Assembly (NCBI GenBank): GCA_028699255.1
Contig: JAQVUX010000004.1
Span: 88,668-152,667, forward strand
Reading direction: 5' to 3'
Length of the DNA stretch: 64,000 nucleotides
Source of the DNA: Candidatus Omnitrophota bacterium
GTDB lineage: Bacteria > Omnitrophota > Gorgyraeia > 2-01-FULL-45-10
In this document: positions 1 through 64,000 of the stretch, in pieces
Layout of the letters: every line of letters starts with the position of its first letter
How positions within the stretch are numbered: position 1 is the first letter of the stretch
Position numbers and translations under genes: made by a program
Notes under the pieces: model-generated
The model's input: only the letters and a program-made list of their open reading frames with translations
Told to the model about the DNA's origin: nothing
Databases searched by the model: none

Positions 1-1
1 G

Positions 2-505
2 GCGACCCACGATGGGCTGACGGGGCTCTACAATATCCGGCATTTCAACCTTCTTCTCGAAGCCGAACTTAAAAACGTTTCTGTTTATAAAACAAGGCGG
101 CTCGCGATAATTATGGCGGATATTGATAATTTTAAACATATCAACGACACCTACGGCCACCGTTCAGGCGATGTAATGCTGAGGGAGTTCGCGAAGACGA
201 TACAGTCGAAGTGTCGTCGCAACGATATTGTGGCAAGATACGGAGGAGAGGAATTCATAATAATGCTTACCGGCGCCGGCGAGAAGGAAGCGTTTGAGGT
301 AGCTGAAAAGATACGCGAGGCCGTACAGGATAGGAAGATAAAATTTAAAAATAAAGTGCTCAGTACAACTATGAGCCTGGGCGCGGCCGAATTTTCGGGC
401 GAACGCGACAGGGAAGATCTCATCGAAAAAGCCGACAGCGCTCTTTATAAAGCTAAGAGCGAAGGCAAAAACCGCGTATATCTATATTCCGCAATAAGTC
501 GATAG
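2..505 (+). CDS. GGDEF-domain diguanylate cyclase; 5' end lies outside the window
   Basis: Frame continues from the window edge. Motifs D-x-LTGL-N-R and RYGGEEF (the GGEEF active site) are present, as is the C-terminal NRVY. Confidence 0.8.
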   Translation, partial: ATHDGLTGLYNIRHFNLLLEAELKNVSVYKTRRLAIIMADIDNFKHINDTYGHRSGDVMLREFAKTIQSKCRRNDIVARYGGEEFIIMLTGAGEKEAFEVAEKIREAVQDRKIKFKNKVLSTTMSLGAAEFSGERDREDLIEKADSALYKAKSEGKNRVYLYSAISR

Positions 506-509
506 GACT

Positions 510-1883
510 TTAAAAGGTCAATCCGAACCTTGTGCCCACCACGACAGCGTTATCGATATTATGCCCACCGCTGGGATTTACGATATACTGCATATCCGGT
601 TGTAGGAACATCCAGGGTGTTATCATGAGTTTATATGAGAAGTCGAAGGCGAGTTCATAACTTTGTATCGGCGTTGTCGAGCCGTTGACTTCCTGATTAT
701 CGCGCTCGTAATGCGCCAGGTCGCTCGAATACTTTCCATACGAGAATCCTATAGCCATCACGTCATGTTTTCGCGTCGGGACGGAGCCTTTCCATACGAA
801 CCCGCCGTCGATAAAGAATGGGAACTTATTTATACTGTCGGGCGCCAGCGTAACCACCACAAACGGCGTAATGCCTTCATTGCACTTTGTCCCGGGCTTC
901 CGGTATATCATCTGGTCCGCGTGGAAATATAATCCGTAATTACCTATATGCTTTTTTGCCGGCAATCCCGTTATCGCGGCGGAAGAACCGTTGACATCCG
1001 AATAGTAGTCCCGGAATGTGCCGCCGTGATAATAAAAACCTGCCTTGTAACGGCCGGGAAGCGTATTGAGTTTATATCCCGTATCTGTGCTATTCGCATT
1101 GGGAGCGTAAGCGAGCTCCTGGGCGAAGATTATTCCCTGCTTTAAGCGCATCGAAAAGTCGAGTCCGCATGCCTCCATGCGCCCGACCCTTGGATCGCCG
1201 TTATAAAGTCCGCTGATAGTGTATACGTCTTTAGCTATATCGCATTTTGCGCGCACTCCCCATACCGCGGTAGGATAAGTGGGGAAGAATACGTTTATAG
1301 GCACCGCGATTGGGTTTCCGTCGATGGCGTTGGTAACGAAGTTCCAGTAGATGTCGGAGGCGGCGAAATCATCTCCTGCCGCGATGCGGCCGGCGCGAAT
1401 ATTTAGCTTCTTATCGAGAAATGTTTTTTCGATGTACAGCCCGTAGAGCCTGAACTGCTGACTGCCGTAGATACTGCTCGCTACGAAGGCGTTACCGATG
1501 AGCGTGGAGGAGAGGTTCTGCCCGGTGCGCCACAAACCGGATATATGAAACTGCGTGCCTATCATGCCGACCGCTTTTTCAAGGTCGAAGTTAATATCCC
1601 AACCCGTTGAACTGTTCCATCTGGCGCCCTGATGCATTCCGCCGGAGACGTTTCCGAGGGTATCGGCCACGAAGCTTGATTCGAAGGTTACGCCTTTTGC
1701 CGCGATCTCCGACCTGGCGCCACCCCATTTGCCGGTCATCGGCGGGATCTTTGAGCTCGGGCATATGTCGGAGGCGTCGTAAAAATATTTATCGGCGGTT
1801 ATCGCATCATCATCATCATCCGCGGAAGCATACGGCGCCCCCGCGAATAGAAATACGAAAAGAAGGATAATCGCCTTTTTCAT
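510..1883 (-). CDS. Outer-membrane beta-barrel porin, OprB/carbohydrate-selective-porin-like
   Basis: Signal peptide is followed by an acidic D-run. The protein is aromatic- and Gly-rich, consistent with a beta-barrel, and ends with C-terminal ...GLTF. It sits next to a sugar transporter. Confidence 0.5.
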   Translation of the reverse strand: MKKAIILLFVFLFAGAPYASADDDDDAITADKYFYDASDICPSSKIPPMTGKWGGARSEIAAKGVTFESSFVADTLGNVSGGMHQGARWNSSTGWDINFDLEKAVGMIGTQFHISGLWRTGQNLSSTLIGNAFVASSIYGSQQFRLYGLYIEKTFLDKKLNIRAGRIAAGDDFAASDIYWNFVTNAIDGNPIAVPINVFFPTYPTAVWGVRAKCDIAKDVYTISGLYNGDPRVGRMEACGLDFSMRLKQGIIFAQELAYAPNANSTDTGYKLNTLPGRYKAGFYYHGGTFRDYYSDVNGSSAAITGLPAKKHIGNYGLYFHADQMIYRKPGTKCNEGITPFVVVTLAPDSINKFPFFIDGGFVWKGSVPTRKHDVMAIGFSYGKYSSDLAHYERDNQEVNGSTTPIQSYELAFDFSYKLMITPWMFLQPDMQYIVNPSGGHNIDNAVVVGTRFGLTF

Positions 1884-3286
1884 TTCGCGCCCTCCTTCGA
1901 GCCGAGCATGCCGAAACGCTTACCCGAGCGCAGATAGGCTTCTATATTTTCGAGCGTGTGCCCTTTTGTTTCCGGGACGAAGAAGTAACAGAATATTATG
2001 CCTATTATACACACCGCGCCGTAGAACCAGAAGGCGCCTGCCTTGCCGAGCTTATCCGTGAGCGTAAGGAATGTGGCGGCGACGACCATATTGCATCCCC
2101 AGTTTGCGACGGTGGCCAGGCTCATCGCCCTGCCGCGTATTTTCAGCGGGTATATCTCCGCGATTATGAGCCAGAATATAGGCCCGAGCGATATAGCGAA
2201 TGAGGCGATGTACCCCACGACACTTAACACGGTCAGCATTTTAAGGGAGCTGGCAAGCTCAGGTGTGTGAAACGCGAATCCGAGTATGCCGAGCGATATC
2301 GCCATACCCGTCATTCCTATATAAAGAAGCGGTTTTCTGCCCAGCCGGTCCAGGAACCATATCGCTACAAGCGTCATTAAAACGTTTACTGTTCCGACGC
2401 CAACAGTGGCTAATATCGAAACCTTGTGTGAGGCGAATCCTGCGAATTCGAATATCGTCGGGGCATAATATATTATCGTGTTTATGCCCGTTACCTGCTG
2501 AAAGAAAGCTAAGGCGATGCCGACAACGAGGGCAGGCCTCATCCACGGCTCGAAAAGTTCCTTCCAGCCGCTCTCCTTGACGCCGAGCGAATTGCGGATG
2601 TCGGTTATCTCTTTGTCGACTTCCTGGACGGGGAAGGTGTGCATCAATATCTTGCGCGCCTCTTCATCACGGTTTTTACTTACGAGCCAGCGCGGACTCT
2701 CGGATAGAGCTATCATTCCCACGATAAGTATAAGTGCCGGTATCGCGCCCAAGCCGAACATCCACCGCCATTCATTTTGTCCGGAGGATAGCACGTAATC
2801 CACAAGATACGACACTACTATGCCGCAGGTTATCATGAGCTGGTTTAACGATACCAAGGCGCCCCTTGCCTGCGGGGGCGATATTTCGGAGATGTAGAGA
2901 GGGGCTGTGTATGACGCGACGCCGATAGCTATGCCTATGATGAGACGGAATCCGATGATCATTGCGACGTTTAAAGCGAGCGAGGCGCCTATGGCGCCGA
3001 CCGCGAAGAGGATGGCAGTTACAATAATTACTTTTTTCCGTCCGTAACGATCCGCCAGGGCGCCCGATAATGCCGCGCCGATGACCGCGCCCAAAAGGAC
3101 AGCGCTGACGACGCTTTCTACCGCGTGTGAAGCCAGAGAGAACTGATCCTTTATGAAGAGTATCGCGCCTGAGATGACGCCGGTGTCGTATCCGAAGAGA
3201 AGTCCGGCGAGCGCGGCTATGGCCGCGGTAAGATATATGAATGCTTTGGCATGACTTTCGAACGAGGGCACATTCTTTTGTTCCAT
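1880..3286 (-). CDS. MFS sugar porter family transporter (sugar:H+ symporter)
   Basis: Twelve-TM topology with GRKK, PESPRWL and PETKG signature motifs. Confidence 0.85.
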   Translation of the reverse strand: MEQKNVPSFESHAKAFIYLTAAIAALAGLLFGYDTGVISGAILFIKDQFSLASHAVESVVSAVLLGAVIGAALSGALADRYGRKKVIIVTAILFAVGAIGASLALNVAMIIGFRLIIGIAIGVASYTAPLYISEISPPQARGALVSLNQLMITCGIVVSYLVDYVLSSGQNEWRWMFGLGAIPALILIVGMIALSESPRWLVSKNRDEEARKILMHTFPVQEVDKEITDIRNSLGVKESGWKELFEPWMRPALVVGIALAFFQQVTGINTIIYYAPTIFEFAGFASHKVSILATVGVGTVNVLMTLVAIWFLDRLGRKPLLYIGMTGMAISLGILGFAFHTPELASSLKMLTVLSVVGYIASFAISLGPIFWLIIAEIYPLKIRGRAMSLATVANWGCNMVVAATFLTLTDKLGKAGAFWFYGAVCIIGIIFCYFFVPETKGHTLENIEAYLRSGKRFGMLGSKEGAK

Positions 3287-3346
3287 GACACCTCCTATTT
3301 TATTCAGTCATAGTGCTGGCTAAGTGCCGAAGCCTCCGGCCTCGGC

Positions 3347-3730
3347 CTATTTTATAAGCGTAGTTACCTCCTGAGGAAGATTTTCCGACTTTTTTATAAA
3401 CGCCACTCCTATATCGTAAGACCCATTATCGTTGTCCTCTATCCTTACCACTTTTCCCAAAAGCCGATTATCGACTATGAGAGCGAGTTCTTCGATCTCT
3501 TCGCAAAGCCTCGTCGTCCTATAGTCGACATCGAGGATGATTATACTGGACAGCCTCGGCGGATATACGCTATTGAAGAGCATGCCCGATGCGCTTAAGT
3601 TTTTAGTAACGGCGTCGGCCAGGTCGGATACCGAATGGTCTTTTAAAGATATCTCTTTAAAATGCGCCTGTCCGTCATGCCTGTACCGGAAAAATTTTCT
3701 TCTATCCGCGCCCGCAAAATTGTCCGACAT
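3347..3730 (-). CDS. PilZ-domain c-di-GMP binding protein
   Basis: RRKFFR (RxxxR) and NLSASG ((D/N)xSxxG) motifs sit at the spacing expected for a PilZ domain. Confidence 0.65.
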   Translation of the reverse strand: MSDNFAGADRRKFFRYRHDGQAHFKEISLKDHSVSDLADAVTKNLSASGMLFNSVYPPRLSSIIILDVDYRTTRLCEEIEELALIVDNRLLGKVVRIEDNDNGSYDIGVAFIKKSENLPQEVTTLIK

Positions 3731-3746
3731 ACCGCCTCCTAAAGAT

Positions 3747-4064
3747 TTATTGGAAAATTACATCCGTAACTATGTTATTGCGGAAGGTTATCTTCATGTA
3801 TCTGGTTTTCTGCGGCTTCAAGTTTAATAATAAAAACTTGTCGCCCATATTGGTCTTGTAGGTCCATGTTTCCGTGCATACGCCGTTTTCCGACGACGAT
3901 GTTTCCGAATCCGGGTAACCGAATGTAGTGAAGATATATGTCTTGTTGTAATTTATGTGGGTGAGGGTTTCATTCATGGCGTTCAGCATATTGGATTGCT
4001 GTTTAAGTGATTGGGCGCATCCGGTCATCAGGGCAAGGCAGAGTACTATCGAAAATATCCGCAT
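3747..4064 (-). CDS. Small lipoprotein, hypothetical
   Basis: Lipobox LMTGC follows a signal peptide. A possible RBS (AAAGGAG) lies upstream of the internal Met at 4064; the ORF could instead start at 4127. Confidence 0.4.
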   Translation of the reverse strand: MRIFSIVLCLALMTGCAQSLKQQSNMLNAMNETLTHINYNKTYIFTTFGYPDSETSSSENGVCTETWTYKTNMGDKFLLLNLKPQKTRYMKITFRNNIVTDVIFQ

Positions 4065-4131
4065 TATTATAATGATCTCCTTTAATATTAAACTACACAA
4101 GTATAACACATAAATAGGGTTATGCAAGGGT

Positions 4132-5064
4132 CTATTTGCTAAGTGTCAATATGATATTGTATGTGCCGTCGATCACTTTTGACATATTCGCGTAATCGAG
4201 CGTTTCGGCGCGGTCATTTTTGGAATGCATATAAGGATTGCGGTAGATGCACGTGTCGGTTATCCATATCGACTGGTATCCGAATACCCAGAAAGCGCGA
4301 TTGTCCGATGTCATGAGGCCGGGGAGTATCGGAGCAGGTATTATAAGGTATTCCGTCGGGATATCTGTCGCTTTTTTAAACTCGCCTACCGCCTCGCGCA
4401 GTATGGTGTATGCCGACAGGTCGCCGCTGAAACCTATGAAATTGCCCTTATCCGGATAGAACGGGGCGAGGGGGAGGGGGCGCTCCTGCGAGCCGGGCTT
4501 GTCGGAGTAGTAGCCGATCATGTCGATGCATATGACAAGCTCGATGTCGTCGCCTCTTATCCGCGCGTCTTTGGCGTACCGGTAACTGCCCGTGTCCTCA
4601 TCTTCGGAAACGAACTCGAGCTCTTCATTGGTGAATGCGATAAATTTCACCGTTTTTTCCGGATTCTCGGCGGAGAAACGCCGGGCCAGCTCCAGCACGG
4701 CGGCGATGCCGGAGGCATTATCATCCGCGCCGGGCGAATTCCAGTGAGTATCGTAATGGGCGCAGACTATTATGATCTTGTCCTTTTTGCTTCTGCCTTC
4801 CTTTGTGGCGATTATATTCTTAAACCGTCTCTCCGGTGAAAAGCCCGCTTCCATGGCGTAGACTTGCTCTTCGGGTTCGTAGCCGTATCGCCGGAATTCA
4901 TTTTCGATGTAATCTGCCGCGCGTTCGAGATTCCGGTAGTGGAGAGTATTGCGTGGGCCTATGATGGAGGATAAGACGCGGACATGCCGCGCAGTATCGT
5001 CTTCGGCATGCGCGTTAAAAACCGCGCACAATATGACAAGAATAGCGAAAAATAATTTTTTCAT
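4132..5064 (-). CDS. M28 family zinc aminopeptidase
   Basis: Signal peptide; HYD...DDNASG metal-ligand block typical of peptidase M28. Confidence 0.75.
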   Translation of the reverse strand: MKKLFFAILVILCAVFNAHAEDDTARHVRVLSSIIGPRNTLHYRNLERAADYIENEFRRYGYEPEEQVYAMEAGFSPERRFKNIIATKEGRSKKDKIIIVCAHYDTHWNSPGADDNASGIAAVLELARRFSAENPEKTVKFIAFTNEELEFVSEDEDTGSYRYAKDARIRGDDIELVICIDMIGYYSDKPGSQERPLPLAPFYPDKGNFIGFSGDLSAYTILREAVGEFKKATDIPTEYLIIPAPILPGLMTSDNRAFWVFGYQSIWITDTCIYRNPYMHSKNDRAETLDYANMSKVIDGTYNIILTLSK

Positions 5065-5175
5065 ATACTTATGGAAAATATTACATCATATCCGGCCCTT
5101 TGGCAAGGGCGATTCAAAGTATTTGAAAAAACCGCCGCCCTGTGCTACAATTCTTTCAGCTCTTTGAACAATTGT

Positions 5176-5531
5176 TCCCCTGTAGCTCAGTCGGTAGAGC
5201 ATCTGGCTGTGCACGAGCGAAGCGCCGAGTGCAAAACTCGGCGTACAGCGCCTAAAGTTAGCAGCCTGCGACGGAAACGTCGCGGTGAAAAGCGAGTAAA
5301 TTCAGGGAAATCCGTCAATGTATAATTGGCGGGCTATCCTGAGCCAAGCCTCACAATTGTGGGGAAGGTGCAGAGACTAGAGACTCGCTACCTAAGTCCT
5401 TTCGTCATTGCGAGGCCCGAAGGGCCGAAGCAATCTCAAGGGATATGGTAATGGTATAGTCCGACTCTCCGGGTAACCGGAGTCAGATCGTAACCAGAGT
5501 GTCCGAGGTTCGAGTCCTCGCGGGGGAGCCA
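5176..5531 (+). tRNA. tRNA-Asn(GUU) interrupted by a group I intron; exons 5176-5210 and 5491-5531, CCA encoded
   Basis: The exons give the acceptor stem TCCCCTG/CGGGGGA, discriminator G73, D-arm GCTC-AGTCGGTA-GAGC and anticodon stem TCTGG/CCAGA. The anticodon loop CUGU|UAA and T-arm CGAGG-TTCGAGT-CCTCG follow. The spliced sequence is near-identical in layout to E. coli tRNA-Asn. Confidence 0.8.
5211..5490 (+). ncRNA. Group I intron in the tRNA-Asn anticodon loop, 280 nt, no ORF
   Basis: The intron follows a U and ends in G. It contains R-like CAGAGACTA, S-like TATAGTCC and P-like AATTCAGGGAAAT elements, and a P9-like hairpin CCGGGTAACCGG. Confidence 0.7.
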
Positions 5532-5635
5532 TATTAGACAGGTAAGCCTTTTGGAATCATTCTAAGAGGCTTACCGTCTATGGATTAACGACTTAGGTGG
5601 CAAGCGTGCAGTTCTAAGATGCTGTAGCCCCGACA

Positions 5636-5667
5636 TCCCAAGCACACTTTGCTTGGGATTTTTTATT
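5636..5667 (+). terminator. Rho-independent terminator after tRNA-Asn
   Basis: Stem TCCCAAGCA/TGCTTGGGA followed by TTTTTTATT. Confidence 0.7.
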
Positions 5668-5752
5668 AGCAGGATGTGCAAAAAATAGGACGTCTTTAGA
5701 TACATACTCATTTGTAAGTTTTACAGGCACGATAAAGTTATGAAAGAATAAA

Positions 5753-6610
5753 ATGCCATTAGTGACATTATTTATTAGTAGATTGATACTATCAGCAATT
5801 CTAATCTATGCATCTATACTTGTATGGACCAAGAACGTAGATTTGATACAATGGGCAAAAACAAAAATAGAATCGGCGTTACCTGTAAATCCCCAGAGTA
5901 GCGAAAAACCTTACATTGTTTCGCAATCAATAATAAAAGGCGTGTTACCTGTTTGCACAATTAAAAAAATACCCTATCAAGCTTTTGGGGAAAAGCTTGA
6001 GCAGGAAGAAGATGGACTTTATTTCATATTAGAAATATCAACTGAAAATCAGCCGTTAAATTTGAGCCATATCATTTTAAAGGGCGAATTATTTTTAAGT
6101 GGTAACGAAGGATTGTGGCTAAAAGGGGTGGCTGGCAAGACATTATACCAAATTAACAATCAAATAAGCGAAAAACGTCCTTACTATGCAATAAAATGGG
6201 TGACATCATCTCCAATCCCAAATAAATTTGATAAAAATGAAAGCACGCTTGCGCTCTTCGTTCTTAAGGAGCAGGATACTGAGCAAGGCAGAAGCTTCTT
6301 AAGTGATAGCGATGATCATCTTAAAAATTATGTAGGATACAAAACACTAGGACAAGCACCTAAACTGGAAAGCACACATCCAAATATACAGGAATTTTTA
6401 GAAAAAAAGATAGATGGTAATAAAACGTATTTTTCAAATATCCGGAAAGATTTTTTGAATGGGAATATTAAATGGTATCTAAAAATTGGGGAGAAAGAAA
6501 TTTTAATCCCAAACGGAAAAATTAAACCTATAAAATTTCAACCTCTTGGTCAGGAAGATGACATTTTAAAAGTATCTTTGGAAAGCATTTATTATCGGAA
6601 ATCGTATTAA
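5753..6610 (+). CDS. Hypothetical membrane-anchored protein in a low-GC island
   Basis: N-terminal TM helix, no recognisable domain, AT-rich codon usage distinct from flanking genes. Confidence 0.4.
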   Translation: MPLVTLFISRLILSAILIYASILVWTKNVDLIQWAKTKIESALPVNPQSSEKPYIVSQSIIKGVLPVCTIKKIPYQAFGEKLEQEEDGLYFILEISTENQPLNLSHIILKGELFLSGNEGLWLKGVAGKTLYQINNQISEKRPYYAIKWVTSSPIPNKFDKNESTLALFVLKEQDTEQGRSFLSDSDDHLKNYVGYKTLGQAPKLESTHPNIQEFLEKKIDGNKTYFSNIRKDFLNGNIKWYLKIGEKEILIPNGKIKPIKFQPLGQEDDILKVSLESIYYRKSY

Positions 6611-6744
6611 AAAGTTTACGCAATAAAGCTAAATTAGGTGCAGTATTTAGTAAGTCCAAAATAATATATTTAATTAAAATTTCATACTACTCCAACAGTT
6701 TCTCTGCCTCACTCGTATACAAAAACCCTAAGACTTAAGGTTAA

Positions 6745-6780
6745 GGGGACGGTTCTGGCGGCAATCCCAGACCTGTCCCT
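6745..6780. repeat. REP-like imperfect palindrome, copy A (GGGGACGGTTCTGGCGGCAATCCCAGACCTGTCCC)
   Basis: Near-identical to the copy at 8836-8870 and in inverted arrangement to the copy at 7345-7402. It abuts the RAYT gene. Confidence 0.7.
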
Positions 6781-7258
6781 AAAAGAACAGCTCGTCCAGC
6801 AACTTATCCTTTTTTCCTAGGATTCTTGCCTTGTAGCTACTCCAACCGTAATCTTCAGGTCTTAATACGATATTTGCTCTTACGGGATTATATTCTACGT
6901 AGCTTATGCAATTGATAAGGTATTTATCTTTCTGGATCACATGGCTTTTGTACCTATCCTGCCAAAAATGACCCACGCTCTTATATTTATACCTGAAGTA
7001 TTGAGCATAGGAAAGATTTATGCCGTGCATAGCCTTGCTTAAGAAAGAGGACTCCATAACCATATGCACATGGTTATTCATCAGGCACCAACCGTATAAC
7101 TTAAACTTATACCTATCCTTGTACTTGAGTAGAAACTTATAATATGCTCTACAGTCGTTCTCATCCTTAAATATGGCCTGTTTCTGATTGCCCCTTGTTA
7201 TTACATGATAACATACGTTATCCAATATGAGCCTTGCCTGTCTGGGCATACACACCAC
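6779..7258 (-). CDS. REP-associated tyrosine transposase (RAYT) / IS200-like Y1 HUH transposase
   Basis: HVHMVM HuH motif and a C-terminal Y-containing motif. The length is typical for TnpA_REP, and the gene is flanked by inverted REP hairpins. Confidence 0.75.
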   Translation of the reverse strand: MVCMPRQARLILDNVCYHVITRGNQKQAIFKDENDCRAYYKFLLKYKDRYKFKLYGWCLMNNHVHMVMESSFLSKAMHGINLSYAQYFRYKYKSVGHFWQDRYKSHVIQKDKYLINCISYVEYNPVRANIVLRPEDYGWSSYKARILGKKDKLLDELFF

Positions 7259-7344
7259 CTCCTACTATATAGACGGTCAAAACGCGATTTTGTTGCAAAT
7301 TATTTTAAAAAAGATTATGTAGAGGACAAGTTTGAAATTGTAAA

Positions 7345-7402
7345 GGGGACGGCTCTGAGATACAATATGGGACAGGTCTGGGATGTCGACCGGAACCGTC
7401 CC
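7345..7402. repeat. REP-like doublet, copy B, two hairpins in inverted orientation
   Basis: GGGGACGGCTCTGAG...GGGACAGGTCTGGG...CGGAACCGTCCC. The second and third segments are reverse complements of copy A segments. Confidence 0.65.
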
Positions 7403-7435
7403 TTATTACATACTTATTACATAGAGGAGATAGTT

Positions 7436-7783
7436 ATGAGTGAAATAAAAGAAATTACAGGGAAAATAATACAATTTAGGGATGAGCGTGACTGGATGCA
7501 ATTTCATGACCCAAAGAATATGGCCGTTTCGATAATACTCGAAGCTTCTGAGCTTTTAGAGCATTTCCAGTGGAAGACGAAGGAAGAGGTTGAGAAATAT
7601 GTTATGCAAAATAAGTCGGAAATCAAAGACGAAATTGCCGATATCGCGTTATACCTTTTTGAATTAGCCGATAATCTCGGGATCAGTTTGAATAGCGCTA
7701 TGGAGGAAAAACTTAAAAAGAATGCGACGAAATATCCGGTAGAAAAAGCTAAAGGCAAACATACAAAGTATAATAAATTATGA
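7436..7783 (+). CDS. MazG-like nucleotide pyrophosphohydrolase (small, YpjD/MazG family)
   Basis: EASELLEHFQW...EIADIALYLFELA motif of the all-alpha NTP pyrophosphatase family. RBS GAGGAGA lies before the ATG at 7436. The stop overlaps the rsmH ATG (ATGA). Confidence 0.65.
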   Translation: MSEIKEITGKIIQFRDERDWMQFHDPKNMAVSIILEASELLEHFQWKTKEEVEKYVMQNKSEIKDEIADIALYLFELADNLGISLNSAMEEKLKKNATKYPVEKAKGKHTKYNKL

Positions 7784-8952
7784 ACATTTCTTTAGGAGCG
7801 GATGGAACTCCCAAAAGAAAACGGCGCGTGCGTTATAAGGGCAGGAATCCCCGGCGTTTTGACGAAAAATATAAGGAACTCAATCCGGTAAAATACGCGG
7901 ATGATATCGAGAAGATCGTAAAGAGCGGTAAAACTCCAGCCGGAACGCATCGGCCTATCTGTGTTAAAGAGATCCTGGAAGCCCTTGATCCTAAGCCCGG
8001 GCAAACCGGCTTAGACGGCACTTTAGGGTTCGGCGGCCACACAACGGAACTCCTTCGATGCATTATGCCCGCCGGGCGCCTTTTTGCTATAGATGCCGAT
8101 CCGATCGAGTTAAAGCGTACCGCTACGCGCCTGCGAGCTCTGGGCTTCACCGACAAAGAACTTATTTTTCGGCAAATCAATTTCGCCGGTATCCCTAAAA
8201 TGCTTACTGACGCAGGCGGCGGGTTTGATTTTATTTTGGCGGATCTGGGCGTTTCGTCAATGCAATTAGACAATCCCGCCCGGGGGTTTACCTTTAAATG
8301 GGAGGGGCCGCTTGATATGAGATTTAATCCCGAACGCGGCCAGCCGGCCTCGGCTTTGATCAAGACAATCTCCGAAAAATCTCTGGAAAAAATACTTTTT
8401 ATTAACTCCGACGAACCTCATGCGAAAACGATAGCCGCGGCTATCCATAAGAACTGCCATAAAATTAACACAACTAAAGCGCTTGCGGATACCGTAAAAG
8501 AAGCGCTGACTACTGTAGCGCATGTAGGTTCCAAGGATGAGATAACCACGTCGATCCGCCGTACATTCCAGGCTTTACGCATTGAAGTTAACGACGAGTT
8601 TTCGGCGTTGGAGCAGTTTTTAAGGAATCTACCGATATGCCTTAAGCCCGACGGGCGAGTGGCTATTTTAACCTTTCACTCCGGTGAAGATAACAGGGTG
8701 GTTAAGTCTTTCCGGGATGGATTGAGATCGGGCATCTATTCTGAAATTTCCCGCGATCCAATAAGGCCGACGCCTAAGGAATGTTTTGATAACCCGCGTT
8801 CCAAGAGTGCAATATTACGCTGGGCTATAAAAAATGGGGACGGTTCTGACGGCAATCCCAGACCTGTCCCTCGTAGCGAGCTAAAAATCACACCAAGTTA
8901 CCCATCCTATGATATAATTACTTCCGATGAAAAAGAAAATCCTGATCCTTAA
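7780..8952 (+). CDS. rsmH: 16S rRNA (cytosine1402-N4)-methyltransferase RsmH with N- and C-terminal extensions
   Basis: DGTLGFGGH, DLGVSSMQLD, GPLDMRF, TFHSGEDNRVVK and NPRSKSAILRWA blocks. A ~55-aa basic N-terminal tail is present. The last ~40 codons read through an embedded REP copy. Confidence 0.8.
   Translation: MNISLGADGTPKRKRRVRYKGRNPRRFDEKYKELNPVKYADDIEKIVKSGKTPAGTHRPICVKEILEALDPKPGQTGLDGTLGFGGHTTELLRCIMPAGRLFAIDADPIELKRTATRLRALGFTDKELIFRQINFAGIPKMLTDAGGGFDFILADLGVSSMQLDNPARGFTFKWEGPLDMRFNPERGQPASALIKTISEKSLEKILFINSDEPHAKTIAAAIHKNCHKINTTKALADTVKEALTTVAHVGSKDEITTSIRRTFQALRIEVNDEFSALEQFLRNLPICLKPDGRVAILTFHSGEDNRVVKSFRDGLRSGIYSEISRDPIRPTPKECFDNPRSKSAILRWAIKNGDGSDGNPRPVPRSELKITPSYPSYDIITSDEKENPDP
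8836..8870. repeat. REP-like palindrome, copy C, embedded in the 3' end of rsmH
   Basis: GGGGACGGTTCTGACGGCAATCCCAGACCTGTCCC, one mismatch relative to copy A. Confidence 0.7.
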
Positions 8953-9511
8953 CGGCAGTCCGAAGAAAAACGGCAACACCGACACGCTTGTTCGATGGTT
9001 TGTCGAAGGCGTTTCTTCAAAGGATGCCGAAATCGAAATAATTCACGCCGCGCGCCTTAAATTTAAGGTGGGCGGTTGCACGTCCTGCAGAATATGCCAG
9101 AAGATAAAGCGGTTTGAATGCGTCATCAATGATGACGTAAAGGATGTTCTTAAAAAAATGGCGAAGGCGGATATAATCGTCTTCGCGACACCGCTTTATT
9201 TTTACGCTTCCAGCGCCCAGCTCAAGCTCATAATAGATCGGATGTTTTCACTTTATAAATGGAATAATAAGACAGATACTTTCGTTTCACCTATGATAGG
9301 TAAAACGATGGGCCTTATAGTAAGCGCATACGAGAATATAGGGCTAAAGGTAGCTGAGGGGTCTTTTAAACTTACCGCCGATTATAGCGGTATGCGTTTT
9401 AAATCATTTCTGGTGTCAAACGCCGGGGAATCCGGCGAGGTCACGCGAATAAAGAATATACGCGATAGAACCGAAACTTTTGCAAAAGGTTTGTTAAAAC
9501 TCGCTAAATAG
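8927..9511 (+). CDS. NADPH-dependent FMN reductase / flavodoxin-like fold protein
   Basis: MKKKILILNGSPKKNGNT...IVFATPLYF pattern of NAD(P)H-dependent FMN reductases or iron-sulfur flavoproteins. Confidence 0.6.
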   Translation: MKKKILILNGSPKKNGNTDTLVRWFVEGVSSKDAEIEIIHAARLKFKVGGCTSCRICQKIKRFECVINDDVKDVLKKMAKADIIVFATPLYFYASSAQLKLIIDRMFSLYKWNNKTDTFVSPMIGKTMGLIVSAYENIGLKVAEGSFKLTADYSGMRFKSFLVSNAGESGEVTRIKNIRDRTETFAKGLLKLAK

Positions 9512-9542
9512 AAAGTTTTATATCCTTCAAAAGGAGGAAAGG

Positions 9543-10286
9543 ATGAAGAAGAGCCTGATTTTCAGCAGTATATTAGTCTCGGCGTTTTTAGTTGTACATA
9601 ACGTTTATGCTCAGGAACCCGCAATTGATTATAAGCAATTGATAGCTAAATGCAGTGAGGCAATTAAACAGGCAAAATCATACAATGCTAAGATGGAATA
9701 CGCAAACTCCTTTACAATTAACTCGCAGGAGAACAAGGGTAATTCCGCGGAGTTAAGCATAGCTTTTATAAGCCCGGACAAATTTAAGATAGCGCAAGTT
9801 ATAGATGAGGGCTCGGATGAGAAGTTGTGGGACGGCTGGATAGTTATAGGCGATGATTATTATGTTCTTAAGCCGGTTTTCGGATGGGCAAAGGAAGATG
9901 ACGATAATCGCAAAACAATGTGCAGAGCTTACTCTCCCGAAGGCATTATAAAACAGTTAGCAGAGATCGAAAAGGGGTACAGGAGAGATTCGATAAGCTC
10001 TGCTACTAAAGACGGAATAGAATATTTTGTAATCAAATATTTATTCGGCAAAGAATCAATTAATGTCGAATCTTTACCGCCGGAATTAAAAGATAGCAAA
10101 ATAAACGGAACATATGAAATTTGGATCAATAAAAATAATTATTTACCGGTAAAACAATCGGAGGAAGTTTCCTATTATTCGAATGAGCGGAATAAGGGGA
10201 CTTCATCAGCGGTCACAAATTATTTCGCATATAATGATGATAAGATAAAAATCGACGTGCCTGTGCCCGGCGATAAGACTTTTTAA
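9543..10286 (+). CDS. Hypothetical exported protein
   Basis: Signal peptide, no motif recognised. Confidence 0.4.
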   Translation: MKKSLIFSSILVSAFLVVHNVYAQEPAIDYKQLIAKCSEAIKQAKSYNAKMEYANSFTINSQENKGNSAELSIAFISPDKFKIAQVIDEGSDEKLWDGWIVIGDDYYVLKPVFGWAKEDDDNRKTMCRAYSPEGIIKQLAEIEKGYRRDSISSATKDGIEYFVIKYLFGKESINVESLPPELKDSKINGTYEIWINKNNYLPVKQSEEVSYYSNERNKGTSSAVTNYFAYNDDKIKIDVPVPGDKTF

Positions 10287-10350
10287 CAGGATACCATAAA
10301 TTAAAATGGCAGTTTAAGCGGGGGGATTTTGGCGTGGTAGGGGAGGATAT

Positions 10351-10965
10351 ATGATTTCCTGCCCCTATCATCCTCATCCGTGTTATAATTACAGCATGCA
10401 GACATATTCCAATCGTAAGCATTGCATTCATTTCCGCCGCAACAGGACTATCAAAACATTCATAATAACCGCCTGCCTCGTTTTTTTATTTACGCTTCCC
10501 GCAATGTGCATATCTACCGGTGAGAAAGCGCCTTATTTTAAGATAACTTCGGGCAGTAGTGAAGTTCTTACGGCCGATATGTTGAAAGATAAAATAGCTG
10601 TTATCTTTTACGAGACAAAAGATACAAAAGAAAAGAACAGGGCACTCAAAGAAGATCTAAACGCTTTTTACAAAGAGCGATCCGCGAAAATACAAAAAGA
10701 AATAATGAAAGTGGCCGTTATACGATGCTCTGCCTTTATGCCGAATATATGGCGACAAAGTTTGCGTGAGAATTCCAAAAAAGAAGGCATGATTATATAC
10801 GGAGATTGGGATGGTGCCATGCAAAATGAGTACGGTCTGGCCGTTGGAGAAAGTAATTTTATTATTATTGATAAGAACGGCATTGTTATATATACGAGGG
10901 CAGGATTTATTCCAAAAGAAGATTTTCCGGCAATAAGAAATATTTTAAATGGTGCAGGAGAATAA
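10351..10965 (+). CDS. Hypothetical membrane-anchored protein, possibly thioredoxin-fold without CxxC
   Basis: RBS AGGGGAGGA before the ATG, one TM helix, redoxin-like spacing but no catalytic Cys pair. Confidence 0.35.
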   Translation: MISCPYHPHPCYNYSMQTYSNRKHCIHFRRNRTIKTFIITACLVFLFTLPAMCISTGEKAPYFKITSGSSEVLTADMLKDKIAVIFYETKDTKEKNRALKEDLNAFYKERSAKIQKEIMKVAVIRCSAFMPNIWRQSLRENSKKEGMIIYGDWDGAMQNEYGLAVGESNFIIIDKNGIVIYTRAGFIPKEDFPAIRNILNGAGE

Positions 10966-10980
10966 TGGCCGGGGGTATTT

Positions 10981-11613
10981 GTGGGATTAATATCGCTTCT
11001 CTTCAGTAACCCGGCCCTATTTGTAATTCTCGCCATCCTGCTTTTGTATTCTGTGATAATCCATGAGATTGCTCACGGCTGGGCCGCGTATCTTTTTGGA
11101 GATGATACGGCGATGCGTTCCGGCAGGCTTTCTCTTAATCCGATGTTTCATCTCGACCCGGTAGGGACGATAATGCTTTTTATCGTGGGTTTCGGTTGGG
11201 CAAAACCGGTACCTGTTGATTATTCGAGGCTGAAAAATTTTCGCCTGGGCCTCATCTCTGTTTCGCTGGCAGGATGCCTGGCAAATATACTCATAGCGGC
11301 CATCGCGCTATTTTTGCTTCGGGCCGGTATCGCCGGCTCAAATCCTACGGCTGTATTTTTGTTGTCCCTCGTCGCGAGGATAAATATAATACTTGGAGCC
11401 GTCAACCTTATACCGATTCCGCCTCTGGATGGGTCCAAAATACTTATGGGTTTTTTGCCCAGAACCGGACAGGCGATTTTAGCGCGATTCGACACATATG
11501 GACTGCTTCTCCTGATGCTCTTGCTTTTTTCAGGCCTTTTGAATCCGGTTATAATGTTCATGCAGAAGGCTATCCTGAGCATGCTAGGATTTCTGTTTGG
11601 GATGGTTAGATAA
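10981..11613 (+). CDS. M50 family (site-2 protease-like) zinc metalloprotease
   Basis: HEIAHGWAAY (HExxH) within a TM helix, and a downstream LDG motif. Polytopic membrane protein. Confidence 0.75.
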   Translation: MGLISLLFSNPALFVILAILLLYSVIIHEIAHGWAAYLFGDDTAMRSGRLSLNPMFHLDPVGTIMLFIVGFGWAKPVPVDYSRLKNFRLGLISVSLAGCLANILIAAIALFLLRAGIAGSNPTAVFLLSLVARINIILGAVNLIPIPPLDGSKILMGFLPRTGQAILARFDTYGLLLLMLLLFSGLLNPVIMFMQKAILSMLGFLFGMVR

Positions 11614-11663
11614 GGATAGCGGGTCAGCGACACTTTACATAACAATATAGAACGAGGTACCCG

Positions 11664-11876
11664 ATGATCGATAATAAACATAAAGATCCGCTTCATGGCG
11701 TTACCCTTGAAATGATCCTGATCCATCTGGTCGAGAAATACGGGTGGGAAGAGATGTCGCGGAGGATCAGGATAAATTGCTTCGCCAAAAATCCCAGTAT
11801 CAAATCTAGCCTGGCATTTTTGCGACGAACTCCCTGGGCCAGAAAAAAAGTGGAATGCCTGTACCTGGGCAAGTGA
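11664..11876 (+). CDS. VF530/DUF2132-like small protein
   Basis: PLHGVTLE...LV..YGW...I.INCF...[17 protein letters not shown] pattern. Confidence 0.45.
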
Positions 11877-11911
11877 TCTTCAGGAGAAAATGTAACGAAA
11901 AAGGACGTTTT

Positions 11912-12493
11912 ATGATATTCGCAGAGCAGGCATTCGAGACGAGGATATTCGAGAGCGTTTCCGCGCTCGGGCAGGATTTTTCCAGAAAAGAATTTTCCGG
12001 CTGTACATTCAAAGGGTGCGACTTAAGCGGATGCAGGCTATCCGGCTCGCTATTTAATGACTGCGCGTTTCTTGCCTGCAACCTTTCGAATGTAAAGATA
12101 GACGCTTGCAGTTTTCGGCGCGCGACTTTTGAAGAATGTAAGCTTGTCGGCATAGCGTTCTGTACGGTAAATCCGTTTCTTCTCGACTGGAGTTTTAAGA
12201 AATGCAGGATAGAGATGTGCGATTTCAGTAATATTAAAATGAAACACAGTCATTTCATCGAGTGCATTATACGCAAGACGGATTTTATCAGCGCCGATCT
12301 TACGGAGTCCGACTTTTCCGGCACCGATTTAAGCGGCAGTAGATTTCACCATACAAACCTGGAAAAGTCTGACTTCACAGGTGCTTTTCATTATTACATC
12401 GATCCCGCGAATAACAGATTGAAGCGGGCAAAGTTTTCCTATCCCGAGGCCCTGTCATTACTTGCGCCTTTCGAGATCGACATAGACGGTTGA
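11912..12493 (+). CDS. Pentapeptide-repeat protein (Qnr/MfpA-like fold)
   Basis: Continuous A(D/N)LxG-type pentapeptide repeats (CDLSGCRLSGSLFNDCAF...). Confidence 0.75.
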   Translation: MIFAEQAFETRIFESVSALGQDFSRKEFSGCTFKGCDLSGCRLSGSLFNDCAFLACNLSNVKIDACSFRRATFEECKLVGIAFCTVNPFLLDWSFKKCRIEMCDFSNIKMKHSHFIECIIRKTDFISADLTESDFSGTDLSGSRFHHTNLEKSDFTGAFHYYIDPANNRLKRAKFSYPEALSLLAPFEIDIDG

Positions 12494-12697
12494 TGGTATG
12501 TTTATTCAATAAGCAATTAGCGTACCCTTAAGCAAGTAGCAAGTAGCGCACCCTTAAGGGTGCGCTACGAGGATGCGCTACGAGTCCGGATGGCTCCTTG
12601 CCCCTTTCGAGATCGATATGCGTAAAGTGACGCGAAAAAATCGCTTGTAATGCTTAAACATAAATGGTAATGTTTAACTCGCCAAAGAAAGGTTTGT

Positions 12698-13738
12698 ATG
12701 AATAAAAGAGCGCTTCTTACCATATGTCTGGTATTATTTTTTTCCATATCTGTTTTTGCCGCAAGCAGTGATGCTTCTTATCCCGAGCTACCTTACAAAG
12801 AACGCATCTTCCCGCGGGGACTTATACCTTCGTCACATGCGCCGAGTATTGCGGAGTCGCCCGATGGAGAGCTACTCGTCGTATGGCATGCTTCCTGGAA
12901 CCCGAAGGCGGTTATATGGAGTTCGAGAAAGCCGGCGGGCGCCGATAAGTGGACCATGCCGTCGATCATTAATCGCACCATCGGACGCGGTAATAAAAAT
13001 CCGGTATTATATTTGGGCAAAAATAAGAAGCTATTTTTATTCTGGGCCGATGAAAAGAAATTTATATTTAAAATAATCATGGACAGACTGCAGGTAAAGA
13101 CGTCCGAGGATTTCGGGCATACGTGGAGCAAGACCCGCGATGTGGGTATCACGTGGTTTCTCCCGAGGACACATCCTGTAACGCTCGATAACGGTGACAT
13201 CGTCCTGCCGATATATACGGACTTAAGCACATCTTCCGCCTCAGCTGTTTCTAAAGACGGTGGCATGACATGGCAGGGGCCGAATTATATGCTGTTTTTC
13301 TTCGGTATTCAGCCGACTATAATACAGCGCTCCGATTCGAGCTTATTTGCTTTGATGCGCACCGGCATGTGGCCGCGTCTGGCCTGGCAGGCGGAGAGCG
13401 CGAATGGCGGCCGGTCATGGAAGAATCAGAAGCTCTCCAATGTGGAAAATCCCGGATACTCTCTTGAAATGATTAAGCTGAAGAGCGGGAATATCGTGCT
13501 CGCATTCAATGATTCCAAAAAGAAGCGTTCAAGCCTGAGCCTGGCCTTATCGTACGATGGCGGCAGGACATGGCCATGCGTAAGGACGATCGAAGATGAG
13601 CCTGGTAACGTGTTCGGTTATCCTTCCGTTGTGCAGGCCAGGAATGGCCTGATACACGTAGTATATTCTGCCGATGGCAGAAACAATATAGTCCATTTCG
13701 TTGCGGATGAGAAATGGCTTGAGGCCGGACGGCGCTAA
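12698..13738 (+). CDS. BNR-repeat exo-alpha-sialidase-like glycoside hydrolase (secreted)
   Basis: Signal peptide. Four SxDxGxTW BNR repeats: DFGHTWS, SKDGGMTWQ, SANGGRSW and SYDGGRTW. Confidence 0.7.
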   Translation: MNKRALLTICLVLFFSISVFAASSDASYPELPYKERIFPRGLIPSSHAPSIAESPDGELLVVWHASWNPKAVIWSSRKPAGADKWTMPSIINRTIGRGNKNPVLYLGKNKKLFLFWADEKKFIFKIIMDRLQVKTSEDFGHTWSKTRDVGITWFLPRTHPVTLDNGDIVLPIYTDLSTSSASAVSKDGGMTWQGPNYMLFFFGIQPTIIQRSDSSLFALMRTGMWPRLAWQAESANGGRSWKNQKLSNVENPGYSLEMIKLKSGNIVLAFNDSKKKRSSLSLALSYDGGRTWPCVRTIEDEPGNVFGYPSVVQARNGLIHVVYSADGRNNIVHFVADEKWLEAGRR

Positions 13739-13753
13739 TAGAAACGAGTATAC

Positions 13754-13787
13754 AAAAAACCCTCGGCTTTTGGCCAAGGGTTTTTTA
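13754..13787. terminator. Bidirectional intrinsic terminator
   Basis: A-run, stem AACCCTCGGC/GCCAAGGGTT, then T-run. It lies between convergent genes. Confidence 0.6.
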
Positions 13788-13805
13788 TTGCAATGACGCG
13801 CTGTT

Positions 13806-14078
13806 TTATTCTCCCGGCGCAGGTTCCGGCGCGGCATCTTTTACCGCAGGAATCGCGGGGGGAACAGGAGCGCCCGCTTCATCGGCAGGTGGCGCCGCCG
13901 GTTCGTCCGCCGTGCTCATTGCCGAAGCATCCTTTTCACCGGACGATCCAGCCGGACATTCACCGCATCCGGCACTGGCATACGGAACTACAGCTCCAAT
14001 AAGCCCCAGCGTTATAAACAATATTGCCAACATTTTCTTCATATCGTCCTCCTTTTGTATAACATAAGTATAGCACAT
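13806..14078 (-). CDS. Small secreted Ala/Pro-rich protein
   Basis: Signal peptide followed by a low-complexity PA-rich tail. Confidence 0.35.
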   Translation of the reverse strand: MCYTYVIQKEDDMKKMLAILFITLGLIGAVVPYASAGCGECPAGSSGEKDASAMSTADEPAAPPADEAGAPVPPAIPAVKDAAPEPAPGE

Positions 14079-14091
14079 ACTTGTTTGTTTG

Positions 14092-15195
14092 TCAATTTAT
14101 GTTAAAATCTCTAAGATCGAAACCTAATCCTTTGCAAATCGCGACCGCTTTTGTTGTAATATCATTTTTTAGGGCATCTTCTTTTTCCATCGCTTTCTCC
14201 CGTAACAACAACCCGCTTCTTACGAATGTCGCAAAAACAAATCCATCCTGACTTATGCCGGTTTTTTTTATTGCGTCATAGTTGTTTAGGACATGAATCG
14301 TACAGTCAAATCTTGTGTTTACGCCGGATTCGGATTGCCAACCAATGCCATTTTTAAGAGCCTCGACAAATCTTACAGGGTCATATTTTACGTAGTCGAA
14401 AAAATAAAGCACCTCGACGTTTTTGACGTCGAACGGAATTTGCAGAAAAGGGTTAAGTTTTTTCATCCCCTTAATTATCCCGAAGCTATAATTTTCCCGT
14501 ATGCAAAAATATATATACCTCAGGCTATGGTAGAAAAATAGCCATATATTAAGTAGGTTAAGATTTGACCCCGGAAATAGAGAAAAAACTTTAGATATCT
14601 GCGTCATTACTTTTTTTATGGTATTTTTACCATAAGTATTTCTAGAGGGAGGTTTCGAATAGACAAGAGATTTACTTTCAAAAAGAGTGGCTCCCCATAA
14701 TATAAAATGTATCTTTCGCTTAAAACATTCTTTCATTACCGCCGCCCTAATATCGTTTTCGCAGTAGGTGCACAAATTTACAAATCTTCTTAGGTACTTT
14801 GAGATGTAGAGCATTTCTATGACTATTTGATGACGAAATTTGGAATTGGTTATTATGAGATCGACGTTTAAGTTTTTGCAGATATTTTTAACGTTTTGAA
14901 TTGCGGTTTGAGGCACAAAACCGGAATCGAAAAATACCGCCAGAGGCTTAAGGCTGAGATTCTTGACGGCGTACATCAATACATATGAACTATCCTTTCC
15001 GCCGCTTATTGGTACGACGCAATCGTACTCGTAGTTTTTTTGCGACCTTATTTTCTCTAAAAGCTTTTTCGGGCCCAATTTACCGTCTAAACCGTATGCA
15101 GATCGGTCGAAGTTTCTGCAAAATGTGCATAATCCATTTTCTATAGTAACTCCTGGGCAAGAATCCGGTATTATGCATCTTCGGCATATTTGCAT
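14092..15195 (-). CDS. PP-loop ATP-pyrophosphatase, N-acetyl-sugar amidotransferase-like (LPS/glycan biosynthesis)
   Basis: N-terminal CxxC...CxxC zinc ribbon followed by the SGGKDS PP-loop. Confidence 0.5.
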   Translation of the reverse strand: MQICRRCIIPDSCPGVTIENGLCTFCRNFDRSAYGLDGKLGPKKLLEKIRSQKNYEYDCVVPISGGKDSSYVLMYAVKNLSLKPLAVFFDSGFVPQTAIQNVKNICKNLNVDLIITNSKFRHQIVIEMLYISKYLRRFVNLCTYCENDIRAAVMKECFKRKIHFILWGATLFESKSLVYSKPPSRNTYGKNTIKKVMTQISKVFSLFPGSNLNLLNIWLFFYHSLRYIYFCIRENYSFGIIKGMKKLNPFLQIPFDVKNVEVLYFFDYVKYDPVRFVEALKNGIGWQSESGVNTRFDCTIHVLNNYDAIKKTGISQDGFVFATFVRSGLLLREKAMEKEDALKNDITTKAVAICKGLGFDLRDFNIN

Positions 15196-15332
15196 CTATC
15201 GTTCCTCCGTTATTATTTTTTACATTATAGCATACCGCACAATAATTGCGGATAGCGTATTTTTGTGCGGGTATTGAATTACCGATACTCTGTGATATAC
15301 TTATACCGTTATTCTATGAAAAGGGGGAGAGC

Positions 15333-15548
15333 ATGAAGAAGATTTTTATCGCGGCGATGGTTTTTGCATTTGCGATAGGATTAAGCGCGATGGGATATTG
15401 CCAGGATGAAACCGCGGATGACAGGGCTATGGTTCAGTCCGAATCACAGATGGATTCCGGGCTTAGTTCCGAGATAGCGAGTGATCGGGCACAGAGCCAG
15501 GCCGAAGTGGATCAGGTCGACAGGTCGATGGATATCAGCGGTAATTAA
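15333..15548 (+). CDS. Small secreted acidic protein, hypothetical
   Basis: RBS AAGGGGGAGA, signal peptide. Confidence 0.35.
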   Translation: MKKIFIAAMVFAFAIGLSAMGYCQDETADDRAMVQSESQMDSGLSSEIASDRAQSQAEVDQVDRSMDISGN

Positions 15549-15557
15549 AAACAATAA

Positions 15558-15588
15558 ATAGCCGGCGCCTAATCGCCGGCTATTTTGT
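15558..15588. terminator. Bidirectional intrinsic terminator
   Basis: AGCCGGCG/CGCCGGCT stem with flanking A and T runs, between convergent genes. Confidence 0.6.
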
Positions 15589-17298
15589 GCCCTTTACTAT
15601 CCTTAACACCGCATCTCTTCGTATTTTTCGTGTTGCTGTTTTCGGAAGTTCTTCATAAGATATTTTGAAACTCATTATTCTTTTGTGCGGGGCGAGTTCT
15701 TTGCTAAGCCGGTTGACTTCGGCGGATATTTTATTTAAAACCGCTTCTTCGCTGGTGATATTCTCCTGCTCCAGTAACTCGCGGTTGGGCACGATGACGG
15801 CATAGACCTCTTCGTGCCCTTTACGCAAACCCCGCTCGGCGGTCTTCGGCAGAACGCATAATTCTTTTATATATAGGCTCTTTCCGATAACTTCTTCGAC
15901 TTCTTCGGGGAAGACTTTTTTCCCGCCGCCCAGGATTATTATGTTCTTCTTCCTGCCCGATATATATAGGAAGCCGTCTTTGTCGAAATAACCCAGATCA
16001 CCGGTATGGAACCAGCCGTCTTTGATAACCTCTGCGGTCTTTTCCGCCCGCATGAAATATCCCTTCATAACATGAGGGCCACGCGTGATTATTTCGCCCT
16101 CGGCATCTGTGTCGGAAGCTTTCAATATCTTTACCTCGACACCGGGCAGGGGTTTGCCGACCGAGCCGAAGCGGTTTTCCGTGAAAGTATTGACCGAGAT
16201 GACCGGCGCTGTCTCCGTGAGCCCGTACCCCTGCAATATTCTGAAACCCAGCGCATTCATGCCGATCTCGACGTCGAGATCCAGCGGCGCGCCGCCGCTT
16301 ATAAATGTGTGTAGGCGGGAGCCGAATTCTTTATGGATGGACGGAAAGAATATTCTACCCATGCGTATGTTGTATTTGAGCAAAATTGTCGATAAAGATA
16401 ATAGCGCACCGAAGATCTCGCGTTTTAACGGCGGTAGCTTTGATACCTTCTTCATTATGCCAGTCCAGATGAGTTTCAGGACGAGCGGTACGCATATCAT
16501 CGCGGTCGTGCCGGTTTCCCGCATGAGAGGCATGAGAGTATTCGTCTTCAATGTGTCGCAATAAGTTACACACGAGCCCGCGTATAGCGGCGCGAGGAAT
16601 CCGCCTGTTATCTCGAGCATGTGATTGAGCGGTAGGACGGAGAGTAGCCGTTCTTTCGGTGTGCATTGTATGATCTGGCTGAACTCGAGCATCTGGAAGA
16701 GGAGGTTCTTATAGCTGATCTCCACACCCTTGGCGACCCCGGTGGTGCCGGAGGTATAGACAATTATCGCCGTATCGTGGGGATGCACCGGGCGTTCCCT
16801 TTCTTTGCCACGGTGCGGCCTGAGCTTGTTCAGAGATATCATGTCCGTGCGCGTGCTATTGTCGAGAAGTATTATGTTGTGCAGATGAGGCAGGACTATG
16901 CGCAGGCGGTCGATAGTGCCTATGTGTGAAGCGCTTACAAATATGCATTTGGCCCGGCTGTCGTTTAGTATGAACTGTATTTCGCTGTCGGAAAGTTTGA
17001 CGTCTATCGGCAGGATGATGCCGCCGGAAGATATGATGCCGAAATACGCGCCTGCCCACTCGGGCCTGTTCTCGGAAAATATAGCGACCCGGTCGCCTTT
17101 ATCTATCCCGAGATTTATCAGTACGGAAGATATGCTTACGGCGCGCCGGGCTAATTTGACGTAGGATATTTCCCGGAAAGTACCGTTATCGTTTTTTATC
17201 CGGAGGGCGGTTTTATTACCATATTTTTTGTTTATCGCTTCGAGGACGTCTTTTATCGTAACGCTTTTCAGGACGTCTTTTACCATCGAATCTATCAT
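15580..17298 (-). CDS. AMP-dependent synthetase/ligase (long-chain acyl-CoA synthetase-like)
   Basis: YTSGTTGVAKG AMP-binding motif, GYGLTE, and a C-terminal K-containing motif. Confidence 0.8.
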   Translation of the reverse strand: MIDSMVKDVLKSVTIKDVLEAINKKYGNKTALRIKNDNGTFREISYVKLARRAVSISSVLINLGIDKGDRVAIFSENRPEWAGAYFGIISSGGIILPIDVKLSDSEIQFILNDSRAKCIFVSASHIGTIDRLRIVLPHLHNIILLDNSTRTDMISLNKLRPHRGKERERPVHPHDTAIIVYTSGTTGVAKGVEISYKNLLFQMLEFSQIIQCTPKERLLSVLPLNHMLEITGGFLAPLYAGSCVTYCDTLKTNTLMPLMRETGTTAMICVPLVLKLIWTGIMKKVSKLPPLKREIFGALLSLSTILLKYNIRMGRIFFPSIHKEFGSRLHTFISGGAPLDLDVEIGMNALGFRILQGYGLTETAPVISVNTFTENRFGSVGKPLPGVEVKILKASDTDAEGEIITRGPHVMKGYFMRAEKTAEVIKDGWFHTGDLGYFDKDGFLYISGRKKNIIILGGGKKVFPEEVEEVIGKSLYIKELCVLPKTAERGLRKGHEEVYAVIVPNRELLEQENITSEEAVLNKISAEVNRLSKELAPHKRIMSFKISYEELPKTATRKIRRDAVLRIVKGTK

Positions 17299-17336
17299 AA
17301 TATTCCCCTGGAATCAAACTTCGGAGACGAATGTTA

Positions 17337-18146
17337 TCAGATCCGCTTGTTGAGCCAACGCAGGAGGTCGTCGAATACTTTTTCCCGGCCGAGTTCCATG
17401 GTGAGCGAGTGGCGCATCCCGGGATATTCTATGATATCTTTATGCTCGAACTTTATGCCGTCGAATATCTTTCTGCTCGCCTTGGAGCATACGAAGGTGT
17501 CGGCGCCGGCGAGGAGGAAGAGGGTGTCGGTCCTGACTTTATGTTTGAAAAGCTTGCTGGAGAGTTGGCCGAGGAGAATGCTTTGCAGGAGTACGGGTGT
17601 GGCCAGCTTGTGCTCGAGCTTATCATTATCCATGATTTTTTTGCATTCCGGGTCGCGTGTACACATCTCGTTTGTGAATGGCATGACGAATTGCTTTTTG
17701 GCGTTGTAGAAACGCGCCGAGACCATACGGATATATTCCATTATGGAAAAATTGAGGCTACTCTTGAACCCGGGCGATACGCAGATGAGCCCGCGAAAAA
17801 GACGCGGTTTTTTTATTACGGTGAGAAAACCAGTCAGCCCGCCCATGCTTTCTCCGGCTAAGAATACCGGGATGCGTTTATGTTCCCGTCGGATAATACT
17901 GTAAAGCCGCCGGATATCATTGATATAGGTATTGAGCGAATCTATATGGCCTTTTACGCCATCCGTGTTACCGAAACCCTTTAGCTCTATCGAGTAGCAG
18001 GATATACCGTGTCCGACTAAGAAATTGGCTACGAATTCCCAATTGTTGCTGTGACCGCCGAGGCCGTGGACCATGAGCATGGCGGCTCGAGGGGACGAAC
18101 AGCCCCATTGCCTGTACATTATGCCTCTTTTATCGCAACGTTTCAT
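17337..18146 (-). CDS. Alpha/beta hydrolase (lysophospholipase / monoacylglycerol lipase-like)
   Basis: HGLGGHS oxyanion region and GESMGG nucleophile elbow. Confidence 0.7.
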   Translation of the reverse strand: MKRCDKRGIMYRQWGCSSPRAAMLMVHGLGGHSNNWEFVANFLVGHGISCYSIELKGFGNTDGVKGHIDSLNTYINDIRRLYSIIRREHKRIPVFLAGESMGGLTGFLTVIKKPRLFRGLICVSPGFKSSLNFSIMEYIRMVSARFYNAKKQFVMPFTNEMCTRDPECKKIMDNDKLEHKLATPVLLQSILLGQLSSKLFKHKVRTDTLFLLAGADTFVCSKASRKIFDGIKFEHKDIIEYPGMRHSLTMELGREKVFDDLLRWLNKRI

Positions 18147-18165
18147 GAAAATATTATACCACAGG

Positions 18166-18326
18166 TAGAAATAACCGCGTAGGTTATTTGAGTGAATGAT
18201 AGCGGGATAACCGCGTAGGTTATTTGAGTAAAATAACTGGCCAACCTACGCGGTTGGAGGGGTGTTGGTGTCAGATAACCGCGTAGGTTATTTGACGGTA
18301 AGCGCCTGTACAACCTACGCGGTTGG
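18166..18326. repeat. Array of five short palindromic elements (three ATAACCGCGTAGGTTAT, two CCAACCTACGCGGTTGG) in a divergent intergenic region
   Basis: Direct and inverted copies alternate, so the array can fold into two long hairpins. The same 13-mer recurs at 46438-46487 and 46898-46947. Confidence 0.7.
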
Positions 18327-18392
18327 GGTGGTGTTTTAATCTTGCGAACAGTTTTTGTTTAATGTAAAATTGAATGCTTCGAGAGGTGCTAT

Positions 18393-19379
18393 ATGCAGCG
18401 TGTCCGTTATGAAGTTGATCCTTATAATAGGTTGGTGATTGCCGACGACGGCTCCACCGGCGATCTTCCGAAGTTTCGACAGGCCATCGACGGGCAATTC
18501 AAGCTCGACGAATATAATAATCTGTCCTATCGCGTAAAGGCGCCGCTCTCCGAAGGCGATGATATTCCGCATCAGGTGGATATCGGCGGCAGTTGGCGGC
18601 TCGGAGACAAGCACGAGCTTAGGCTTGCCGTGGAGCAGGCTTCGCGCAAGACGTTCGGCGACGAGATAACCTTACAGGGCGATATTTTAGACGTCGATAA
18701 AAACTCGCTTCTTTTTTCGATTACTACGAGGACCAAGGCCGGCGGCCGTTCGACATACATAATGGCGCTCAAGGGCGTATGGAAAGCGGATGAAAATAAC
18801 CGGTTGTCTTTTTACGCCCGGCGGGAAAATGGTAATACCGACGCCCTGGTTTTTAATGGGGCCTGGGAGATAAACAAGAATCATCAGATAGTCTATAGAT
18901 ACGAAAAGACGCACGAGCTTGTATTCAAAGGACACTGGGACATAAAAGAGAAGTTTCGTCTGACATATCTGATGGATGTCAATTCTTCGTCGGCGTTTGA
19001 GTTCAAGGTCGGCGCAGGAGTGATGAAGGAAGATTATATAGCGTACGAGGCCGGCATAGGATTTCAGCGCGGGCTCAAAAAGATAAAGAAAAGGATCACT
19101 TTATACGGCGCGTGGAAATTAAAGAAAGACACGGGGTTAGTTTTTGAGATAGAATATGAATCCGGCGAGTTTTATTCCATCCTCTTCGGCGCGGATTGCG
19201 CGCTCGGACGGGGAGGCGTGGTATCGTTTAAACTCAAAGAAGGCGTTAGCGGACGGGATCTCGGGATGTCCGTGAAGTTATCCCGGGATATACTGGGAGG
19301 CGACGGCGAATTATTTATGCGCGCTCTGGCGTCGCGGCGGGAGTTGGCCGTATACGCGGGCGCGGCGTGGAGATTTTGA
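18393..19379 (+). CDS. Hypothetical protein, beta-rich repeat architecture
   Basis: No recognisable motif. Repeated KG.W.. segments. Confidence 0.4.
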   Translation: MQRVRYEVDPYNRLVIADDGSTGDLPKFRQAIDGQFKLDEYNNLSYRVKAPLSEGDDIPHQVDIGGSWRLGDKHELRLAVEQASRKTFGDEITLQGDILDVDKNSLLFSITTRTKAGGRSTYIMALKGVWKADENNRLSFYARRENGNTDALVFNGAWEINKNHQIVYRYEKTHELVFKGHWDIKEKFRLTYLMDVNSSSAFEFKVGAGVMKEDYIAYEAGIGFQRGLKKIKKRITLYGAWKLKKDTGLVFEIEYESGEFYSILFGADCALGRGGVVSFKLKEGVSGRDLGMSVKLSRDILGGDGELFMRALASRRELAVYAGAAWRF

Positions 19380-19401
19380 CAGGTCAATGGAGGGGGAAAA
19401 G

Positions 19402-19881
19402 ATGAAGACGCTCGTAACTTACTATTCATACAGCGGAAATACCGACAGGATCGCCGGAATATTTGGCAGGATGCTCGAGACAAGAGGCGAGGTTCATGTT
19501 CAGCGTCTTAAGCCTGTAACCGAAATAAAAAGTTTCATCGGCCAGTGCCGCGCGGCGCGGAAGGCGGAGAAAGCGATACTTCAGGAAGGCGTAAGGTTTG
19601 ACGTTACTTCCTACGATCTTGTTTTGATCGGCTCGCCTGTATGGGCATTCGCTCCGGTACCTGCGATAAATACATTTTTAGCGAACCTGACCGGATTGAA
19701 AGATAAACGCGTGATAGTTCTTTTGACATCCGGCAGTGGATTGGGCGTGAAGAATTGTTTTAAAAACATCAGGGCGATTCTTGAGGCAAAAGGCGCTTCC
19801 AGGATAGACGAGATAAATATTCCGGACAAGAAAAATAAAGACAACGATTTTGTGGCGGCGTCACTGCAGAAGGTATTATGA
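19402..19881 (+). CDS. Flavodoxin-like fold protein
   Basis: MKTLVTYYSYSGNT flavodoxin FMN-binding start. RBS GGAGGGGGAAAAG. Confidence 0.6.
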   Translation: MKTLVTYYSYSGNTDRIAGIFGRMLETRGEVHVQRLKPVTEIKSFIGQCRAARKAEKAILQEGVRFDVTSYDLVLIGSPVWAFAPVPAINTFLANLTGLKDKRVIVLLTSGSGLGVKNCFKNIRAILEAKGASRIDEINIPDKKNKDNDFVAASLQKVL

Positions 19882-20915
19882 AGAATATGCGCGTGTCGGT
19901 ATATTACGGAAATAAAGATATACGGCTTGAGGAGAGGACGGTGCCGCGGATAGGCGACGGCGAGCTTCTCGTCCGGATAGAGGCGAGCGGGATATGCGGC
20001 AGTGACTGTCTCGAGTGGTATCGCATAGACAGAGTTCCGCTGGTGCTGGGCCATGAGATAGCGGGCGTCGTCGTCGAGGCGGGCAAAGGTGTCGTGAGAT
20101 TTAAGATCGGCGACAGGGTGTCGGTGTCGCATCACGTGCCGTGCGGGGAGTGTAGATTCTGCCGTGATGGGCACGAGACGGTGTGTGATACGCTGAGAAA
20201 GACGAATTTCGATCCGGGCGGTTTCTGTGAATTCGTCCGGGTTCCGAAGATAAATGTGGATAAAGGCACGTACCTGATTCCCGACGATGTGTCGTTAGAG
20301 GAAGCGACTTTTATTGAACCGCTCGCCTGTGTCGTCAGAGGCCAGCGTTTAGCGAATTTTAAAAAGGATAATACCGTTCTTATCATCGGGAGCGGCATAT
20401 CAGGCCTTCTGCATATTCAGCTCGCGAAGGCCAACGGCGCCAGACGTATCATCGCTACCGATATCGCGCCTTCGCGGCTTGCCGCCGCAAAAAGGTTCGG
20501 CGCCGACTATGCGATAAATGCCGGAGAATATACCCCGGCGATGCTAAAAGATCTGAATGACGGCTGTCTCGCCGACCGTGTTGTAATTTGCGCGGGCGCG
20601 GACGCGGCATTTGAACAGGCCCTCAAGTCTGTAGAGCGAGGCGGCACGGTGCTTATATTCGCCGCGGCCCGGAAGGGGGCGCTTCTCCCTGTTCCGACGA
20701 ACGAAATATTCTGGAGGAATGAAGTAACTATTACCGGTTCGTATGCCGGAAGCCCCGACGATCATGTTAAGGCATTAGAAAAAATTACCTCGCATAAAAT
20801 AAACGCTTATGATATGATAACGCATCGTTTCGGATTAAAGGAGGCGGGCTTAGGATTTAAGCTCGTGGCCGAAGCAAAAGACTCAATAAAAGTTATAATA
20901 AAACCACAGGAATAA
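19878..20915 (+). CDS. Zn-dependent alcohol dehydrogenase, MDR family (sorbitol/threonine-DH-like)
   Basis: GHEIAGVV zinc site, structural Zn Cys cluster, and a GSGISGL Rossmann motif. Confidence 0.8.
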   Translation: MKNMRVSVYYGNKDIRLEERTVPRIGDGELLVRIEASGICGSDCLEWYRIDRVPLVLGHEIAGVVVEAGKGVVRFKIGDRVSVSHHVPCGECRFCRDGHETVCDTLRKTNFDPGGFCEFVRVPKINVDKGTYLIPDDVSLEEATFIEPLACVVRGQRLANFKKDNTVLIIGSGISGLLHIQLAKANGARRIIATDIAPSRLAAAKRFGADYAINAGEYTPAMLKDLNDGCLADRVVICAGADAAFEQALKSVERGGTVLIFAAARKGALLPVPTNEIFWRNEVTITGSYAGSPDDHVKALEKITSHKINAYDMITHRFGLKEAGLGFKLVAEAKDSIKVIIKPQE

Positions 20916-20916
20916 T

Positions 20917-22689
20917 ATGGCTACACCACTTGAGAAATGGGTTGAAGAACAGGCGAAACTGACAAATCCCGATAAGGTCTATTGGTGCGACGGTTCCGAA
21001 AAAGAGGCGCGCCATCTCGTCGAGATCGGTATGAAGGAAGAAGACATCGACGGTAGCCCGATCTTCCTGGAATTGAACCATAAGACATTCCCGAATAGTT
21101 ATCTGCACAGGAGCCATTCGACCGATGTCGCGCGTACCGAGCATTGCACATTCATCTGTCATCCGGATAAAGAGACGGCCGGTCCGAACAATAACTGGAT
21201 GGACCCCGAAGAAGCGAAGGCACGGATGAGGAAGCTCTCCGCAGGATGTATGCGCGGCCGGACGATGTATGTACTGCCTTATATGATGGGCCATCCGGAT
21301 TCGCCGTATTCCAAAGCGTGTGTCCAGCTTACGGACGTCTCATACGTCGCGGTAAGCATGAGGATAATGACGCGCATGACCAAAGATGTTATTGGAAAGA
21401 TAGGCGGCAATGAGAACTTTGTCAAAGGACTTCATTCGGTAGGCGATTTTAATCCGGAGAAACGTTTCATAATGCATTTCCCCGATGAGCATTTTGTATG
21501 GAGCATCGGTTCCGGATACGGCGGCAACGCCCTTCTCGGCAAAAAATGCTTCGCTTTGCGGATAGCGTCGTGGCTTGGTTTGAAAGAAGGCTGGCTTGCC
21601 GAACACATGGTCGTGATGGGTATACAGGACCCGAAAGGTAATATTTCGTACATAACGGCGGCGCTTCCGAGCGCTTGCGGCAAGACGAACCTTGCGATGC
21701 TTGAGTCGGCGCTCCCCGGATATAAAGTGTGGATCATAGGAGACGATATCGCCTGGCTCAACATAGGCCCGGACGGAAGATTGTGGGCGATAAACCCGGA
21801 GAGCGGATTGTTCGGAGTAGCGCCCGGCACGTCGATGAAGACGAATCCGAATATGATGCGCACGCTCAAGGCAGGGACATTCTATCCGACGCTGTTTACT
21901 AACACAGCGCTCGATGCGGACAAAAATGAGCCCTGGTGGGAAGGTATAGACGGCGGGATACCGGAAAATCTTTTAGACTGGCAGGGAAAGAAATGGGATA
22001 AGTCGGTGGGTACCAAGGCCGCCCAGCCGAATTCCAGGTTCACCGCATCTATATATCAATGCCCGACGCTATCGCCGGAGTTCGATAATCCTAAAGGTGT
22101 TCCGATATCGGCTATAATATTCGGCGGGAAAAGGAGACACGTCAACCCGCTCGTCATGGAAGGATTTAATTGGCGGCATGGCGTATTTATGGGCTCGAGG
22201 ATGGGCTCGGAGACGACGGCGGCCGCGACTCATAAAGAAGGTGTGGTGCGGAGAGATCCGATGGCGATGTTGCCGTTCTGCGGTTACAATATGGCCGATT
22301 ATTTCGGGCATTGGCTTAATATGGGTAAACGTATTACCAATCCGCCCAAGATATTTTCCGTCAACTGGTTCAGGACCGATGATAACGGTAAATATATCTG
22401 GCCCGGATTCGGCGATAACATAAGAGTGCTGAAATGGATAATCGACAGGGCTAATAACAGAGTCGGCGCGAAAGAGACGGCCATAGGGCTGGTTCCGCAT
22501 ATAAAAGATCTGGAAATGAAAGGCCTTAATATTCCAGCGGAAAATCTGGAGAAACTTTTTGCCGTAGATACTGCGGGATGGAAACGCGAAGCCGAAGACA
22601 CCGAAACGTTCTTCAATAAATTCGGCGATCGCATACCGCAGGAAATGCGGGATGAATTAAAGCAGATGAAGGAAAAGCTTAACGGATAG
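20917..22689 (+). CDS. pckG: Phosphoenolpyruvate carboxykinase (GTP)
   Basis: The kinase-1a motif FPSACGKTN and the full PEPCK-GTP layout. Confidence 0.9.
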   Translation: MATPLEKWVEEQAKLTNPDKVYWCDGSEKEARHLVEIGMKEEDIDGSPIFLELNHKTFPNSYLHRSHSTDVARTEHCTFICHPDKETAGPNNNWMDPEEAKARMRKLSAGCMRGRTMYVLPYMMGHPDSPYSKACVQLTDVSYVAVSMRIMTRMTKDVIGKIGGNENFVKGLHSVGDFNPEKRFIMHFPDEHFVWSIGSGYGGNALLGKKCFALRIASWLGLKEGWLAEHMVVMGIQDPKGNISYITAALPSACGKTNLAMLESALPGYKVWIIGDDIAWLNIGPDGRLWAINPESGLFGVAPGTSMKTNPNMMRTLKAGTFYPTLFTNTALDADKNEPWWEGIDGGIPENLLDWQGKKWDKSVGTKAAQPNSRFTASIYQCPTLSPEFDNPKGVPISAIIFGGKRRHVNPLVMEGFNWRHGVFMGSRMGSETTAAATHKEGVVRRDPMAMLPFCGYNMADYFGHWLNMGKRITNPPKIFSVNWFRTDDNGKYIWPGFGDNIRVLKWIIDRANNRVGAKETAIGLVPHIKDLEMKGLNIPAENLEKLFAVDTAGWKREAEDTETFFNKFGDRIPQEMRDELKQMKEKLNG

Positions 22690-22707
22690 CTCAGGGAGGG
22701 ACTTAAG

Positions 22708-23484
22708 ATGGACTGGGGAATGGCGAATAGGATGTCGCGTTTGTTTAGGCCGGATACCGGGAAAGCCGTATGGCTGGCCGTGGATCACGGTTATTTTTTA
22801 GGGCCGATATCGCGTCTCGAAGAGCCCGGCAAAACCATAAAGCCTCTTTTGTCTTTTACCGATGCGCTTATGTTGTCGCGCGGCGTCTTAAGGAACTGCG
22901 TCGAAACTTCTTTGAATATCCCCGTGATATTGAGAGTATCCGGCGGTAATAGTATAGCAGGCCCGGCGCTTTCAAATGAATCAGTGCAGGTCGCGATGGA
23001 CGACGCCGTGCGTTTAAACGCGTCTGCGGTTGCGCTTTCTATATATGTGGGCACGGAACACGAACACCAGACGCTTTCGGCATTGAGCAGTCTCGTCAAT
23101 GAGGGGCATAGGTGCGGCCTGCCGGTTCTCGCCGTAACTGCCGTTGGCAAAGAGCTCGCGAAGCGGGATGCGCGGTATCTGGGCTTGTGTTGCAGGATCG
23201 CCGCGGAACTTGGCGCGCAGGTCGTCAAAACGTACTACTGCGATGATTTCGAGAAGGTGGTAAAGTCGTGTCCCGTGCCGCTTGTAATAGCTGGAGGGCC
23301 GAAACTGAATACGCCGCTCGATGTGTTGAAATTGGCGCATAGCGCGATAGGTGAGGGCGCCAAAGGCGTCGATATGGGCAGGAACATCTGGCAGTCCGAT
23401 AACGCTGTCGGCATGATAAAGGCGGTGCGTAAGATTGTCCACGAAGGCGCGAGCGTAAAAGAAGCTGCAAAGTTGATAAAATAA
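22708..23484 (+). CDS. DhnA-type class I aldolase (fructose-bisphosphate aldolase / ADH synthase family)
   Basis: WLAVDHG and a KTYY Schiff-base lysine region. It is adjacent to pckG. Confidence 0.6.
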   Translation: MDWGMANRMSRLFRPDTGKAVWLAVDHGYFLGPISRLEEPGKTIKPLLSFTDALMLSRGVLRNCVETSLNIPVILRVSGGNSIAGPALSNESVQVAMDDAVRLNASAVALSIYVGTEHEHQTLSALSSLVNEGHRCGLPVLAVTAVGKELAKRDARYLGLCCRIAAELGAQVVKTYYCDDFEKVVKSCPVPLVIAGGPKLNTPLDVLKLAHSAIGEGAKGVDMGRNIWQSDNAVGMIKAVRKIVHEGASVKEAAKLIK

Positions 23485-23546
23485 CATTTGCTTTTTGTTT
23501 AATTAAGGCATATACTTTTTAAAGCGAACTAACCGGGAGGAAAGGG

Positions 23547-24059
23547 ATGGCAAGAAAAAATTTTGTATTTGCGGTTGCGGTATTATTAGCTATATTCATG
23601 GTATCCGGATGCAGTACTGTACCGAAAAAGTTTAAGGAAGAGGTCGGCGGAATAAAGTCGAAGGTTGATACTCTCGAATCGAGAGTTGAAAGTGTGGAAT
23701 CGAAGCAGGCGGAGTCCGAGAGGCTCGTAAGTCAGCAGAGCCAGACGATCGAGGAGATGAGAAGCGAAAAGTCAAGGAACGTAAACACCAACGTAATGAC
23801 TCGCTCCGGAACGGTTTCGGTAAAAGCGCGGGAGAGCGTAAAGGAAATTCAAAACTGTTTGAAGAATGCCGGGTTCTACAAAGGCGCGATAGACGGCGTA
23901 AAGGGCAGGGGCACCAAGAAGGCGATCAAAGAATTTCAGAGAGCGAATGGCCTTAAGGCTGACGGCAAGGTAGGGTCGAAGACGTGGGAAGCATTGTCCA
24001 GATATGCATCCGCGCCGGCTCAGGGTGCAGGTGCCGTAGAAGAGGGAGCGACGAAGTAG
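23547..24059 (+). CDS. Lipoprotein with C-terminal peptidoglycan-binding (PG_binding_1) domain
   Basis: Lipobox MVSGCS, a coiled coil, and a C-terminal DG..G..T..AI..FQ...GL..DG.VG..T block shared with the 26099 paralogue. Confidence 0.55.
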   Translation: MARKNFVFAVAVLLAIFMVSGCSTVPKKFKEEVGGIKSKVDTLESRVESVESKQAESERLVSQQSQTIEEMRSEKSRNVNTNVMTRSGTVSVKARESVKEIQNCLKNAGFYKGAIDGVKGRGTKKAIKEFQRANGLKADGKVGSKTWEALSRYASAPAQGAGAVEEGATK

Positions 24060-24091
24060 TAAAATTTAAAAGTCAAAAATTAAAACTTCAA

Positions 24092-24126
24092 GGGGCGCCC
24101 TCAAAAATATGTGCGGCGCCCCTTTT
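24092..24126 (+). terminator. Intrinsic terminator
   Basis: GGGGCGCC/GGCGCCCC stem followed by TTTTGAG. Confidence 0.55.
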
Positions 24127-24300
24127 GAGTTAGATATGATAACCCCGCCGGGAGTGAAAAAAAGGGCGGGGCGATTGCCTGAGTTAGATATGATAACCCC
24201 GCCGGGAGTGAAAAAAAGGGCGGGGCGATTGCCTGAGTTAGATATGATAACCCCGCCGGGAGTGAAAAAAAGGGCGGGGCGATTGCCTGAGTTAGATAAC
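24127..24300. repeat. About 3.2 tandem copies of a 54-bp unit, each with a CCCCGCC/GGCGGGG hairpin and A-rich loop
   Basis: The units at 24127, 24181 and 24235 are identical. They lie immediately upstream of the lrp start. Confidence 0.8.
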
Positions 24301-24318
24301 ATCAATCGGAGGTATGAT

Positions 24319-24804
24319 ATGAACGAGATTCTGGAAATACTGGAGAAGAATGCCCGGGCGACGCCCGAAGAGATAGCGAAGATGCTCGATATTACCCCGG
24401 CATCTGTGAAGAATTCGATAAAGAAGCTGGAGAAAGAAGGCGTCATATTAAAGTACAAGACGATAATAAATAAAGAGATTATCAGAGAAGAAGACTCCGG
24501 AGTTCGCGCGTTAATAGAGGTGAGAGTTACGCCGCAGAAGAACGTAGGTTTTGAGGCCATTGCCGAACGTATATACCAATTTCCGGAGGTGACGAGTTGT
24601 TATCTGATGTCGGGAGCTTACGACCTTCTGATCGTCGTCGAGGGAAGCAATATACAAAAGGTAGCGAGTTTTGTCGCGGAGAAGCTTTCCTCCATGGAGA
24701 ATGTCCGCGGGACCGCGACTCATTTCATATTAAAAAAATACAAAGAAGACGGGGATATATTAAAACAGCCGCAGTCCTCGAAGCGCCCGGCGATCACATT
24801 GTAA
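24319..24804 (+). CDS. Lrp/AsnC family transcriptional regulator
   Basis: An HTH (TPEEIAKMLDITPASV) followed by a RAM domain. RBS GGAGG lies before the ATG at 24319. Confidence 0.8.
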   Translation: MNEILEILEKNARATPEEIAKMLDITPASVKNSIKKLEKEGVILKYKTIINKEIIREEDSGVRALIEVRVTPQKNVGFEAIAERIYQFPEVTSCYLMSGAYDLLIVVEGSNIQKVASFVAEKLSSMENVRGTATHFILKKYKEDGDILKQPQSSKRPAITL

Positions 24805-24844
24805 ATGTAAAAGATCTATGTTCGTAAAACGATAAGGTTATTTT

Positions 24845-26026
24845 ATGAGTATGAAAATATCTAAACTGGTCGAACAGATACCGCCGTCGGGGATACGGGT
24901 ATTTTTTGAGCTCGTCCTTGGCATGAAGGACGTCATATCTCTGGGCGTCGGCGAACCGGATTTTGTCACGCCATGGAATATCAGAGAGCGGGCCATATAT
25001 TCTCTCGAGGAAGGCTACACGTCCTATACCTCGAACAAAGGTATGGTAGAGCTTCGCCGCGAGATATCGCGCTACCTTAAACGCAAACACGGACTGGACT
25101 ATGATCCGGAGGAAGAGATACTGGTTACGGTCGGTGTGAGCGAAGGATTTGATCTGGCCGTAAGAGCGATAACCGACAGAGGCGATAAGATACTTATCCA
25201 GGAGCCTGCCTATGTTTCATACGGGCCTGTTTCGACTATCTGCGGCGGTAAGCCCGTTCCGATAAAGACATTCCCCGAGGATGATTTTAAAGTAACATCG
25301 CGCCAGATATTGAAGTCCTGCGATAGGAAGACGAAGGCGATGGTATTAAGCTATCCAAACAATCCTACGGGCAATTCCTATTCGAAGAAAGAATTAAAAG
25401 CGATCGCAGGCGCGGTTGTGAGAAAAAACCTTATTGTTATAAGTGACGAGATATATTGCGATCTCACTTACGATTTTGAGCATACAGCTTTTGCTACATT
25501 GCCCGGGATGAGGGCTCGGACGATATATTTGAACGGATTCTCGAAGGCATTCGCGATGACCGGATGGAGGATAGGCTATGCCTGCGGCCCAAAAGAAATA
25601 ATAGCCGCGATGACAAAGATACATCAGTATACTATGATGTGTGTGCCGATAACCTCGCAGATGGCCGCGATGGAGGCTCTGAGGAACGGGGAGAAGTCCG
25701 TGCAGGAGATGAAGCGCGAATACAGGCGCCGTCGCGAATTCGTCATCGCGCGATTGAATGAGATGGGTCTTTCGTGCCACAAGCCCGAGGGGGCGTTTTA
25801 CGCTTTCCCGTCCATAAAGAAGTTCGGGCTGTCATCGCTTGAGTTTTCGAGCCGTCTTCTTAAAGAAGAGAAGGTGGCGGTTGTGCCCGGCACGGCATTC
25901 GGCAGTTGCGGTGAAGGATATGTAAGAATATCCTACGCTACCGGTTTTGATAAACTGAAAGAGGCCATGAACAGGATGGAGAGATTTTTACAGAATGTTA
26001 CTAATGCGCCGCCTTCTGCCAGATAG
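24845..26026 (+). CDS. Class I/II PLP-dependent aminotransferase (aspartate aminotransferase-like)
   Basis: SYPNNPTG and NGFSKAFAMTGWRIGY with the PLP lysine. Confidence 0.8.
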   Translation: MSMKISKLVEQIPPSGIRVFFELVLGMKDVISLGVGEPDFVTPWNIRERAIYSLEEGYTSYTSNKGMVELRREISRYLKRKHGLDYDPEEEILVTVGVSEGFDLAVRAITDRGDKILIQEPAYVSYGPVSTICGGKPVPIKTFPEDDFKVTSRQILKSCDRKTKAMVLSYPNNPTGNSYSKKELKAIAGAVVRKNLIVISDEIYCDLTYDFEHTAFATLPGMRARTIYLNGFSKAFAMTGWRIGYACGPKEIIAAMTKIHQYTMMCVPITSQMAAMEALRNGEKSVQEMKREYRRRREFVIARLNEMGLSCHKPEGAFYAFPSIKKFGLSSLEFSSRLLKEEKVAVVPGTAFGSCGEGYVRISYATGFDKLKEAMNRMERFLQNVTNAPPSAR

Positions 26027-26098
26027 GGCTTGACAAAGCGATATGTCGGGGTATAATTTTATTGTATATTATGACAGTATATAAAAAAGGAGGAGTAA

Positions 26099-26545
26099 AT
26101 GAACAAAGCATTTTTAATGATAGCCGTCGCGGCATTGGTCATTATGCCGCTTGCAGTTTTTGGTTGTAAGGGTAAAGTTGAGAAAGCTCAAGGCCTGGAA
26201 ACGAGTGCAGTGATGCCCGAAGCGATGACTCCGGCCGGCGATACGCTTGCCACACCGGAACCATCTCAGGTAGTAGCGACGGAAACTATACCTCCGTCTG
26301 CGGCCCCTCAGTTATCCACAGAGCCGGTTGTACAGCCTGTTAAGACGAGCGTCGATAATAGGAATAAGGATATTCAGACTGCATTAAAGAACGCGGGATT
26401 TTATGCCGGCTCCATAGACGGAAAGATAGGACCTAAGACGAAAAAAGCTATAGGCGAGTTCCAGAAATCTAAAGGATTGAAAGCTGACGGCAAGGTTGGG
26501 CCTAAGACATGGGCCGAACTCGAAAAATATTTAGTCCAACAGTAA
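26099..26545 (+). CDS. Exported protein with C-terminal peptidoglycan-binding domain (paralogue of 23547)
   Basis: Signal peptide with lipobox. The C-terminal block is near-identical to that of 23547. A strong consensus promoter, TTGACA-17-TATAAT, lies upstream at 26030-26058. Confidence 0.5.
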   Translation: MNKAFLMIAVAALVIMPLAVFGCKGKVEKAQGLETSAVMPEAMTPAGDTLATPEPSQVVATETIPPSAAPQLSTEPVVQPVKTSVDNRNKDIQTALKNAGFYAGSIDGKIGPKTKKAIGEFQKSKGLKADGKVGPKTWAELEKYLVQQ

Positions 26546-26561
26546 AAAGGAGGAGTTTTTA

Positions 26562-26915
26562 ATGAAGTCCCTGAAATTATTCCTGGTGTTTGTACTTGCC
26601 GCATCTCTCGTATCGCTGGCGGGTTGCGGTGTACCGAAAGATAAATACGAAGCGCTTCTTAATGAAAAGATTGCGCTGGAAGAAAAAGTATCCGTTCTGA
26701 CCGCCTCAAAAGATGCGCTCAGGAAAGAGTATGACAGTCTGTTGCAGGATAAAATGGACCTGGCGACCAAACTGGAGACGATTAATAACGAGAAGACCGC
26801 GCTTAAGGGCGAATACGATAAAATACTCGACGAGAAGGTCGTTCTCAAGGCGGCTTATGATAAGCTTGTAGCCGGCACTAATAAAGACGCTGTGAAAAAG
26901 GAGGGGTCTTTATGA
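26562..26915 (+). CDS. Coiled-coil lipoprotein, hypothetical
   Basis: Lipobox LAGCG followed by heptad repeats. Confidence 0.4.
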   Translation: MKSLKLFLVFVLAASLVSLAGCGVPKDKYEALLNEKIALEEKVSVLTASKDALRKEYDSLLQDKMDLATKLETINNEKTALKGEYDKILDEKVVLKAAYDKLVAGTNKDAVKKEGSL

Positions 26916-27346
26916 AGAAGTACGTATTAAGCGTATTATTACTCGCGGGTTTGTTTGCCATCCCGGGGTATTGCCAGGATAACCAGCCACCCGCAGAAAC
27001 TGTCGGGCAACCTCCGGCAGTTATTCAACCGGTTCAACCTCAGGAAATGGCTATTTATGGAGAGGTCAAAACTGTAAATACTGCGGCTGATTCTATCACT
27101 GTCCAGTATTATGATTACGACAGCGACGAAGAGAAGATTATAGAGATAGCTATTGATGGCACTACAAAGATAGAGAATGCATCTACTGTAAATGACATAA
27201 AGCAAGGGAATTGGACCGATGTTATTTATTCAGTTGTGGATGGAAAAAATATTGCCAGATCTGTAATAGTAGAGAAAGAGGAAGAGATTCCGCCTGTAGA
27301 GATGCCGTCCGCGGACGCGTCACAGGAAGCGCCGAAAGCCCAATAA
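26912..27346 (+). CDS. Secreted hypothetical protein
   Basis: Signal peptide. Confidence 0.35.
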   Translation: MKKYVLSVLLLAGLFAIPGYCQDNQPPAETVGQPPAVIQPVQPQEMAIYGEVKTVNTAADSITVQYYDYDSDEEKIIEIAIDGTTKIENASTVNDIKQGNWTDVIYSVVDGKNIARSVIVEKEEEIPPVEMPSADASQEAPKAQ

Positions 27347-27365
27347 TTTAAAAGGAGCGTTCACT

Positions 27366-28187
27366 ATGGCGTCCAGTCCTTCAAAAGCCGGACAGAGGAA
27401 AGAATTCAGATTTCCTGCCGGCTACGGTGATAACAAGATAGTTCTTCTTGTAAGGGATCCTTGGTGGCTCTTCGCGTATTGGGAGATCAGGAAGGGCAAG
27501 GAAGACGAAGTAACTGGCAAGATGAAGGCGTCTGGCGAAAAACCGGCAAAGTCTATCCTCCGGGTATATGATGTCACAGGTATAAAGTTTAACGGGCGGA
27601 ACGCCCGTTCTTTTTTTGACATAGACCTGAAGAATATGGCAAGCACCTGGTATATAAACGCGAACTCTCCGGACAGTTCGTGGGTTGTCGATATAGGTAT
27701 CGTCTCTAACAAAGGTAATTTTTATCTTCTGGCCAGATCCAATATAGTAACAACTCCGCGTTTTGGGATATCCGACCAGATTGATATCGAATGGAAGGCT
27801 CCGGAAGACGATTTTTTGAAGATGTTCGGTTTATCCGGAGGCATGGGTGTCGGGAAGGGATCGTTGGAAGTAAGGGAAATGTTCCGTAAACATCTCGAAG
27901 AACAGGTAACATCCGGTAACATATCAAGTGGCGCCTCTTTTTACAGAAAGCCGTCGGATCGGAAGTTTTGGCTCGTTGTGAATTGTGAGCTTATCGTCTA
28001 TGGAGCTACGGAGCCGGATGCCAAACTGAAGGTACAAGGCAAAGATGTGAAACTCAGGCATGATGGCACGTTCACCATGAGATTCGCTCTTCCCGACGGA
28101 AAGCAGGAGATCCCGGTCGAGGCTACCTCAAATGACGGCAAAGACCGCCGTCGCATAACCCCTATAGTAACGAGAAAGACAGAGTAG
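27366..28187 (+). CDS. DUF4912-like protein; this family is often adjacent to GH57 genes
   Basis: LLVRDPWWLFAYWEI motif. Confidence 0.4.
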   Translation: MASSPSKAGQRKEFRFPAGYGDNKIVLLVRDPWWLFAYWEIRKGKEDEVTGKMKASGEKPAKSILRVYDVTGIKFNGRNARSFFDIDLKNMASTWYINANSPDSSWVVDIGIVSNKGNFYLLARSNIVTTPRFGISDQIDIEWKAPEDDFLKMFGLSGGMGVGKGSLEVREMFRKHLEEQVTSGNISSGASFYRKPSDRKFWLVVNCELIVYGATEPDAKLKVQGKDVKLRHDGTFTMRFALPDGKQEIPVEATSNDGKDRRRITPIVTRKTE

Positions 28188-28192
28188 CTATT

Positions 28193-29782
28193 ATGCCAAA
28201 AGGTTATCTCGCGATAGTCCTTCACGCGCATCTGCCGTTTATACGCCATCCGGAATTTGACGATTTTCTCGAAGAAGATTGGCTTTTCGAGGCTATAACG
28301 GAAACCTACATTCCTCTCATAAAAGTCTTTGAAGGCCTGGCGCGCGACAAGGTCGAATACAAACTTACGATATCGCTCTCCCCGACATTGATGTCGATGC
28401 TCATGGACCCTCATCTGCAGTGGAAATACATAAAACATATTGATAAGCTGATCGAGCTTTCCTCCAAAGAGATAGACAGGACCAAATGGCAGGGGCAGTT
28501 CAATAACCTCGCCCATATGTATCACGATTCATTCCTGGATGCGAGACGCATATTTGTCGATGAATATCAGTCCAATCTCGTCAATGCTTTCAAAAAGTTC
28601 CAGGATTTAGGCAACCTGGAAGTGATCACGTGCTGTGCCACGCATGGTTACCTGCCTCTTATGGAAGTGGAGAGAGAGGCTTCCGTACGGGCTCAGGTTA
28701 AGGTGGCCGCGGATATGTACAAGAAAATATTCGGTCATCCGCCCGCGGGTATGTGGCTCCCGGAGTGTGGATATAAGCCCGGTGATGAGGAGATGTTGAA
28801 GAAAGAAGGGATAAAATATTTCTTCGTCGATACGCATGGTGTGCTCTTCGGCAGTCCACGGCCAAAGTTTGGAGTATTCAGCCCTTACCTTACAAAATGC
28901 GGCGCGGCGGCTTATGCTCGCGATACCGAGTCATCCAAAGCCGTATGGAGCGCAGTAGAGGGCTATCCGGGCGATTATAATTACAGGGAGTTTTACAGAG
29001 ATATAGGTTTCGATCTCGATTACGATTACATAAAACCTTACATAAATGCCGACGGTGTCAGGATAAATACCGGTATAAAATATTACAAGATCACCGGTAC
29101 TACGACTCATAAAGAACCGTATGTTCCGGAAGCGGCGCGTAACAGGGCCGCCGACCAGGCCGGCAATTTCATGTTTAATAGGGAGAAACAGATCGAGCAC
29201 CTCGTCGGCCAGATGGATGGGCGGGCGCCTATAATCGTCGCGCCGTATGACGCCGAATTGTATGGTCATTGGTGGTATGAAGGCCCGCAGTGGCTCGATT
29301 TCCTTATAAGAAAGATACGCTATGATCAAAAGACGATAGCACTTACCACCCCGGGTGAATATCTCAAGTTATACAAAAAGTACCAGGTCATGACTCCGGC
29401 CGCTTCAAGCTGGGGGTGGAAAGGCTACAGCGAGGTATGGCTCGAAGGATCTAACGACTGGATATATAGGCATACACATAAGATGGCCGAGCGCATGGTC
29501 GAAGTTGCTAAAGAGCATAAAAATGCGAAAGGGCTTATGCGCAGGGCGCTGAACCAGATGGCGAGGGAGCTTCTCCTGGCCCAGTCGAGCGATTGGGCAT
29601 TTATAATGAAGACGGGTTCTCACGTGCCGTATGCAGTCGAGCGGCTCCGTCAGCACGCGGAAAATTTCACAGAACTTTACGAGGAAGTGAAAGCGAATAC
29701 GTTCGACGAAGAGTATATAAAAAAGCTCGAAGACAAGTTTAACCTTTTCCCCGACATAGATTATTCCGTTTACGGGACATAA
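28193..29782 (+). CDS. GH57 family 1,4-alpha-glucan branching enzyme
   Basis: LAIVLHAHLPFIRHPE N-terminal GH57 signature. Length is about 530 aa. Confidence 0.8.
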   Translation: MPKGYLAIVLHAHLPFIRHPEFDDFLEEDWLFEAITETYIPLIKVFEGLARDKVEYKLTISLSPTLMSMLMDPHLQWKYIKHIDKLIELSSKEIDRTKWQGQFNNLAHMYHDSFLDARRIFVDEYQSNLVNAFKKFQDLGNLEVITCCATHGYLPLMEVEREASVRAQVKVAADMYKKIFGHPPAGMWLPECGYKPGDEEMLKKEGIKYFFVDTHGVLFGSPRPKFGVFSPYLTKCGAAAYARDTESSKAVWSAVEGYPGDYNYREFYRDIGFDLDYDYIKPYINADGVRINTGIKYYKITGTTTHKEPYVPEAARNRAADQAGNFMFNREKQIEHLVGQMDGRAPIIVAPYDAELYGHWWYEGPQWLDFLIRKIRYDQKTIALTTPGEYLKLYKKYQVMTPAASSWGWKGYSEVWLEGSNDWIYRHTHKMAERMVEVAKEHKNAKGLMRRALNQMARELLLAQSSDWAFIMKTGSHVPYAVERLRQHAENFTELYEEVKANTFDEEYIKKLEDKFNLFPDIDYSVYGT

Positions 29783-29794
29783 CCATTAAAAATC

Positions 29795-31441
29795 ATGGAT
29801 ACGAATAAGACGCTGGGTGTCGCATTTTTATGGCATATGCACCAGCCGTTCTACAAGGACCCGTTATCGGATAAATACATGATGCCGTGGGTTCGTTTGC
29901 GCGGCGTCAAAGATTATTTCCCTATGGCCGCGCTCGTCGACAGGGCTGAGCGTTTTAAGGCCACATTCAATCTGGTTCCGTCGCTTCTCGAGCAGATAAA
30001 CGATTACGTCTATAATTCCGCAACCGATACTTTTCTCGATCTTACCGTAAAGAAAGCAAGTTCGCTTTCGTTCCAGGATAAGGTTTCGATCCTGGAGCAT
30101 TTTTTTAAAGTCAATTTTAACCGGTTTATAGAACCGAACCCCGCTTATTCGCGCCTTCTCATGAAGAAAGGCGTAAGGCCGCTTTCCGGCGCCGCCTTGA
30201 AGTCTACGGTGAAAGATTTTTCCGACCAGGATTTTCTCGATCTTCAGGTTCTTTTTAATATGGCCTGGTTTCATTCTATCAATATCGACGAAGATAATAA
30301 TTTAAAAACTCTTGTGGACAAGAAGAATTATACCGAAGAAGACAAGGCCTACGTTGTATCTAAACAGCGCGAGATATTGGGCCGGATAATACCTTTATAC
30401 AAAAAGCTTCATTCCGAAGGGAAGATAGAGATAACCACGACGCCTTTTTATCATCCGATACTTCCTTTGTTGTGCGATACATCGGTTGCTTCTGTATCGA
30501 CGCCGGATATGGAACTTCCCAAAAGATTTCGTCATCCCGAAGACGCCGGATGGCAGATAGCGGAGGCCGTCAAATACCATACCGCGCAATTCGGCGTGAA
30601 ACCACGCGGGATGTGGCCGTCAGAGGGTAGCGTGTCCGATCAGGCGGTAGATGTCATGATCTCGAAAGGAATAAAATGGGCCGCTACCGACGAGGATATT
30701 CTTTTCCGTACCCTTTCGTCTTACGACAGAAGATACAAGGGCGTAGAGTTATTCGATAGAAGGATCATATATCGTCCTTATAAGGTGAAGAGAGATCGCG
30801 GTAGTATGACGCTTATATTCAGGGATAAGAACCTCTCGGACATGATAAGTTTCAGCTATAATTCATGGAACCCGCGCGACGCGGCATGGGACGTGATAGG
30901 GCATTGCAGGACGACGGCGCATAATTTGAGGCGCGACGCCGATATAGGGCTTATGACGATAGTTATGGACGGCGAGAACGCCTGGGAATATTACGAGGAC
31001 AATGGCAGGAGATTCTTCGAGACACTCTACGCCAATCTCGATTCTCAGGAAGAGATGTGCTCCACCACTATAAGTGGCTACCTCGCGGTCGATCCTCCAA
31101 AGAGAGTGCTTTCTAATATTTTTCCGGGCTCATGGATAAACCACAATTTCCGGATATGGATAGGCACGGAGCAGGATAACGTGTCATGGGATTACCTTGC
31201 CAGGGCGCGCAAAGACCTTGTCCGGTTCTCGAAAGAGCCGGGCGCGAAAATATCCGATGTTACACGGGCCTGGAGAGAGTTGTATATAGCGGAAGGCAGT
31301 GACTGGAACTGGTGGTATAACGGCAAGGCGCATGTGGGCGGGGATAATCCCTTCGATGAGCTCTACCTCACGCATCTTCAGAATATATATAAGATATTAA
31401 AAAAACCGGTTCCGGATTTTACAAAGATTTTTATTGCATAA
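29795..31441 (+). CDS. GH57 family glycoside hydrolase (alpha-amylase / 4-alpha-glucanotransferase-like)
   Basis: FLWHMHQPFY signature. MITDGENAWEYY block. Confidence 0.75.
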   Translation: MDTNKTLGVAFLWHMHQPFYKDPLSDKYMMPWVRLRGVKDYFPMAALVDRAERFKATFNLVPSLLEQINDYVYNSATDTFLDLTVKKASSLSFQDKVSILEHFFKVNFNRFIEPNPAYSRLLMKKGVRPLSGAALKSTVKDFSDQDFLDLQVLFNMAWFHSINIDEDNNLKTLVDKKNYTEEDKAYVVSKQREILGRIIPLYKKLHSEGKIEITTTPFYHPILPLLCDTSVASVSTPDMELPKRFRHPEDAGWQIAEAVKYHTAQFGVKPRGMWPSEGSVSDQAVDVMISKGIKWAATDEDILFRTLSSYDRRYKGVELFDRRIIYRPYKVKRDRGSMTLIFRDKNLSDMISFSYNSWNPRDAAWDVIGHCRTTAHNLRRDADIGLMTIVMDGENAWEYYEDNGRRFFETLYANLDSQEEMCSTTISGYLAVDPPKRVLSNIFPGSWINHNFRIWIGTEQDNVSWDYLARARKDLVRFSKEPGAKISDVTRAWRELYIAEGSDWNWWYNGKAHVGGDNPFDELYLTHLQNIYKILKKPVPDFTKIFIA

Positions 31442-31491
31442 AACATAGTAGTTGGTATAATTAAAATCAACAGTGAAAGGGGGGATATGTC

Positions 31492-31677
31492 ATGGTCAGA
31501 AACACGACGTTTAAATTGGGTAAGTCCTCGAACCCAACGATGACAAAAGAGGATGTGTGTAAGCTTGTTCAGAAGAAAGCTTATGAGCTTTACGAGAAGA
31601 GGGGTCGCAAGCCGGGTCATTCGATGGACGACTGGTTAGAAGCGGAAAGAATCATAAAAGGCAAGCTTTCCAGATAG
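31492..31677 (+). CDS. DUF2934-like small protein
   Basis: KKAYELYEKRG...DWLEAE pattern. Confidence 0.4.
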   Translation: MVRNTTFKLGKSSNPTMTKEDVCKLVQKKAYELYEKRGRKPGHSMDDWLEAERIIKGKLSR

Positions 31678-31701
31678 AAGTTAGCGATCAAATTTTATAA
31701 A

Positions 31702-31750
31702 GGCAGGGTAACGGTGTGGCCTGTGGGTCCAACGCCACCCTGCCTTTTTG
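31702..31750 (+). terminator. Intrinsic terminator
   Basis: GGCAGGGT...ACCCTGCC stem followed by TTTTTG. Confidence 0.65.
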
Positions 31751-32359
31751 CCCGGAGGGCGTATGAAAGCATTCCTGCTGTCTTTTATACCTGTATTTGT
31801 GGCTATGGACGCTATAGGCGTCCTGCCGATGTTTATCGGATTTACCGAGCATCTTAAGAAAGACGCTCAGCGCCGGATATTGACTCAGTCGATAATAACC
31901 GCTTTTGTCGTAGGTATATTCTTTCTCTTCCTGGGTAAATGGATATTCGAAGTTCTGGGAATAATGGTAGCCGATTTTAAGATAGCCGGCGGCCTGGTGC
32001 TTTTAGCGATATCGTTGCGCGATCTGCTTCGCAATGAGAAGACTCAGCGGATATCCCAGGATACGATAGGTGCGGTTCCGATAGGCACGCCTCTTATAAC
32101 CGGCCCGGCGGTATTGACTACCATAATCATACTGCTTGATTCCTATGGTCTGGTTCTTACCGTATCGTCATTCGTGATAAATCTGCTGATAACGTGGATA
32201 GCGTTTTACTACGCGACGGCGATATCCAATTTTCTGGGAAAGGCGGGCTCCAAGGCTTTTTCCAAAATAGCGAGTTTGCTTTTGGCCGCCATCGCGGTTA
32301 TGATGATACGAAAGGGCGTGCTTGACACGATAGCTTTTTTTGTAACTCAGAAAGTATAA
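31748..32359 (+). CDS. MarC family (UPF0056) integral membrane protein
   Basis: FIPVFVAMDAIG N-terminus. GTPLITGPAVLTT motif. Confidence 0.7.
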   Translation: MPGGRMKAFLLSFIPVFVAMDAIGVLPMFIGFTEHLKKDAQRRILTQSIITAFVVGIFFLFLGKWIFEVLGIMVADFKIAGGLVLLAISLRDLLRNEKTQRISQDTIGAVPIGTPLITGPAVLTTIIILLDSYGLVLTVSSFVINLLITWIAFYYATAISNFLGKAGSKAFSKIASLLLAAIAVMMIRKGVLDTIAFFVTQKV

Positions 32360-32366
32360 GTGCTAT

Positions 32367-33383
32367 ATGTTTTTAGCAATAATTTTAATAATAATACTTC
32401 TCGGCATAGCGGCGCTTACCGCCGCGGCTGAAATATCGATAATCGCGGTATCGAGAATAAAGCTCCGCAGGCTTGCCCTGTCCGGGTCTAAGTCTGCACA
32501 GCTCGTCATGAAGATGCTCGAGACGCCGGAGAAGTTCTTCAGCACGATCCTGGTCGTGAACAACATCGTCGATACGCTTATCGCGGCCATCGTTACTGTA
32601 ATAATGATCGAGGCCGTCGGCAATGAAAGTACCGGAATAGTGCTGGCCACGGTAATAGGTTCTCTGGCGATAATAGTTTTTGAGGTCGTGGCGAAGACGC
32701 TGGCCGCGACGCACTCGGAGAAGCTTGCCACTATCCTCGCGAAACCAGTTTATAGCTTCATAGTCATATTTTCCCCAGTAGTAAAAGGGCTTATCTATGT
32801 AACGAACTTCATACTTCATCTTGTCAGCGCACAGGCTCCGGCGAAACCCGCTCTTGTTACGGATGAGGAGTTGAAAGCTCTTATAAAGATAGGCGCGGAA
32901 GAAGACATTCAGCATAAAGAGAAATATAAGATGCTCTCGAAGGTTTTTGATTTCAGCGACGCGATCGTAAAAAATGTGATGACACCAAAAAAAGACATGG
33001 TCGCGATAAATATGGATTCGCGATTTGAGGATATTGTCGAAAATGTCCTGGAGTCCGGTTATTCAAGACTGCCGGTATATAAAGGAAGTCCGGAAAACAT
33101 AATCGGCATAATAAATATGAAGGATCTGCTTAGCATCTCGCTCAACAAAGAACTCGTCGTGCTTCAGGATATAGTGTATCCGGCTATATTTTTTCCCGGG
33201 ACGAAGAAGGTGTCCGAGCTTCTCAAGGAGTTCCAAAAAGGACATACCCACATCGCTCTTATAACAGATCCCGCCGGCAAACTTATGGGCCTTGTTACGC
33301 TCGAAGACCTCCTCGAAGAGATCGTCGGTGAGATTGAAGATGAGTACGATGTCCGCGCCAACTACTATAAAAATCCGCAATAA
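32367..33383 (+). CDS. CNNM/DUF21 transporter-associated protein with CBS pair (HlyC/CorC family)
   Basis: Four N-terminal TM helices (DUF21) followed by tandem CBS domains. Confidence 0.7.
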   Translation: MFLAIILIIILLGIAALTAAAEISIIAVSRIKLRRLALSGSKSAQLVMKMLETPEKFFSTILVVNNIVDTLIAAIVTVIMIEAVGNESTGIVLATVIGSLAIIVFEVVAKTLAATHSEKLATILAKPVYSFIVIFSPVVKGLIYVTNFILHLVSAQAPAKPALVTDEELKALIKIGAEEDIQHKEKYKMLSKVFDFSDAIVKNVMTPKKDMVAINMDSRFEDIVENVLESGYSRLPVYKGSPENIIGIINMKDLLSISLNKELVVLQDIVYPAIFFPGTKKVSELLKEFQKGHTHIALITDPAGKLMGLVTLEDLLEEIVGEIEDEYDVRANYYKNPQ

Positions 33384-33386
33384 TAC

Positions 33387-33431
33387 TTGACAAAAAGTAC
33401 GCCTGTGTTACAATTTTAAAAAATGTAACAC
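33387..33431 (+). promoter_or_regulatory. Putative sigma-70 promoter (TTGACA-16-TACAAT) overlapped by a perfect palindrome GTGTTACA-N11-TGTAACAC; candidate NikR operator
   Basis: The -35 is at 33387-33392 and the -10 at 33409-33414. The palindrome arms are at 33405-33412 and 33424-33431. Confidence 0.5.
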
Positions 33432-33444
33432 GAAGGAGCAACCG

Positions 33445-33858
33445 ATGGGGCTTGTAAGGTTTGGTGTTTCGCTCGAAAAAAATCTTCTCGATAAATTCGA
33501 CAAGCTGTGCGCCGGCAAGAATTATTCCAACCGCTCGGAGGCATTCCGCGATCTTATCCGCCAGGAACTCGTCAAAAAGGAATGGGAGGCGGACGAAGAT
33601 GTTGCCGGGACAATTACCATTATTTACGACCATCACCAGCGTGAACTCGTTACCAAGCTTATGGATATCCAGCACGATCAGGGTAAGGATATCATATCGA
33701 CCCAGCATATTCACGTAGACCACCATAATTGCATGGAGATAATAGCGGTGAGGGGAAGCGCAAAGAGTGTCCGCAAACTTGCCGATACCCTTAAAGCGGT
33801 AAAAGGCGTTAAGCATGCGACTCTTGGGATGTCGAGTACTGGAAAACATATAGGATGA
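33445..33858 (+). CDS. nikR: Nickel-responsive regulator NikR
   Basis: N-terminal ribbon-helix-helix (RFGVSLEKNLLDKFD). The C-terminal metal-binding domain carries the H..H...C..H ligand set (HQRE...HIHVDHHNCMEI). Confidence 0.8.
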   Translation: MGLVRFGVSLEKNLLDKFDKLCAGKNYSNRSEAFRDLIRQELVKKEWEADEDVAGTITIIYDHHQRELVTKLMDIQHDQGKDIISTQHIHVDHHNCMEIIAVRGSAKSVRKLADTLKAVKGVKHATLGMSSTGKHIG

Positions 33859-33907
33859 TTTTTTTGGAGTATAGTAGCACGATTATAATATTAGTAGCAC
33901 TATAAGG

Positions 33908-34894
33908 ATGGGGTATAGCATGAAGTCCGGCAAGATAATCGTAACCGGCGGCGCAGGTTTTATCGGGAGTTGTTTCTTGTGGAAACTGAACCGGGAAGGT
34001 ATTACGAATATAATAGTCGTTGATAATCTCGGGTCTTCCGATAAATGGCGGAATTTAGCAGGAAAGCAGTTTTTGGATTATATACAGAAAGACGATTTTC
34101 TGGGATTACTTGAAGGGGGCGTTAACATCGATGTTTCGGCTATCGTTCATTTAGGCGCCTGCAGTTCTACCACAGAAACCAATGCCGTGTATTTTATAAA
34201 AAATAATTACGAATACTCTAAAGCGCTTGCCAGGTGGTCGGAAGCCAACAAAGTAAAATTTATTTACGCCTCGTCGGCCGCTACATATGGGGACGGAGAA
34301 TTCGGATATGACGATTCCGATAAAACTACCCGTATACTGCGCCCGTTAAATATGTATGGTTATTCCAAACAACTTTTTGATCTGTGGATATTGAACAATA
34401 AGCTTAATCGGACTATGACGGGTGTTAAGTTTTTTAATGTATTCGGACCTAACGAATACCATAAAGGCGAGATGATGAGCGTTGTTTGTAAAAAATTCAT
34501 GGATGTGGATCGAACCGGACGAATAGAATTATTTAAATCTTACAAGCATGATTATAAGGACGGCGAGCAAAAGAGGGATTTTATATACGTAAAAGACGTG
34601 GTGGATGTTCTGGCATATTTTCTGGAACACTCGAAGCAGTCGGGTATATTTAATCTGGGATGCGGCGCGGCGCATAGCTGGAATGAGCTTGGGCGTGCTA
34701 TGTTCACCGCTCTTGGGAAAAAGCCCTGTATGGAATATGTTGACATGCCCGAAGGTTTAAGGCCGAAATATCAATATTTTACGCGAGCAAAGATGGATAA
34801 ATTAAGAAAAGCCGGCTACAAAGCTCGTTTTACACCGTTAGAAGAAGCGGTTAAAGATTATGCCGGTTATTTAAACGGGAAAAAATATTTATAA
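33908..34894 (+). CDS. hldD: ADP-L-glycero-D-manno-heptose 6-epimerase
   Basis: Near-collinear with E. coli HldD: IIVTGGAGFIGS, GACSSTTE, YASSAATYG, YGYSK and FFNVFGP. Confidence 0.85.
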   Translation: MGYSMKSGKIIVTGGAGFIGSCFLWKLNREGITNIIVVDNLGSSDKWRNLAGKQFLDYIQKDDFLGLLEGGVNIDVSAIVHLGACSSTTETNAVYFIKNNYEYSKALARWSEANKVKFIYASSAATYGDGEFGYDDSDKTTRILRPLNMYGYSKQLFDLWILNNKLNRTMTGVKFFNVFGPNEYHKGEMMSVVCKKFMDVDRTGRIELFKSYKHDYKDGEQKRDFIYVKDVVDVLAYFLEHSKQSGIFNLGCGAAHSWNELGRAMFTALGKKPCMEYVDMPEGLRPKYQYFTRAKMDKLRKAGYKARFTPLEEAVKDYAGYLNGKKYL

Positions 34895-34912
34895 GATTGG
34901 GAAGGACATACA

Positions 34913-35260
34913 ATGCATGATTTAAAATACGCGAATGAGATTTTAGCGGCTTTAAATAAAGCCGCTGTTAAAAAAAATAAGGCCTGCGCGATCGTCGTAA
35001 ATGTCAGGCTGAATCCTTTCAGCCATGTTACAGCCGAAGGGCTTGACGCTACCTTTAGGCTCCTTGCGGAGAGTGAGGGGTACGGCGATATACGGCTCAA
35101 TGTGCGAACTCTCGAATTTATCCTGCGTTGTAAAAGTTGCAGAAAAGTTTCACGGCATGGGGAGCCTATTTTTAAGTGCCCTGATTGCGGGAGTCCCGAT
35201 TTTGACATAGAAAAAGGCGATGATTTTTGCATAGACTCGATAGATGTGAACAAGAAATAA
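34913..35260 (+). CDS. hypA: Hydrogenase/urease nickel incorporation protein HypA
   Basis: MHD/E N-terminus. CxxC...CxxC zinc knuckle (CKSC...CPDC). Confidence 0.75.
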   Translation: MHDLKYANEILAALNKAAVKKNKACAIVVNVRLNPFSHVTAEGLDATFRLLAESEGYGDIRLNVRTLEFILRCKSCRKVSRHGEPIFKCPDCGSPDFDIEKGDDFCIDSIDVNKK

Positions 35261-35289
35261 TAAGGAATAATAATGAAAGGAGAAATGTA

Positions 35290-36717
35290 ATGTGGCGTAG
35301 TGTAATGAGAATAGCGGTGGTTATTATAGTTGCATCATTTTTATTACCGCCCATATCATGGGCGAGCGAGGATGAGCTTCGACGGGAAATAACCGCGCTT
35401 AAAGCGAAAGTTGCGGAGATGGATCAACTAAAGGCTCAAATAGCGGAGCTTCAGAAGCAGATGAGCGAGCAGAAGTGCAGTATACTGGCGCAACAGGGTA
35501 CCGTTAATGAGGTAAAACAGTCTTTGATACAGGCGGTGCCTTCCGAGGGTCTTATAAAATATGCGCCGGGCGAGGGGGTCGAGTTGCCGTGCGGGTTTAA
35601 ATTGCAGGCAGACGCTACCCTTATAATACAGGGCACTCCGAATGCCAATAATCCGGGCAGTGGCAATAAGTCCCAGTGCGATGCGTCGTGGTCAGCCGAT
35701 ATATTCATCGAAAAGGCGTTTGATGACTGGGGGCTCGCGCTTATGCATCTCGAGCCCGGGCAGTCGGACACGGTCGAGGGCGTTATGTCGCTGTATAGCA
35801 ATGTCAATAGGGACACTAACGATACCAGCGCTAATATACCGATAACGGAATTATGGTACGAGCATTATCTATTCGACAAGCAACTGACTATAACGGCCGG
35901 TAAGCTGGATCCGGCCAATTATTTGGATCAAAACGAATACGCATTCAATGAGTGCACGCAGTTTTTAGGCCGAATATTCAGGAATTCGCCCGCGATAGAA
36001 TGGCCTAACGATAATACGCTCGGCGCCTCTGTGACAGTGGCCCCGGAAGCCGTGCCGTATATTGCGGTGAACGCTTCGTATTTTAACGCCGATAATACAT
36101 ATAAAAATATATTTGATAAGCCGTTCATATCGGCGGAGCTTACATTCATGCCGGCAAAGGCGTTCAAATATGATGAAAATATGTGGGGCGGAAACTATAG
36201 GTTTTATTGGTGGTATAACGGCCTCGAGCATTCTAAATTGGTGAATGTGGGCGAATCGGCGGCTGATGTTTGCAAGGAGAAGAATACCGGTTTCGGCATA
36301 AGCTTTGACCAGATGATAACCGACATTTACGGAGTGTTTGCCCGTCTGGGCTGGGAGAGGCACGATATAAATATAGTCAGTACCAATCCCAATGCCGCGC
36401 CGTTGGAGGGCATGTGGGCGCTTGGTGCTCAGATGAAAGGTAAATATTGGAAGAGACCAGATGACGTGCTCGCCTTCGCTATAGGCCAGGCGGTTCCGAG
36501 TAGCCAGTATAAAAATTCTGACGATGCAATAGCCGCCGGCGCCGGCGGGGCACCCGAGGGGCATTTCGAAGTTTATTATAATATGAAACTTACGAAGAAT
36601 CTTGCTATAAGCCCGGACTTCCAGTGGATATGGAATCCGCATGGAATAAGCGAGTCATATCAAGGCTACGCCAATTCAATATTCGTTTATGGCGTAAGAG
36701 CGCAGTTGGACTTTTAG
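35290..36717 (+). CDS. Outer-membrane porin with N-terminal coiled coil (OprB-like), within the nickel locus
   Basis: RBS AAAGGAG. Signal peptide and a coiled coil, then an aromatic-rich beta-barrel ending in ...QLDF. Confidence 0.5.
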   Translation: MWRSVMRIAVVIIVASFLLPPISWASEDELRREITALKAKVAEMDQLKAQIAELQKQMSEQKCSILAQQGTVNEVKQSLIQAVPSEGLIKYAPGEGVELPCGFKLQADATLIIQGTPNANNPGSGNKSQCDASWSADIFIEKAFDDWGLALMHLEPGQSDTVEGVMSLYSNVNRDTNDTSANIPITELWYEHYLFDKQLTITAGKLDPANYLDQNEYAFNECTQFLGRIFRNSPAIEWPNDNTLGASVTVAPEAVPYIAVNASYFNADNTYKNIFDKPFISAELTFMPAKAFKYDENMWGGNYRFYWWYNGLEHSKLVNVGESAADVCKEKNTGFGISFDQMITDIYGVFARLGWERHDINIVSTNPNAAPLEGMWALGAQMKGKYWKRPDDVLAFAIGQAVPSSQYKNSDDAIAAGAGGAPEGHFEVYYNMKLTKNLAISPDFQWIWNPHGISESYQGYANSIFVYGVRAQLDF

Positions 36718-36731
36718 AAAGGAGAGAGAGT

Positions 36732-37415
36732 ATGCATATACCAGACGGATATTTAGGGCCTGTGACATGCGGGTTTTTTTATGCGGTCATGGTTCCTGTA
36801 TGGGCTTTTGCTTCAAAAATAGTTAAGAAAACTTTAAGCGTAAAACAGGTGCCGCTATTGGCAATCGGCGCGGCGTTCAGTTTTATAATAATGATGTTCA
36901 ACGTGCCGATACCGGGCGGTACAACAGGACACGCGGTAGGCGGCGTGCTCGTAGCGATATTGCTGGGGCCGTGGGCGGCATGCATAGCTATTACGGTGGC
37001 GCTTGTCATACAGGCGCTTCTCTTCGGAGACGGAGGGATTACCGCGATAGGCGCGAATTGTTTTAATATGGCCGTCGTCCTGCCGTTTGCGGGATATTAT
37101 ATATATAAAATAATAGCGCACAACGCCCCCGTCGATTCTAATAGACGGGTTATAGCCGCCGGCATGGCCGGATATATCGCGATTAATGTCGCGGCGGGGC
37201 TGACCGGGTTTGAATTCGGCATTCAACCGCTTATGCATCATACCGCGACCGGACAAGCGCTATACTGTCCTTACGGGTTAAATGTAGCGCTTCCCGCCAT
37301 GTTAGGTGAACACATGCTGGTATTCGGGTGGGTAGAGGCTATAGTTACCGCGCTCGTTATTAAGTATTTACAGAAACAGGCTCCGGAGCTTTTGAATGAA
37401 GGGAGGGTACAATAA
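36732..37415 (+). CDS. cbiM: Ni/Co ECF-type transporter substrate-specific component CbiM/NikM
   Basis: Hallmark MHIPDGYL N-terminus. RBS GGAGAGAGAG. Confidence 0.85.
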   Translation: MHIPDGYLGPVTCGFFYAVMVPVWAFASKIVKKTLSVKQVPLLAIGAAFSFIIMMFNVPIPGGTTGHAVGGVLVAILLGPWAACIAITVALVIQALLFGDGGITAIGANCFNMAVVLPFAGYYIYKIIAHNAPVDSNRRVIAAGMAGYIAINVAAGLTGFEFGIQPLMHHTATGQALYCPYGLNVALPAMLGEHMLVFGWVEAIVTALVIKYLQKQAPELLNEGRVQ

Positions 37416-37750
37416 TGAAAATAGTAACCAAGTTTTGGATCGCGTTGGCGATACTTATTGTGCTTTCGCCGCTCGGGCTGTTATTGCCGGAACATTTTAA
37501 GGCAGGCGCCGCATGGGGCGAGTGGGGAGCCGAAGAGATGAAAGAACTCGTAGGATATGTACCGCAAGGGTTGCAAAAACTGGCCGCTCTCTGGAACGCG
37601 CCTATACCCGACTACGCCTTTAAAGGTTGGGAAGAAAAAGGGTTGCCCCATCTCAGCTTAGCCTATATAATATCAGCTGTAGCAGGTATAGGTATTACCG
37701 TTATCGTGGTGATGTGTATAGGCAGGATGTTGACCAAAAAAGAGGACTGA
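37415..37750 (+). CDS. CbiN/NikN-like small membrane component
   Basis: Two TM helices flanking a periplasmic segment. Translationally coupled between cbiM and cbiQ. Confidence 0.5.
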   Translation: MKIVTKFWIALAILIVLSPLGLLLPEHFKAGAAWGEWGAEEMKELVGYVPQGLQKLAALWNAPIPDYAFKGWEEKGLPHLSLAYIISAVAGIGITVIVVMCIGRMLTKKED

Positions 37751-38607
37751 TGGCAAAAGTAAAGAATGCGGATTTCATAGAGCGCTCTATAATGGGCGCT
37801 CTATCTTTCTTGAAGGAAGCGGTTTTCTCCGACGAGTACGCTTCGAAAAATGGGCTTCTGCAGTCTCTCGATCCCAGGATAAAACTCGCGACATTCGCCG
37901 TATTTCTTTGTGCGGTACTTTTTACAAAAAGCATCCCGGCAGTATTATCTCTTTACATTGTATCGCTGGCGCTCGCGCGCCTATCCGGTATCGATCTCGG
38001 CTTCTTCCTGAAAAGGACGTGGATATTCATACCGCTATTCTCTTTCTTTATCGCGGTGCCGGCCATATTCAGCGTGTTTACGCCTGGGGATGCTATGGCA
38101 AATTTTAAAATTATCGGGTTAAATTTTGTGATAACGCGCCAGGGTTTTTTCGGCGCCGTCCTATTTTTAGCCCGGGTTATAACCTCGGTATCGTTCGCGG
38201 TACTCCTCAGTATAACCACGAAACATTTCGAACTTCTTAAAAGTTTGCGCACCTTCGGGGTACCGCAGGTTTTTGTCATGATACTGGGTATCTGCTACAG
38301 ATATATATATCTATTTACGGACGTGGTGCAAAATACCTATCTTGCCATTAGAAGCCGCGTTGGTGCCCGCATGCACCATAAAAAGGGCAGACAGATTGTT
38401 GCCTGGAACATGGCTTCGTTGTGGCACAGATCCTACCGCATGAACGAGGAGGTTTATAATTCCATGCTCGCGCGCGGGTATACGGGCGAGCCGGTTACAG
38501 TGAGCGATTTTAAAACTAAGACAGCGGACTGGGTATGGTTATTTTTCGTTATCTTTTTATCCGCCGCGGTTCTTTATTGCGGCAGTGCCTGGGAAATAAA
38601 AATATGA
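37750..38607 (+). CDS. cbiQ: ECF transporter transmembrane (T) component CbiQ/NikQ
   Basis: Polytopic membrane protein at the expected position. The internal start MAKVKN at 37750 overlaps the cbiN stop. Confidence 0.7.
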   Translation: MAKVKNADFIERSIMGALSFLKEAVFSDEYASKNGLLQSLDPRIKLATFAVFLCAVLFTKSIPAVLSLYIVSLALARLSGIDLGFFLKRTWIFIPLFSFFIAVPAIFSVFTPGDAMANFKIIGLNFVITRQGFFGAVLFLARVITSVSFAVLLSITTKHFELLKSLRTFGVPQVFVMILGICYRYIYLFTDVVQNTYLAIRSRVGARMHHKKGRQIVAWNMASLWHRSYRMNEEVYNSMLARGYTGEPVTVSDFKTKTADWVWLFFVIFLSAAVLYCGSAWEIKI

Positions 38608-39422
38608 ACGAGAATATATTTGAATTAAAAGACGTGTATTTTTCATACCTCGATAAATATCCCGCCTTAAACGGTATTGATCTTGATATAGTCAAAGGGC
38701 AGAGGGTGGCTATCATAGGGGCTAATGGTTGCGGTAAGTCGACGCTTCTGCATATTCTCGACGGACTTTTCTTTCCCCGGCGCGGCACTGTAAAAGCTTT
38801 TGGTGGAGACCTGAGCGAGAAAGCGCTCGCCGATGAGCGGTATGGCCGCCATTTCAGGGGGAAGGTTGGGCTTGTTTTTCAAAACCCGGATGTTCAGCTA
38901 TTTTGTCCGACGGTAAAAGAAGAGATATTTTTCGGTCCGCTTAATTTTGGTTTTAAACATACGCAGATTGAACAGACATTCGATGTAATTACGGAGATAT
39001 TCGGGATAAAAGAGCTTACCGGCAGAATGCCGCACCAATTAAGCGTGGGTGAGAAACGCAAGGTTGCTATGGCGTCAGTCCTGATATCGGGGCCGGAAGT
39101 GCTGCTCCTCGATGAGCCGACCGCAGGCCTTGATCCCAGAACTTCCAGGGATTTGGTCGACCTTTTAAACCGTTACCATGCCGACGGGAAGACTATAGTG
39201 ACCGCGACGCACGATATGCACATAGTAGGCGAGATCGCGGATATTATTTATGTCTTCGGTCGTGATAAAAGGATAATAAGGAGCGGTCCTCCGGAAGAGA
39301 TATTGGCAGATACCGGATTTTTGCAGGAACATAATCTTATACATACTCACATGCATACTCACAGCGGCAAGACGCATGCGCATCCGCATCAGCATCCGCT
39401 TCATGATCATCCGCACGCATAA
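38604..39422 (+). CDS. cbiO: ECF transporter ATPase CbiO/NikO with C-terminal His-rich tail
   Basis: Walker A GANGCGKST, LSVGEKRK signature and Walker B LLLDEPT. The last 26 residues are HTHMHTHSGKTHAHPHQHPLHDHPHA. Confidence 0.85.
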   Translation: MNENIFELKDVYFSYLDKYPALNGIDLDIVKGQRVAIIGANGCGKSTLLHILDGLFFPRRGTVKAFGGDLSEKALADERYGRHFRGKVGLVFQNPDVQLFCPTVKEEIFFGPLNFGFKHTQIEQTFDVITEIFGIKELTGRMPHQLSVGEKRKVAMASVLISGPEVLLLDEPTAGLDPRTSRDLVDLLNRYHADGKTIVTATHDMHIVGEIADIIYVFGRDKRIIRSGPPEEILADTGFLQEHNLIHTHMHTHSGKTHAHPHQHPLHDHPHA

Positions 39423-39496
39423 GACGAAAGCAGAAAAATATTTCAAATTTCCGGGAATAAAATTCCATTTTACGCGTCTAATATACGAGAGCTCAA

Positions 39497-40045
39497 ATGA
39501 ACGAAGATATCCTATGCATCGACAGATTTCTTAAAGGCGAAGAGAGAGGTTTCGAGGAACTGGTAAGAAGATACCAGGATCGGGTTCTCAACATAGTCCG
39601 TTCGCTGACCGGTAAAGACGCCGAAAGCGAAGACATAGCGCAGGAAGTGTTTATGAAAGTGTACTACGGGTTAAAATCTTTCAAGAAGGATTCCCGGTTT
39701 TCGACATGGCTTTACCGGATCACTGTAAACACGACATATAGTTTCCATCGCGGCAAGAAGGTTTTTTTCGAAGGCGCTGAAGCGCTTGAAAATAGTCCGG
39801 ATCCGCGTAAAGATCCAGGGGCGGCGCTACTCGCGAAAGAGAGAGAGGCAATGCTCCGCAAAGCCATGGATGATGTGCCCATCAATTTCAGGACGGCATT
39901 GGTGCTTAAAGACGTAGAAGGATTAAGTTACACCGAGATTTCGGAAGTTTTGGGTTGCCGGATAGGAACGGTGGAGTCAAGAATATACAGGGCAAGGCAA
40001 TTTCTTAGAGAGAGCCTGCTAAAATTAAAGGGAGGAGCGGTATGA
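39497..40045 (+). CDS. ECF (group IV) sigma-70 family sigma factor
   Basis: Region 2 (FMKVYYGL...STWLYRITVN) and a region 4 HTH (LSYTEISEVLGCRIGTVESR). Confidence 0.8.
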   Translation: MNEDILCIDRFLKGEERGFEELVRRYQDRVLNIVRSLTGKDAESEDIAQEVFMKVYYGLKSFKKDSRFSTWLYRITVNTTYSFHRGKKVFFEGAEALENSPDPRKDPGAALLAKEREAMLRKAMDDVPINFRTALVLKDVEGLSYTEISEVLGCRIGTVESRIYRARQFLRESLLKLKGGAV

Positions 40046-40482
40046 GAGAATGCGCGAAGGTGAAAAAACTCTTATCCCGGTACATAGATAAAGAGGCGAA
40101 TTTCGCGGAGGATAGCCTTGTCAGAACGCATATAGCGAATTGCGCTTTTTGTGAAAAGGAGCTTTCCGAACTCGCCGGCGTGAAAGCGCTTGTTTCCGGA
40201 AATAAGAGGGTAAGTCTGCCGCAGGATTACATGGTGTCGCGGTTGCGTACGGAGATCGGCCGCATACGTCAGGTAGGAGATAGGCTGTCATGGGCCGCGA
40301 TGGGAAATTTTGCGCGCAGGCTGATACCGATCCCTGCCGTCGCCCTGGTAGCTTCGATAGTATTCTTAGTTATTATATCCGGTCAGCCCGTAACTGGGGA
40401 TAGCCTGGAAGAGCATATATTCAGCGGTAATGCCGCTACGATGGATACGGCATTAAAGGTAGTGTTGGGTGCGCGAAACTAA
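40042..40482 (+). CDS. Putative zinc-finger anti-sigma factor
   Basis: Overlaps the sigma factor stop. H...C..C motif (HIANCAFCEK). One TM helix. Confidence 0.5.
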   Translation: MRECAKVKKLLSRYIDKEANFAEDSLVRTHIANCAFCEKELSELAGVKALVSGNKRVSLPQDYMVSRLRTEIGRIRQVGDRLSWAAMGNFARRLIPIPAVALVASIVFLVIISGQPVTGDSLEEHIFSGNAATMDTALKVVLGARN

Positions 40483-40491
40483 AGAGAGGAG

Positions 40492-41058
40492 ATGTTTTGT
40501 ATGAATAAGAATATGCTATATGTTGTTGGCCTTGCGGTACTGTGTGTCCTGGCCGGAGTGATTGTCGGCGCCGGCATAGTTAAAAAAGCGGGATTTCCGC
40601 CGTCATGTCATGATCGGGCGAGCTTTACCGCGCGGGCGGAGGGGTTCATGGGGCGTACCCCTGGAAATTTTGAGAGTCGCGGTGCTGGCCGGCATTTTGG
40701 CAAAGGAACTGAAGGAAAACGCCATCCGGACCTTATCAAGATCTTCGTGGATAAATTGACTCTTACAAAAGAGCAGGAAGCCAGGACAAAAGAAATACTG
40801 GACAGGACGCGGCAGGAGATCGATGAAGTTGGCAAGAGTGTCCGCGGCGCCATAACCAGTATCAAGGAGAAGAGTGACAAGGCGATCATGGATATACTCA
40901 CCCCGCAACAGCAGGAGAAGTTCAAAGCCATGATAGAAGAATTCGAGGCCAAGAAAAATAGCGGTCCGTGTGGTCAGAAAGGTGATCATGGCCCCATGGG
41001 GATGGAACAGCACAGGATGGGCCCGGACGGAGATAGTCTTCCGCCTCAAAACGAATAA
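40492..41058 (+). CDS. Periplasmic LTXXQ-motif protein (Spy/CpxP/ZraP family)
   Basis: Signal-anchor. LTLTKEQE and LTPQQQEK LTXXQ motifs. Confidence 0.55.
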   Translation: MFCMNKNMLYVVGLAVLCVLAGVIVGAGIVKKAGFPPSCHDRASFTARAEGFMGRTPGNFESRGAGRHFGKGTEGKRHPDLIKIFVDKLTLTKEQEARTKEILDRTRQEIDEVGKSVRGAITSIKEKSDKAIMDILTPQQQEKFKAMIEEFEAKKNSGPCGQKGDHGPMGMEQHRMGPDGDSLPPQNE

Positions 41059-41739
41059 TTGACGGAGAGGCATATGATAAGCAATGGCGCGTTGAAAAAA
41101 ATATTGAGCGTAGCTTTGTTAACGGTGTTTCTTTTGAACCAGGCGCCGCAGGCATATGCGTGGGGACGGGGTAACCCACGCCATCGCCCGGAGGACCCGA
41201 ATCGCGGCGGTTATTACACGCCTAACTATTCTCCGCATGGCAGGGCTGTGCTGGATCTGCCCGATGGGTACATAAGGACGATAATAGGCGGGCTCGAATA
41301 TTTTTATTGGCAGGGTATGTTCTATCGGATGATGGAAGACCGATATGTGGTCGTCCCGGCGCCAGTGGGGGCGGTTGTTACGACCATACCTCAGGGGTCT
41401 CAGCCTGTTATAGTCGATGGTATCCCGTACTATAACATCAACGGCGTTACCTATATGTACACGCCCGAAGGATATCAGGTTGTACCTCAACCCAAGACGA
41501 TCATAGTAAAAAAATATATCGTCGAAAAGGAAGATTCTGCTAAAACGGTAAATATTAAAGGAACGACTACTGCCGTGTCAGATTCCGATGAAGCATTCAC
41601 TATCAATATTCCCAACTCCAAAGGAAGTTATACTGCCGTAACCTTGAAGAGATCCGGCGCCGGTTTTGTCGGGCCCCAGGGCGAATATTACGCGGAATTC
41701 CCAAGGGTCAAACAATTAAAAGTAATGTATGCGAAATGA
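41059..41739 (+). CDS. Secreted hypothetical protein
   Basis: Signal peptide. Tyr- and Pro-rich. Confidence 0.35.
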   Translation: MTERHMISNGALKKILSVALLTVFLLNQAPQAYAWGRGNPRHRPEDPNRGGYYTPNYSPHGRAVLDLPDGYIRTIIGGLEYFYWQGMFYRMMEDRYVVVPAPVGAVVTTIPQGSQPVIVDGIPYYNINGVTYMYTPEGYQVVPQPKTIIVKKYIVEKEDSAKTVNIKGTTTAVSDSDEAFTINIPNSKGSYTAVTLKRSGAGFVGPQGEYYAEFPRVKQLKVMYAK

Positions 41740-41873
41740 GGCATGCATTGAATTACTGTTCGACGAACTATTCCCGGACGGATGGGGTGTCGTGCTTATG
41801 TTTATTGCCTGCTCCGACGGCTCTGACCATGCGCATTGACATGCCGCTTGTTTTATAGTAATCTTGTTCTAAT

Positions 41874-43538
41874 ATGAATAAGATAATAGAGCGGCCTGTT
41901 CTGGCCATATCAATCCTCACAGTCCTTTGCGCGTTTATATTCTTCTTCCGCCTTGGCGGAATGGCGCTGACCGATCCCGATGAGACTTTTTATGCCCAGA
42001 CGGCAAAAGAGATGCTTCATAGCGGTGATTGGGTTACTCCCAGCCTGTACGGAAAACCTCAATTCGAAAAACCGATACTCATTTACTGGCTCGTAGGCGC
42101 TTCCTATAAAATATTCGGCGTAAATGAGATGGCCGCCCGGTTTCCATCGGCAGTCTTTGCCTTTGCTGGGGTGATAGCCATATATTTTCTCGGCTCGCTC
42201 CTTTTTAACAGGCGCGCGGGTTTTCTCTGCGCGGTTATACTGGCCGCAAACATAGAGTATGTCATACTTTCGCGGGCGTGTATAACCGATATGGCGCTGA
42301 CCGTATCCATGCTCTTCGGCGTGCTCTTCTTTTTCTATGGTTATCTGAAAAATAAGCGGTATTTTTACGTCCTGTCATCGGCGGCGTTTGGCCTGGCCGT
42401 CCTCGCGAAAGGCCCTATAGCTATAGCGTTGCCCGCAGTGATTTTTTTCGTATTCCTTCTTTTGAATAAGGACCTGGGCCGTATAAAAAAAATGCCGCTT
42501 TTGTTATGCATAGCGGTGTTTGTGCTGGTTGCCGGGCCATGGTATTACACGGCATATAAACTGCATGGGCGGGAATTCATAGACGCATTTTTTGGATTTC
42601 ATAATATCACCAGATTTATGCAGTCGGAACACAAGATAGGTTCTCAGGTCTATTACAATATTCCCGTCATATTTGCCGGATTTTTTCCGTGGAGTGTATT
42701 TCTTCCGCTCGGTTTCTGGCATATGTTTAAAAAGAGTTTTTCCGGTATTGCTACCGAGAAGAGCCGCTCAATATTTATCCTGACATGGTTTTTTGCGATA
42801 TTTTTATTTTTCTCCGCTTCGCGCACGAAACTACCGACGTACGTATTCCCGTGCTTTATATCGCTGGCGCTTATTGTGGGCGCGCTATGGGATGATTTTT
42901 TACACGCAGGGAGGTTTAGCCGTAAATTTGCCATAGTATTTAAAGCATCGCATTATTTCCTCGTGTTTGCCGTAGTGGCCGGAGCGATCGGTGTAGCGAT
43001 TTATGCATGCTTTAAAATGCCGGAAGTATTATATGGCGCTATGATATCAGGCGCAGTGCTTGCCGCAGGTTTTTTTATTTCAGCAGTAGCATTTTTCAAA
43101 AAAAGATATATGGCGGCATTTTTTCTCATAGTTGTTGCGCTCATGGTATTCCTACTGCCGTTGAGTAAACTTGTTTTACCCGTTATCGATAGATACGAGG
43201 CAAGCAAAGAAATATCCGGCAAGATTTTACCGATGATTAAAGGCGGTGAGGAATTTGGGGCGCAGAGTAATTATATTCCGGGATTGGCATTCTATGCGGA
43301 TAAGTTCGCGAAAGACCTGGATAACCATGAGGTGCTTGTAAGGTTCCTGAATTCGGATAAACGTGTATGGTGCGTCATAAAAGAGCAGAATCACAGGGGT
43401 CTTTACGATCCGGAAATAAATAGCGAATATGTGAAACCTTCATACCTGGTTTACAGAGTGGGCAAGAGGTCGATCATTACGAATCAGGTGCCGGAAGACG
43501 GCGTCTATATACTCAAACGGGAGTTTGCCGGTAAATGA
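41874..43538 (+). CDS. GT83/GT39 family glycosyltransferase (ArnT/PMT-like lipid A or glycan modifying transferase)
   Basis: TDPDETFYAQTAKEM...KPIL.YW N-terminal loop with the DE motif. About 13 TM helices. Confidence 0.75.
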   Translation: MNKIIERPVLAISILTVLCAFIFFFRLGGMALTDPDETFYAQTAKEMLHSGDWVTPSLYGKPQFEKPILIYWLVGASYKIFGVNEMAARFPSAVFAFAGVIAIYFLGSLLFNRRAGFLCAVILAANIEYVILSRACITDMALTVSMLFGVLFFFYGYLKNKRYFYVLSSAAFGLAVLAKGPIAIALPAVIFFVFLLLNKDLGRIKKMPLLLCIAVFVLVAGPWYYTAYKLHGREFIDAFFGFHNITRFMQSEHKIGSQVYYNIPVIFAGFFPWSVFLPLGFWHMFKKSFSGIATEKSRSIFILTWFFAIFLFFSASRTKLPTYVFPCFISLALIVGALWDDFLHAGRFSRKFAIVFKASHYFLVFAVVAGAIGVAIYACFKMPEVLYGAMISGAVLAAGFFISAVAFFKKRYMAAFFLIVVALMVFLLPLSKLVLPVIDRYEASKEISGKILPMIKGGEEFGAQSNYIPGLAFYADKFAKDLDNHEVLVRFLNSDKRVWCVIKEQNHRGLYDPEINSEYVKPSYLVYRVGKRSIITNQVPEDGVYILKREFAGK

Positions 43539-44233
43539 CCGCGACCAAATATAACATATCTTTCGTGTTTCCCATGTTCAATGAGGCCGAGAATATTGCC
43601 GAGACCATTCGCAGGACGACGGCCCTGGCATCGCAGATATGCGATGACTATGAGATAGTGATTGCCGATGACGCGTCAACCGACGGAAGCGCGGATATCG
43701 TGGCTAAGCTGGCGACCCGGGATGAGCATATTAAACTCGCCCGCCTCAAGGTAAATACAAAGTTTGGAGGAGCGCTTAAAGAGGGGTTGAAAACCGCGGC
43801 AAAGGAGATAGTTGTATACACGGACTCGGATCTTCCGGCAAAAGAGGATGATATAAAAGGGGCGTTGGAGCTTCTGAGTGGGACGGATATCGTAACAGCG
43901 TACAGTCTTGTATTAAAAGACGCGAGTCTCAAGCGTATCATAATGTCGAAAGGCTATAATTTTCTTGTCCGCATTATGTTTGGATTAAAGATACGCGACA
44001 TCAATTCCGGGCTCAAAATCTACAGGAGGAAGGCGATCGAGGGGCTGGACCTGAAGTCGCGAAGCCCTTTTGTGGATGTGGAGATATTTACCGAAGCCCA
44101 GAGGCGCGGATTTAAGATAAAACAGTACGGCCTTATTTTCGACCTTCGCATCAGGGGTGAATCGACCATATCGCGCATGAGTGTCGTTATGCGTACATTC
44201 TGGGATATGCTACGCTACAGACTTTCACGGTGA
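43535..44233 (+). CDS. GT2 polyprenyl-phosphate sugar transferase (ArnC/DPM1-like)
   Basis: SFVFPMFNEAENI...IVIADDASTDGS, with the DxD motif. Confidence 0.75.
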   Translation: MTATKYNISFVFPMFNEAENIAETIRRTTALASQICDDYEIVIADDASTDGSADIVAKLATRDEHIKLARLKVNTKFGGALKEGLKTAAKEIVVYTDSDLPAKEDDIKGALELLSGTDIVTAYSLVLKDASLKRIIMSKGYNFLVRIMFGLKIRDINSGLKIYRRKAIEGLDLKSRSPFVDVEIFTEAQRRGFKIKQYGLIFDLRIRGESTISRMSVVMRTFWDMLRYRLSR

Positions 44234-44413
44234 ATTTTTTTCGTCTGACGCAGGCGGCGACTTTTGGGTGGTGCCTCCGCTTGTCGCGAATCGCATTAGG
44301 TATACGATTCGCTGTCAAAAATTTTAAGAGTCGCTTCGGCACGCACCCAAAAGTTCCGCCACCTCGTGTGTGAACATAATAAGTTTTAGGTTCTGACTGG
44401 AGTGGAAGGCAAT

Positions 44414-45265
44414 ATGAAATATCTGATCGTGAGCGCGGATGATTTTGGATTATCAGATAGTATAAATCACGGGATAATGCGCGGCTGTGAAGAGGGGATA
44501 GTGACATCGGTTAATGTTATCCCCTCCGGCGCGGCATTCTACGACGCGGCTTCTCTTCTGCGGATGTGTGGCATAAAAGAGCTCAGCGCGCATCTTGCGC
44601 TTACCGAAACAGCGCCGGTTACAGACCCGGATATGATTCCAGGGCTCTTGACGCAGGAAGGTGATTTTCATAAAAGTTACATGGGGTTCTGTTTCTATTT
44701 TTTACGTGGGGCTATAGTCCGCGATGAAATATATCTGGAGCTTAAGAATCAGCTTGAACGTCTTAAAACCTGTGGTTTACCTATAACCAGCCTAAGCAGT
44801 CACCAGCATATACATATACTTCCCGGGATACGGGAAATATTTATACAACTTGCCAAAGAATACGATATTCCCTCGATACGGTATCTGCACAATGACAAGT
44901 TATATTATCCGTATCGTGCGAAGAAGATATTCCGCAAGATGGTCCTGAAGTTTTTTGACAGGGGTATGAAGAACGCATTTGATAAGGCAGGTATTTGTCA
45001 TACCGACAACCTGCTCGGGTTTTTCGATTCCGGGGATATACGGGAAGAGCTTTTATTGGAGATGATAAACAGCTTAAAAAGCGGGGTTACCGAGCTTGTA
45101 ACCCACCCCGGTTTTATAAGCGCCGAAGTACTCGACAGATGCATATTCCACAGAAACTGCGAAACCGATCTCGCCGCGTTGACCAGCCGCCGTGTTAAAA
45201 AAGAAATAGCCCGCAAAGGTATCAAGCTCATCTCATTTAGCGATCTCGCCAAACTACGTAAATAG
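44414..45265 (+). CDS. YdjC/ChbG family carbohydrate deacetylase
   Basis: MKYLIVSADDFGLS N-terminus characteristic of the YdjC family. His-rich metal site. Confidence 0.7.
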   Translation: MKYLIVSADDFGLSDSINHGIMRGCEEGIVTSVNVIPSGAAFYDAASLLRMCGIKELSAHLALTETAPVTDPDMIPGLLTQEGDFHKSYMGFCFYFLRGAIVRDEIYLELKNQLERLKTCGLPITSLSSHQHIHILPGIREIFIQLAKEYDIPSIRYLHNDKLYYPYRAKKIFRKMVLKFFDRGMKNAFDKAGICHTDNLLGFFDSGDIREELLLEMINSLKSGVTELVTHPGFISAEVLDRCIFHRNCETDLAALTSRRVKKEIARKGIKLISFSDLAKLRK

Positions 45266-45319
45266 AAAAAAGCGGGTCAAACCTAAGGTTGATTTAAGAC
45301 GGAAATTATGCTATATTAA

Positions 45320-45781
45320 GTGCCGAAAATGACCGATAATATAGTCGCCACCAACAGGCGGGCAAGATTCGAATATAGCATCTACGAGAGCCTTGAGGCC
45401 GGCATAGCGCTTACAGGCACCGAGGTTAAGTCATTGCGTACCGGTAAGGCGAGCATTGCCAATAGTTTCGCGAGGATCGAAGGCGATGAGGTGTTCCTCC
45501 ATGGTATGCATATAGCGCCATACGAATTTGGTAATATTGCTAACCCCGATCCGTTGCGGCCAAGAAAACTGCTCCTGCATAAAAGAGAGATAAAACGGCT
45601 TGCGGAGGACGTTGGAAATAAGAAATTAACGATTATCCCGCTCAAAGCTTATTTTAAAGGCGGGATAGTTAAAGTAGAAATAGGCCTTGCGAAAGGCAAG
45701 AAGCTCTACGATAAGCGTGAAGCGATAAAGAAGAGAGATTCCGATAGAGAAATTAAGCGGATATCGAGAAGTACCAGGTAG
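45320..45781 (+). CDS. smpB: SsrA-binding protein SmpB
   Basis: IA.NRRARFEYSI.E..EAGIAL.GTEVKSLR N-terminal signature. Confidence 0.85.
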   Translation: MPKMTDNIVATNRRARFEYSIYESLEAGIALTGTEVKSLRTGKASIANSFARIEGDEVFLHGMHIAPYEFGNIANPDPLRPRKLLLHKREIKRLAEDVGNKKLTIIPLKAYFKGGIVKVEIGLAKGKKLYDKREAIKKRDSDREIKRISRSTR

Positions 45782-45796
45782 GGCCGTTCTTTTATA

Positions 45797-46244
45797 GGGG
45801 GTGAAAGGTATCGACTCAGATACGCAGAGCACAAGCAGCATGTAGAGGTTGCTAGGAGGCCTCTTGGCGCAAGCCATTCCTACGGTAACGTGGGGATAAA
45901 ACACCTGGCAAAAAATCAAATGCTGAAAACGTAAAAGTTCCAGCAACGGTGAACGAACTCCTAAGCACCATGCAAGTGGTGCCGGGGCCAGTTCTACCGG
46001 TAGCGTTACCTTTATAAGGTAACCCGTCAGCCGGCCTATTTCCGCGGGGCCGGGTCTGGCGACACTAGCGGGATAGTCCGACGGTGTTTAGCCTTTGGCG
46101 CTTTCGGGCGAAGCTTTCAAAGGATACCTTTTCGAAATTCCGCCTACTGAAGTTCGAAAGGGGAAATTAAAGAGCAGGATAAACATGTAGCGGCTTATGT
46201 TTTGATGTTTGAGGACGGCGGTTCAAATCCGCCCACCTCCACCA
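45797..46244 (+). ncRNA. ssrA: tmRNA (ssrA), about 448 nt, CCA encoded
   Basis: Lies immediately downstream of smpB. The 5' GGGGGUG...GGUAUCGAC pairs with a 3' tRNA-like end: T-arm GGCGG-UUCAAAU-CCGCC, then CACCUCC-A-CCA. The tag reading frame could not be read confidently by eye. Confidence 0.7.
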
Positions 46245-46437
46245 TACTCTGAAAATCTTTCGAAGAAGATTTTCAGGTCCTGGCGTCTAAGATACTTCGA
46301 TTTTGTTCCACAAAATCGAAGGACTCAGGAAACAACGCGAAGAAAGTTTTCAGGTCCTGGCGTCTAAGATACTTCGATTTTGTTCCACAAAATCGAAGGA
46401 CTGAAGAAGTATTTGTCGCGAGAGCGTTCCGACTACT
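46245..46437 (+). repeat. 3' trailer module Y1 after tmRNA (internal tandem duplication with 11-bp-stem hairpins)
   Basis: Begins TACTCTGAAAATC directly after the CCA. It is near-identical to the module after tRNA-Leu at 46683-46895. Confidence 0.75.
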
Positions 46438-46487
46438 GCAACCGCGTAGGTTTGCATGCGATAATCACAGGTAACCTACGCGGTTGT
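46438..46487. repeat. Palindrome pair GCAACCGCGTAGGTTTGC ... GGTAACCTACGCGGTTG
   Basis: Same 13-mer family as the array at 18166-18326. Confidence 0.7.
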
Positions 46488-46496
46488 TCAAGAGCT

Positions 46497-46556
46497 TTAG
46501 CGGGGCAATAGATACACAGTTGGGCGGAAGTGGCCCGCCTTCGCAATCAAGGCTTA
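46497..46556 (+). pseudogene. Partial duplicate of the tRNA-Leu upstream region plus the first ~12 nt of the tRNA, fused to a TIR-like sequence GGCCCGCCTTCGCAATCAAGGC
   Basis: GCGGGGCAATAGATACACAGTTGG|GCGGAAGTGGC matches 46574-46609 upstream of and into the real tRNA-Leu. Confidence 0.6.
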
Positions 46557-46597
46557 ATATGTTCGATGCTTTGGCGGGGCAAGAGATATACAGTTGG

Positions 46598-46682
46598 GCG
46601 GAAGTGGCGGAACTGGCATACGCGCAGGTCTCAGAAGCCTGTGCCGCAAGGCTTGAGGGTTCAAATCCCTCCTTCCGCACCA
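46598..46682 (+). tRNA. tRNA-Leu(CAG), CCA encoded
   Basis: Acceptor GCGGAAG/CTTCCGC, anticodon loop CUCAGAA, long variable arm, T-arm GAGGG-TTCAAAT-CCCTC. Confidence 0.85.
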
Positions 46683-46895
46683 TACTCTGAAAATCTTTCA
46701 AAGAAGATTTTCAGGTCCTGGAGTCTAAGATACTTCGATTTTTCTCTGAAAAATCGAAGGACTCAGGAAACAACGCGAAGAAAGTTTTCAGGTCCTGGAG
46801 TCTAAGATACTTCGATTTTTCCTGAAATTTTCTCCGAAAATTTCGAGAAAAATCGAAGGACTTTAGGAAGCAACGCGAAGAAATTCAATCGACTA
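46683..46895 (+). repeat. 3' trailer module Y2 after tRNA-Leu (duplicate of Y1)
   Basis: Same start TACTCTGAAAATC after the CCA and the same hairpins. It is followed by the palindrome pair at 46898-46947. Confidence 0.75.
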
Positions 46896-46987
46896 CTGCA
46901 ACCGCGTAGGTTTGCATGCGATAATCACAGAATAACCTACGCGGTTGTTCAAAATTACATAGAGGCCATATTACTACTTATAGATAT

Positions 46988-48097
46988 TTGCATTTAATCG
47001 TAGTAATCATATCAGTCGCGGTATTGACAGCCGGATGCGCTACTCAGGCAACGCATTTCCGGCTCGACACTTCTTTGCAGAAGGATATAGCGATGCTGAG
47101 CGGGGCGGAGTATATATCACTCGCGAAACTGTGTGATTTCTATGGAATAGAATATAAATACGACACTTTTACCGGTCGCGCCGATGTCAGGAAGGGGCCG
47201 AATATAGTGGTCATAAGGACGGGCGGCTCCGGCGTACTTGTAAACGGTGAATTTGTGAAATCCGATAATCCTGTCATAATGCGCGATGGCGTGCTTTTTG
47301 TGCCGATGGCACTTGTAAAAAACAACATGGGCCCTGTGATGGGCCGTCCAGCCGTTGCTATTCTACCTAAGGAGGAGGCGGGCCCGAAGAGGTTTTTCAT
47401 AAAATCAATAGTGATAGATGCCGGCCATGGCGGCAAGGATCCGGGCGCTTTGGGCAGGCGTAGCCGTTTAAGAGAGAAGGATATGACCCTCCGGGCCGCA
47501 CGAAAGCTTAAATCACTGCTGGAAGACGCCGGTATCCGGGTAATCATGACAAGGGATAGTGATGTTTTTATACCGCTTGAGACGCGCTCATCCATCGCCA
47601 ATCGCAGTGGTGCTGATCTTTTTGTAAGCGTACACATAAATTCCTCGCGCGCGCGTTCAATGAGAGGTTTCGAGTGCTACTATCTTGCGAATACGACGGA
47701 CGATAATGCCCGGGCCCTCGAGGCTATGGAAAATTCTTCGCTACGCCTGGATAGCGCGGCTCTGGTCGAACATTCGCGCCGTTTGGATAAAGCGCTCTGG
47801 GATCTGACGCTGACCGAAAACAGAATAGAGTCGGCAGAGCTTGCCGGTTCGATATGCGATTCCATCGATTCCGGGCTTACGATGGGCAATCGCGGTGTGC
47901 GCACGGCGAGATTCTATGTGCTTAAGTTCACGCATATACCGGCGGTTCTGGTCGAGGCGGGTTATTTAAGCAATAAATATGAAGAATTGAAATTGAAGGA
48001 TCCCGATTTCTTAGACAGGGTTGCGGAATCCGTAGCGCAGGGCATATTGAGATATAAGCGGGAGTACGAAAGAACCCAGGGGTTTACGAGGATATAA
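46988..48097 (+). CDS. N-acetylmuramoyl-L-alanine amidase (AmiC-like; AMIN plus Amidase_3 domains)
   Basis: Lipobox LTAGC. IDAGHGGKDPGA zinc site. E and H ligands lie downstream. Confidence 0.8.
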   Translation: MHLIVVIISVAVLTAGCATQATHFRLDTSLQKDIAMLSGAEYISLAKLCDFYGIEYKYDTFTGRADVRKGPNIVVIRTGGSGVLVNGEFVKSDNPVIMRDGVLFVPMALVKNNMGPVMGRPAVAILPKEEAGPKRFFIKSIVIDAGHGGKDPGALGRRSRLREKDMTLRAARKLKSLLEDAGIRVIMTRDSDVFIPLETRSSIANRSGADLFVSVHINSSRARSMRGFECYYLANTTDDNARALEAMENSSLRLDSAALVEHSRRLDKALWDLTLTENRIESAELAGSICDSIDSGLTMGNRGVRTARFYVLKFTHIPAVLVEAGYLSNKYEELKLKDPDFLDRVAESVAQGILRYKREYERTQGFTRI

Positions 48098-48098
48098 T

Positions 48099-48896
48099 AT
48101 GAGTGATCAGAGGCCTATAGGAGTATTCGATTCCGGCGTCGGCGGGCTTACGGTAGTCGATAAGATGCGCGGGATACTTCCAGGTGAGAGTATCGTGTAT
48201 TTCGGCGATACCGCCAGGGTACCTTACGGCACAAAGTCGAAAGATACGGTTACGAAATTTTCGGTCGAGAATGTGGAATTTTTGATGAAGCATAACGTTA
48301 AGCTCATCATAGTCGCGTGTAATACCGCCTCGTCATTGAGCCTGGATTTTTTAAAGAGATGTTTTAAAGTTCCGATAATAGGAGTGATAGAACCCGGCGC
48401 CAGAGAAGCTGTGAGTGCCACCCGCAATAATCGCATAGGCGTTATCGGTACTCACGCGACAGTGTCTTCCGGAGCCTATGAAAAAGCGATAAAAAAAATG
48501 GGCAGTAAGTATGCGGTGGTTACTCAGGCGTGTCCGCTCTTCGTGCCTATTGTTGAGGAAGGGTGGGCCGGCAGGGACATAGCGGGCCAGGTGGCAGAGA
48601 TTTATCTCAAAACACTTAAATCGAAAAACGTAGATACGCTTATCATGGGCTGTACCCATTACCCCGTTTTAAAGAACATGCTCGCGAAGGTTATGGGTAA
48701 GCGTGTTGTCCTGGTCGATTCGGCAAGAGAGGTCGCCAGGGGCGCCAGGGATATACTGGATGCAAACGGTATGTTGAACTTATCGCGCTCCAGGGCCGAA
48801 TACAAATTCTTCGTGAGCGACGAGCCGAACAGATTCGTTAAGATCGGCGAGAGATTCTTAAAACAGCGTATAAAATGCGTAAAGAGGGCCGGTTAA
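48099..48896 (+). CDS. murI: Glutamate racemase
   Basis: IGVFDSGVGGLTV, CNTAS and GCTHYP catalytic Cys motifs. Confidence 0.85.
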   Translation: MSDQRPIGVFDSGVGGLTVVDKMRGILPGESIVYFGDTARVPYGTKSKDTVTKFSVENVEFLMKHNVKLIIVACNTASSLSLDFLKRCFKVPIIGVIEPGAREAVSATRNNRIGVIGTHATVSSGAYEKAIKKMGSKYAVVTQACPLFVPIVEEGWAGRDIAGQVAEIYLKTLKSKNVDTLIMGCTHYPVLKNMLAKVMGKRVVLVDSAREVARGARDILDANGMLNLSRSRAEYKFFVSDEPNRFVKIGERFLKQRIKCVKRAG

Positions 48897-48898
48897 AC

Positions 48899-49255
48899 AT
48901 GTTTGAAATAAAGGTTAAGACAGATTTCAGCGCGGCGCACAACCTGCGGAATTATAAAGGCAAGTGCGAAAATCTGCATGGCCATAACTGGACGGTCGAG
49001 GCGGTATTCCGGTATAAAGATGTGGATAAAAACGGACTTGCGGTTGATTTCAGGATCGCGAAGGACGCGTTGAAAGGCGTTGTCGAGTCGCTCGATCATT
49101 CGTATCTAAATGGGGCGAAGTTTTTCAAAAAGGCGAACCCGACCTCCGAAAATATCGCGAAGTTCATATATGACGGTTTGAAGAAAAACTTGGAGAGTAT
49201 TTATTCCGTAGCTGTGTGGGAGAATGAAAAGTCGTGCGCCGTGTATTCTGAGTAA
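48899..49255 (+). CDS. queD: 6-carboxy-5,6,7,8-tetrahydropterin synthase QueD
   Basis: CxxxHGH zinc motif (CENLHGHNW). Length about 118 aa. Confidence 0.8.
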   Translation: MFEIKVKTDFSAAHNLRNYKGKCENLHGHNWTVEAVFRYKDVDKNGLAVDFRIAKDALKGVVESLDHSYLNGAKFFKKANPTSENIAKFIYDGLKKNLESIYSVAVWENEKSCAVYSE

Positions 49256-49276
49256 GATACCGGGAAAGAAGAGACG

Positions 49277-49984
49277 ATGAGTGATGTAAAAGGCCAGATA
49301 ACCGAAATATTTTCATCGATACAGGGAGAAGGTATATTCCTGGGCGCGAAACAGATATTCGTCAGATTCAAGAAGTGTAATTTGAACTGCGTATTTTGTG
49401 ACGAAGCTAAGGGTTTGGCCTCGAAAGAATATGCCCCGCTGGAACTGCTTAAAGAAATCAAGGCTATCGATGTGGCCCGCGGACCGCATCACTCCGTGTC
49501 GCTTACCGGCGGCGAGCCTCTTCTATACTGGGATTTTCTGAAAGTTTTTCTGAGAATAGCGAAAAAGAACAGGCTATTCAAGGCGTATCTTGAGACGAAC
49601 GGAACCCTGCCGCACGAACTTTCGAAGATTATCGATCTGGTCGATATAGTGGCTATGGATTTCAAATTGCCGTCATCTACCGGCGAAAGAAGCTATTGGC
49701 ACGAGCATGCGGACTTCCTGAGGATAGCTTCCAAAAAGAATGTATTCGTAAAAGCGGTTGTTACCGCCAATACCGACAAGGAAGATATCGAGAAGGCGCT
49801 TCTTTTAATGAAGAAAGCGCGCAAGAATATACCTTTTATCCTTCAACCGGTATCTCCTGTAAAATCCGACGATAGACAGATAGGGCATGACAGGCTTATG
49901 GGATTTTTAGAGATAGGGTTAAGGAACGAGATCGAAACCATGAGGGTCATTCCGCAGATACACAAAATATTAAAGGTAAAATAA
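49277..49984 (+). CDS. queE: 7-carboxy-7-deazaguanine synthase QueE (radical SAM)
   Basis: CNLNCVFCDE cluster motif. Confidence 0.8.
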   Translation: MSDVKGQITEIFSSIQGEGIFLGAKQIFVRFKKCNLNCVFCDEAKGLASKEYAPLELLKEIKAIDVARGPHHSVSLTGGEPLLYWDFLKVFLRIAKKNRLFKAYLETNGTLPHELSKIIDLVDIVAMDFKLPSSTGERSYWHEHADFLRIASKKNVFVKAVVTANTDKEDIEKALLLMKKARKNIPFILQPVSPVKSDDRQIGHDRLMGFLEIGLRNEIETMRVIPQIHKILKVK

Positions 49985-49988
49985 TCAT

Positions 49989-50378
49989 ATGAAAAGATCG
50001 CCATACGAAGGATTGCAAAACAAGGTTCGTGTCATGAAGACGCCGGTGATAGAGACATGGCAGAATCGTTATTCCGACAGGGATTATATTATAAGGATCG
50101 ACATTCCGGAGTTTACATGCATATGCCCAAAGACGGGATTGCCGGACTTTGCGTCGATCGTTATTAAATATATACCCGACCAGGCATGCATAGAATTAAA
50201 ATCGTTCAAATACTATACTATATTTTACCGCGATGTAGGTATATTCAATGAGCACGTTGTGAATAAAATGCTCGACGATCTGGTTAAGGCGTGCCGACCC
50301 AGGTGGATGGAGATTGCCGGTGAGTTTAACGCGCGCGGCGGGATCAAGACGACGGTGAGCGCGGAGTATAAAGGGTAG
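49989..50378 (+). CDS. queF: NADPH-dependent 7-cyano-7-deazaguanine reductase QueF (YkvM type)
   Basis: E(F/Y)..ICPKTGLPDF catalytic Cys motif. ELKS.K.Y motif. Confidence 0.85.
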   Translation: MKRSPYEGLQNKVRVMKTPVIETWQNRYSDRDYIIRIDIPEFTCICPKTGLPDFASIVIKYIPDQACIELKSFKYYTIFYRDVGIFNEHVVNKMLDDLVKACRPRWMEIAGEFNARGGIKTTVSAEYKG

Positions 50379-50411
50379 TATAAAAAGAGCGCAAGCGCCG
50401 GACGGGATAGC

Positions 50412-51254
50412 ATGAGAGAGATAAATGTTTCTAAAATAAAAGATGCAGTTGCTGAGCTTTGCCTTAAGGCGAACTTTGAACTCCGGCGGGATGTATTAAA
50501 ATCTCTCAAGACGGCCGTAGCGAAAGAAAAGAACCCCAGGGCTAAGAATATATTGAAGGCTATCATAGATAACGCCCGCCTTGCCAGGACGAAACGGATT
50601 GCGATCTGCCAGGACACAGGCATGGTTATAGTTCATCTTGAGATCGGACAGAATGTGGCTCTGCGCGGCGGAGCGCTCAAGGGCGCCGTCAACGCGGGCG
50701 TCGCGGAGGCTTATCGTAAAGGTTACTTGCGGAAGTCGATCGTCTCCGGCGCGTTATTTCGCGAGAATACAAAGACCAACACTCCCGCTGTTATATATGT
50801 CGATATCGTCGACGGCAACAATGTAAAAATAAGCGTTTCCCCTAAAGGTTTTGGCAGTGAAAATAAGAGCGCTATAAAGATGTTCAAGCCTACCGATTCG
50901 GCCGATGAGATAAAAGAATTTGTCATCGATGTTGTGAAGAAAGCCGGCCCCGATGCCTGCCCGCCGATGGTTTTGGGTATAGGCATGGGCGGCACTTTTG
51001 AAAGATGCGCCTACTTGGCGAAGAAAGCGCTTCTGCGTCCGGTTGGCAAGCGTAGCCGGCAGAGGCATATCGCGCGGCTTGAAACAGAACTGGAGCGCGC
51101 GATCAATTCGCTCGGGATTGGCCCCATGGGGCTCGGCGGTAAAACTACGGTTCTCGGCGTGAATGTGCTCGAAGAGCCAACGCATATAGCGGGACTACCG
51201 GTCGCGGTTAATGTCAGTTGTCACGCGACGAGAAGCGCGGAGAAAACTTTGTGA
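50412..51254 (+). CDS. Class I fumarate hydratase (Fe-S), alpha subunit / N-terminal domain
   Basis: CQDTGM motif and a Cys ligand set for the Fe-S cluster. Confidence 0.8.
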   Translation: MREINVSKIKDAVAELCLKANFELRRDVLKSLKTAVAKEKNPRAKNILKAIIDNARLARTKRIAICQDTGMVIVHLEIGQNVALRGGALKGAVNAGVAEAYRKGYLRKSIVSGALFRENTKTNTPAVIYVDIVDGNNVKISVSPKGFGSENKSAIKMFKPTDSADEIKEFVIDVVKKAGPDACPPMVLGIGMGGTFERCAYLAKKALLRPVGKRSRQRHIARLETELERAINSLGIGPMGLGGKTTVLGVNVLEEPTHIAGLPVAVNVSCHATRSAEKTL

Positions 51255-51799
51255 AGCCGGTTAAGATAAAGACGCCGTTGACAAAACAAGCGGTTGCTTT
51301 TCTCAGGGCAGGCGACGAGGTTCTTTTAAGCGGGACGATATTTACGGCAAGGGATATAGCTCACAAACGATTGCATGACATGATCGCGAAAGGCCATCCC
51401 ATTCCGCTGAAATTAACGGATGCGGTGATATATTACGCGGGCCCTGCGCCGGCGCGTCCCGGACGGGCTATCGGATCATGCGGGCCGACGACCTCCTCGC
51501 GCATGGATTCTTTTACACCGGAACTTTTGCGCTTAGGCCTTGGCGGCATGATAGGAAAAGGCGGCAGATCTCCGGAGGTAAGAGCGGCGATAAAAAAATA
51601 CAGACGTATATATTTTATCGCCATAGGAGGCATAGGGGCCCTGCTTGCGGAGAGAGTAATATCGGCGAAGCCCGTGCTCTTCAGCGACCTCGGCCCGGAG
51701 GCGATTTATAAAATGGAGGTCGTGGATTTTCCAATTATTGTAGGAATAGACTCGAAAGGAAACGATATATATGACCAGGCCCGACGGAAGAAAAAGTAA
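51251..51799 (+). CDS. Class I fumarate hydratase beta subunit / C-terminal domain
   Basis: GTG start overlapping the alpha subunit stop. GD.V.LSG.IFTARD.AH and GKGGR motifs. Confidence 0.7.
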
Positions 51800-52514
51800 C
51801 GAATTACGGCATCTCAAGATAACCAAGGATTACATAAAATACGCGGAAGGTTCGTGCTTGATAGAACTCGGTGACACCAAAGTCATAACGACCGCGACGA
51901 TAGAAAACACCGTTCCGTCTTTCCTGAAAGGCAAGGGCACCGGATGGATAACCGCCGAATACGGCATGATACCGCGTTCCTGCAGAACCCGTGTTCAAAG
52001 GGAGGCGGCGAAGGGTAAGCTGGGCGGCAGGACCATGGAGATACAGCGCCTTATAGGCCGTTCGATGAGATCCGTGGCCGACATGGCGAAGATAGGCGAG
52101 AGGACGCTTTGGATCGACTGCGACGTCATACAGGCCGACGGCGGCACCAGATGCGCCAGCATAACCGGCAGTTTTATTTCGGTCATTCTTGCCCTCGAGA
52201 AGATGCGCGCTCAGAATCTCATTAAAGAGATACCGGTTTCCGACTATGTCGCGGCCATTAGCGTAGGAATGATGGACGGTAAACCGATCCTCGACCTGAA
52301 TTATGATGAGGACTCGAACGCGGATGTCGATATGAATATCATTATGACCGGCGACGGTAAATTTATTGAAATACAGGGTACCGCCGAGAAGGAGCCATTC
52401 AGTAAAGAGGATATGAATAAGCTTTTAGCGTTGGCGAAGGAAGGGGTAGATGATCTCATCGCGGCGCAGAAGAAAGTTTTAAAGGGGATTATAGGCAAAT
52501 GCGAGAAATTGTAA
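51771..52514 (+). CDS. rph: Ribonuclease PH
   Basis: MTRPDGRK...LR N-terminus. TAEYGM.P.S motif. Confidence 0.85.
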
Positions 52515-53092
52515 TAGCGACCAAAAATGAAAAGAAGCTCCATGAATTAAAGCGTTATCTCAAAGGCGTAGACGCGAAAGTGGTTTCACTCAAAAATTTT
52601 ACGCACGTACCGCGCATAGTCGAGAACGGCGTGACATTTAAAGCGAATGCCGTAAAGAAGGCGCTCGTCATATCGCGTTTTACGAAAGGGCTCGTAATAG
52701 CGGATGATTCCGGCTTGGCGGTCAATGCGCTCGGTGGACGGCCGGGTGTGCGATCGTCGAGATTTGCCGGGCCACGGAAGAGCGATAAGCAGAATAACAA
52801 AAAATTGCTGGAAATTTTGAAGAAGACTCCGCCCGAAAAAAGGCAGGCGCGGTTTGTTTGCGCCGCGGCAATATGCGATAACAACAAGGTGCTTAAAGTC
52901 ATCGAGGAGTCGTGCGCCGGCGTTATAGCGTTCTCCGAAAAGGGCGGATACGGATTTGGATATGATTCGCTATTTCTGATACCAAAATATAAAAAGACCT
53001 TCGGTGAGCTTGGATTAAAAGTAAAAGATAAAATGAGCCACAGGTCTAAGGCGCTCAAAAAGGTTCGCGAGTTTTTAAAAAAGTACTTGTAG
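52499..53092 (+). CDS. rdgB: dITP/XTP pyrophosphatase (Ham1/RdgB family)
   Basis: IVIATKN.KK N-terminus. GFGYDS.F motif. Confidence 0.8.
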
Positions 53093-53103
53093 TATGATAT
53101 AAT

Positions 53104-53176
53104 CGGGGCGTAGCGCATCCCGCCCGGAAGCTGACAGGGGGCGGGACCCCGCCTTGAGTAAAACAGATGGCGGGGG
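53104..53176 (+). repeat. Pseudo-leader module X1: first 14 nt of tRNA-Pro fused to a conserved double GC-clamp hairpin core
   Basis: CGGGGCGTAGCGCA is followed by TCCCGCCCGGAAGCTGACAGGGGGCGGGACCCCGCCTTGAGTAAAACAGATGGCGGGG. A TATAAT-like sequence lies immediately upstream. Confidence 0.75.
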
Positions 53177-53216
53177 CTGGCTAATAACCGGTAGTCGTGT
53201 AGATATTTGTAATTTT

Positions 53217-53293
53217 CGGGGCGTAGCGCAGCTGGCTAGCGCGCTTGGTTTGGGACCAAGAAGTCGACAGTTCGAATCTGTCCGCCCCGACCA
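53217..53293 (+). tRNA. tRNA-Pro(UGG), CCA encoded
   Basis: Acceptor CGGGGCG/CGCCCCG, anticodon loop TTTGGGA, T-arm GACAG-TTCGAAT-CTGTC. Confidence 0.9.
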
Positions 53294-53336
53294 CTGACTT
53301 TGCCGTTGTTCTCTTAGGGCATATTTTATTTTTACG

Positions 53337-53520
53337 CGTCCCTGTAGCTTCCCGCCCGGAAGCTGACAGGGGGCGGGACCCCGCCTTGAGTAAAACAGAT
53401 GGCGGGGCAGTTGGATATTGATTAACAACGTCCCTGTAGCTTCCCGCCCGGAAGCTGACAGGGGGCGGGACCCCGCCTTGAGTAAAACAGATGGCGGGGC
53501 AGTTGGATATTGATTAACAA
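53337..53520 (+). repeat. Two identical 92-bp pseudo-leader modules X2/X3: first 14 nt of tRNA-Arg, the same double-hairpin core, and a 21-nt spacer
   Basis: The units at 53337-53428 and 53429-53520 are identical. Each begins CGTCCCTGTAGCT as the real tRNA does at 53521. Confidence 0.8.
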
Positions 53521-53521
53521 C

Positions 53522-53893
53522 GTCCCTGTAGCTCAGTTGGATAGAGCATCTGCCTTCAATAGGAGCGTCTATGCGGAATATGAACGCATAGAATGAATGC
53601 AGCTATATGCAAGGAACCCCTGTCATACACAGGGCAATTTGCAGGCAACCAAGCGAGCTACAGATAAATCGGTCCATGGGAAGGAGGTGAAGATTGCAAC
53701 ATTAATAACCAAAATCTTCACGTTAAATGGGCCGACGATTATCTGAAGCTCGAATGGGAGTCCTCAGAGACTATACGCTGCACACCTGAAATGGTGAAGA
53801 CATAGTCCAGACCGCAACGTAACAACGGCCGGAGTAATCCGGTGCGGTAAGCTAAGCAGAGGGTCGCCTGTTCGAATCAGGCCAGGGACGCCA
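53522..53893 (+). tRNA. tRNA-Arg(UCU) interrupted by a group I intron; exons 53522-53556 and 53852-53893, CCA encoded
   Basis: The exons give acceptor GTCCCTG/CAGGGAC and G73. The D-arm GCTC-AGTTGGATA-GAGC is identical to that of E. coli argU. The anticodon stem is TCTGC/GCAGA, the loop is CUU|CUAA, and the T-arm is GCCTG-TTCGAAT-CAGGC. Confidence 0.7.
53557..53851 (+). ncRNA. Group I intron in the tRNA-Arg anticodon loop, 295 nt, no ORF
   Basis: Follows a U and ends in G. It contains R-like CAGAGACTA, S-like GACATAGTCC and a P9-like CCGGAGTAATCCGG hairpin. It resembles the tRNA-Asn intron. Confidence 0.65.
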
Positions 53894-54040
53894 TCCGCCT
53901 TCGCATTCAAGGCGTAAAAGAGAGAATGCTTCGGCGGATTTTTATCCGCCATAGCCAGCATGTCGTAAAAGGCAGAAGGCGACGGCGGATGAGCCCGCCG
54001 AAGCACCTTATCTATTAAGCGTTGATTGCGAAGGCGGGCC
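53894..54040. mobile_element. MITE-like element with ~20-bp terminal inverted repeats (CCGCCTTCGCATTCAAGGCG ... GCGTTGATTGCGAAGGCGGG) and internal hairpins
   Basis: Inserted directly after the CCA of tRNA-Arg. A solo TIR-like copy is at 46534-46555. Confidence 0.5.
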
Positions 54041-54053
54041 ATTAAACTCCAAT

Positions 54054-54299
54054 ATGCACTACGTCTATATACTAAAAAGCCTCAAAACCAAAGATAAGCT
54101 CTATGTCGGATTAACCGGCAATCTTGAGCGTCGCCTTAAAGAACACGACGAGACATCAAGCGATCATTACACATATCGCCATCGTCCATGGAAACTCGAA
54201 ACATATATTTCATTTCAAAGTAATTTGGCTGCTAAGAAATTCGAGGCTTATTTAAAAACAGGTTCAGGCAGGGCATTCATTAGGCGGCACCTTATTTAG
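54054..54299 (+). CDS. GIY-YIG nuclease superfamily protein (UPF0213/YhbQ-like)
   Basis: YVYILKS...LYVGLTGNLERRLKEH GIY-YIG core. 81 aa. Confidence 0.8.
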   Translation: MHYVYILKSLKTKDKLYVGLTGNLERRLKEHDETSSDHYTYRHRPWKLETYISFQSNLAAKKFEAYLKTGSGRAFIRRHLI

Positions 54300-54391
54300 T
54301 TGTTCGCTATCAGTTAACCGATTTCTCTATTTCCAATCTCTTCTAAATATCCTGCCAAAATCTCTTCTTAATCCCTCTCTTTATCTCTGGT

Positions 54392-55015
54392 TTACTTTTC
54401 GGGTGGTTTAGTCGTAAAATCAGGTTTTTTGGCGTCTTTATCAATCCTTCTTAATATAACTTCTCTTGAAACCACAAAATCCCGGGCTAATAATTCAACG
54501 ACCCTATCCATGATAACATCATCATTTTTGATGCCCAAAGCCCTGATCTGCTTTGAATGATATTTTAACCTCTTTTCCAGATGATGGCTTGGCACCAGGA
54601 CTAATCCGGCAAATTGATTCGCCTGCCATTCAAGCCATGACCATTCATCTTCCGGAAAAGTCTCCATAAAATCCTTCCAATCTCCGGTCGTATTGAATCC
54701 GCGATGCTTGTAAACAGCCTCGTGCATAATAGCATGGCCTACCTCATGGGCTAGAGTAAAGCGATATCGGCCTTGTCTATGCTTATATACGTATTCATCT
54801 ATGGAGATATTCGACAAATCTGAGGATATGAAACCGTCGATTTCTATTATTTCGTGAAGTCCGGGGATCGGAATGATATCAATGTTGAGCTTAAGCTCTA
54901 TGATCTCTTCGATCGGAGTGGGGAAGGCATCCCTTGGATGGTATTTGTGCAGGAAATCCGAAGCTATCTTCTTTATGTGGTCGTAGTTTTTGTAAGGAAC
55001 AAATACATCTGACAT
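54392..55015 (-). CDS. ImmA/IrrE family metallopeptidase (COG2856)
   Basis: HEVGHAIMH HExxH motif. Paired with an upstream XRE regulator. Confidence 0.75.
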   Translation of the reverse strand: MSDVFVPYKNYDHIKKIASDFLHKYHPRDAFPTPIEEIIELKLNIDIIPIPGLHEIIEIDGFISSDLSNISIDEYVYKHRQGRYRFTLAHEVGHAIMHEAVYKHRGFNTTGDWKDFMETFPEDEWSWLEWQANQFAGLVLVPSHHLEKRLKYHSKQIRALGIKNDDVIMDRVVELLARDFVVSREVILRRIDKDAKKPDFTTKPPEK

Positions 55016-55018
55016 TCT

Positions 55019-55387
55019 TTACGATTCCTTGATCAATTTTATCAACTTATCGAGCTTCTCTTTCGAGATCTTTTTACCCCTGATGGTGCGGAATAAAAAT
55101 GGCATTCTCGCGACGATCTCTTTTTCCCTAAGCTCCTTTGGCAGCCGGCCTGATTCCGCGGCCGCAAGGTCAAAGAATTCATACCACTCGTTCGACGCCT
55201 CTTTCAGTTTGAGATAATGAGCGTATTTCTTCAATATCTCATCTTTTGGCGGCGGCAACACGCCTCTTTCAATCTTACTTAAATTTCCAGGATCCATGCT
55301 GTGTTTCTCGCAGAATTGGCGCAGCGTCATGCTCAGCTTTATTCTTCTATCTTTAAAATACGAGCCGAATGTTTTACGTCCGTCCAT
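55019..55387 (-). CDS. XRE-family helix-turn-helix transcriptional regulator
   Basis: LSMTLRQFCEKHSMDPGNLSKIERG HTH. Confidence 0.7.
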   Translation of the reverse strand: MDGRKTFGSYFKDRRIKLSMTLRQFCEKHSMDPGNLSKIERGVLPPPKDEILKKYAHYLKLKEASNEWYEFFDLAAAESGRLPKELREKEIVARMPFLFRTIRGKKISKEKLDKLIKLIKES

Positions 55388-55492
55388 TTTAGTCGCCCCC
55401 CTCCTTGTCTATTATAAGTATACCATGTAGTAATAAAATTACAACACTTAAATGCAAAATATTTATTTTCTAACATTGGGAAGGGTGATGGG

Positions 55493-55867
55493 TTAATGCG
55501 CTAGCTTATTCCAAGCCTCGAGTTGCTTCTGCCAGTAGATTTCTTTGGCTATGCCGCGGATTTTACGCTCTGTAACCTTACGGATTTTGTCGGTGTTTAG
55601 CAATAATATCTCCTTCTGTATTCTAGGACACAGGAGGAGCAGGCTTGTTATCTGTTTTATCCTCGTATAAGTTATACCAAGCCATTCGGCGATTTGGCTC
55701 AGATCCTTTGCCTTCTCTTCACAAAGCGCTCCTTCTATTTGATTAGATAGCACCAGATATTGTCGTAGCTTCGGCTCGTTTGCTATCTTGGCCATATGAT
55801 ATCGATAAGACTTATGCCTTACGGGCTTTATATCAACTTTGAATTCATATTTTAGATTCGTATTCAT
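55493..55867 (-). CDS. Hypothetical protein with possible HTH
   Basis: LSQIAEWLGITYTRIKQI segment. No other motif recognised. Confidence 0.3.
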   Translation of the reverse strand: MNTNLKYEFKVDIKPVRHKSYRYHMAKIANEPKLRQYLVLSNQIEGALCEEKAKDLSQIAEWLGITYTRIKQITSLLLLCPRIQKEILLLNTDKIRKVTERKIRGIAKEIYWQKQLEAWNKLAH

Positions 55868-56252
55868 AAAATCTATAATTATTTAAGACCATATCCAGCT
55901 TACCAGTCGTTCCGTCGTATTTTACTTCTTTAACCATGCGTTTTAATGCCTCATGTTTTAACTGTGGGAATAGCGCATCCCAGATGGCGAGAATTTCTGT
56001 CAGTTCTTTTTGTGGCATCTTGCCAAGGCAATCTATTACAGAGTCCTCTATAGCCTGTGCATTTACCGATTTGGTAGGGCACGAATTTGAGCCTTGTTTT
56101 TGAACACTTTGGCAGACATAATATCTGTATTTATATTTACCTCGCATCGCATAGGTATGGAACATTGCTTTGCCACAGGCCTTACAACGCAAGATATCGC
56201 TGAGTGGGGCTGTATTTCTCGAATAACCAGCCTTCTCGCGTGTTACGCGCAT
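55845..56252 (-). pseudogene. C-terminal fragment of a large serine recombinase (zinc-ribbon/coiled-coil region only)
   Basis: CxxCG...YYxC...C recombinase zinc beta-ribbon. No resolvase catalytic domain is encoded upstream. Confidence 0.55.
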
Positions 56253-56319
56253 CTTATATTGACACCATATCTCTCGAGGCTTATAATTAACATAAATAAG
56301 CTATATTCCTTTGGCTACA

Positions 56320-56456
56320 TATAAAAGGAAGCGGGGGAACCAAGCCACGGTCTACGATAGATCTTGGGGCGAATATCTAAAATATCTACAATGTAGTAGA
56401 TTAGGGTCACTCAACCCGAGCCCGACAGCTAACCCCGTAAGCTAACATGAGAGAAT
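56320..56456 (+). promoter_or_regulatory. Candidate c-di-AMP riboswitch (ydaO/kimA class) in the kdp leader
   Basis: GCGGGGGAACCA, UUGGGGCGAAUAUC, and GGGUCACUCAACCCGAGCCCGACAGCUAACCCCGUAAGC resemble conserved ydaO-motif segments as recalled from memory. An intrinsic terminator follows. Confidence 0.55.
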
Positions 56457-56458
56457 GC

Positions 56459-56495
56459 AAACCAGAGATAGGCATCCTCTGGTTTTTCTTTTTAA
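56459..56495 (+). terminator. Intrinsic terminator / riboswitch expression platform
   Basis: ACCAGAG/CTCTGGT stem followed by TTTTTCTTTTT. Confidence 0.65.
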
Positions 56496-56508
56496 GGGAA
56501 TCCGTATT

Positions 56509-56589
56509 ATGGATATTTTATTTATAGGAATAATTTTGGGTCTCACGATAATATCTTTTGCATTTGTCGCAGTATGCGGCAGATTATAA
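56509..56589 (+). CDS. 26-aa hydrophobic leader or micro-membrane peptide (MDILFIGIILGLTIISFAFVAVCGRL)
   Basis: RBS AAGGGA lies before the ATG. It is the first ORF after the riboswitch terminator. Confidence 0.3.
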   Translation: MDILFIGIILGLTIISFAFVAVCGRL

Positions 56590-56604
56590 GGCTGGGGTAG
56601 TAAT

Positions 56605-56697
56605 ATGACTATTATTTATTGGATAGGCGGCATAGTTTCACTGTTTTTATTTGCCTATTTATTGATCGCTCTATTGAAGCCGGAGATATTTTCATGA
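56605..56697 (+). CDS. kdpF: K+-transporting ATPase subunit KdpF
   Basis: 30-aa single TM peptide ending YLLIALLKPEIFS, as in the KdpF consensus. Confidence 0.6.
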   Translation: MTIIYWIGGIVSLFLFAYLLIALLKPEIFS

Positions 56698-56773
56698 TCC
56701 TTCGGCGTGGCCAACAGTCTGACAATAGCCTTGCTCAGGATTATTATGGTGAGCGAGCGAAGCGAGTCGAACC

Positions 56774-58519
56774 ATGAATTGGAATAATATTATTCAAGGC
56801 GGGATCTATCTTATAGCGCTAATCCTATTAGTTAAGCCGCTTGGGACATATATGGCCCGCATATACGAGGCAAAACCCGTTGGTCTTAACGTATGGTTTG
56901 GGCCTATTGAAAGATTAGTTTATCGCGTGTCAGGTATTAATCCTGAAGCAGGTATGTCTTGGAAGACATATGCTTTGGCAGTAATGATGTTCAATATTAT
57001 TGGCATAGTCGTTGTTTACGCTATTCAGAGACTTCAGCCACATCTTCCCCTAAACCCAATGTCCATACCACAAGTCCCCCCAGACTTAGCTTTCAATACC
57101 GCTGTGAGCTTTGCTACAAACACCAACTGGCAAAGTTATGGTGGGGAGGCCACATTAAGCTATTTTACTCAGATGATGGCTTTAACAGTTCAGAATTTTG
57201 TGTCAGCGGCAACGGGCATGGCAGTGCTTGTGGCTGTGATAAGAGGATTTATCCAAAAACAAACGGAAACCATAGGTAACTTCTGGGTAGATCTTGTTCG
57301 ATCTACATTATATATACTGCTTCCACTAGCTATAATACTTTCCGTTGTATTGGCTTCCCAGGGTGTTGTTCAGACATTTGCTCCGAGCGTAAAAGCTACG
57401 CTTATCGAAGCAACTAAAGATGCTACTGGAAAGATTGTTCCTGAACAGGTGATAGCTCTCGGTCCTGCCGCTTCTCAAATAGCTATTAAACAGCTAGGAA
57501 CTAATGGGGGAGGGTTTTTCAATGTCAATTCTGCCCATCCCTTTGAGAACCCCACGCCTCTGTCAAACTTCGTGGAGGTTTTGGCCATACTTTTAATAGC
57601 TGCAGCATTATGCTATACATTCGGATACATGGTTAAAGACAGGCGCCAAGGATGGGCGATTCTGGCCGCTATGTTAATTATCTTTATCCCATGTCTCTGG
57701 TTATGTACGCACATTGAACAACAGGGGAATCCTTTGTTAAGCAAATTAGGAATTGATCAGAGTGCGAGTGCTATGCAGCCAGGCGGTAATATGGAAGGCA
57801 AGGAAGCACGTTTTGGCATCGCGAATTCAGCTTTATGGGCAACAGCTACGACTGCCGCCTCCAATGGTTCGGTCAACTCAATGCATGATTCTTACATGCC
57901 TCTTGGCGGGATGATATCGATGTGGCTTATGCAATTAGGGGAGGTTATATTTGGCGGGGTTGGTTCAGGTCTTTACGGTATGATCGCATTTATTATTGTC
58001 GCTGTATTTATATCGGGCCTTATGATAGGGCGCACTCCCGAATATTTAGGAAAGAAAATCGAAGCGTATGAAATGAAAATGGCTTCTCTTATGATTTTAA
58101 TACCTCCGATGATTGTTCTTATGGGCACAGCCATTTCGGTAATTGTGCCTGCTGCTAAAAACTCAATTTTAAACCCTGGGCCGCATGGATTTAGTGAAAT
58201 ATTATATGCTTTTTCATCGGCAGGAAATAACAACGGAAGCGCGTTTGCGGGTTTAACTACGAATACGTTTTTCTATAATATCGCTCAAGGATTAGCGATG
58301 TTTTTCGCTAGATACTGGCTTATAATACCGGCTCTTGCGATAGCCGGATCACTTTCTAAGAAAAAGATAGTGCCTGTAAGTCAAGGAACTTTGCCTACAC
58401 ATACGCCGCTTTTTATTGTATTTCTGGTTATGGTTATATTGATTGTAGGTGCGCTCACTTTTTTCCCGGCATTGGCTCTTGGGCCTATTGTTGAGCACTT
58501 AACCCTTACTTCTATATGA
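56774..58519 (+). CDS. kdpA: K+-transporting ATPase subunit KdpA
   Basis: Typical KdpA N-terminus and selectivity-filter-like G-rich loops. Length 581 aa. Confidence 0.9.
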
Positions 58520-60579
58520 AAACAAAATCATTATTCGACCTCGCTATTGTAATTCCGGCGATTGTGGATTCTATAAAAAAATTGAACCCCAAGCATCAGA
58601 TTAAGAATCCAGTTATGTTTGTCGTGTTGGCGGGAAGCGTGCTTACCACAGGCTTATATATTCAGGCCATTGTTGCGCATGGGGAAGCACCGGCAAGTTT
58701 TATTCTGGCTATAACGCTGTGGCTTTGGTTCACGCTAATATTTGCTAACTTCGCGGAAGCTATGGCTGAAGGTCGCGGTAAGGCGCAAGCCGCAAGCTTA
58801 AGGAAGGCAAGACGGGATACCCCAGCGAAGAAACTCTCAAGCCCTAAATATGGCTCAAGCTATGAAACAATTTCAGCTACGACAATAAGGAAAGGAGATA
58901 TTGTTTTAATCGAAGCGGGCGACATTATACCGATGGATGGTGAGATTATAGAAGGAGTAGCTTCGGTTGATGAAAGCGCGATAACAGGAGAAAGCGCGCC
59001 CGTCATACGCGAATCAGGCGGGGATCGCAACGCTGTTACCGGGGGAACGCGAGTACTTTCAGACTGGATAGTAGTACGAGTTAGTTCAAATCCTGGCGAG
59101 ACATTCTTAGATCATATGATAGCGATGGTCGAAGGCGCGAAACGACAGAAGACGCCCAACGAAATAGCGCTTAGCATTTTACTTGCGGTATTTACGATAA
59201 TATTTCTTTTAGCCACAGTAACGCTCCTTCCATTTTCTATCTATAGTGTTGTTAGCGCTGGCCATGGTGTACCTATTACAGTAACAGTATTAGTGGCGTT
59301 ACTCGTATGCCTTATACCGACTACTATAGGAGGCCTTTTGCCTGCCATTGGTATCGCTGGAATGGATAGGATGATCCAGGCAAACGTTATAGCTACTTCA
59401 GGACGTGCCGTTGAAGCGGCAGGGGATGTTGATGTTCTACTGCTTGATAAAACAGGTACTATAACGTTGGGTAATAGACAGGCGGTTGCTTTTATACCGG
59501 CCCAGGACGTCAAAGTCGAAGCATTGGCGGATGCGGCACAACTGGCTTCATTATCTGACGAAACTCCGGAAGGCAGAAGCATAGTGATATTAGCTAAAGA
59601 GAAATACAATATTAGAGAACGCCAAATCCATGAGCTTGAAGCGAAATTTATCCCTTTTACTGCCCAAACAAGAATGAGCGGAGTAGATTTAGGTGATGGA
59701 CGGCAGATCAGAAAAGGCTCAGCCGATGCGATAGAAGATTATGTGAAAAAGCTCGGAGGACTTTTCCCTGAAGATTTGAAATTAAATATTCAGAACATAT
59801 CCAAGACTGGCGGCACGCCGCTAGTAGTAGCGGAACATAAGAATGTATTAGGTGTTATTCAGTTGAAGGATATAGTGAAGGGTGGTATCAAAGAACGTTT
59901 CGCGGAACTGCGACGTATGGGAATCAAAACTATAATGATCACAGGTGATAACCCATTGACAGCTGCGGCCATAGCTGCCGAGGCAGGTATGGATGATTTT
60001 TTAGCGCAGGCGACACCTGAAACAAAACTTAAGCTTATCCGGGAGATGCAGCTTGGCGGTAGACTTGTCGCAATGACAGGTGATGGTACTAATGATGCAC
60101 CCGCTCTCGCGCAGGCGGATGTCGCAGTTGCTATGAATACAGGGACGCAGGCCGCGAAGGAAGCGGGCAATCTCGTAGATCTCGATTCTAATCCTACAAA
60201 ATTAATTGAGATCGTTGAAATTGGAAAACAATTACTTATGACCCGAGGATCATTAACTACTTTTAGTATCTCTAATGATGTTTCAAAATACTTTGCGATC
60301 ATTCCGGCGGCTTTTGTAGGAACATATCCTCAGCTAGACGCGCTTAATATAATGCACCTTACCACGCCGTCTAGCGCTGTTCTATCTGCGGTTATTTTTA
60401 ACGCCATTATCATAATAATGCTAATTCCACTGGCTCTGCGCGGTATACCTTATAAGCCGATGTCGGCAAGTCGCCTTCTGAGAGACAATCTTTTGATCTA
60501 TGGCATAGGCGGCATTATCGCGCCATTTATAGGGATAAAACTAATTGATATGTTGTTGGCTGCCTTGCATTTGGTATAA
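58516..60579 (+). CDS. kdpB: K+-transporting P-type ATPase subunit KdpB
   Basis: DKTGTIT phosphorylation motif. TGDN and [10 protein letters not shown] motifs. Confidence 0.9.
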
Positions 60580-60640
60580 AGCCGATGTCGGAGACATCGG
60601 CACTTAGCTGGCACCGTGGCTTAATAAACTTGGGATAATT

Positions 60641-61219
60641 ATGTTTAGAGAACAGTTAAAATCTGCCATTCTTGTTTTTATAATATTGACGATAATCACA
60701 GGAGTTCTCTACCCGCTATTTGTAACAGGAATTGCTCAAGCTTTTTTCCATACCAAAGCTAACGGTAGCCTTATATATCGAAATGGAAAAATAATTGGTT
60801 CAGCCCTTATAGGACAACCATTTGATGATCCTAAATATCTATGGGGACGGCTGTCGGCCACATCGCCCGTGCCTTATAATTCTAATTCGTCATCGGGCTC
60901 AAATATTGGGCCGTCGAATGGAGCACTTTTAGAAACTGTAAAGTCCCGTATTGAAAAACTGCGTGCAGCCGATCCTAAAAACAAGATGCCTATACCCGTA
61001 GATTTAGTGACATCATCGGCGAGCGGGCTTGATCCGCATATAAGTAAGGCTTCCGCTTATTATCAGGTTCCTCGAATAGCGAAACAACTAGGGCTCTCTG
61101 TAAATATTGTAAAAAACATTGTTGATCAAAACGCAAAAGGGCGTCTCTTTGGTTTAATCGGAGAGCCGGTTGTAAACGTATTGAAGGTAAATATGGATTT
61201 GGATTCATACAAAAAATAG
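60641..61219 (+). CDS. kdpC: K+-transporting ATPase subunit KdpC
   Basis: Single N-terminal TM helix. SGLDPHIS motif. Confidence 0.85.
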   Translation: MFREQLKSAILVFIILTIITGVLYPLFVTGIAQAFFHTKANGSLIYRNGKIIGSALIGQPFDDPKYLWGRLSATSPVPYNSNSSSGSNIGPSNGALLETVKSRIEKLRAADPKNKMPIPVDLVTSSASGLDPHISKASAYYQVPRIAKQLGLSVNIVKNIVDQNAKGRLFGLIGEPVVNVLKVNMDLDSYKK

Positions 61220-61233
61220 AGTATATTATAGAC

Positions 61234-63420
61234 ATGACAAACGAAAATAATAATATCGACGAAATTCTGGCGCGGGTAAAGAGCGAAGGATCTAACCGCG
61301 GAAAGCTTAAGATTTTCTTCGGGGCAATGGCCGGAGTAGGGAAAACTTATTCCATGCTTGAAGCGGCAAGAGTTCTGAAAAAAGAAGGAATTGATGTTGT
61401 TGTCGGTTACGTAGAGACGCATGGACGCGCAGACACAGACGTTTTATTAGAGGGCCTTGAAATCCTGTTTCGTAAAGAAGTGTCATATAAAAACATCAAA
61501 CTTAGTGAATTCGATGTTGATTCGGCCTTAAAGAGGCGTCCCTCTACGATATTGGTTGATGAGTTGGCTCACTCGAACGCCCCCGGTTCTCGTCATCCTA
61601 AGCGTTGGCAGGATGTAGAGGAGCTCTTGGACGCAGGCATTAATGTCTATACGACTCTAAATGTCCAACACTGTGATAGCGCCAATGACGTTGTGGCCCA
61701 GGTTACAGGGGTAACAGTGCGCGAAACCGTCCCTGATACCTTTGTTGAAAAAGCAGACGATATAGAATTAGTAGATCTCCCTCCAGAAGACTTACTTAAG
61801 CGCCTCAAAGAAGGCAAAGTTTATCTTGGTGAGCAAGCCCAGCGGGCAATCCAGAATTTCTTTCAGATAGGAAATCTTATTGCACTGCGCCAATTAGCAC
61901 TACAGTATACAGCTAGGATCGTAGACGCTAAAATGCGATCCTATAAACAGGCGTATTCTATAACAAAGGTTTGGAATGTAAGAGATCGACTTTTAGTATG
62001 CATAAGCGCCAGCCCTCGAGCCACACGGCTTATACGGGCAGGAAAGCGCATTGCTTCCAGCATTGGTGTTGAATGGATTGTTGCTTACGTTGAGCCGATT
62101 TCTCAAATACCTAATAGAAGGGGCAAGGCCGATATAGTAGAGACAATGCGCTTTGCCGAACGATTGGGCGCTGAAACGGTTACACTTACCGGGTTAAATA
62201 TAGCGGAGACTATAATCGAATACGCTCGGTCAAGGAACATCACAAAAATTATTATTGGAAAGCCTGGCAAGCCCAAGTGGCATGAATTTATTTTTGGGTC
62301 CGTGATAAATGCGCTTGCGAGAAAATGCGGTGAGATAGATTTGTATCTTATGAGTGGAGAAACGCAGGAGCCGCCTGCCAAATACGAAGCGCCCACTTTA
62401 AAACCATTCCCATGGAAAGGTTTATTATGGGCTATGGGCGTCGTTGCAATTTGTACCATAGTAGATAGTTTTTTATTTAAGCACTTAAGCCTTGTAAATT
62501 TAATAATGATTTATTTATTAGGAGTTACCTGGATTGCTTATAAGTATGGCCGCAGAGCGTCAATTATAGCCTCGATCTTAAGCGTCTTATCTTTTGATTT
62601 CTTTTTTGTCCCGCCTTATTTCACATTTGCCGTAGCCGATGTAGAATATTTTATAACATTCACAGTTATGTTAGCGGTAGGCGTTATAATAGGAAGTCTT
62701 ACAGGACGACTTCGGCAGCAGACTACAGCTATGCGACTGCGGGAAAACAGGACTCAGGCATTATATTATCTGAATAGGGATTTGGCCAAAACATCCAGTC
62801 TGGATGAAATCTTTCAGATATCGGTTCATTATGTTCAAGAGTTTTTTAAATGTCCGGCTGTTATTTTTACGCCCGTAAAAGGGAAGAGTATCGCAATTCG
62901 TTTTGGCGATACCAAAGTAATGCCATTAAGCCCAAACGAAGAAGCTGTGGCCCAGTGGGTATATGAGCATAGAAAGATGGCGGGGAAGGATACGGACACA
63001 CTTCCAGGCTCACGAGGTATTTATTTGCCGTTAACCGGTGCTGAAAAGACCGTAGGCGTTATTGGGCTATTTCCTAGAGAAGAGAGGCAGTTAAACGATC
63101 CGGATCAATTGCATATACTCGAAATATTCGTAAAACAAACTGCCTCGGCGGTAGAAGGCGCTCAGCTTGCCGCCGCCGCGGTTAAAACTGATGCGGAAAT
63201 CGAAAGCCAGCGTCTGCGAAACTTGCTTTTAAGTACATTTTCTCTGGATCTTCCCGCGCCGTTAAAAATAATTTCTGAAGCCACTGCGGAATTGTTAAAA
63301 CCCGAGAATATGGATGATAAATTAAAACGTAGTGAATTAATTCAGAAGATCCGCGAACAGGCACAGCGCTTGAACGACCTCTCCTCCGAAATGACAAAGA
63401 TAATTAAATCGGAAGAGTAA
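61234..63420 (+). CDS. kdpD: KdpD-like sensor lacking the histidine kinase module (KdpD N-terminal domain, Usp, 4 TM and GAF only)
   Basis: GKLKIFFGAMAGVGKT P-loop of the KdpD N-domain, a Usp region and a TM cluster. It ends after a GAF-like region at 728 aa. No HisKA/HATPase domain and no kdpE follow. Confidence 0.75.
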   Translation: MTNENNNIDEILARVKSEGSNRGKLKIFFGAMAGVGKTYSMLEAARVLKKEGIDVVVGYVETHGRADTDVLLEGLEILFRKEVSYKNIKLSEFDVDSALKRRPSTILVDELAHSNAPGSRHPKRWQDVEELLDAGINVYTTLNVQHCDSANDVVAQVTGVTVRETVPDTFVEKADDIELVDLPPEDLLKRLKEGKVYLGEQAQRAIQNFFQIGNLIALRQLALQYTARIVDAKMRSYKQAYSITKVWNVRDRLLVCISASPRATRLIRAGKRIASSIGVEWIVAYVEPISQIPNRRGKADIVETMRFAERLGAETVTLTGLNIAETIIEYARSRNITKIIIGKPGKPKWHEFIFGSVINALARKCGEIDLYLMSGETQEPPAKYEAPTLKPFPWKGLLWAMGVVAICTIVDSFLFKHLSLVNLIMIYLLGVTWIAYKYGRRASIIASILSVLSFDFFFVPPYFTFAVADVEYFITFTVMLAVGVIIGSLTGRLRQQTTAMRLRENRTQALYYLNRDLAKTSSLDEIFQISVHYVQEFFKCPAVIFTPVKGKSIAIRFGDTKVMPLSPNEEAVAQWVYEHRKMAGKDTDTLPGSRGIYLPLTGAEKTVGVIGLFPREERQLNDPDQLHILEIFVKQTASAVEGAQLAAAAVKTDAEIESQRLRNLLLSTFSLDLPAPLKIISEATAELLKPENMDDKLKRSELIQKIREQAQRLNDLSSEMTKIIKSEE

Positions 63421-63608
63421 AAATTGTATTAATCACAAAAATGTCCGCCTATCAAAATTTCAAAATCTCTCGCCAATAATAGATAATTGTTATATAATAG
63501 CGTTGCCTACATCAGAGATAAGTATCAGAAAGCCCTATAAAGGGGACGCCAACATTCTTCACCCTTCCGTGATTTTGCTACGGAAGGGTTCCGGAGAAAA
63601 GTCTAACT

Positions 63609-64000
63609 ATGATAAAAGTTACGACCGAACTTATGAAGGACATCTCGGCCAAAGCAAAATCGTCCGCCAGGAAGCGGACGAACTACAATTTCCACAAAAA
63701 TCTCTCCGATCCTATCCAGCGCATGCTGAACGCGGCGGAGCCCGGCACTTATATCCAGCCGCACAAACATGAATCCCCCGACAAGATCGAGGTTTTTATC
63801 ATACTTAGCGGAAGGGCCGTCATGGTTGAGTATGACTCTGCCGGCAACATAGCCGATCATATTATTCTCGACGCGAAAGACGGGGCAAAAGCGGTAGAAA
63901 TACCGCCGAGACATTGGCATTCTTTTATAACGTTAAAGCCCGGCACAGTATTGTACGAAGTAAAGGAAGGCCCGTACGACGAAAAAGCCGACAAGCATTT
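63609..64000 (+). CDS. WbuC-family cupin; 3' end lies outside the window
   Basis: NFHKNLSDPIQRMLNA...PHKHESPDKIEVF...PRHWHSF cupin motifs. The ORF runs to the window edge. Confidence 0.5.
   Translation, partial: MIKVTTELMKDISAKAKSSARKRTNYNFHKNLSDPIQRMLNAAEPGTYIQPHKHESPDKIEVFIILSGRAVMVEYDSAGNIADHIILDAKDGAKAVEIPPRHWHSFITLKPGTVLYEVKEGPYDEKADKH

Follow-up and report, generated by a model that had tools for sequence, protein, structure and literature searches.

Group I introns that interrupt tRNA genes of bacteria were classically assigned to four types, which have since been extended to 21, including the tRNA-Asn type Asn.4Ug (Williams 2020, bioRxiv 10.1101/2020.01.27.920355). Asn.4Ug has been confused with Thr.2Ug (Williams 2020, as cited in PMC13011429). 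Across 4,934 complete genomes, 28 introns were found at position 35/36, i.e., 19 in Patescibacteria, three each in Cyanobacteriota and Nitrospirota, and one each in Bacillota_A, Bipolaricaulota, and Pseudomonadota (Nakagawa et al. 2026, mSystems, PMC13011429). There, 25 of the 28 were called IA, and HNH endonuclease genes were found in four Patescibacteria Asn introns. In vitro, one Patescibacteria tRNA-Asn intron and one tRNA-Asp intron self-spliced precisely and GTP-dependently at 35/36, and mutation of the terminal G abolished splicing at this site (PMC13011429). Omnitrophota are not among the phyla given for 35/36 in this complete-genome survey, and a keyword search for tRNA-Asn or Omnitrophota together with group I introns returned only mitochondrial or unrelated papers.

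Here we analyzed a 64-kb stretch of an Omnitrophota genome, hereafter the window. It very likely carries a tRNA-Asn(GUU) gene, predicted to be expressed, that an ORF-less, IC3-like group I intron of 280 nt, presumably self-splicing, interrupts between nucleotides 35 and 36.

The split tRNA gene and its flanks

The insert spans 5211–5490 (280 nt), begins and ends with a G, and is preceded by U5210. ARAGORN folds the joined exons into a regular cloverleaf of 76 nt, called tRNA-Asn(gtt), with a U1-A72 pair and G73. G73 and the anticodon are identity elements for AsnRS. An initial annotation had described a tRNA-Asn(GUU) interrupted in the anticodon loop (CUGU^UAA) by an ORF-less 280-nt insert that follows a U and ends in G; all of its coordinates proved exact, and no ORF longer than 43 aa was found on either strand of the pre-tRNA. 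The homing endonuclease ORF that marks mobile group I introns is absent from 5211–5490. The features of the locus are as follows:

5123–5151, + strand: promoter-like site, TTGAAA-17 nt-TACAAT with a TG extension (consensus scan, 10 of 12 matches)
5176–5210, + strand: 5' exon, tRNA-Asn(GUU) nt 1–35, ending in ...CUGU (ARAGORN on the joined exons)
5211–5256, + strand: P1 loop of 46 nt that includes a 9-bp hairpin, 5222–5244 (alignment to L106 and L014; fold)
5257–5266, + strand: internal guide sequence GUUAGCAGCC (10/10 pairing at the 35/36 cut only)
5267–5284, + strand: P2 hairpin with a GAAA tetraloop at 5274–5277 (compensatory changes in 6 of 7 pairs)
5291–5369, + strand: P3 5' strand (5291–5297), J3/4, P4, P5, and P6/P6a (Rfam alignment; covariation in P5 and P6a; P4 invariant)
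5370–5389, + strand: J6/7 (GCA), P7 5' strand, 3-nt joiner, and P3 3' strand ACUCGCU (5383–5389) (sequence, alignment, and covariation model)
5390–5449, + strand: P8 with a 35-nt distal extension at 5403–5437 (sequence; compensatory changes in 6 of 7 pairs)
5450–5490, + strand: J8/7, P7 3' strand, P9 hairpin (GUAA loop, 5463–5484), and tail AGAUCG (Rfam alignment; covariation)
5491–5531, + strand: 3' exon, tRNA-Asn nt 36–76, 41 nt, starting with UAA and ending with GCCA (discriminator G73, encoded CCA)
5635–5667, + strand: intrinsic-terminator-like hairpin (5635–5659) followed by a T-run (sequence scan)

To place the junction, we compared the four cuts compatible with an anticodon loop of 7 nt. 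The 35/36 cut alone is preceded by a U, gives the intron a terminal G, and comes with an internal guide sequence. The last bases of the 5' exon, GGCUGU (5205–5210), form the exon strand of P1, with U5210 as the splice-site U, and the guide pairs with the ligated junction GGCUGU^UAAC at 10 of 10 positions for the 35/36 cut and at no more than 8 of 10 for the others; when the first 150 intron nt were shuffled, a 10/10 match arose by chance in 105 of 20,000 shuffles. Uninterrupted versions of the gene were sought in metagenomes with a junction-spanning 30-mer, which recovered 20 contigs. On three of these (L125, L136, and L143), the uninterrupted gene (intron-less sequence GGCTGTTAACC) agrees at 76 of 76 positions with the product expected from splicing and is called tRNA-Asn by ARAGORN. 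The predicted product is also 76% identical, end to end, to annotated E. coli tRNA-Asn genes. Taken together, the guide pairing, the identical intact genes, and the E. coli alignment identify the host, at the sequence level, as tRNA-Asn and the insertion site as 35/36, the site originally suggested.

The 3' end of the promoter-like site lies ~25 nt upstream of the tRNA 5' end, and the region 5116–5250 aligns with the upstream regions of L054, L106, and L143 at 78–88%. Downstream, the terminator-like hairpin at 5635–5667 probably ends the transcription unit. ARAGORN found no second tRNA-Asn gene in the 64-kb window.

Intron fold and subgroup

The Rfam group I model RF00028, a check proposed with the initial annotation, matches 5243–5483 over its full length (positions 1–253 of 253) with 70.5 bits (E = 7.5e-16) against a gathering cut-off of 50 bits. 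The core elements read there as R-, S-, and P-like could all be located: AATTCAGGGAAAT (5299–5311) corresponds to J3/4-P4, CAGAGACTA (5371–5379) to J6/7-P7, and TATAGTCC (5455–5462) to P7'. Upstream of the core, guide nucleotides GUUA (5257–5260) pair with the 3' exon UAAC (5491–5494) as P10, while GCAGCC (5261–5266) pairs with exon GGCUGU as P1, placing G5261 opposite U5210 in a G·U wobble. P3 is formed by 5291–5297 with 5383–5389 and P4 by 5302–5307 with 5337–5342; P5 is a hairpin at 5312–5332 and P6/P6a occupies 5343–5369. In P7, the 5' strand GaGACUA (5373–5379, with a bulged A) pairs with UAGUCC (5457–5462), and the 3-nt gap between P7 and P3' holds no P7.1/P7.2 hairpin. P8 carries the canonical 11-nt GAAA-tetraloop receptor, CCUAAG (5391–5396)/UAUGG (5444–5448); its distal extension forms a regular helix that is shared only with L121 among the matches listed. 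An interpretation of this extension as a MITE or dispersed repeat was rejected, since the sequence is single-copy in the window and, among the matches listed, occurs elsewhere only inside the L121 intron. The GUAA loop of P9 has no canonical 11-nt receptor in P5. The P9 loop itself reads G|UAACC, the same as the true 3' junction, where the terminal intron G is G5490.

Next, we tested the hand-drawn P2–P9 model against 27 relatives aligned with MAFFT. Overall, 91.3% of pair cells held standard pairs, compared to 27–45% when the 3' partners were slid by 1–3 columns. Compensatory change on both sides was detected in 35 pairs, mostly in P2, P5, P6a, P8, and P9, and none of 500 shuffles reached the observed values. 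P4 and P7 are uninformative for covariation since they are invariant, with P7 fully paired. Across the 107 reconstructed loci among the matches listed, exon and guide change in concert at P10 (UAAC/GUUA, UAAG/CUUA, and UAAU/AUUA). An unconstrained fold of the intron recovered P2, P4, P5, P6a, P8, and P9 (z = -6.0 vs. shuffles), and for the P1 domain the fold of lowest energy is P1. An alternative helix that might sequester the 5' splice site, GCUGUGC (5206–5212)/GUACAGC (5243–5249), comes to -22.3 kcal/mol vs. -29.9 kcal/mol for P1; being 7.6 kcal/mol less stable and retained only in L106, it was rejected as a regulatory switch.

From its helix topology, the intron core appears IC3-like, i.e., of the Azoarcus type. 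It is compact, without P2.1, P5abc, or P7.1/7.2, and combines a P2 GAAA loop with an 11-nt receptor in P8. The hallmark of subgroup IA, a P7.1/P7.2 insertion between P7 and P3', is replaced here by 3 nt (P7 ends at 5379), whereas a ~29-nt hairpin stands at this position in five of five published IA1/IA2-called tRNA-Asn introns from Nitrospirota, Bipolaricaulota, and Cyanobacteriota. The opening of P8 directly after the 3-nt gap (ACCUAAG...UAUGGU) is the layout of the IC3 tRNA-Leu, tRNA-Arg, and tRNA-fMet introns (Table S5, PMC13011429). The assignment rests on topology because sequence measures do not separate the subgroups: MAFFT identity, Needleman-Wunsch scores, and a family HMM (47–77 bits) rate IC3- and IA-called published introns about equally.

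Under established group I chemistry, the transcript would fold such that GCAGCC (5261–5266) pairs with exon GGCUGU to form P1, with the G·U at U35, and the P2 GAAA loop would probably dock into the CCUAAG/UAUGG receptor of P8. A free guanosine bound in P7 would attack after U5210, the terminal G5490 would then occupy the guanosine site in P7 while P10 (GUUA, 5257–5260) holds the 3' exon UAAC, and ligation of the exons would yield mature tRNA-Asn. The intron would persist by vertical inheritance because, we infer, it still splices.

Relatives and the P1 loop

Relatives were identified by scanning one genome per species with a guide-P2-J2/3 motif, which returned at least 120 loci, and each locus was reconstructed under the requirement of a spliced tRNA of 70–78 nt. 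At least 106 species-level loci reconstruct to a tRNA-Asn(GUU) split at 35/36. By group, the loci number at least 54 in Clostridia and other Bacillota MAGs, 19 in Omnitrophota, eight in Patescibacteria, seven in DPANN-labelled bins, four each in Planctomycetia and Gammaproteobacteria, two each in Spirochaetia, Melainabacteria, and Chloroflexota, and four in singleton groups, all of these being lower bounds. The original view of the host and site as uncommon is out of date given these further loci, the in vitro splicing (PMC13011429), and the naming of Asn.4Ug in 2020 (Williams 2020).

The closest intron relatives among the matches listed are Omnitrophota loci, with 70–75% core identity. The exons of L083, L054, and L014 are identical to those of the window, and the alignments with L106 and L054 extend into the promoter region. 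Proteins encoded in the window are 67–76% identical to proteins in the flanks of Omnitrophota loci, and a homologue of the gene at 2–502 adjoins the split tRNA in L083, L106, and L034, in keeping with an Omnitrophota origin of the window. An exact-protein search matched only a 10-kb Logan contig from SRR22315503, a data set in which the locus occurs. Separately, members of the same intron family were observed on contigs with archaeal marker genes.

At least 14 relatives have longer introns (505–645 nt) with an ORF of 64–173 aa in the P1 loop. This ORF matches an HNH endonuclease in PHROGs (phrog_2255, E about 1e-26); a Pfam search of it returned nothing at E ≤ 0.01. Its frame runs through the guide sequence and P2 (...CANCHRELHAKLAAS...), and in several loci its stop is a UAA spanning P3/J3-4. 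Among the matches listed, P1-loop lengths form a series of 314–362 nt (with ORF), 267 and 116 nt (no ORF ≥ 60 aa), 20–67 nt, and 0–10 nt. With the uninterrupted identical genes included, all stages of the homing cycle can be seen at the tRNA-Asn 35/36 site.

Within this series, the 46-nt P1 loop of the window aligns with the leader that precedes the L106 ORF (intron nt 1–39, including the hairpin 5222–5244); the alignment then skips ~320 nt up to the guide sequence, i.e., the HNH cassette is absent. More broadly, relatives from Omnitrophota and Planctomycetia MAGs (L106, L014, L016, L058, L107, and others) share the leader, identical or near-identical exons, and a core 70–75% identical to that of the window, but carry an HNH ORF of 111–173 aa in the P1 loop, where the window lacks the whole cassette. 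As the P1 loop sits where these relatives keep the HNH gene, the endonuclease has most likely been lost, and the intron is most likely no longer mobile. Loss of the cassette from an L106-like ancestor is the simplest and most likely reading as to direction, the reverse, a gain of the cassette, being the less likely alternative. Some decay is visible in the peripheral parts of the intron, since the leader has a 3-nt deletion relative to L106 that removes one small hairpin. Under the loss reading, the copy in the window would most likely be an immobile, vertically inherited derivative that presumably still splices.

Alternative readings and known systems

Three other readings can be weighed against a functional split tRNA-Asn. 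The output of tRNA finders suggests a tRNA-Thr(CGU) or tRNA-Thr(GGU) with an intron at 33/34 or 34/35: ARAGORN calls no tRNA at the locus in default mode and, with introns allowed (-i), moves the junction two bases and calls tRNA-Thr(cgt) split at 33/34 by an intron of 280 nt, a slide made possible by the bases GU being repeated at either end of the insert. However, the 33/34 cut makes the intron end in U instead of G and reduces the guide match to 8/10, while U1-A72, G73, and the whole 76-mer fit tRNA-Asn (76/76 with the intact genes, and the annotated E. coli tRNA-Asn). All 107 reconstructed relatives among the matches listed are Asn(GUU), and the same mis-call has been documented and experimentally corrected (Nakagawa et al., PMC13011429), making tRNA-Thr extremely improbable. 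The locus could also be a decaying pseudogene whose intron has lost both its endonuclease and the ability to splice, in which case tRNA-Asn would come from a different gene of the same genome. We consider this very unlikely, as all core helices are intact and fit a family in which structure is clearly under selection, the guide pairs perfectly, the exons do not differ from uninterrupted genes or from those of L014, L083, and L054, the locus retains a strong promoter-like site together with a terminator, and the window holds no other tRNA-Asn. The absence of an endonuclease ORF and the small leader deletion relative to L106 would be consistent with such decay, as would the unusual 35-nt extension of P8, although the latter is a regular helix conserved in L121.

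Alternatively, the intron may be more than a tolerated parasitic remnant and may be retained because the amount of mature tRNA-Asn is controlled through its splicing. Nothing in the sequence demands such a role, the helix sequestering the splice site is weaker than P1 and not conserved outside L106, and the presence/absence polymorphism in near-identical tRNA genes fits a neutral selfish element. On the other side stand the wide retention of the family without endonuclease genes in many lineages, the leader hairpin that the P1 loop retains although the ORF is gone, and the speculation on RNA-based regulation in Patescibacteria by Nakagawa et al. (PMC13011429). On balance, regulation appears unlikely, and an intron that still splices out of a tRNA-Asn remains our preferred reading.

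The element in the window adds no new biology in itself. Since standard tRNA finders miss or mis-name the split gene, such a genome would be scored as lacking tRNA-Asn and completeness estimates would be biased, a point already made by Nakagawa et al. (PMC13011429). The Omnitrophota relatives form a clean natural series at a single site, from endonuclease-bearing introns through intermediate and leader-only forms to a minimal P1 loop and finally the empty site, which is useful for studies of the gain and loss cycle of homing endonucleases. The occurrence of the family on contigs with archaeal markers bears on the transfer of self-splicing introns between domains. One survey found archaeal group I introns only in rRNA (Nawrocki 2018), one Pacearchaeota case was put down to mis-binning (Williams 2020, bioRxiv 10.1101/2020.01.27.920355), and none is reported in archaeal tRNA genes in the searchable literature. 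We tentatively propose, as a single reading that seems possible rather than probable, that the IC3-like tRNA-Asn 35/36 introns may form a large clade, largely uncatalogued in the searchable literature, that was spread by a P1-loop HNH endonuclease whose frame runs through the guide and P2, across Omnitrophota, Planctomycetota, gut Clostridia, Patescibacteria, Melainabacteria, and Spirochaetia and into DPANN archaeal tRNA-Asn genes.

Among known systems, the IC3 introns of cyanobacterial tRNA-Leu, tRNA-Arg, and tRNA-fMet share with the window intron a compact core without P2.1, P5abc, and P7.1/7.2, the P2 GAAA loop, and the CCUAAG/UAUGG receptor in P8; the core strings of the cyanobacterial tRNA-Leu introns (...AAUUCAGGGAAA..., ...AUCCUGAGCCAAGCC..., and ...GGUGCAGAGACUAGA...) are nearly identical to its own, and the tRNA-Arg(CCU) introns have the same single P9 hairpin, with 27 nt from AUAGUCC to the terminal G. 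We take the Azoarcus tRNA-Ile intron to have a similar core. The IC3 tRNA introns occupy 33/34, 34/35, or 36/37 in other tRNAs, whereas the window intron lies at 35/36, and it is further set apart by its long P1 loop, its GUAA P9 loop, and a P5 without the 11-nt receptor. The tRNA-Asn 35/36 intron of Bacillota_A (GCA_022846035.1, called IC3 in PMC13011429) has in common with it the motif TTAGCAGCC-N6-GGAAAC-N6-GTGAAAA, the direct P7-P3'-P8 succession, a CCUAA...AUGG-type P8, and the lack of an ORF, but is only ~52% identical overall, is 210 nt long, and has neither the 46-nt P1 leader nor the P8 extension.

Finally, the window intron resembles the Asn.4Ug class in its tRNA, its 35/36 site, the U-1/terminal-G rule, and a guide of the form xUxGCAGCx followed directly by a GNRA-capped P2. 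Both are mis-called as tRNA-Thr 33/34 by the same tools, and both have relatives with HNH genes in the P1 loop. The Patescibacteria Asn intron spliced in vitro belongs to the IA-called group, whereas the window intron is IC3-like and known from its sequence. Overall, the latter is a further example, in a phylum unlisted for 35/36, of a described and experimentally validated class.

Periphery of the intron and the tRNA-Asn 3' flank

Within the window's group I intron, the P9 loop and 3' strand (5470-5479) read G|UAACCGGAG and resemble the true 3' junction, G|UAACCAGAG, a likeness that is probably a GUAA tetraloop coincidence. The distal extension of P8 (35 nt, 5403-5437, CGUCAUUGCGAGGCCCGAAGGGCCGAAGCAAUCUC) consists of two stacked helices and, among the matches listed, recurs near-verbatim only in the Omnitrophota locus L121. 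Since it is present in a single copy in the window, we ruled out a dispersed repeat. Downstream of the gene, about 100 nt (5532-5634) separate the tRNA 3' end from the terminator. This interval includes an 11-bp hairpin (GACAGGUAAGCC...GGCUUACCGUC) and matched nothing in Rfam; it may be a signal for RNA processing or a small RNA transcribed together with the tRNA.

Endonucleases, hosts and a possible second element at tRNA-Asn

Introns of relatives (e.g., L106 from Omnitrophota, and L014) carry an HNH endonuclease ORF in the P1 loop; it overlaps P2 and the ribozyme guide sequence, with the overlap reaching P3 in some loci. This ORF went undetected by Pfam at E ≤ 0.01 and was clearly detected by PHROGs (E about 1e-26); intron endonucleases may be under-counted by Pfam-only surveys. 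L014 itself is a short contig (JAKLHJ010000098.1, 861 bp) with the bin label “Patescibacteria group bacterium”. It has exactly the same exons as the window and the Omnitrophota loci, its intron is the closest to the window's among the matches listed, and the bin assignment is probably wrong.

Related sequence was also found on a viral contig (L002, IMG/VR IMGVR_UViG_3300031994_003366), where a tRNA-Gln precedes the 5' half of an Asn-like tRNA and a member of the same intron family, with a coding-looking insertion located after the P6 region and not in P1. From this contig, automatic exon extraction recovered no complete split tRNA gene. On an activated-sludge contig (L143), the tRNA-Asn gene appears to be the target of a second, different mobile element: the same promoter as in the window precedes a 29-nt copy of the tRNA-Asn 5' end, an insert of ~330 nt, and an intact tRNA-Asn gene that has no intron and matches the window's spliced product exactly. 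The insert includes a small ORF (MYYVYVLRSKK...) that looks GIY-YIG-like by eye.

Viral and putative second-element loci
L002: 2289-2321, minus strand, guide-P2 motif
L143: 313-800, minus strand, putative second-element locus

Other RNA genes and a putative kdp operon

At 448 nt, the window's tmRNA gene is unusually long (the Rfam model has 374 positions) and includes large insertions. The tag predicted by ARAGORN, AENVKVPATVNELLSTMQVVPGPVLPVALPL (31 residues), is atypical and may be mis-parsed. Elsewhere in the window, a c-di-AMP riboswitch (84 bits) is closely followed by two large ORFs, which encode 581 and 687 aa, and then by a sensor kinase, with ORFs and kinase spanning 56774-63420. Together, 56289-63420 looks like a riboswitch-controlled potassium-uptake (kdp) operon, in which the Pfam check covered KdpD.

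Features in the window
45797-46244: tmRNA gene
56289-56458: c-di-AMP riboswitch
61234-63420: KdpD-type sensor kinase (Pfam)

Split tRNA-Asn genes on DPANN-labelled contigs

Among the matches listed, at least seven loci labelled as Pacearchaeota, Woesearchaeota, or Nanoarchaeota contain a tRNA-Asn(GUU) split at 35/36 by an intron of the window's family.

DPANN-labelled split tRNA-Asn loci
L004: 1943-2182
L042: 7328-7612
L011: 96-326
L084: 2897-3142
L100: 4129-4351
L114: 3627-3849
L052: 5491-5687

Six of the seven scored 72-97 bits against the Rfam group I intron model (RF00028), while L052 gave no above-threshold match to it; the HNH ORF is also present in L011 and L052. The exons of the DPANN-labelled loci have a G1-C72 acceptor, compared to U1-A72 in the bacterial counterpart. 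The L004 and L114 contigs look archaeal, because aIF2-beta (PF01873), deoxyhypusine synthase (PF01916), and PNO1-like KH proteins are encoded beside the split tRNA. In the study of Nawrocki 2018, archaeal group I introns were described from rRNA genes only, and one Pacearchaeota case was explained as mis-binning (Williams 2020, bioRxiv 10.1101/2020.01.27.920355).

Follow-up and report, generated by a model that had tools for sequence, protein, structure and literature searches.

A probable mosaic of three units in the AT-rich stretch between an intron-bearing tRNA-Asn gene and rsmH of an Omnitrophota bacterium

RESULTS AND DISCUSSION

Organization of the locus

The window (the whole stretch of DNA analysed, 64 kb in length) includes a region, 5650–7783, that lies between a tRNA-Asn gene and rsmH. 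Three ORFs occupy this region: a gene for a 285-aa membrane protein, a gene for a REP-associated tyrosine transposase (RAYT) and a MazG-like gene. The region and its flanks contain the following features.

5176–5531, + strand: tRNA-Asn(GTT) gene with a 280 nt group I intron (5211–5490) in the anticodon loop; left landmark of the region
5635–5668, + strand: intrinsic-terminator-like hairpin and T-run, 3' of tRNA-Asn
5753–6610, + strand: protein of 285 aa with a membrane anchor, from a rare and uncharacterised family (predicted N-terminal helix and two beta-sandwich lobes)
6699–6729, + strand: 31 nt relic of the intergenic DNA found 3' of tRNA-Asn in the closest relative (28 of 31 positions identical)
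6746–6779, + strand: REP hairpin, forward, 34 nt, overlapping the RAYT stop codon by 1 nt
6779–7249, − strand: RAYT, a putative HUH/Y1 transposase of 156 aa (Pfam Y1_Tnp, E 2.4e-14)
7346–7402, − strand: REP doublet upstream of RAYT, made up of a half-arm (7346–7358), a 10 nt spacer and a full REP (7369–7402), inverted with respect to 6746–6779
7436–7783, + strand: MazG-like NTP pyrophosphohydrolase (DCTPP1-type, all-alpha) of 115 aa (PF12643, E 3.4e-21)
7780–8952, + strand: rsmH, 16S rRNA m4C1402 methyltransferase, ORF of 390 aa (TIGR00006, 224.5 bits)
8837–8870, + strand: third REP copy, solo and forward, inside the 3' end of the rsmH ORF

The intron in the tRNA-Asn gene matches Rfam RF00028 at positions 5243–5483 (70.5 bits). 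ARAGORN reported no tRNA near 5200–5530 in the unspliced window, because the gene is split by this intron; when the exons (5176–5210 and 5491–5531) were joined in silico, a 76 nt tRNA-Asn(GTT) was accepted by the same program. A promoter-like site is present ahead of the gene, at 5123–5151. The tRNA-Asn terminator proposed in an earlier note on this DNA corresponds to a terminator-like hairpin at 5635–5659 with a T-run in the following bases.

The same note described a sharp drop in base composition between 5650 and 7783, and this is borne out. The GC content of 0.355 (35.5 %) is the minimum among all 2134 nt segments of the 64 kb sequence (mean 0.466, SD 0.032; fraction at or below this value, 0.0003). 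Each of the other sequence features that it listed was likewise found. A per-gene measure of codon-usage divergence did not distinguish the 285-aa gene, the RAYT gene or the MazG-like gene from other short genes.

The MazG-like gene

The MazG-like ORF starts at 7436, not 7437, and its product scores 75.7 bits against PF12643 (gathering score 27). Matches to PDB 4QGP (E 4.7e-22) and DCTPP1 (E 1.3e-17) suggest a DCTPP1-like house-cleaning pyrophosphatase. The protein resembles DCTPP1/RS21-C6 and the archaeal 4QGP in consisting of a single all-alpha MazG-like domain of about 115 aa (E 1e-17 to 5e-22), but differs from them in that the gene is fixed, in this clade, in an overlapping operon with rsmH. 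The overlap with the rsmH start noted earlier is an ATGA, with the rsmH ATG at 7780.

A MazG-like gene lies directly 5' of rsmH in 13 Omnitrophota-type loci (L004–L010, L012, L013, L018, L020, L023 and L025), and the proteins encoded there show 40–97 % amino-acid identity. The GC content of the gene is 0.34–0.42, compared with 0.44–0.54 for rsmH (L004–L010, L012, L013, L023 and L025), and the ATGA overlap is retained in the five closest relatives, L004–L008. Because relatives carry the gene in the same place, with equally low GC and a conserved overlap, sequence comparison indicates that it is ancestral and has long been paired with rsmH in the clade through translational coupling. The earlier note had counted this gene as part of an acquired islet, reasoning that genes shared by relatives at the same locus and with the same composition would instead be ancestral; for the MazG-like gene, this is what the relatives show.

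The 285-aa membrane protein

The 285-aa protein has a hydrophobic N-terminus and no match in Pfam (arrestin and Spo0M families included), NCBIfam or PADLOC, in agreement with its earlier description as a TM-anchored protein lacking a recognizable domain. It is not the orphan that it was taken to be, as the family comprises 40 representative clusters at E ≤1e-3. The distribution is extremely sparse and patchy, with clusters of one to three members in bins labelled as different phyla. There is a weak match to an unannotated PHROG (E 4e-4); a Foldseek search of the model against viral structures and a scan of viral contigs for the family both returned nothing.

An AlphaFold model built from a three-sequence alignment was unusable (pLDDT 48). 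The structure prediction that the earlier note had recommended was obtained with a 40-sequence alignment (pLDDT 90), and shows two beta-sandwich lobes after an N-terminal membrane helix. The best 50 Foldseek matches of this model in the PDB are all arrestin or VPS26-type, but are weak (best E 4e-3, TM 0.17–0.22, r.m.s.d. approximately 18 Å, identity <10 %). The likeness thus lies in the two-lobe beta-sandwich of the predicted model, with weak superposition, and the N-terminal membrane helix sets the 285-aa protein apart from arrestin and VPS26. The family can now be defined as one of small membrane proteins with a predictable structure and an uncharacterised function.

With a GC content of 0.332 and a GC3 of 0.283, this is the most AT-rich gene of the window (window GC3 mean 0.514, SD 0.076), and the foreign composition beside a tRNA gene claimed earlier holds for it. 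The gene keeps a GC content of 0.33 in hosts of GC 0.37, 0.42 and 0.47, and this is native-like only in the low-GC relative L002. It is probably an accessory gene, encoding a single-pass membrane protein, and its base composition matches that of low-GC Omnitrophota lineages.

In the closest relative, L004, which is 93.5 % identical at the nucleotide level over MazG–rsmH, the interval between tRNA-Asn and the MazG-like gene holds four other genes and lacks the 285-aa gene. Comparison with the tRNA-Asn loci of relatives, a check that the earlier note had proposed, therefore gives a divided answer on acquisition, as the MazG-like gene is shared and the 285-aa gene is missing from L004. None of the genes beside the tRNA-Asn and MazG–rsmH of L004 (upstream, within the interval or downstream) was found in the window or in the other loci compared, save for weak SpoU matches (27–28 %) in L064, L065 and L077. 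The 31 nt relic at 6699–6729 aligns with the intergenic DNA 3' of tRNA-Asn in L004 (4576–4606) with a local score of 47 (shuffles: mean 18.6, SD 2.6, maximum 29), and suggests the right edge of an insertion carrying the 285-aa gene. At the proposed left edge, a 25 nt match is non-significant (score 22, null maximum 27). The gene was probably imported, most likely as a cassette of about 1 kb that would have entered the spacer 3' of tRNA-Asn. Synteny on either side of MazG–rsmH is broken in every relative, so the insertion is not cleanly separable from general rearrangement.

The RAYT and its REPs

The RAYT ORF encodes 156 aa from its ATG, the length of its homologues, or 159 aa from a GTG at 7258. 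The HUH motif is HVH, within HVHMVM. The protein aligns with E. coli TnpA-REP (PDB 4ER8) with the HUH motif and the catalytic tyrosine in register, the tyrosine in ISYVEYNPV corresponding to Y115 of 4ER8 (residues counted by hand in the alignment). NCBIfam REP_Tyr_transpos (NF047646) is by far the top-scoring model, at 77 bits, 3 bits short of the cut-off of 80. The GC3 of the gene, 0.50, is normal for the window, in which it is the only RAYT. Its homologues (n=847) form clusters found mostly on one to three contigs, which diverge gradually from 97 to 57 % identity with no identical multi-copy sets.

The REP is a 34 nt imperfect hairpin, GGGACGGTTCYG-N6-ATCCCAGACCTGTCCC, with a folding energy as single-stranded DNA of −7.7 to −9.4 kcal/mol. 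The copies at 6746–6779 and 7369–7402 are inverted and mutually 85 % complementary. The 13 nt half-site pattern matches the window eight times (chance expectation, 0.48), and none of 100 shuffles reached eight. There are three REP loci in the 64 kb window, all within 2.2 kb of the RAYT gene, the copy number being known from the window alone. Inverted REPs on either side of a RAYT were also seen in L099, L100 and L101, and the doublet arrangement in L099; REP–RAYT–REP units surround homologues 97, 78 and 72 % identical, located beside MBOAT, pilin and TPR/C39 genes, respectively. The exact REP pattern was found in 15 of 241 million metagenome contig records (contig GC 0.38–0.54). Six of these 15 have an adjoining RAYT or RAYT remnant, and several are multi-kb contigs without one; L084, L086 and L095 carry a REP and no RAYT. 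The REP hardly varies between hosts, even where their RAYTs share only 67–78 % identity. A scan of viral contigs for the REP returned nothing.

A single RAYT copy per genome together with a high genome-wide frequency of flanking 16-mers has been used as a criterion for RAYTs and REPtrons (PMC5581495). The closest known systems are the REPtrons of E. coli (TnpA-REP, PDB 4ER8) and of Pseudomonas RAYT groups 2 and 3 (PMC5581495, PMC3116915). Shared with these are the transposase itself (HUH/Y1, approximately 156 aa, carrying H-x-H and a tyrosine in a C-terminal helix), a gene placed between inverted imperfect palindromes, solo copies elsewhere, mainly at gene ends, and a protein that diverges gradually across genomes without identical multi-copy sets. 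The present unit differs in its host phylum, Omnitrophota, in a REP sequence unrelated to enterobacterial or pseudomonad REPs and near-invariant beside RAYTs 67–78 % identical, in an apparently low copy number, in the occurrence of the whole REPtron at different loci in different genomes, and in a protein just under the NCBIfam cut-off. Judged from sequence and layout, the RAYT with its flanking inverted REPs is a true REPtron. The earlier note had proposed this from the HVHMVM motif and the inverted REPs, and the recurrence of the same architecture in other genomes bears it out. A literature search returned nothing linking RAYTs to Omnitrophica; REP/RAYT systems, studied earlier almost only in Proteobacteria, are here extended to Omnitrophota.

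By analogy with E. coli and IS200/IS605, the RAYT would bind the folded REP hairpin on single-stranded DNA, cut beside it and paste copies elsewhere. One such copy probably inserted at the rsmH stop codon, generating a longer ORF. The methyltransferase domain ends near 8829 and the last 33 codons run through the REP and former intergenic DNA, while RsmH of all relatives stops 2–10 codons after LRWAI(K/R). By this comparison, the solo REP at 8837–8870 has become part of the rsmH 3' terminus, with the ORF extended by 33 codons. This makes rsmH a specific example of a core gene whose C-terminal end has been changed by a REP.

Origin of the AT-rich stretch

The preferred interpretation, to which we give a probability of about 0.75, is that the stretch from the intron-bearing tRNA-Asn to rsmH was assembled as a mosaic from three independent units, each with its own history, and that no integrase-mediated island is involved. 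Three neighbouring units of separate history, rather than a single acquired islet, are favoured because the MazG-like gene is ancestral, the 285-aa family is not an orphan and the marks of a tRNA island are missing. The stretch resembles tRNA-gene-associated genomic islands in lying directly 3' of a tRNA gene, in its deviant composition and in content that varies between close relatives. It differs from them in that the region contains no integrase or recombinase, the tRNA 3' end is not directly repeated (its 23 nt occur once in the window at ≤3 mismatches) and the cargo is a single gene. The step from tRNA adjacency to an acquired islet, made in the earlier note, is not supported by these classical marks, and the combination of absence from this locus in close relatives and foreign composition was seen for the 285-aa gene and not for the MazG-like gene; its single islet is upheld only partly. 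That the whole of 5650–7783 (285-aa gene, REPtron and MazG-like gene) arrived together at tRNA-Asn is very improbable: this would fit the AT content of these 2.1 kb, the highest in the window, their position next to a tRNA and the different genes present in L004 in the same interval, but the MazG–rsmH pair is found in 13 relatives, where its composition is the same, which largely refutes the MazG part, the RAYT has a normal GC3, the REPtron stands alone in other contexts, and neither an integrase nor a repeat of the tRNA 3' end is present. A single imported gene, a mobile element and an AT-rich gene of ancestral origin can evidently combine to give a sharp GC trough beside a tRNA, and caution is needed when such troughs are interpreted.

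Two further alternatives concern single units of the mosaic. It is unlikely, though worth considering, that nothing was recently acquired, and that the 285-aa gene is an old vertical neighbour of tRNA-Asn, its AT-richness held by constraint and the differences from relatives due to gene loss and rearrangement. In L002 a homologue also lies 3' of an intron-split tRNA-Asn, and in L003 one has a VF530 gene in its vicinity, which is also the arrangement of the window, the VF530 gene showing similar divergence (59 against 61 %); old vertical linkage is therefore possible. The GC content of 0.33 in three hosts at only 61 % identity implies, in addition, no amelioration over a long time. Against this, L004 lacks the gene in the tRNA-Asn/MazG interval, the family is sparse (one to three members per cluster, in bins of different phyla) and the 31 nt relic places the gene inside a once-contiguous spacer. 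For the RAYT unit, we consider it quite improbable that this is an ordinary autonomous IS200/IS605-type element whose hairpins are its own ends, as opposed to a domesticated transposase that serves a population of REPs. IS200/IS605 TnpA shares the Y1_Tnp fold, the HUH chemistry and subterminal hairpins recognized as single-stranded DNA, and the different neighbourhoods of REP–RAYT–REP in different genomes, the seemingly low REP number (three loci, all near the RAYT) and the rarity of the exact pattern among metagenome contigs would suit such an element. The flanks, however, carry one and the same hairpin in opposite orientations, as in a REPtron, rather than distinct left and right ends; solo REPs occur without a RAYT, here at 8837–8870 and in L084, L086 and L095; homologues do not form identical multi-copy sets; and the IS200 TnpA equivalog model (NF033573) gives only 16.6 bits, below its cut-off of 55 and compared with 77 for the RAYT model.

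A TTGTAA-17-TACAAT site is present at 7338–7366, and also in L099; the MazG–rsmH transcript is predicted to start near 7373, within the REP doublet. A literature search returned nothing linking MazG to RsmH. It is a distinctly speculative and improbable joint reading that the MazG-like enzyme is a dedicated partner of RsmH and, separately, that the adjoining REP doublet may supply the MazG–rsmH promoter. If true, the enzyme would sanitize N4-methylated cytidine nucleotides from m4C-rRNA turnover, so that they do not enter DNA or RNA synthesis.

Organization of the AT-rich region

The GC content of 35.5% at 5650–7783 is the minimum among all 2134-nt windows of the 64 kb (mean 46.6%, SD 3.2%), which confirms the AT-rich stretch described in an earlier note. 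The features listed there are all present, with coordinates exact or off by at most 1 base. The elements of the region and its flanks are:

5176–5531, + strand: tRNA-Asn(GTT), intron-split; exons 5176–5210 and 5491–5531 joined in silico
5635–5668, + strand: terminator-like hairpin 3' of tRNA-Asn
5753–6610, + strand: gene for a 285-aa protein
6746–6779: imperfect 34-nt REP palindrome, inverted relative to 7369–7402
6779–7249, − strand: RAYT (REP-associated tyrosine transposase), 156 aa, Pfam Y1_Tnp match
7346–7358: extra REP half-arm
7369–7402: imperfect 34-nt REP palindrome, inverted relative to 6746–6779
7436–7783, + strand: MazG-like gene, 115-aa product (PF12643, E 3.4e-21)
8837–8870: third REP, beyond the coordinates of the studied region (5650–7783)

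The same note read the region as a single horizontally acquired islet. Its REPtron (a RAYT gene with flanking inverted REP hairpins) is upheld; the single islet is not, as the MazG-like gene is ancestral, no integrase is present in 5650–7783 and no att-like repeat was found in the window. The region is instead a mosaic, in which an accessory gene, imported or at any rate variable, sits beside a REP–RAYT unit and an ancestral MazG–rsmH operon. No virus link of the region was detected among viral structures (Foldseek) or in viral contigs scanned for REP and the 285-aa family. GC (0.37–0.40) and GC3 (0.32–0.41) clearly below average are also seen in genes at 9543–10965, 14092–15195 and 60641–61219, so 5650–7783 is not the only part of the window with deviating composition.

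The REPtron

The RAYT scores 77 bits against the NCBIfam REP-associated tyrosine transposase model, just under the cut-off of 80, and 16.6 bits against the IS200 model, far below the cut-off of 55. Its sole solved-structure match is E. coli TnpA-REP (4ER8); in the alignment, H-V-H lies opposite H-M-H, and the Tyr of ISYVEYNPV opposite that of VDYIYINPV. Homologues at E≤1e-10 number 847 and almost all have 156–157 aa; the few with a source name are from Omnitrophota. Identity declines gradually from 97% to 57%, and most clusters occur on one to three contigs.

Each of the two inverted palindromes bracketing the gene is predicted to form a ssDNA hairpin (−7.7 to −9.4 kcal/mol). The same hairpin in the same layout flanks homologues in three other loci, among different neighbours: L099 (97% identity; MBOAT gene), L100 (78%; pilin genes) and L101 (72%; TPR/C39 gene). 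Aligned copies give the REP consensus TA(A/G)-GGGACGGTTCYG-N6-ATCCCAGACCTGTCCC, in which the loop is variable and the stem keeps its asymmetry, with one G-T and one T-C position. In an exact-pattern scan, the hairpin was present in 15 metagenome contigs of GC 0.38–0.54; a RAYT or RAYT remnant adjoins it in six, and several multi-kb contigs lack one. The defining traits of RAYT–REP systems (PMC5581495) are present, the REP copies here being known from the 64 kb and the metagenome contigs. With its Y1_Tnp match, inverted REPs and repeated layout, the REPtron is genuine, as had been proposed.

In L093 (760–1123), a RAYT 98% identical to that of the window is cut to residues 62–156 and a REP abuts the break, which suggests that the REPtron of this near relative is in decay. 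In L088, only a 43-aa RAYT remnant is left beside REPs.

The MazG-like gene and rsmH

The MazG-like product matches the solved structures of pyrophosphatase 4QGP (E 4.7e-22) and DCTPP1/RS21-C6 (E 1.3e-17). Among 80 loci fetched around RsmH relatives, the gene lies immediately 5' of rsmH at 81–97% identity in nine (L004–L010, L012 and L013), at 70–71% in L023 and L025 and at 40–42% in L018 and L020; in L015 it is just 3' of rsmH rather than 5'. The ATGA overlap of the two genes is kept in L004–L008. In the 11 close relatives (the nine plus L023 and L025), GC is 0.34–0.42 for the MazG-like gene versus 0.44–0.54 for rsmH. Relatives thus share both locus and low GC, the very outcome that the earlier note had set as refuting acquisition; the AT-richness is intrinsic and the gene is ancestral, not part of an acquired islet.

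In this Omnitrophota clade (L004–L025), rsmH and the MazG-like/DCTPP1-type gene (7436–8952 for both in the window) are kept as a pair and often overlap. The window rsmH is outside a dcw/mraZ context, and a conserved basic N-terminal extension of ~55 aa precedes the RsmH methyltransferase domain. A promoter-like site, TTGTAA-17-TACAAT (9/12 matches), at 7338–7366 within the REP doublet faces MazG–rsmH; the L099 doublet has the same bases. This site may drive MazG–rsmH, with the REPtron now 33 nt upstream.

In all relatives RsmH ends 2–10 codons past LRWAI(K/R). In the window, the third REP begins immediately 3' of the LRWAIKN codons, and the ORF continues 33 codons further, overlapping the following gene. 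Nucleotide homology with L004, the closest relative (93.5%, 7423–8847), stops at REP edges at both ends. At the equivalent rsmH site L004 has GGGGACAGTTCTAT, which resembles the REP left arm and may thus be a preferred target or a remnant. A REP copy has remodelled the rsmH 3' end.

The 285-aa gene

The 285-aa protein is identical to NCBI entry PHS46_04520. The description of it as an orphan membrane protein without a recognizable domain holds in part: Pfam, NCBIfam and PADLOC gave no match, and family members, mostly of 250–290 aa, have a hydrophobic N-terminus, but the protein is not an orphan. Searching 1.84 billion representatives with a profile recovered 40 clusters at E≤1e-3, with conserved motifs including KRPYxxIxW, FTL, YxGY and PK; two homologues have 61% identity. 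The AlphaFold model (40-sequence alignment; pLDDT 90, pTM 0.77) starts with a long helix, after which come two lobes rich in beta structure. Its best 50 PDB hits are without exception arrestins or VPS26-type proteins, but weak (best E 4e-3, TM ~0.2); such a predicted fold is a lead rather than a result. In L105, from a MAG labelled Bacteroidetes, a homologue (44% identity) lies next to a SIR2_2-domain protein among a series of AT-rich, unannotated genes (2479–9141), none of which matched PADLOC models.

The GC3 of the gene, 0.283, is the window minimum, ~3 SD under the mean. Homologues keep a GC of 0.33 in contigs of GC 0.37, 0.42 and 0.47, equalling the neighbouring genes only in low-GC L002. 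The tRNA-Asn of L004 lacks an intron and is 3.4 kb 5' of MazG–rsmH, with four unrelated genes in between. Just right of the 285-aa gene, 31 nt (6699–6729) match the L004 spacer 3' of tRNA-Asn (score 47 versus a shuffle maximum of 29); to its left, a collinear match to this spacer is non-significant. Together these observations suggest a ~1-kb cassette inserted into the spacer 3' of tRNA-Asn. Two other loci speak against a simple recent transfer: in L002 the homologue is likewise 3' of an intron-split tRNA-Asn, and in L003 it has a VF530 gene nearby, which is also the case in the window. Synteny around MazG–rsmH is, moreover, broken in all relatives.

tRNA-Asn and other RNA elements

ARAGORN did not call the tRNA-Asn at 5176–5531 in the unspliced window because its anticodon loop is interrupted, between positions 35 and 36, by a group I intron of 280 nt (Rfam RF00028, 70.5 bits). 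The joined exons give a canonical 76-nt tRNA-Asn(GTT), in agreement with the tRNA placed at the left edge. No group I intron in a bacterial tRNA-Asn turned up in a literature search. The intron-less L004 gene (4160–4235) differs at several stem positions, and that of L002 (8432–8778) has a different insertion, of 271 nt, in the D-loop, which scores only weakly as group I (19.5 bits, E 0.01).

Elsewhere in the window, the tag peptide predicted for a tmRNA (45797–46244) is unusually long (AENVKVPATVNELLSTMQVVPGPVLPVALPL), and a c-di-AMP riboswitch lies at 56289–56458. L003 also has a c-di-AMP riboswitch, 5' of TrkH/TrkA genes.

Follow-up and report, generated by a model that had tools for sequence, protein, structure and literature searches.

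The locus analysed here raises the question of whether a nickel regulator, an LPS gene, a metallochaperone, a porin and a metal importer standing in one row work as a single nickel uptake system. The genes nikR, hldD, hypA, the porin gene, nikM, nikN, nikQ and nikO follow one another in positions 33387-39422 of the window, the term used here for the whole analysed stretch of 64,000 nucleotides from the Candidatus Omnitrophota contig JAQVUX010000004.1 (GCA_028699255.1, positions 88,668 to 152,667, forward strand). All eight are located on the plus strand, and throughout the row from nikR to nikO the neighbouring genes either overlap or are separated by gaps of no more than 50 nt (Table 1). The starts of hldD (33920), the porin gene (35290, ATG) and nikM (36732, MHIPDG...) were corrected from the sequence and from the genes called on the public copy of this contig, which is identical. 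A dyad, a promoter, the genes and a poly-His tail had been listed earlier from the DNA letters alone (hereafter the sequence-only reading), and all of these features were found. Omnitrophota encode [NiFe] hydrogenases and CODH/ACS and so have a demand for nickel; a domain scan of 46 flanking ORFs of the window, among them all ORFs of 250 aa or more, returned 0 hydrogenase, urease or CODH domains, in line with the earlier remark that the window has no hydrogenase or urease structural genes, and this lack of a nickel enzyme counts against the operon model. Judging from its gene content and regulatory boxes, the locus is likely a single Omnitrophota nickel-acquisition operon repressed by Ni-NikR. 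The core of the operon is an ordinary nickel regulon, while the architecture around it is undescribed, its less ordinary parts being an outer-membrane pore of its own, a further box resembling an operator, a histidine motif conserved in NikO and a travelling hldD-hypA pair.

Table 1 Features of the nickel locus, with positions given in the coordinates of the window.
Feature	Position	Strand	Basis
Promoter P1	33387..33414	+	-35 TTGACA 33387-33392, 16-nt spacer, extended -10 TG-n-TACAAT 33409-33414
Operator O1 (NikR box)	33405..33431		GTGTTAC-N13-GTAACAC, perfect inverted repeat
Ribosome-binding site of nikR	33433..33439	+	GAAGGAG, read from sequence
nikR	33445..33858	+	Ribbon-helix-helix (PF01402) and NikR_C (PF08753); NF003381 189.5 bits vs cutoff 105
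Box O2	33859..33900		T7 (33859-33865), 8 nt, then GTAGCACGA-N10-GTAGCAC (33874-33900)
hldD, ADP-L-glycero-D-manno-heptose 6-epimerase	33920..34894	+	TIGR02197 396 bits vs cutoff 274.6 (equivalog level)
hypA, nickel metallochaperone	34913..35260	+	Pfam HypA (PF01155) 65.1 bits vs 28.9
OprB-family porin	35290..36717	+	Pfam OprB (PF04966) 99.8 bits vs 22.9, profile positions 66-372 only
nikM, S component	36732..37415	+	Pfam CbiM (PF01891) 208.6 bits; NF008873 360 bits
nikN, PDGLE-domain membrane protein	37415..37750	+	Pfam PDGLE (PF13190)
nikQ, T component	37750..38607	+	Pfam CbiQ (PF02361); TIGR02454 148.8 bits vs 111.8
nikO, ECF-type ABC ATPase	38604..39422	+	Pfam ABC_tran (PF00005); NCBIfam ECF ATPase models
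NikO His motif	39342..39419	+	Residues 247-272, tail HTHMHTHSGKTHAHPHQHPLHDHPHA

The regulator possesses an N-terminal ribbon-helix-helix and a C-terminal nickel-binding domain with a His/Cys site, and the nickel-site motif H88-x-H90-x5-C96 was located in it. Upstream of its gene, P1 is the top match of a promoter scan of positions 33250-39700, agreeing at 11 of 12 positions and carrying the TG, and O1 spans both its -10 element and the expected transcription start, so that a near-consensus sigma-70 promoter overlapped by a perfect dyad is indeed present, as had been noticed before. The TTGACA-N16-TACnAT layout also occurs upstream of nikR in related loci. The dyad had been described as GTGTTACA-N11-TGTAACAC (33405-33431), with a spacer shorter than is usual for NikR sites, which turned out not to be the case, since the same stretch read as a NikR box is GTGTTAC-N13-GTAACAC with the canonical 27-bp layout. 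GTGTTAC-N13/14-GTAACAC is the NikR box upstream of nik(MN)QO in delta-proteobacteria, and the hosts of the published box on nikMNQO operons are Geobacter, Desulfuromonas and Desulfovibrio (Rodionov et al. 2004, Genome Biol 5:R90, PMC545781). O1 shows 0 mismatches to this published consensus in its standard geometry and, being canonical, belongs to a known operator type and is not novel. It is the sole match in the 64-kb window even at 3 mismatches (0.06 expected from shuffles). About 44 Omnitrophota loci have the box GTGYTAC-N13-GTARCAC upstream of nikR, at a distance of 4-30 nt from the ATG (in one case 62 nt), with variable spacers and a constant half-site consensus according to the position matrix, and a box of the same type precedes nikMNQO in Smithella and Firestonebacteria. 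The identity to the published consensus and the conservation upstream of nikR support O1 as the predicted NikR operator over the nikR promoter, the role for which the dyad had been put forward as a candidate.

The delta-proteobacterial NikR regulon resembles the locus in operator consensus and spacing, in transporter family and in the linkage of nikR to its target, whereas here the host belongs to the Omnitrophota, nikR comes first in the operon and is apparently autoregulated, and a direct-repeat box after nikR as well as the porin, hypA and hldD genes are added. The E. coli nikABCDE operator, GTATGA-N16-TCATAC (PMC545781), is likewise a two-fold symmetric site of 27-28 bp on the promoter, and nickel-dependent repression of uptake is known there, but its half-site sequence differs and its target is a binding-protein-dependent ABC importer and not one of the ECF type.

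Of the importer components, NikM begins with MHIPDG and has both His2 and His67, as expected for a metal-site S component, and NikN aligns to NF005598, a model of the fused M+N protein, over its positions 231-322, representing a split form of Nik(MN). NikN, a CbiQ T component and a single ABC ATPase are encoded by overlapping or adjacent genes, the arrangement characteristic of NikMNQO. The importer had been named CbiMNQO in the sequence-only reading; the ECF type and the M, Q and ATPase families hold, but the fourth gene codes for a PDGLE-domain NikN and not for CbiN (PF02553), and the transporter is for this reason NikMNQO. NikM2 of T. tengcongensis is a component of a group I ECF metal importer. 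With importers of this group, such as CbiMQO of R. capsulatus (5x3x), the transporter shares the M, Q and O components and the Met-His plus His67 site, and it differs from them in the separate PDGLE NikN and in the conserved C-terminal NikO His motif, which the solved CbiO chains lack.

Both the operator and the substrate of this core can be read in another way. The dyad could be a mere promoter palindrome or could terminate transcription of the CNNM/CorC gene upstream, as it lies 22 nt past the stop codon of that gene and an 8-bp hairpin is possible, but a T tract is absent, the loop would be an AT-rich one of 11 nt, the about 44 loci have a single half-site consensus without hairpin-type covariation, and the match to the published operator is exact, all of which leaves this explanation hardly credible. 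A cobalt system CbiMNQO for B12 synthesis, with only an incidental link to NikR, is what the NCBIfam equivalog names of NikM ('cobalt transporter CbiM') and NikQ ('cobalt ECF transporter T component CbiQ') would imply, and homologues are labelled 'cobalt/nickel transport system' by JGI. It is considered very improbable given that nikR and the NikR box stand at the operon head with hypA inside, that no B12 riboswitch was found in the window, that the N component is PDGLE as in Nik(MN) fusions and not CbiN, and that the layout with nikR recurs in dozens of loci. It is from nikR, its box, hypA and the lack of a B12 riboswitch in the window that nickel is predicted to be the substrate of NikMNQO.

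The porin is predicted to have a signal peptide followed by a coiled coil in the periplasm, at about residues 28-66, and then by a beta-barrel, and the Pfam scan found no SLH domain in it. In the AF2 model (pLDDT 77.7), residues 28-66 form a helix with heptad-like residues conserved across the family, and DSSP gives 19 strand segments, which are segments and not the number of barrel strands. An OprB-like porin with a coiled-coil N-terminus, as proposed earlier, is thus confirmed by the Pfam assignment and the modelled helix. The best PDB match found with Foldseek is OprB 4gey (E 4e-17, TM 0.61/0.68); DcaP (6eus) and OmpM1 (8byt), both also among the fold matches, similarly have a beta-barrel behind a periplasmic helical stalk but differ from the porin, the barrel of which is OprB-like. 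Linkage of nikR to the porin gene was observed in 49 of the 72 informative loci, a CbiM/NikM gene lies directly downstream of the porin gene in 45/73 loci, and the full order nikR-porin-nikM of the window recurs in at least 40 loci. Paralogues are located in Fur-porin-ZnuA-ZnuC, DtxR-porin and FeoB-porin cassettes for Zn, Mn and Fe uptake, and the family is therefore one of metal-uptake porins, one member of which (P0234) carries the JGI label 'high affinity Mn2+ porin'.

Similar channels are MnoP of Bradyrhizobium japonicum, which we take to be an OprB family member, and a porin of G. sulfurreducens, OprB membership being documented only for the latter. MnoP is an outer-membrane Mn importer (Hohle et al. 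2011), and in G. sulfurreducens the gene for an OprB porin, predicted to be under Fur control, lies upstream of feoAB. As in these cases, an outer-membrane channel is placed in a metal-starvation regulon with an inner-membrane importer, but the present operon has NikR as regulator, nickel as the predicted metal and a porin with an N-terminal coiled coil, and the subfamily of this porin is found in Ni, Zn, Fe and Mn cassettes of a single phylum.

HypA has the N-terminal MHD and the CxxC motifs C73xxC76 and C89xxC92, i.e. the residues of both the Ni and the Zn site, and it scores below the NCBIfam equivalog cutoffs (55.8 vs 88.1). The hldD gene in front of it had been regarded as an unrelated embedded gene, a view that does not agree with the recurrence of the hldD-hypA pair in Omnitrophota nik operons in two arrangements, namely before the porin gene (L001, 4, 5, 10, 15, 18) and after nikN (L051, 60, 61, 76, 79, 81), which speaks against a chance insertion. 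In L069 hldD follows nikN too, and the locus ends before the position of hypA. That nickel should repress an essential LPS gene fits the operon model poorly.

The second conserved box, O2, was absent from the sequence-only reading. It is located directly 3' of the nikR stop codon and represents a direct repeat of the right half-site of the NikR box with a 20-bp period, preceded by a T7 run that is invariant across loci. Across 1.1 Mb of porin loci the pattern T7-N7-9-GTARCAC occurs 44 times, in 42 cases immediately behind nikR, but not once in 0.75 Mb of control loci, and in a locus without nikR (L003) an O1-like box and an O2 box are adjacent to each other before the porin gene. The T run is not an intrinsic terminator because no hairpin precedes it, and the promoter scan of 33250-39700 found no consensus promoter at O2. 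From its half-sites and distribution, O2 is probably a second NikR site, and it possibly also includes a weak internal promoter.

For these less ordinary parts the competing explanations carry more weight. To our knowledge, known NikR operators are inverted repeats, and O2 is a direct repeat. This geometry unlike that of O1, the invariant T7 run without a counterpart in O1, and a possible pair of weak elements picked out by eye in the window, -35 TTGGAG and -10 AATATT with 17 nt between them, would be compatible with a signal at the RNA level, a binding site for some other factor, or nothing more than a promoter or UP element. Such a role is rather unlikely, as in many loci GTAGCAC also forms the right-hand half-site of O1, the 13-nt spacing recurs likewise, the box is restricted to the neighbourhood of nikR or nik genes, and NikR sites with everted half-sites were already listed by Rodionov 2004 (PMC545781), so that the orientation of NikR sites appears flexible. 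Somewhat less doubtful than this is the possibility that the porin is a general cation or even sugar pore without nickel selectivity, recruited for permeability under metal scarcity. The Pfam OprB family is described as 'carbohydrate-selective', a neighbour-joining tree mixes the porins from Ni, Fe and Zn cassettes instead of separating them by metal, and the window porin shares 64-67% identity with FeoB-linked paralogues, which means that the channel may be a general cation pore. On the other hand, all identified contexts of the subfamily are metal-uptake cassettes, and another porin of the window, a canonical OprB beside a sugar MFS transporter, is only 26% identical over 173 aa to that of the nik operon, so the genomic context argues against sugar selectivity; the general-cation version is compatible with the operon proposed here and only the sugar version is in conflict with it. 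The earlier suggestion of an outer-membrane Ni/Co entry route therefore stands with regard to metal, given the nikR-porin-nikM linkage and the Zn, Fe and Mn paralogues, whereas selectivity for nickel is doubtful. Not far short of an even chance is given to hldD being a passenger without a tie to nickel, kept by chance synteny in one lineage. Its product is an ordinary orthologue that shares 52-62% identity with HldD from other phyla, in which the gene has no nik or hypA neighbours, it is absent from many nik operons of the phylum, and a literature search gave no link between heptose synthesis and NikR; what speaks against it is that the block occupies two operon positions and that the porins of the two arrangement groups are only about 38% identical, implying long retention of hldD-hypA.

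It is quite reasonable to suggest the following working of the nickel-acquisition operon. At sufficient cytoplasmic Ni2+ a NikR tetramer would sit on O1 and block RNA polymerase, switching off nikR and the uptake genes, and through O2, acting either as a roadblock or as an operator that serves a weak internal promoter, NikR would control the transport genes at a second point. Under nickel limitation the porin would raise the permeability of the outer membrane to divalent cations, and Ni2+ would be bound by NikMN at the Met1-His2/His67 site and imported with power from NikQ/NikO. HldD would act as an ordinary LPS heptose epimerase, the co-expression of which may support the LPS core for porin assembly, this being the least firm step of the scheme.

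The ATPase may add a further level of control. The 26-residue His-rich tail noticed earlier is present in NikO and includes the motif HxHxHxH-x4-HxHxHxH, formed by H247, H249, H251, H253, H258, H260, H262 and H264, as well as H267, H269 and H271. The sequence-only reading had made its proposal dependent on the tail being shared by orthologues, and the motif occurs in 120/120 of the closest NikO homologues and in a set of 54 homologues from several phyla, down to 44% identity, where H247, 249, 251, 253, 258, 260 and 264 are invariant, H262 is kept in at least 90%, and the motif as a whole is conserved as strongly as the Walker motifs. A sister NikMNQO subfamily, likewise found beside nikR-porin, lacks it, so transport itself can proceed without the motif. 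The motif could bind incoming Ni2+ on the cytoplasmic side, and the bound metal would then either throttle the ATPase, as in trans-inhibition, or be handed to HypA. His-rich nickel-binding tails are known from HypB, SlyD, UreE and RcnA, with which NikO shares the composition typical of nickel handlers, and substrate-sensing C-terminal extensions on the ATPases of ABC importers are known from MetN and ModC. Like the latter, the NikO tail is a cytoplasmic C-terminal addition to an ATPase that could bind the transported substrate, but it shows no homology to their regulatory domains, its motif comprises only about 26 residues and its metal binding is predicted; a resemblance in function is speculative. 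A trans-inhibition domain of the MetN C2/ModC type was considered for NikO and rejected, as the Pfam and NCBIfam scans found no domain past residue about 245. The closest solved relatives of NikO, CbiO 3gfo and 5x3x, are aligned only up to the same point. For the His tail AF2 gives a low-confidence beta-hairpin.

The interval 33387-39422 is occupied by eight co-directional genes, nikR-hldD-hypA-porin-nikM-nikN-nikQ-nikO, separated by gaps of no more than 50 nt or overlapping, with the starts in the table taken from the gene calls on the identical public contig and from the sequence itself. All the features listed in the sequence-only reading of this DNA were found in the sequence, except that the importer, named CbiMNQO there, has an N component of the PDGLE type and is hence NikMNQO, because the fourth transporter gene matches the C-terminal part of the fused Nik(MN) models (NCBIfam) and not CbiN. 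NikM starts with MHIPDG and possesses His2 and His67, NikR carries the nickel-site motif H88-x-H90-x5-C96, and HypA has MHD at the N-terminus and two CxxC motifs. The core consisting of NikR, the NikR box and NikMNQO is of a type already known and represents textbook nickel regulation. What is not described in the literature searched is the architecture with the regulator first, the second direct-repeat box, the metal-cassette porin and the hldD-hypA block; searches for Omnitrophota with nickel, OprB with NikR and heptose with NikR gave nothing relevant. None of the 46 flanking ORFs of the window that were scanned, every ORF of at least 250 aa included, showed a hydrogenase, urease or CODH domain, in agreement with the earlier remark that hydrogenase and urease structural genes are missing from the window. 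The phylum encodes [NiFe] hydrogenases and CODH/ACS, so the nickel demand is accounted for.

The top promoter-like site of the region in the promoter scan, TTGACA-N16-TACAAT, precedes nikR, and its extended -10 element is overlapped by the dyad GTGTTACA-N11-TGTAACAC, hereafter O1, which is a single match in the window even at three mismatches. The spacer, which had been considered unusually short, only appears so because of the way the arms were drawn, and with 7-bp arms the dyad becomes GTGTTAC-N13-GTAACAC. It is letter-for-letter the same as the NikR-box consensus for the nikMNQO operons of Geobacter, Desulfuromonas and Desulfovibrio (Rodionov et al. 2004, PMC545781), a delta-proteobacterial box that, according to its authors, shares the 27-28 bp structure with the enterobacterial site (PMC545781).

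For comparison, one genome per species was scanned with an alignment of porin homologues, resulting in 80 loci, almost all from Omnitrophota, on which the window proteins were placed by tblastn. nikR lies directly before the porin in 41 of the 72 loci having enough upstream DNA, five further loci of the 72 show the order nikR-hldD-hypA-porin and in three nikR is slightly more distant from the porin, and a CbiM/NikM gene is found 3' of the porin in 45 of 73 loci. The box GTGYTAC-N13-GTARCAC is located 4-30 nt upstream of the nikR start in about 44 loci (with one outlier at 62 nt), its half-sites being kept and its AT-rich spacers variable. In a Smithella genome (two boxes in tandem) and on a Firestonebacteria contig, boxes of the same type likewise precede nikMNQO. 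The consensus match and this conservation speak for the dyad as a NikR operator, as had been proposed, while its presumed novelty has to be given up, the predicted operator O1 being real but of a type known since 2004. This type of box was reportedly surveyed more widely by Rodionov in 2006 (J Bacteriol) and is said to have been tested experimentally by Benanti and Chivers in 2010. The NikR-box/NikMNQO regulon, defined in delta-proteobacteria, is now extended to an uncultured phylum, with one regulatory code common to Omnitrophota, Smithella and Firestonebacteria; current understanding is not overturned by any part of the finding.

A conserved element not noticed earlier, O2, is situated directly 3' of the nikR stop codon and consists of an invariant run of seven T, 8 nt and GTAGCACGA-N10-GTAGCAC. 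Its 7-mers represent the right half-site of the NikR box, present twice in the same orientation 20 bp apart, forming a direct and not an inverted repeat. Apart from O1 and O2, the window has no half-site pair free of mismatches. The pattern T7-N7-9-GTARCAC has 44 matches in 1.1 Mb of porin loci, 42 of them directly after nikR (the other two being one O1 and one in locus L003), and none in 0.75 Mb of unrelated hldD loci. L003 has no nikR, and an O1-like box and a T-run/GTAACAC box adjoin each other directly upstream of its porin-nikMNQO genes; the arrangement looks like the outcome of a nikR deletion that left the two boxes behind.

An intrinsic terminator at the T7 run was also considered and rejected because no GC hairpin precedes the run. 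O2 is read, by inference, as a probable second NikR site governing the transport genes separately from nikR. The promoter scan found no consensus promoter at O2; TTGGAG-N17-AATATT was read there by eye, and O2 could possibly act through this weak internal promoter. Sites with everted half-sites were already present in the 2004 survey (PMC545781), which suggests that this NikR lineage is flexible as to the orientation of half-sites. Possibly NikR employs a second operator in direct-repeat form, T7-N8-GTAGCACGA-N10-GTARYAY, which would require a DNA-binding mode other than the known symmetric one.

The His-rich tail of the ATPase pointed out in the sequence-only reading holds up well, as it was found in all 120 closest NikO homologues (59-100% identity). 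In a 54-sequence alignment reaching down to 44% identity, H247, 249, 251, 253, 258, 260 and 264 are invariant and H262 nearly so, which places the motif at the conservation level of the catalytic motifs. Among the members of this clade are proteins with names from Omnitrophota, Smithella, Firestonebacteria, Chloroflexota and Terriglobia, and some members have additional C-terminal domains; the search among NikO representatives returned mostly fused double ATPases, with only 11 single-domain clusters being informative. The alignment of solved CbiO structures to NikO stops at about residue 245, and residues 248-261 form an AF2 beta-hairpin whose pLDDT, below 50, is too low for a structural claim on the tail. 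There is a second NikMNQO subfamily, with NikO 36-40% identical and a PDGLE NikN, which adjoins nikR-porin, and the tail is absent in nine of its nine NikO proteins. A correlation of the tail with the presence of NikN was rejected, the tail-less class having a divergent PDGLE NikN. As judged from these alignments, the tail is a mark of one NikO subfamily, and the transporter type in general can do without it, so that a role in regulation or hand-off is a better fit than one in catalysis. The motif HxHxHxH-x4-HxHxHxH may be a cytoplasmic nickel sensor gating the ECF ATPase, or a docking and hand-off site for HypA; its candidate function is to control an ECF importer post-translationally or to hand metal on. 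No description of it was found in the literature searched, NikO/CbiO with histidine-rich included.

Besides its signal peptide, the porin has a barrel and, at residues 28-66, a predicted helix whose heptad-like residues are conserved. A PDB sequence search gave no match and a fold search gave P. putida OprB as the closest one (4gey, E 4e-17, TM 0.61/0.68), with the coiled-coil porins DcaP and OmpM1 also among the fold matches. The canonical OprB of the window (262.6 bits), adjoining a sugar MFS transporter, is only 26% identical to the nik porin, over 173 residues. Porin paralogues without a nikR neighbour belong to uptake cassettes for zinc, manganese/iron and ferrous iron, in which they often come right after the matching metalloregulator. 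They are publicly annotated as 'carbohydrate porin', which is suggested to be a misannotation for the metal-cassette genes. Parallels are MnoP of Bradyrhizobium and a Fur-regulated OprB porin predicted upstream of feoAB in G. sulfurreducens.

A nickel-specific porin clade was rejected, as the cassette types are interleaved in the neighbour-joining tree. Because of this interleaving, and of the 64-67% identity of the FeoB-linked porins to the window porin, we conclude from the sequences that the porin serves metal uptake and do not claim nickel selectivity. Its role as a metal entry route, suggested earlier, is supported by the nikR linkage and the metal-cassette paralogues. One coiled-coil OprB family would provide Omnitrophota with interchangeable modules for Ni, Zn, Fe and Mn regulons; free metal ion passage through the outer membrane is poorly understood, and the family offers a tractable candidate set.

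The hldD gene, which had been taken for an unrelated insertion, is an ordinary orthologue; in a metagenome scan, relatives with 52-62% identity turned up by the hundreds in other organisms, with neither nik genes nor hypA next to them. Three of the four hldD loci at 69-100% identity (L082-L084) are within nik operons, a 65% copy (L085) adjoins hypA on a short contig, and two copies of 62-65% (L086, L087) have neither neighbour. The hldD-hypA block recurs in Omnitrophota in two arrangements whose porins are only about 38% identical, and hypA without hldD is found in one locus (L056). Being kept in nik operons through rearrangement and long divergence, the block therefore argues against a chance insertion, without revealing the reason. 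While hypA fits the nickel theme of the operon, the rationale for hldD is a speculative analogy: heptose-less E. coli mutants have a reduced porin content, by which the LPS core would be needed for the assembly of porins, and the HldD-dependent synthesis of the core would be coupled to the deployment of the porin.

Taken together, the locus might be a self-contained nickel relay across the whole envelope, joining the direct-repeat operator, the NikO sensor or docking motif, the porin modules and the HldD tie, a joint reading that we regard as rather improbable. Within it, the direct-repeat operator and the NikO motif could both be without a described counterpart.

Features of the nik locus, the rest of the window and related loci (L numbers)
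Feature	Location	Match or context
nikR		RHH + NikR_C; NF003381, 189.5 bits (Pfam, NCBIfam)
hldD	start 33920	TIGR02197, 396 bits, over cutoff (NCBIfam)
hypA		family match (Pfam), below NCBIfam equivalog cutoffs
porin	start 35290	OprB family (Pfam, NCBIfam)
nikM	start 36732	CbiM/NikM S component (Pfam, NCBIfam)
nikN		PDGLE-domain protein (Pfam, NCBIfam)
nikQ		CbiQ (Pfam, NCBIfam)
nikO		ABC ATPase (Pfam, NCBIfam)
O1	33405-33431	nikR promoter
O2	33859-33865 (T7), 33874-33900 (repeat)	after nikR stop
Adjoining boxes without nikR	L003:9888-9945	upstream of porin-nikMNQO
Tandem NikR boxes	L162/L163:5226-5284	Smithella; 0 and 1 mismatch
NikR-box-like site	L005:1073-1099	1 mismatch
hldD-hypA between nikR and porin	window, L004, L005, L010, L015, L018	
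hldD-hypA 3' of nikN	L051, L060, L061, L076, L079, L081	
hldD 3' of nikN	L069	locus ends before any hypA position
Fur-family regulator, porin, ZnuA, ABC ATPase	L057, L070, L080	
DtxR/MntR-type regulator, porin	L038, L039	
FeoB, porin	L008, L017, L032, L050, L054, L059	
DUF4198 protein directly 5' of porin	L024, L028, L030	FeoB upstream confirmed only in L030
Porin leader	L048:9847-9993, L051:9865-10011, L055:9875-10021, L063:8828-8974, L066:4458-4604, L069:9439-9585, L071:9848-9994, L072:9846-9992, L076:9767-9913, L079:9865-10011, L081:9840-9986	
Small membrane protein pair	L053:2480-3076, L066:5983-6621, L068:5696-6296, L071:11382-11975	
Small membrane protein, single copy	L034:11439-11702	
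CNNM/CorC-type protein	32367-33383 (+)	CBS domains
Canonical OprB, sugar MFS transporter	510-3286 (-)	second porin + importer pair within window
Group I catalytic intron	5243-5483 (+)	70.5 bits (Rfam)
tmRNA gene	45797-46244 (+)	149.4 bits
tRNA genes	46598-46679, 53217-53290	
c-di-AMP riboswitch	56289-56458 (+)	84.3 bits (Rfam)
kdpA-kdpB-kdpC-kdpD	56774-63420	downstream of riboswitch

In one Omnitrophota clade, the stretch from the post-nikR box to the start codon of the porin holds a GC-rich conserved leader of about 130 nt. It contains a hairpin, CCCCGCC/GGCGGGG, with some CG-to-UA covariation, and the ribosome-binding site would be sequestered by a long-range pairing of AUAAGUAUACC with the Shine-Dalgarno and start region of the porin. 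The leader of these relatives matched nothing in Rfam, neither at the gathering thresholds nor with E raised to 1, and is a candidate new cis-regulatory RNA. In three loci (L053, L058, L068) a small conserved ORF, about 55 aa long, separates the post-nikR box from the porin. Some nikR-porin loci possess, in place of the NikMNQO genes, a pair of small membrane proteins (about 92 and 104 aa), in both of which D-H or E-H motifs are conserved within hydrophobic stretches; the pair has no Pfam match and may be an undescribed small nickel permease.

The tandem boxes of Smithella are located upstream of small ORFs, one of which weakly matches an outer-membrane beta-barrel family, followed by nikM-nikN-nikQ-nikO with the His motif, with nikR convergent downstream and hypF/hypE upstream. 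In L005, the box-like sequence GTGTTACAATTTTTTTAAATATAACAC overlaps a TTGACA-N16-TACAAT promoter and heads a glycine-cleavage operon, gcvT-gcvH-gcvP1-gcvP2-lipoate ligase-radical SAM; this may be one more target of NikR or a coincidental match.

The gene of the CNNM/CorC-type protein ends 4 nt upstream of the nikR promoter, and at least eight related loci (e.g. L003, L007, L010, L012, L018) have a homologue 5' of the nik operon, a neighbourhood which may be plain synteny or metal-related. The rest of the window also contains a match to a group I intron, a tmRNA gene, two tRNA genes and a c-di-AMP riboswitch upstream of a kdp gene cluster.
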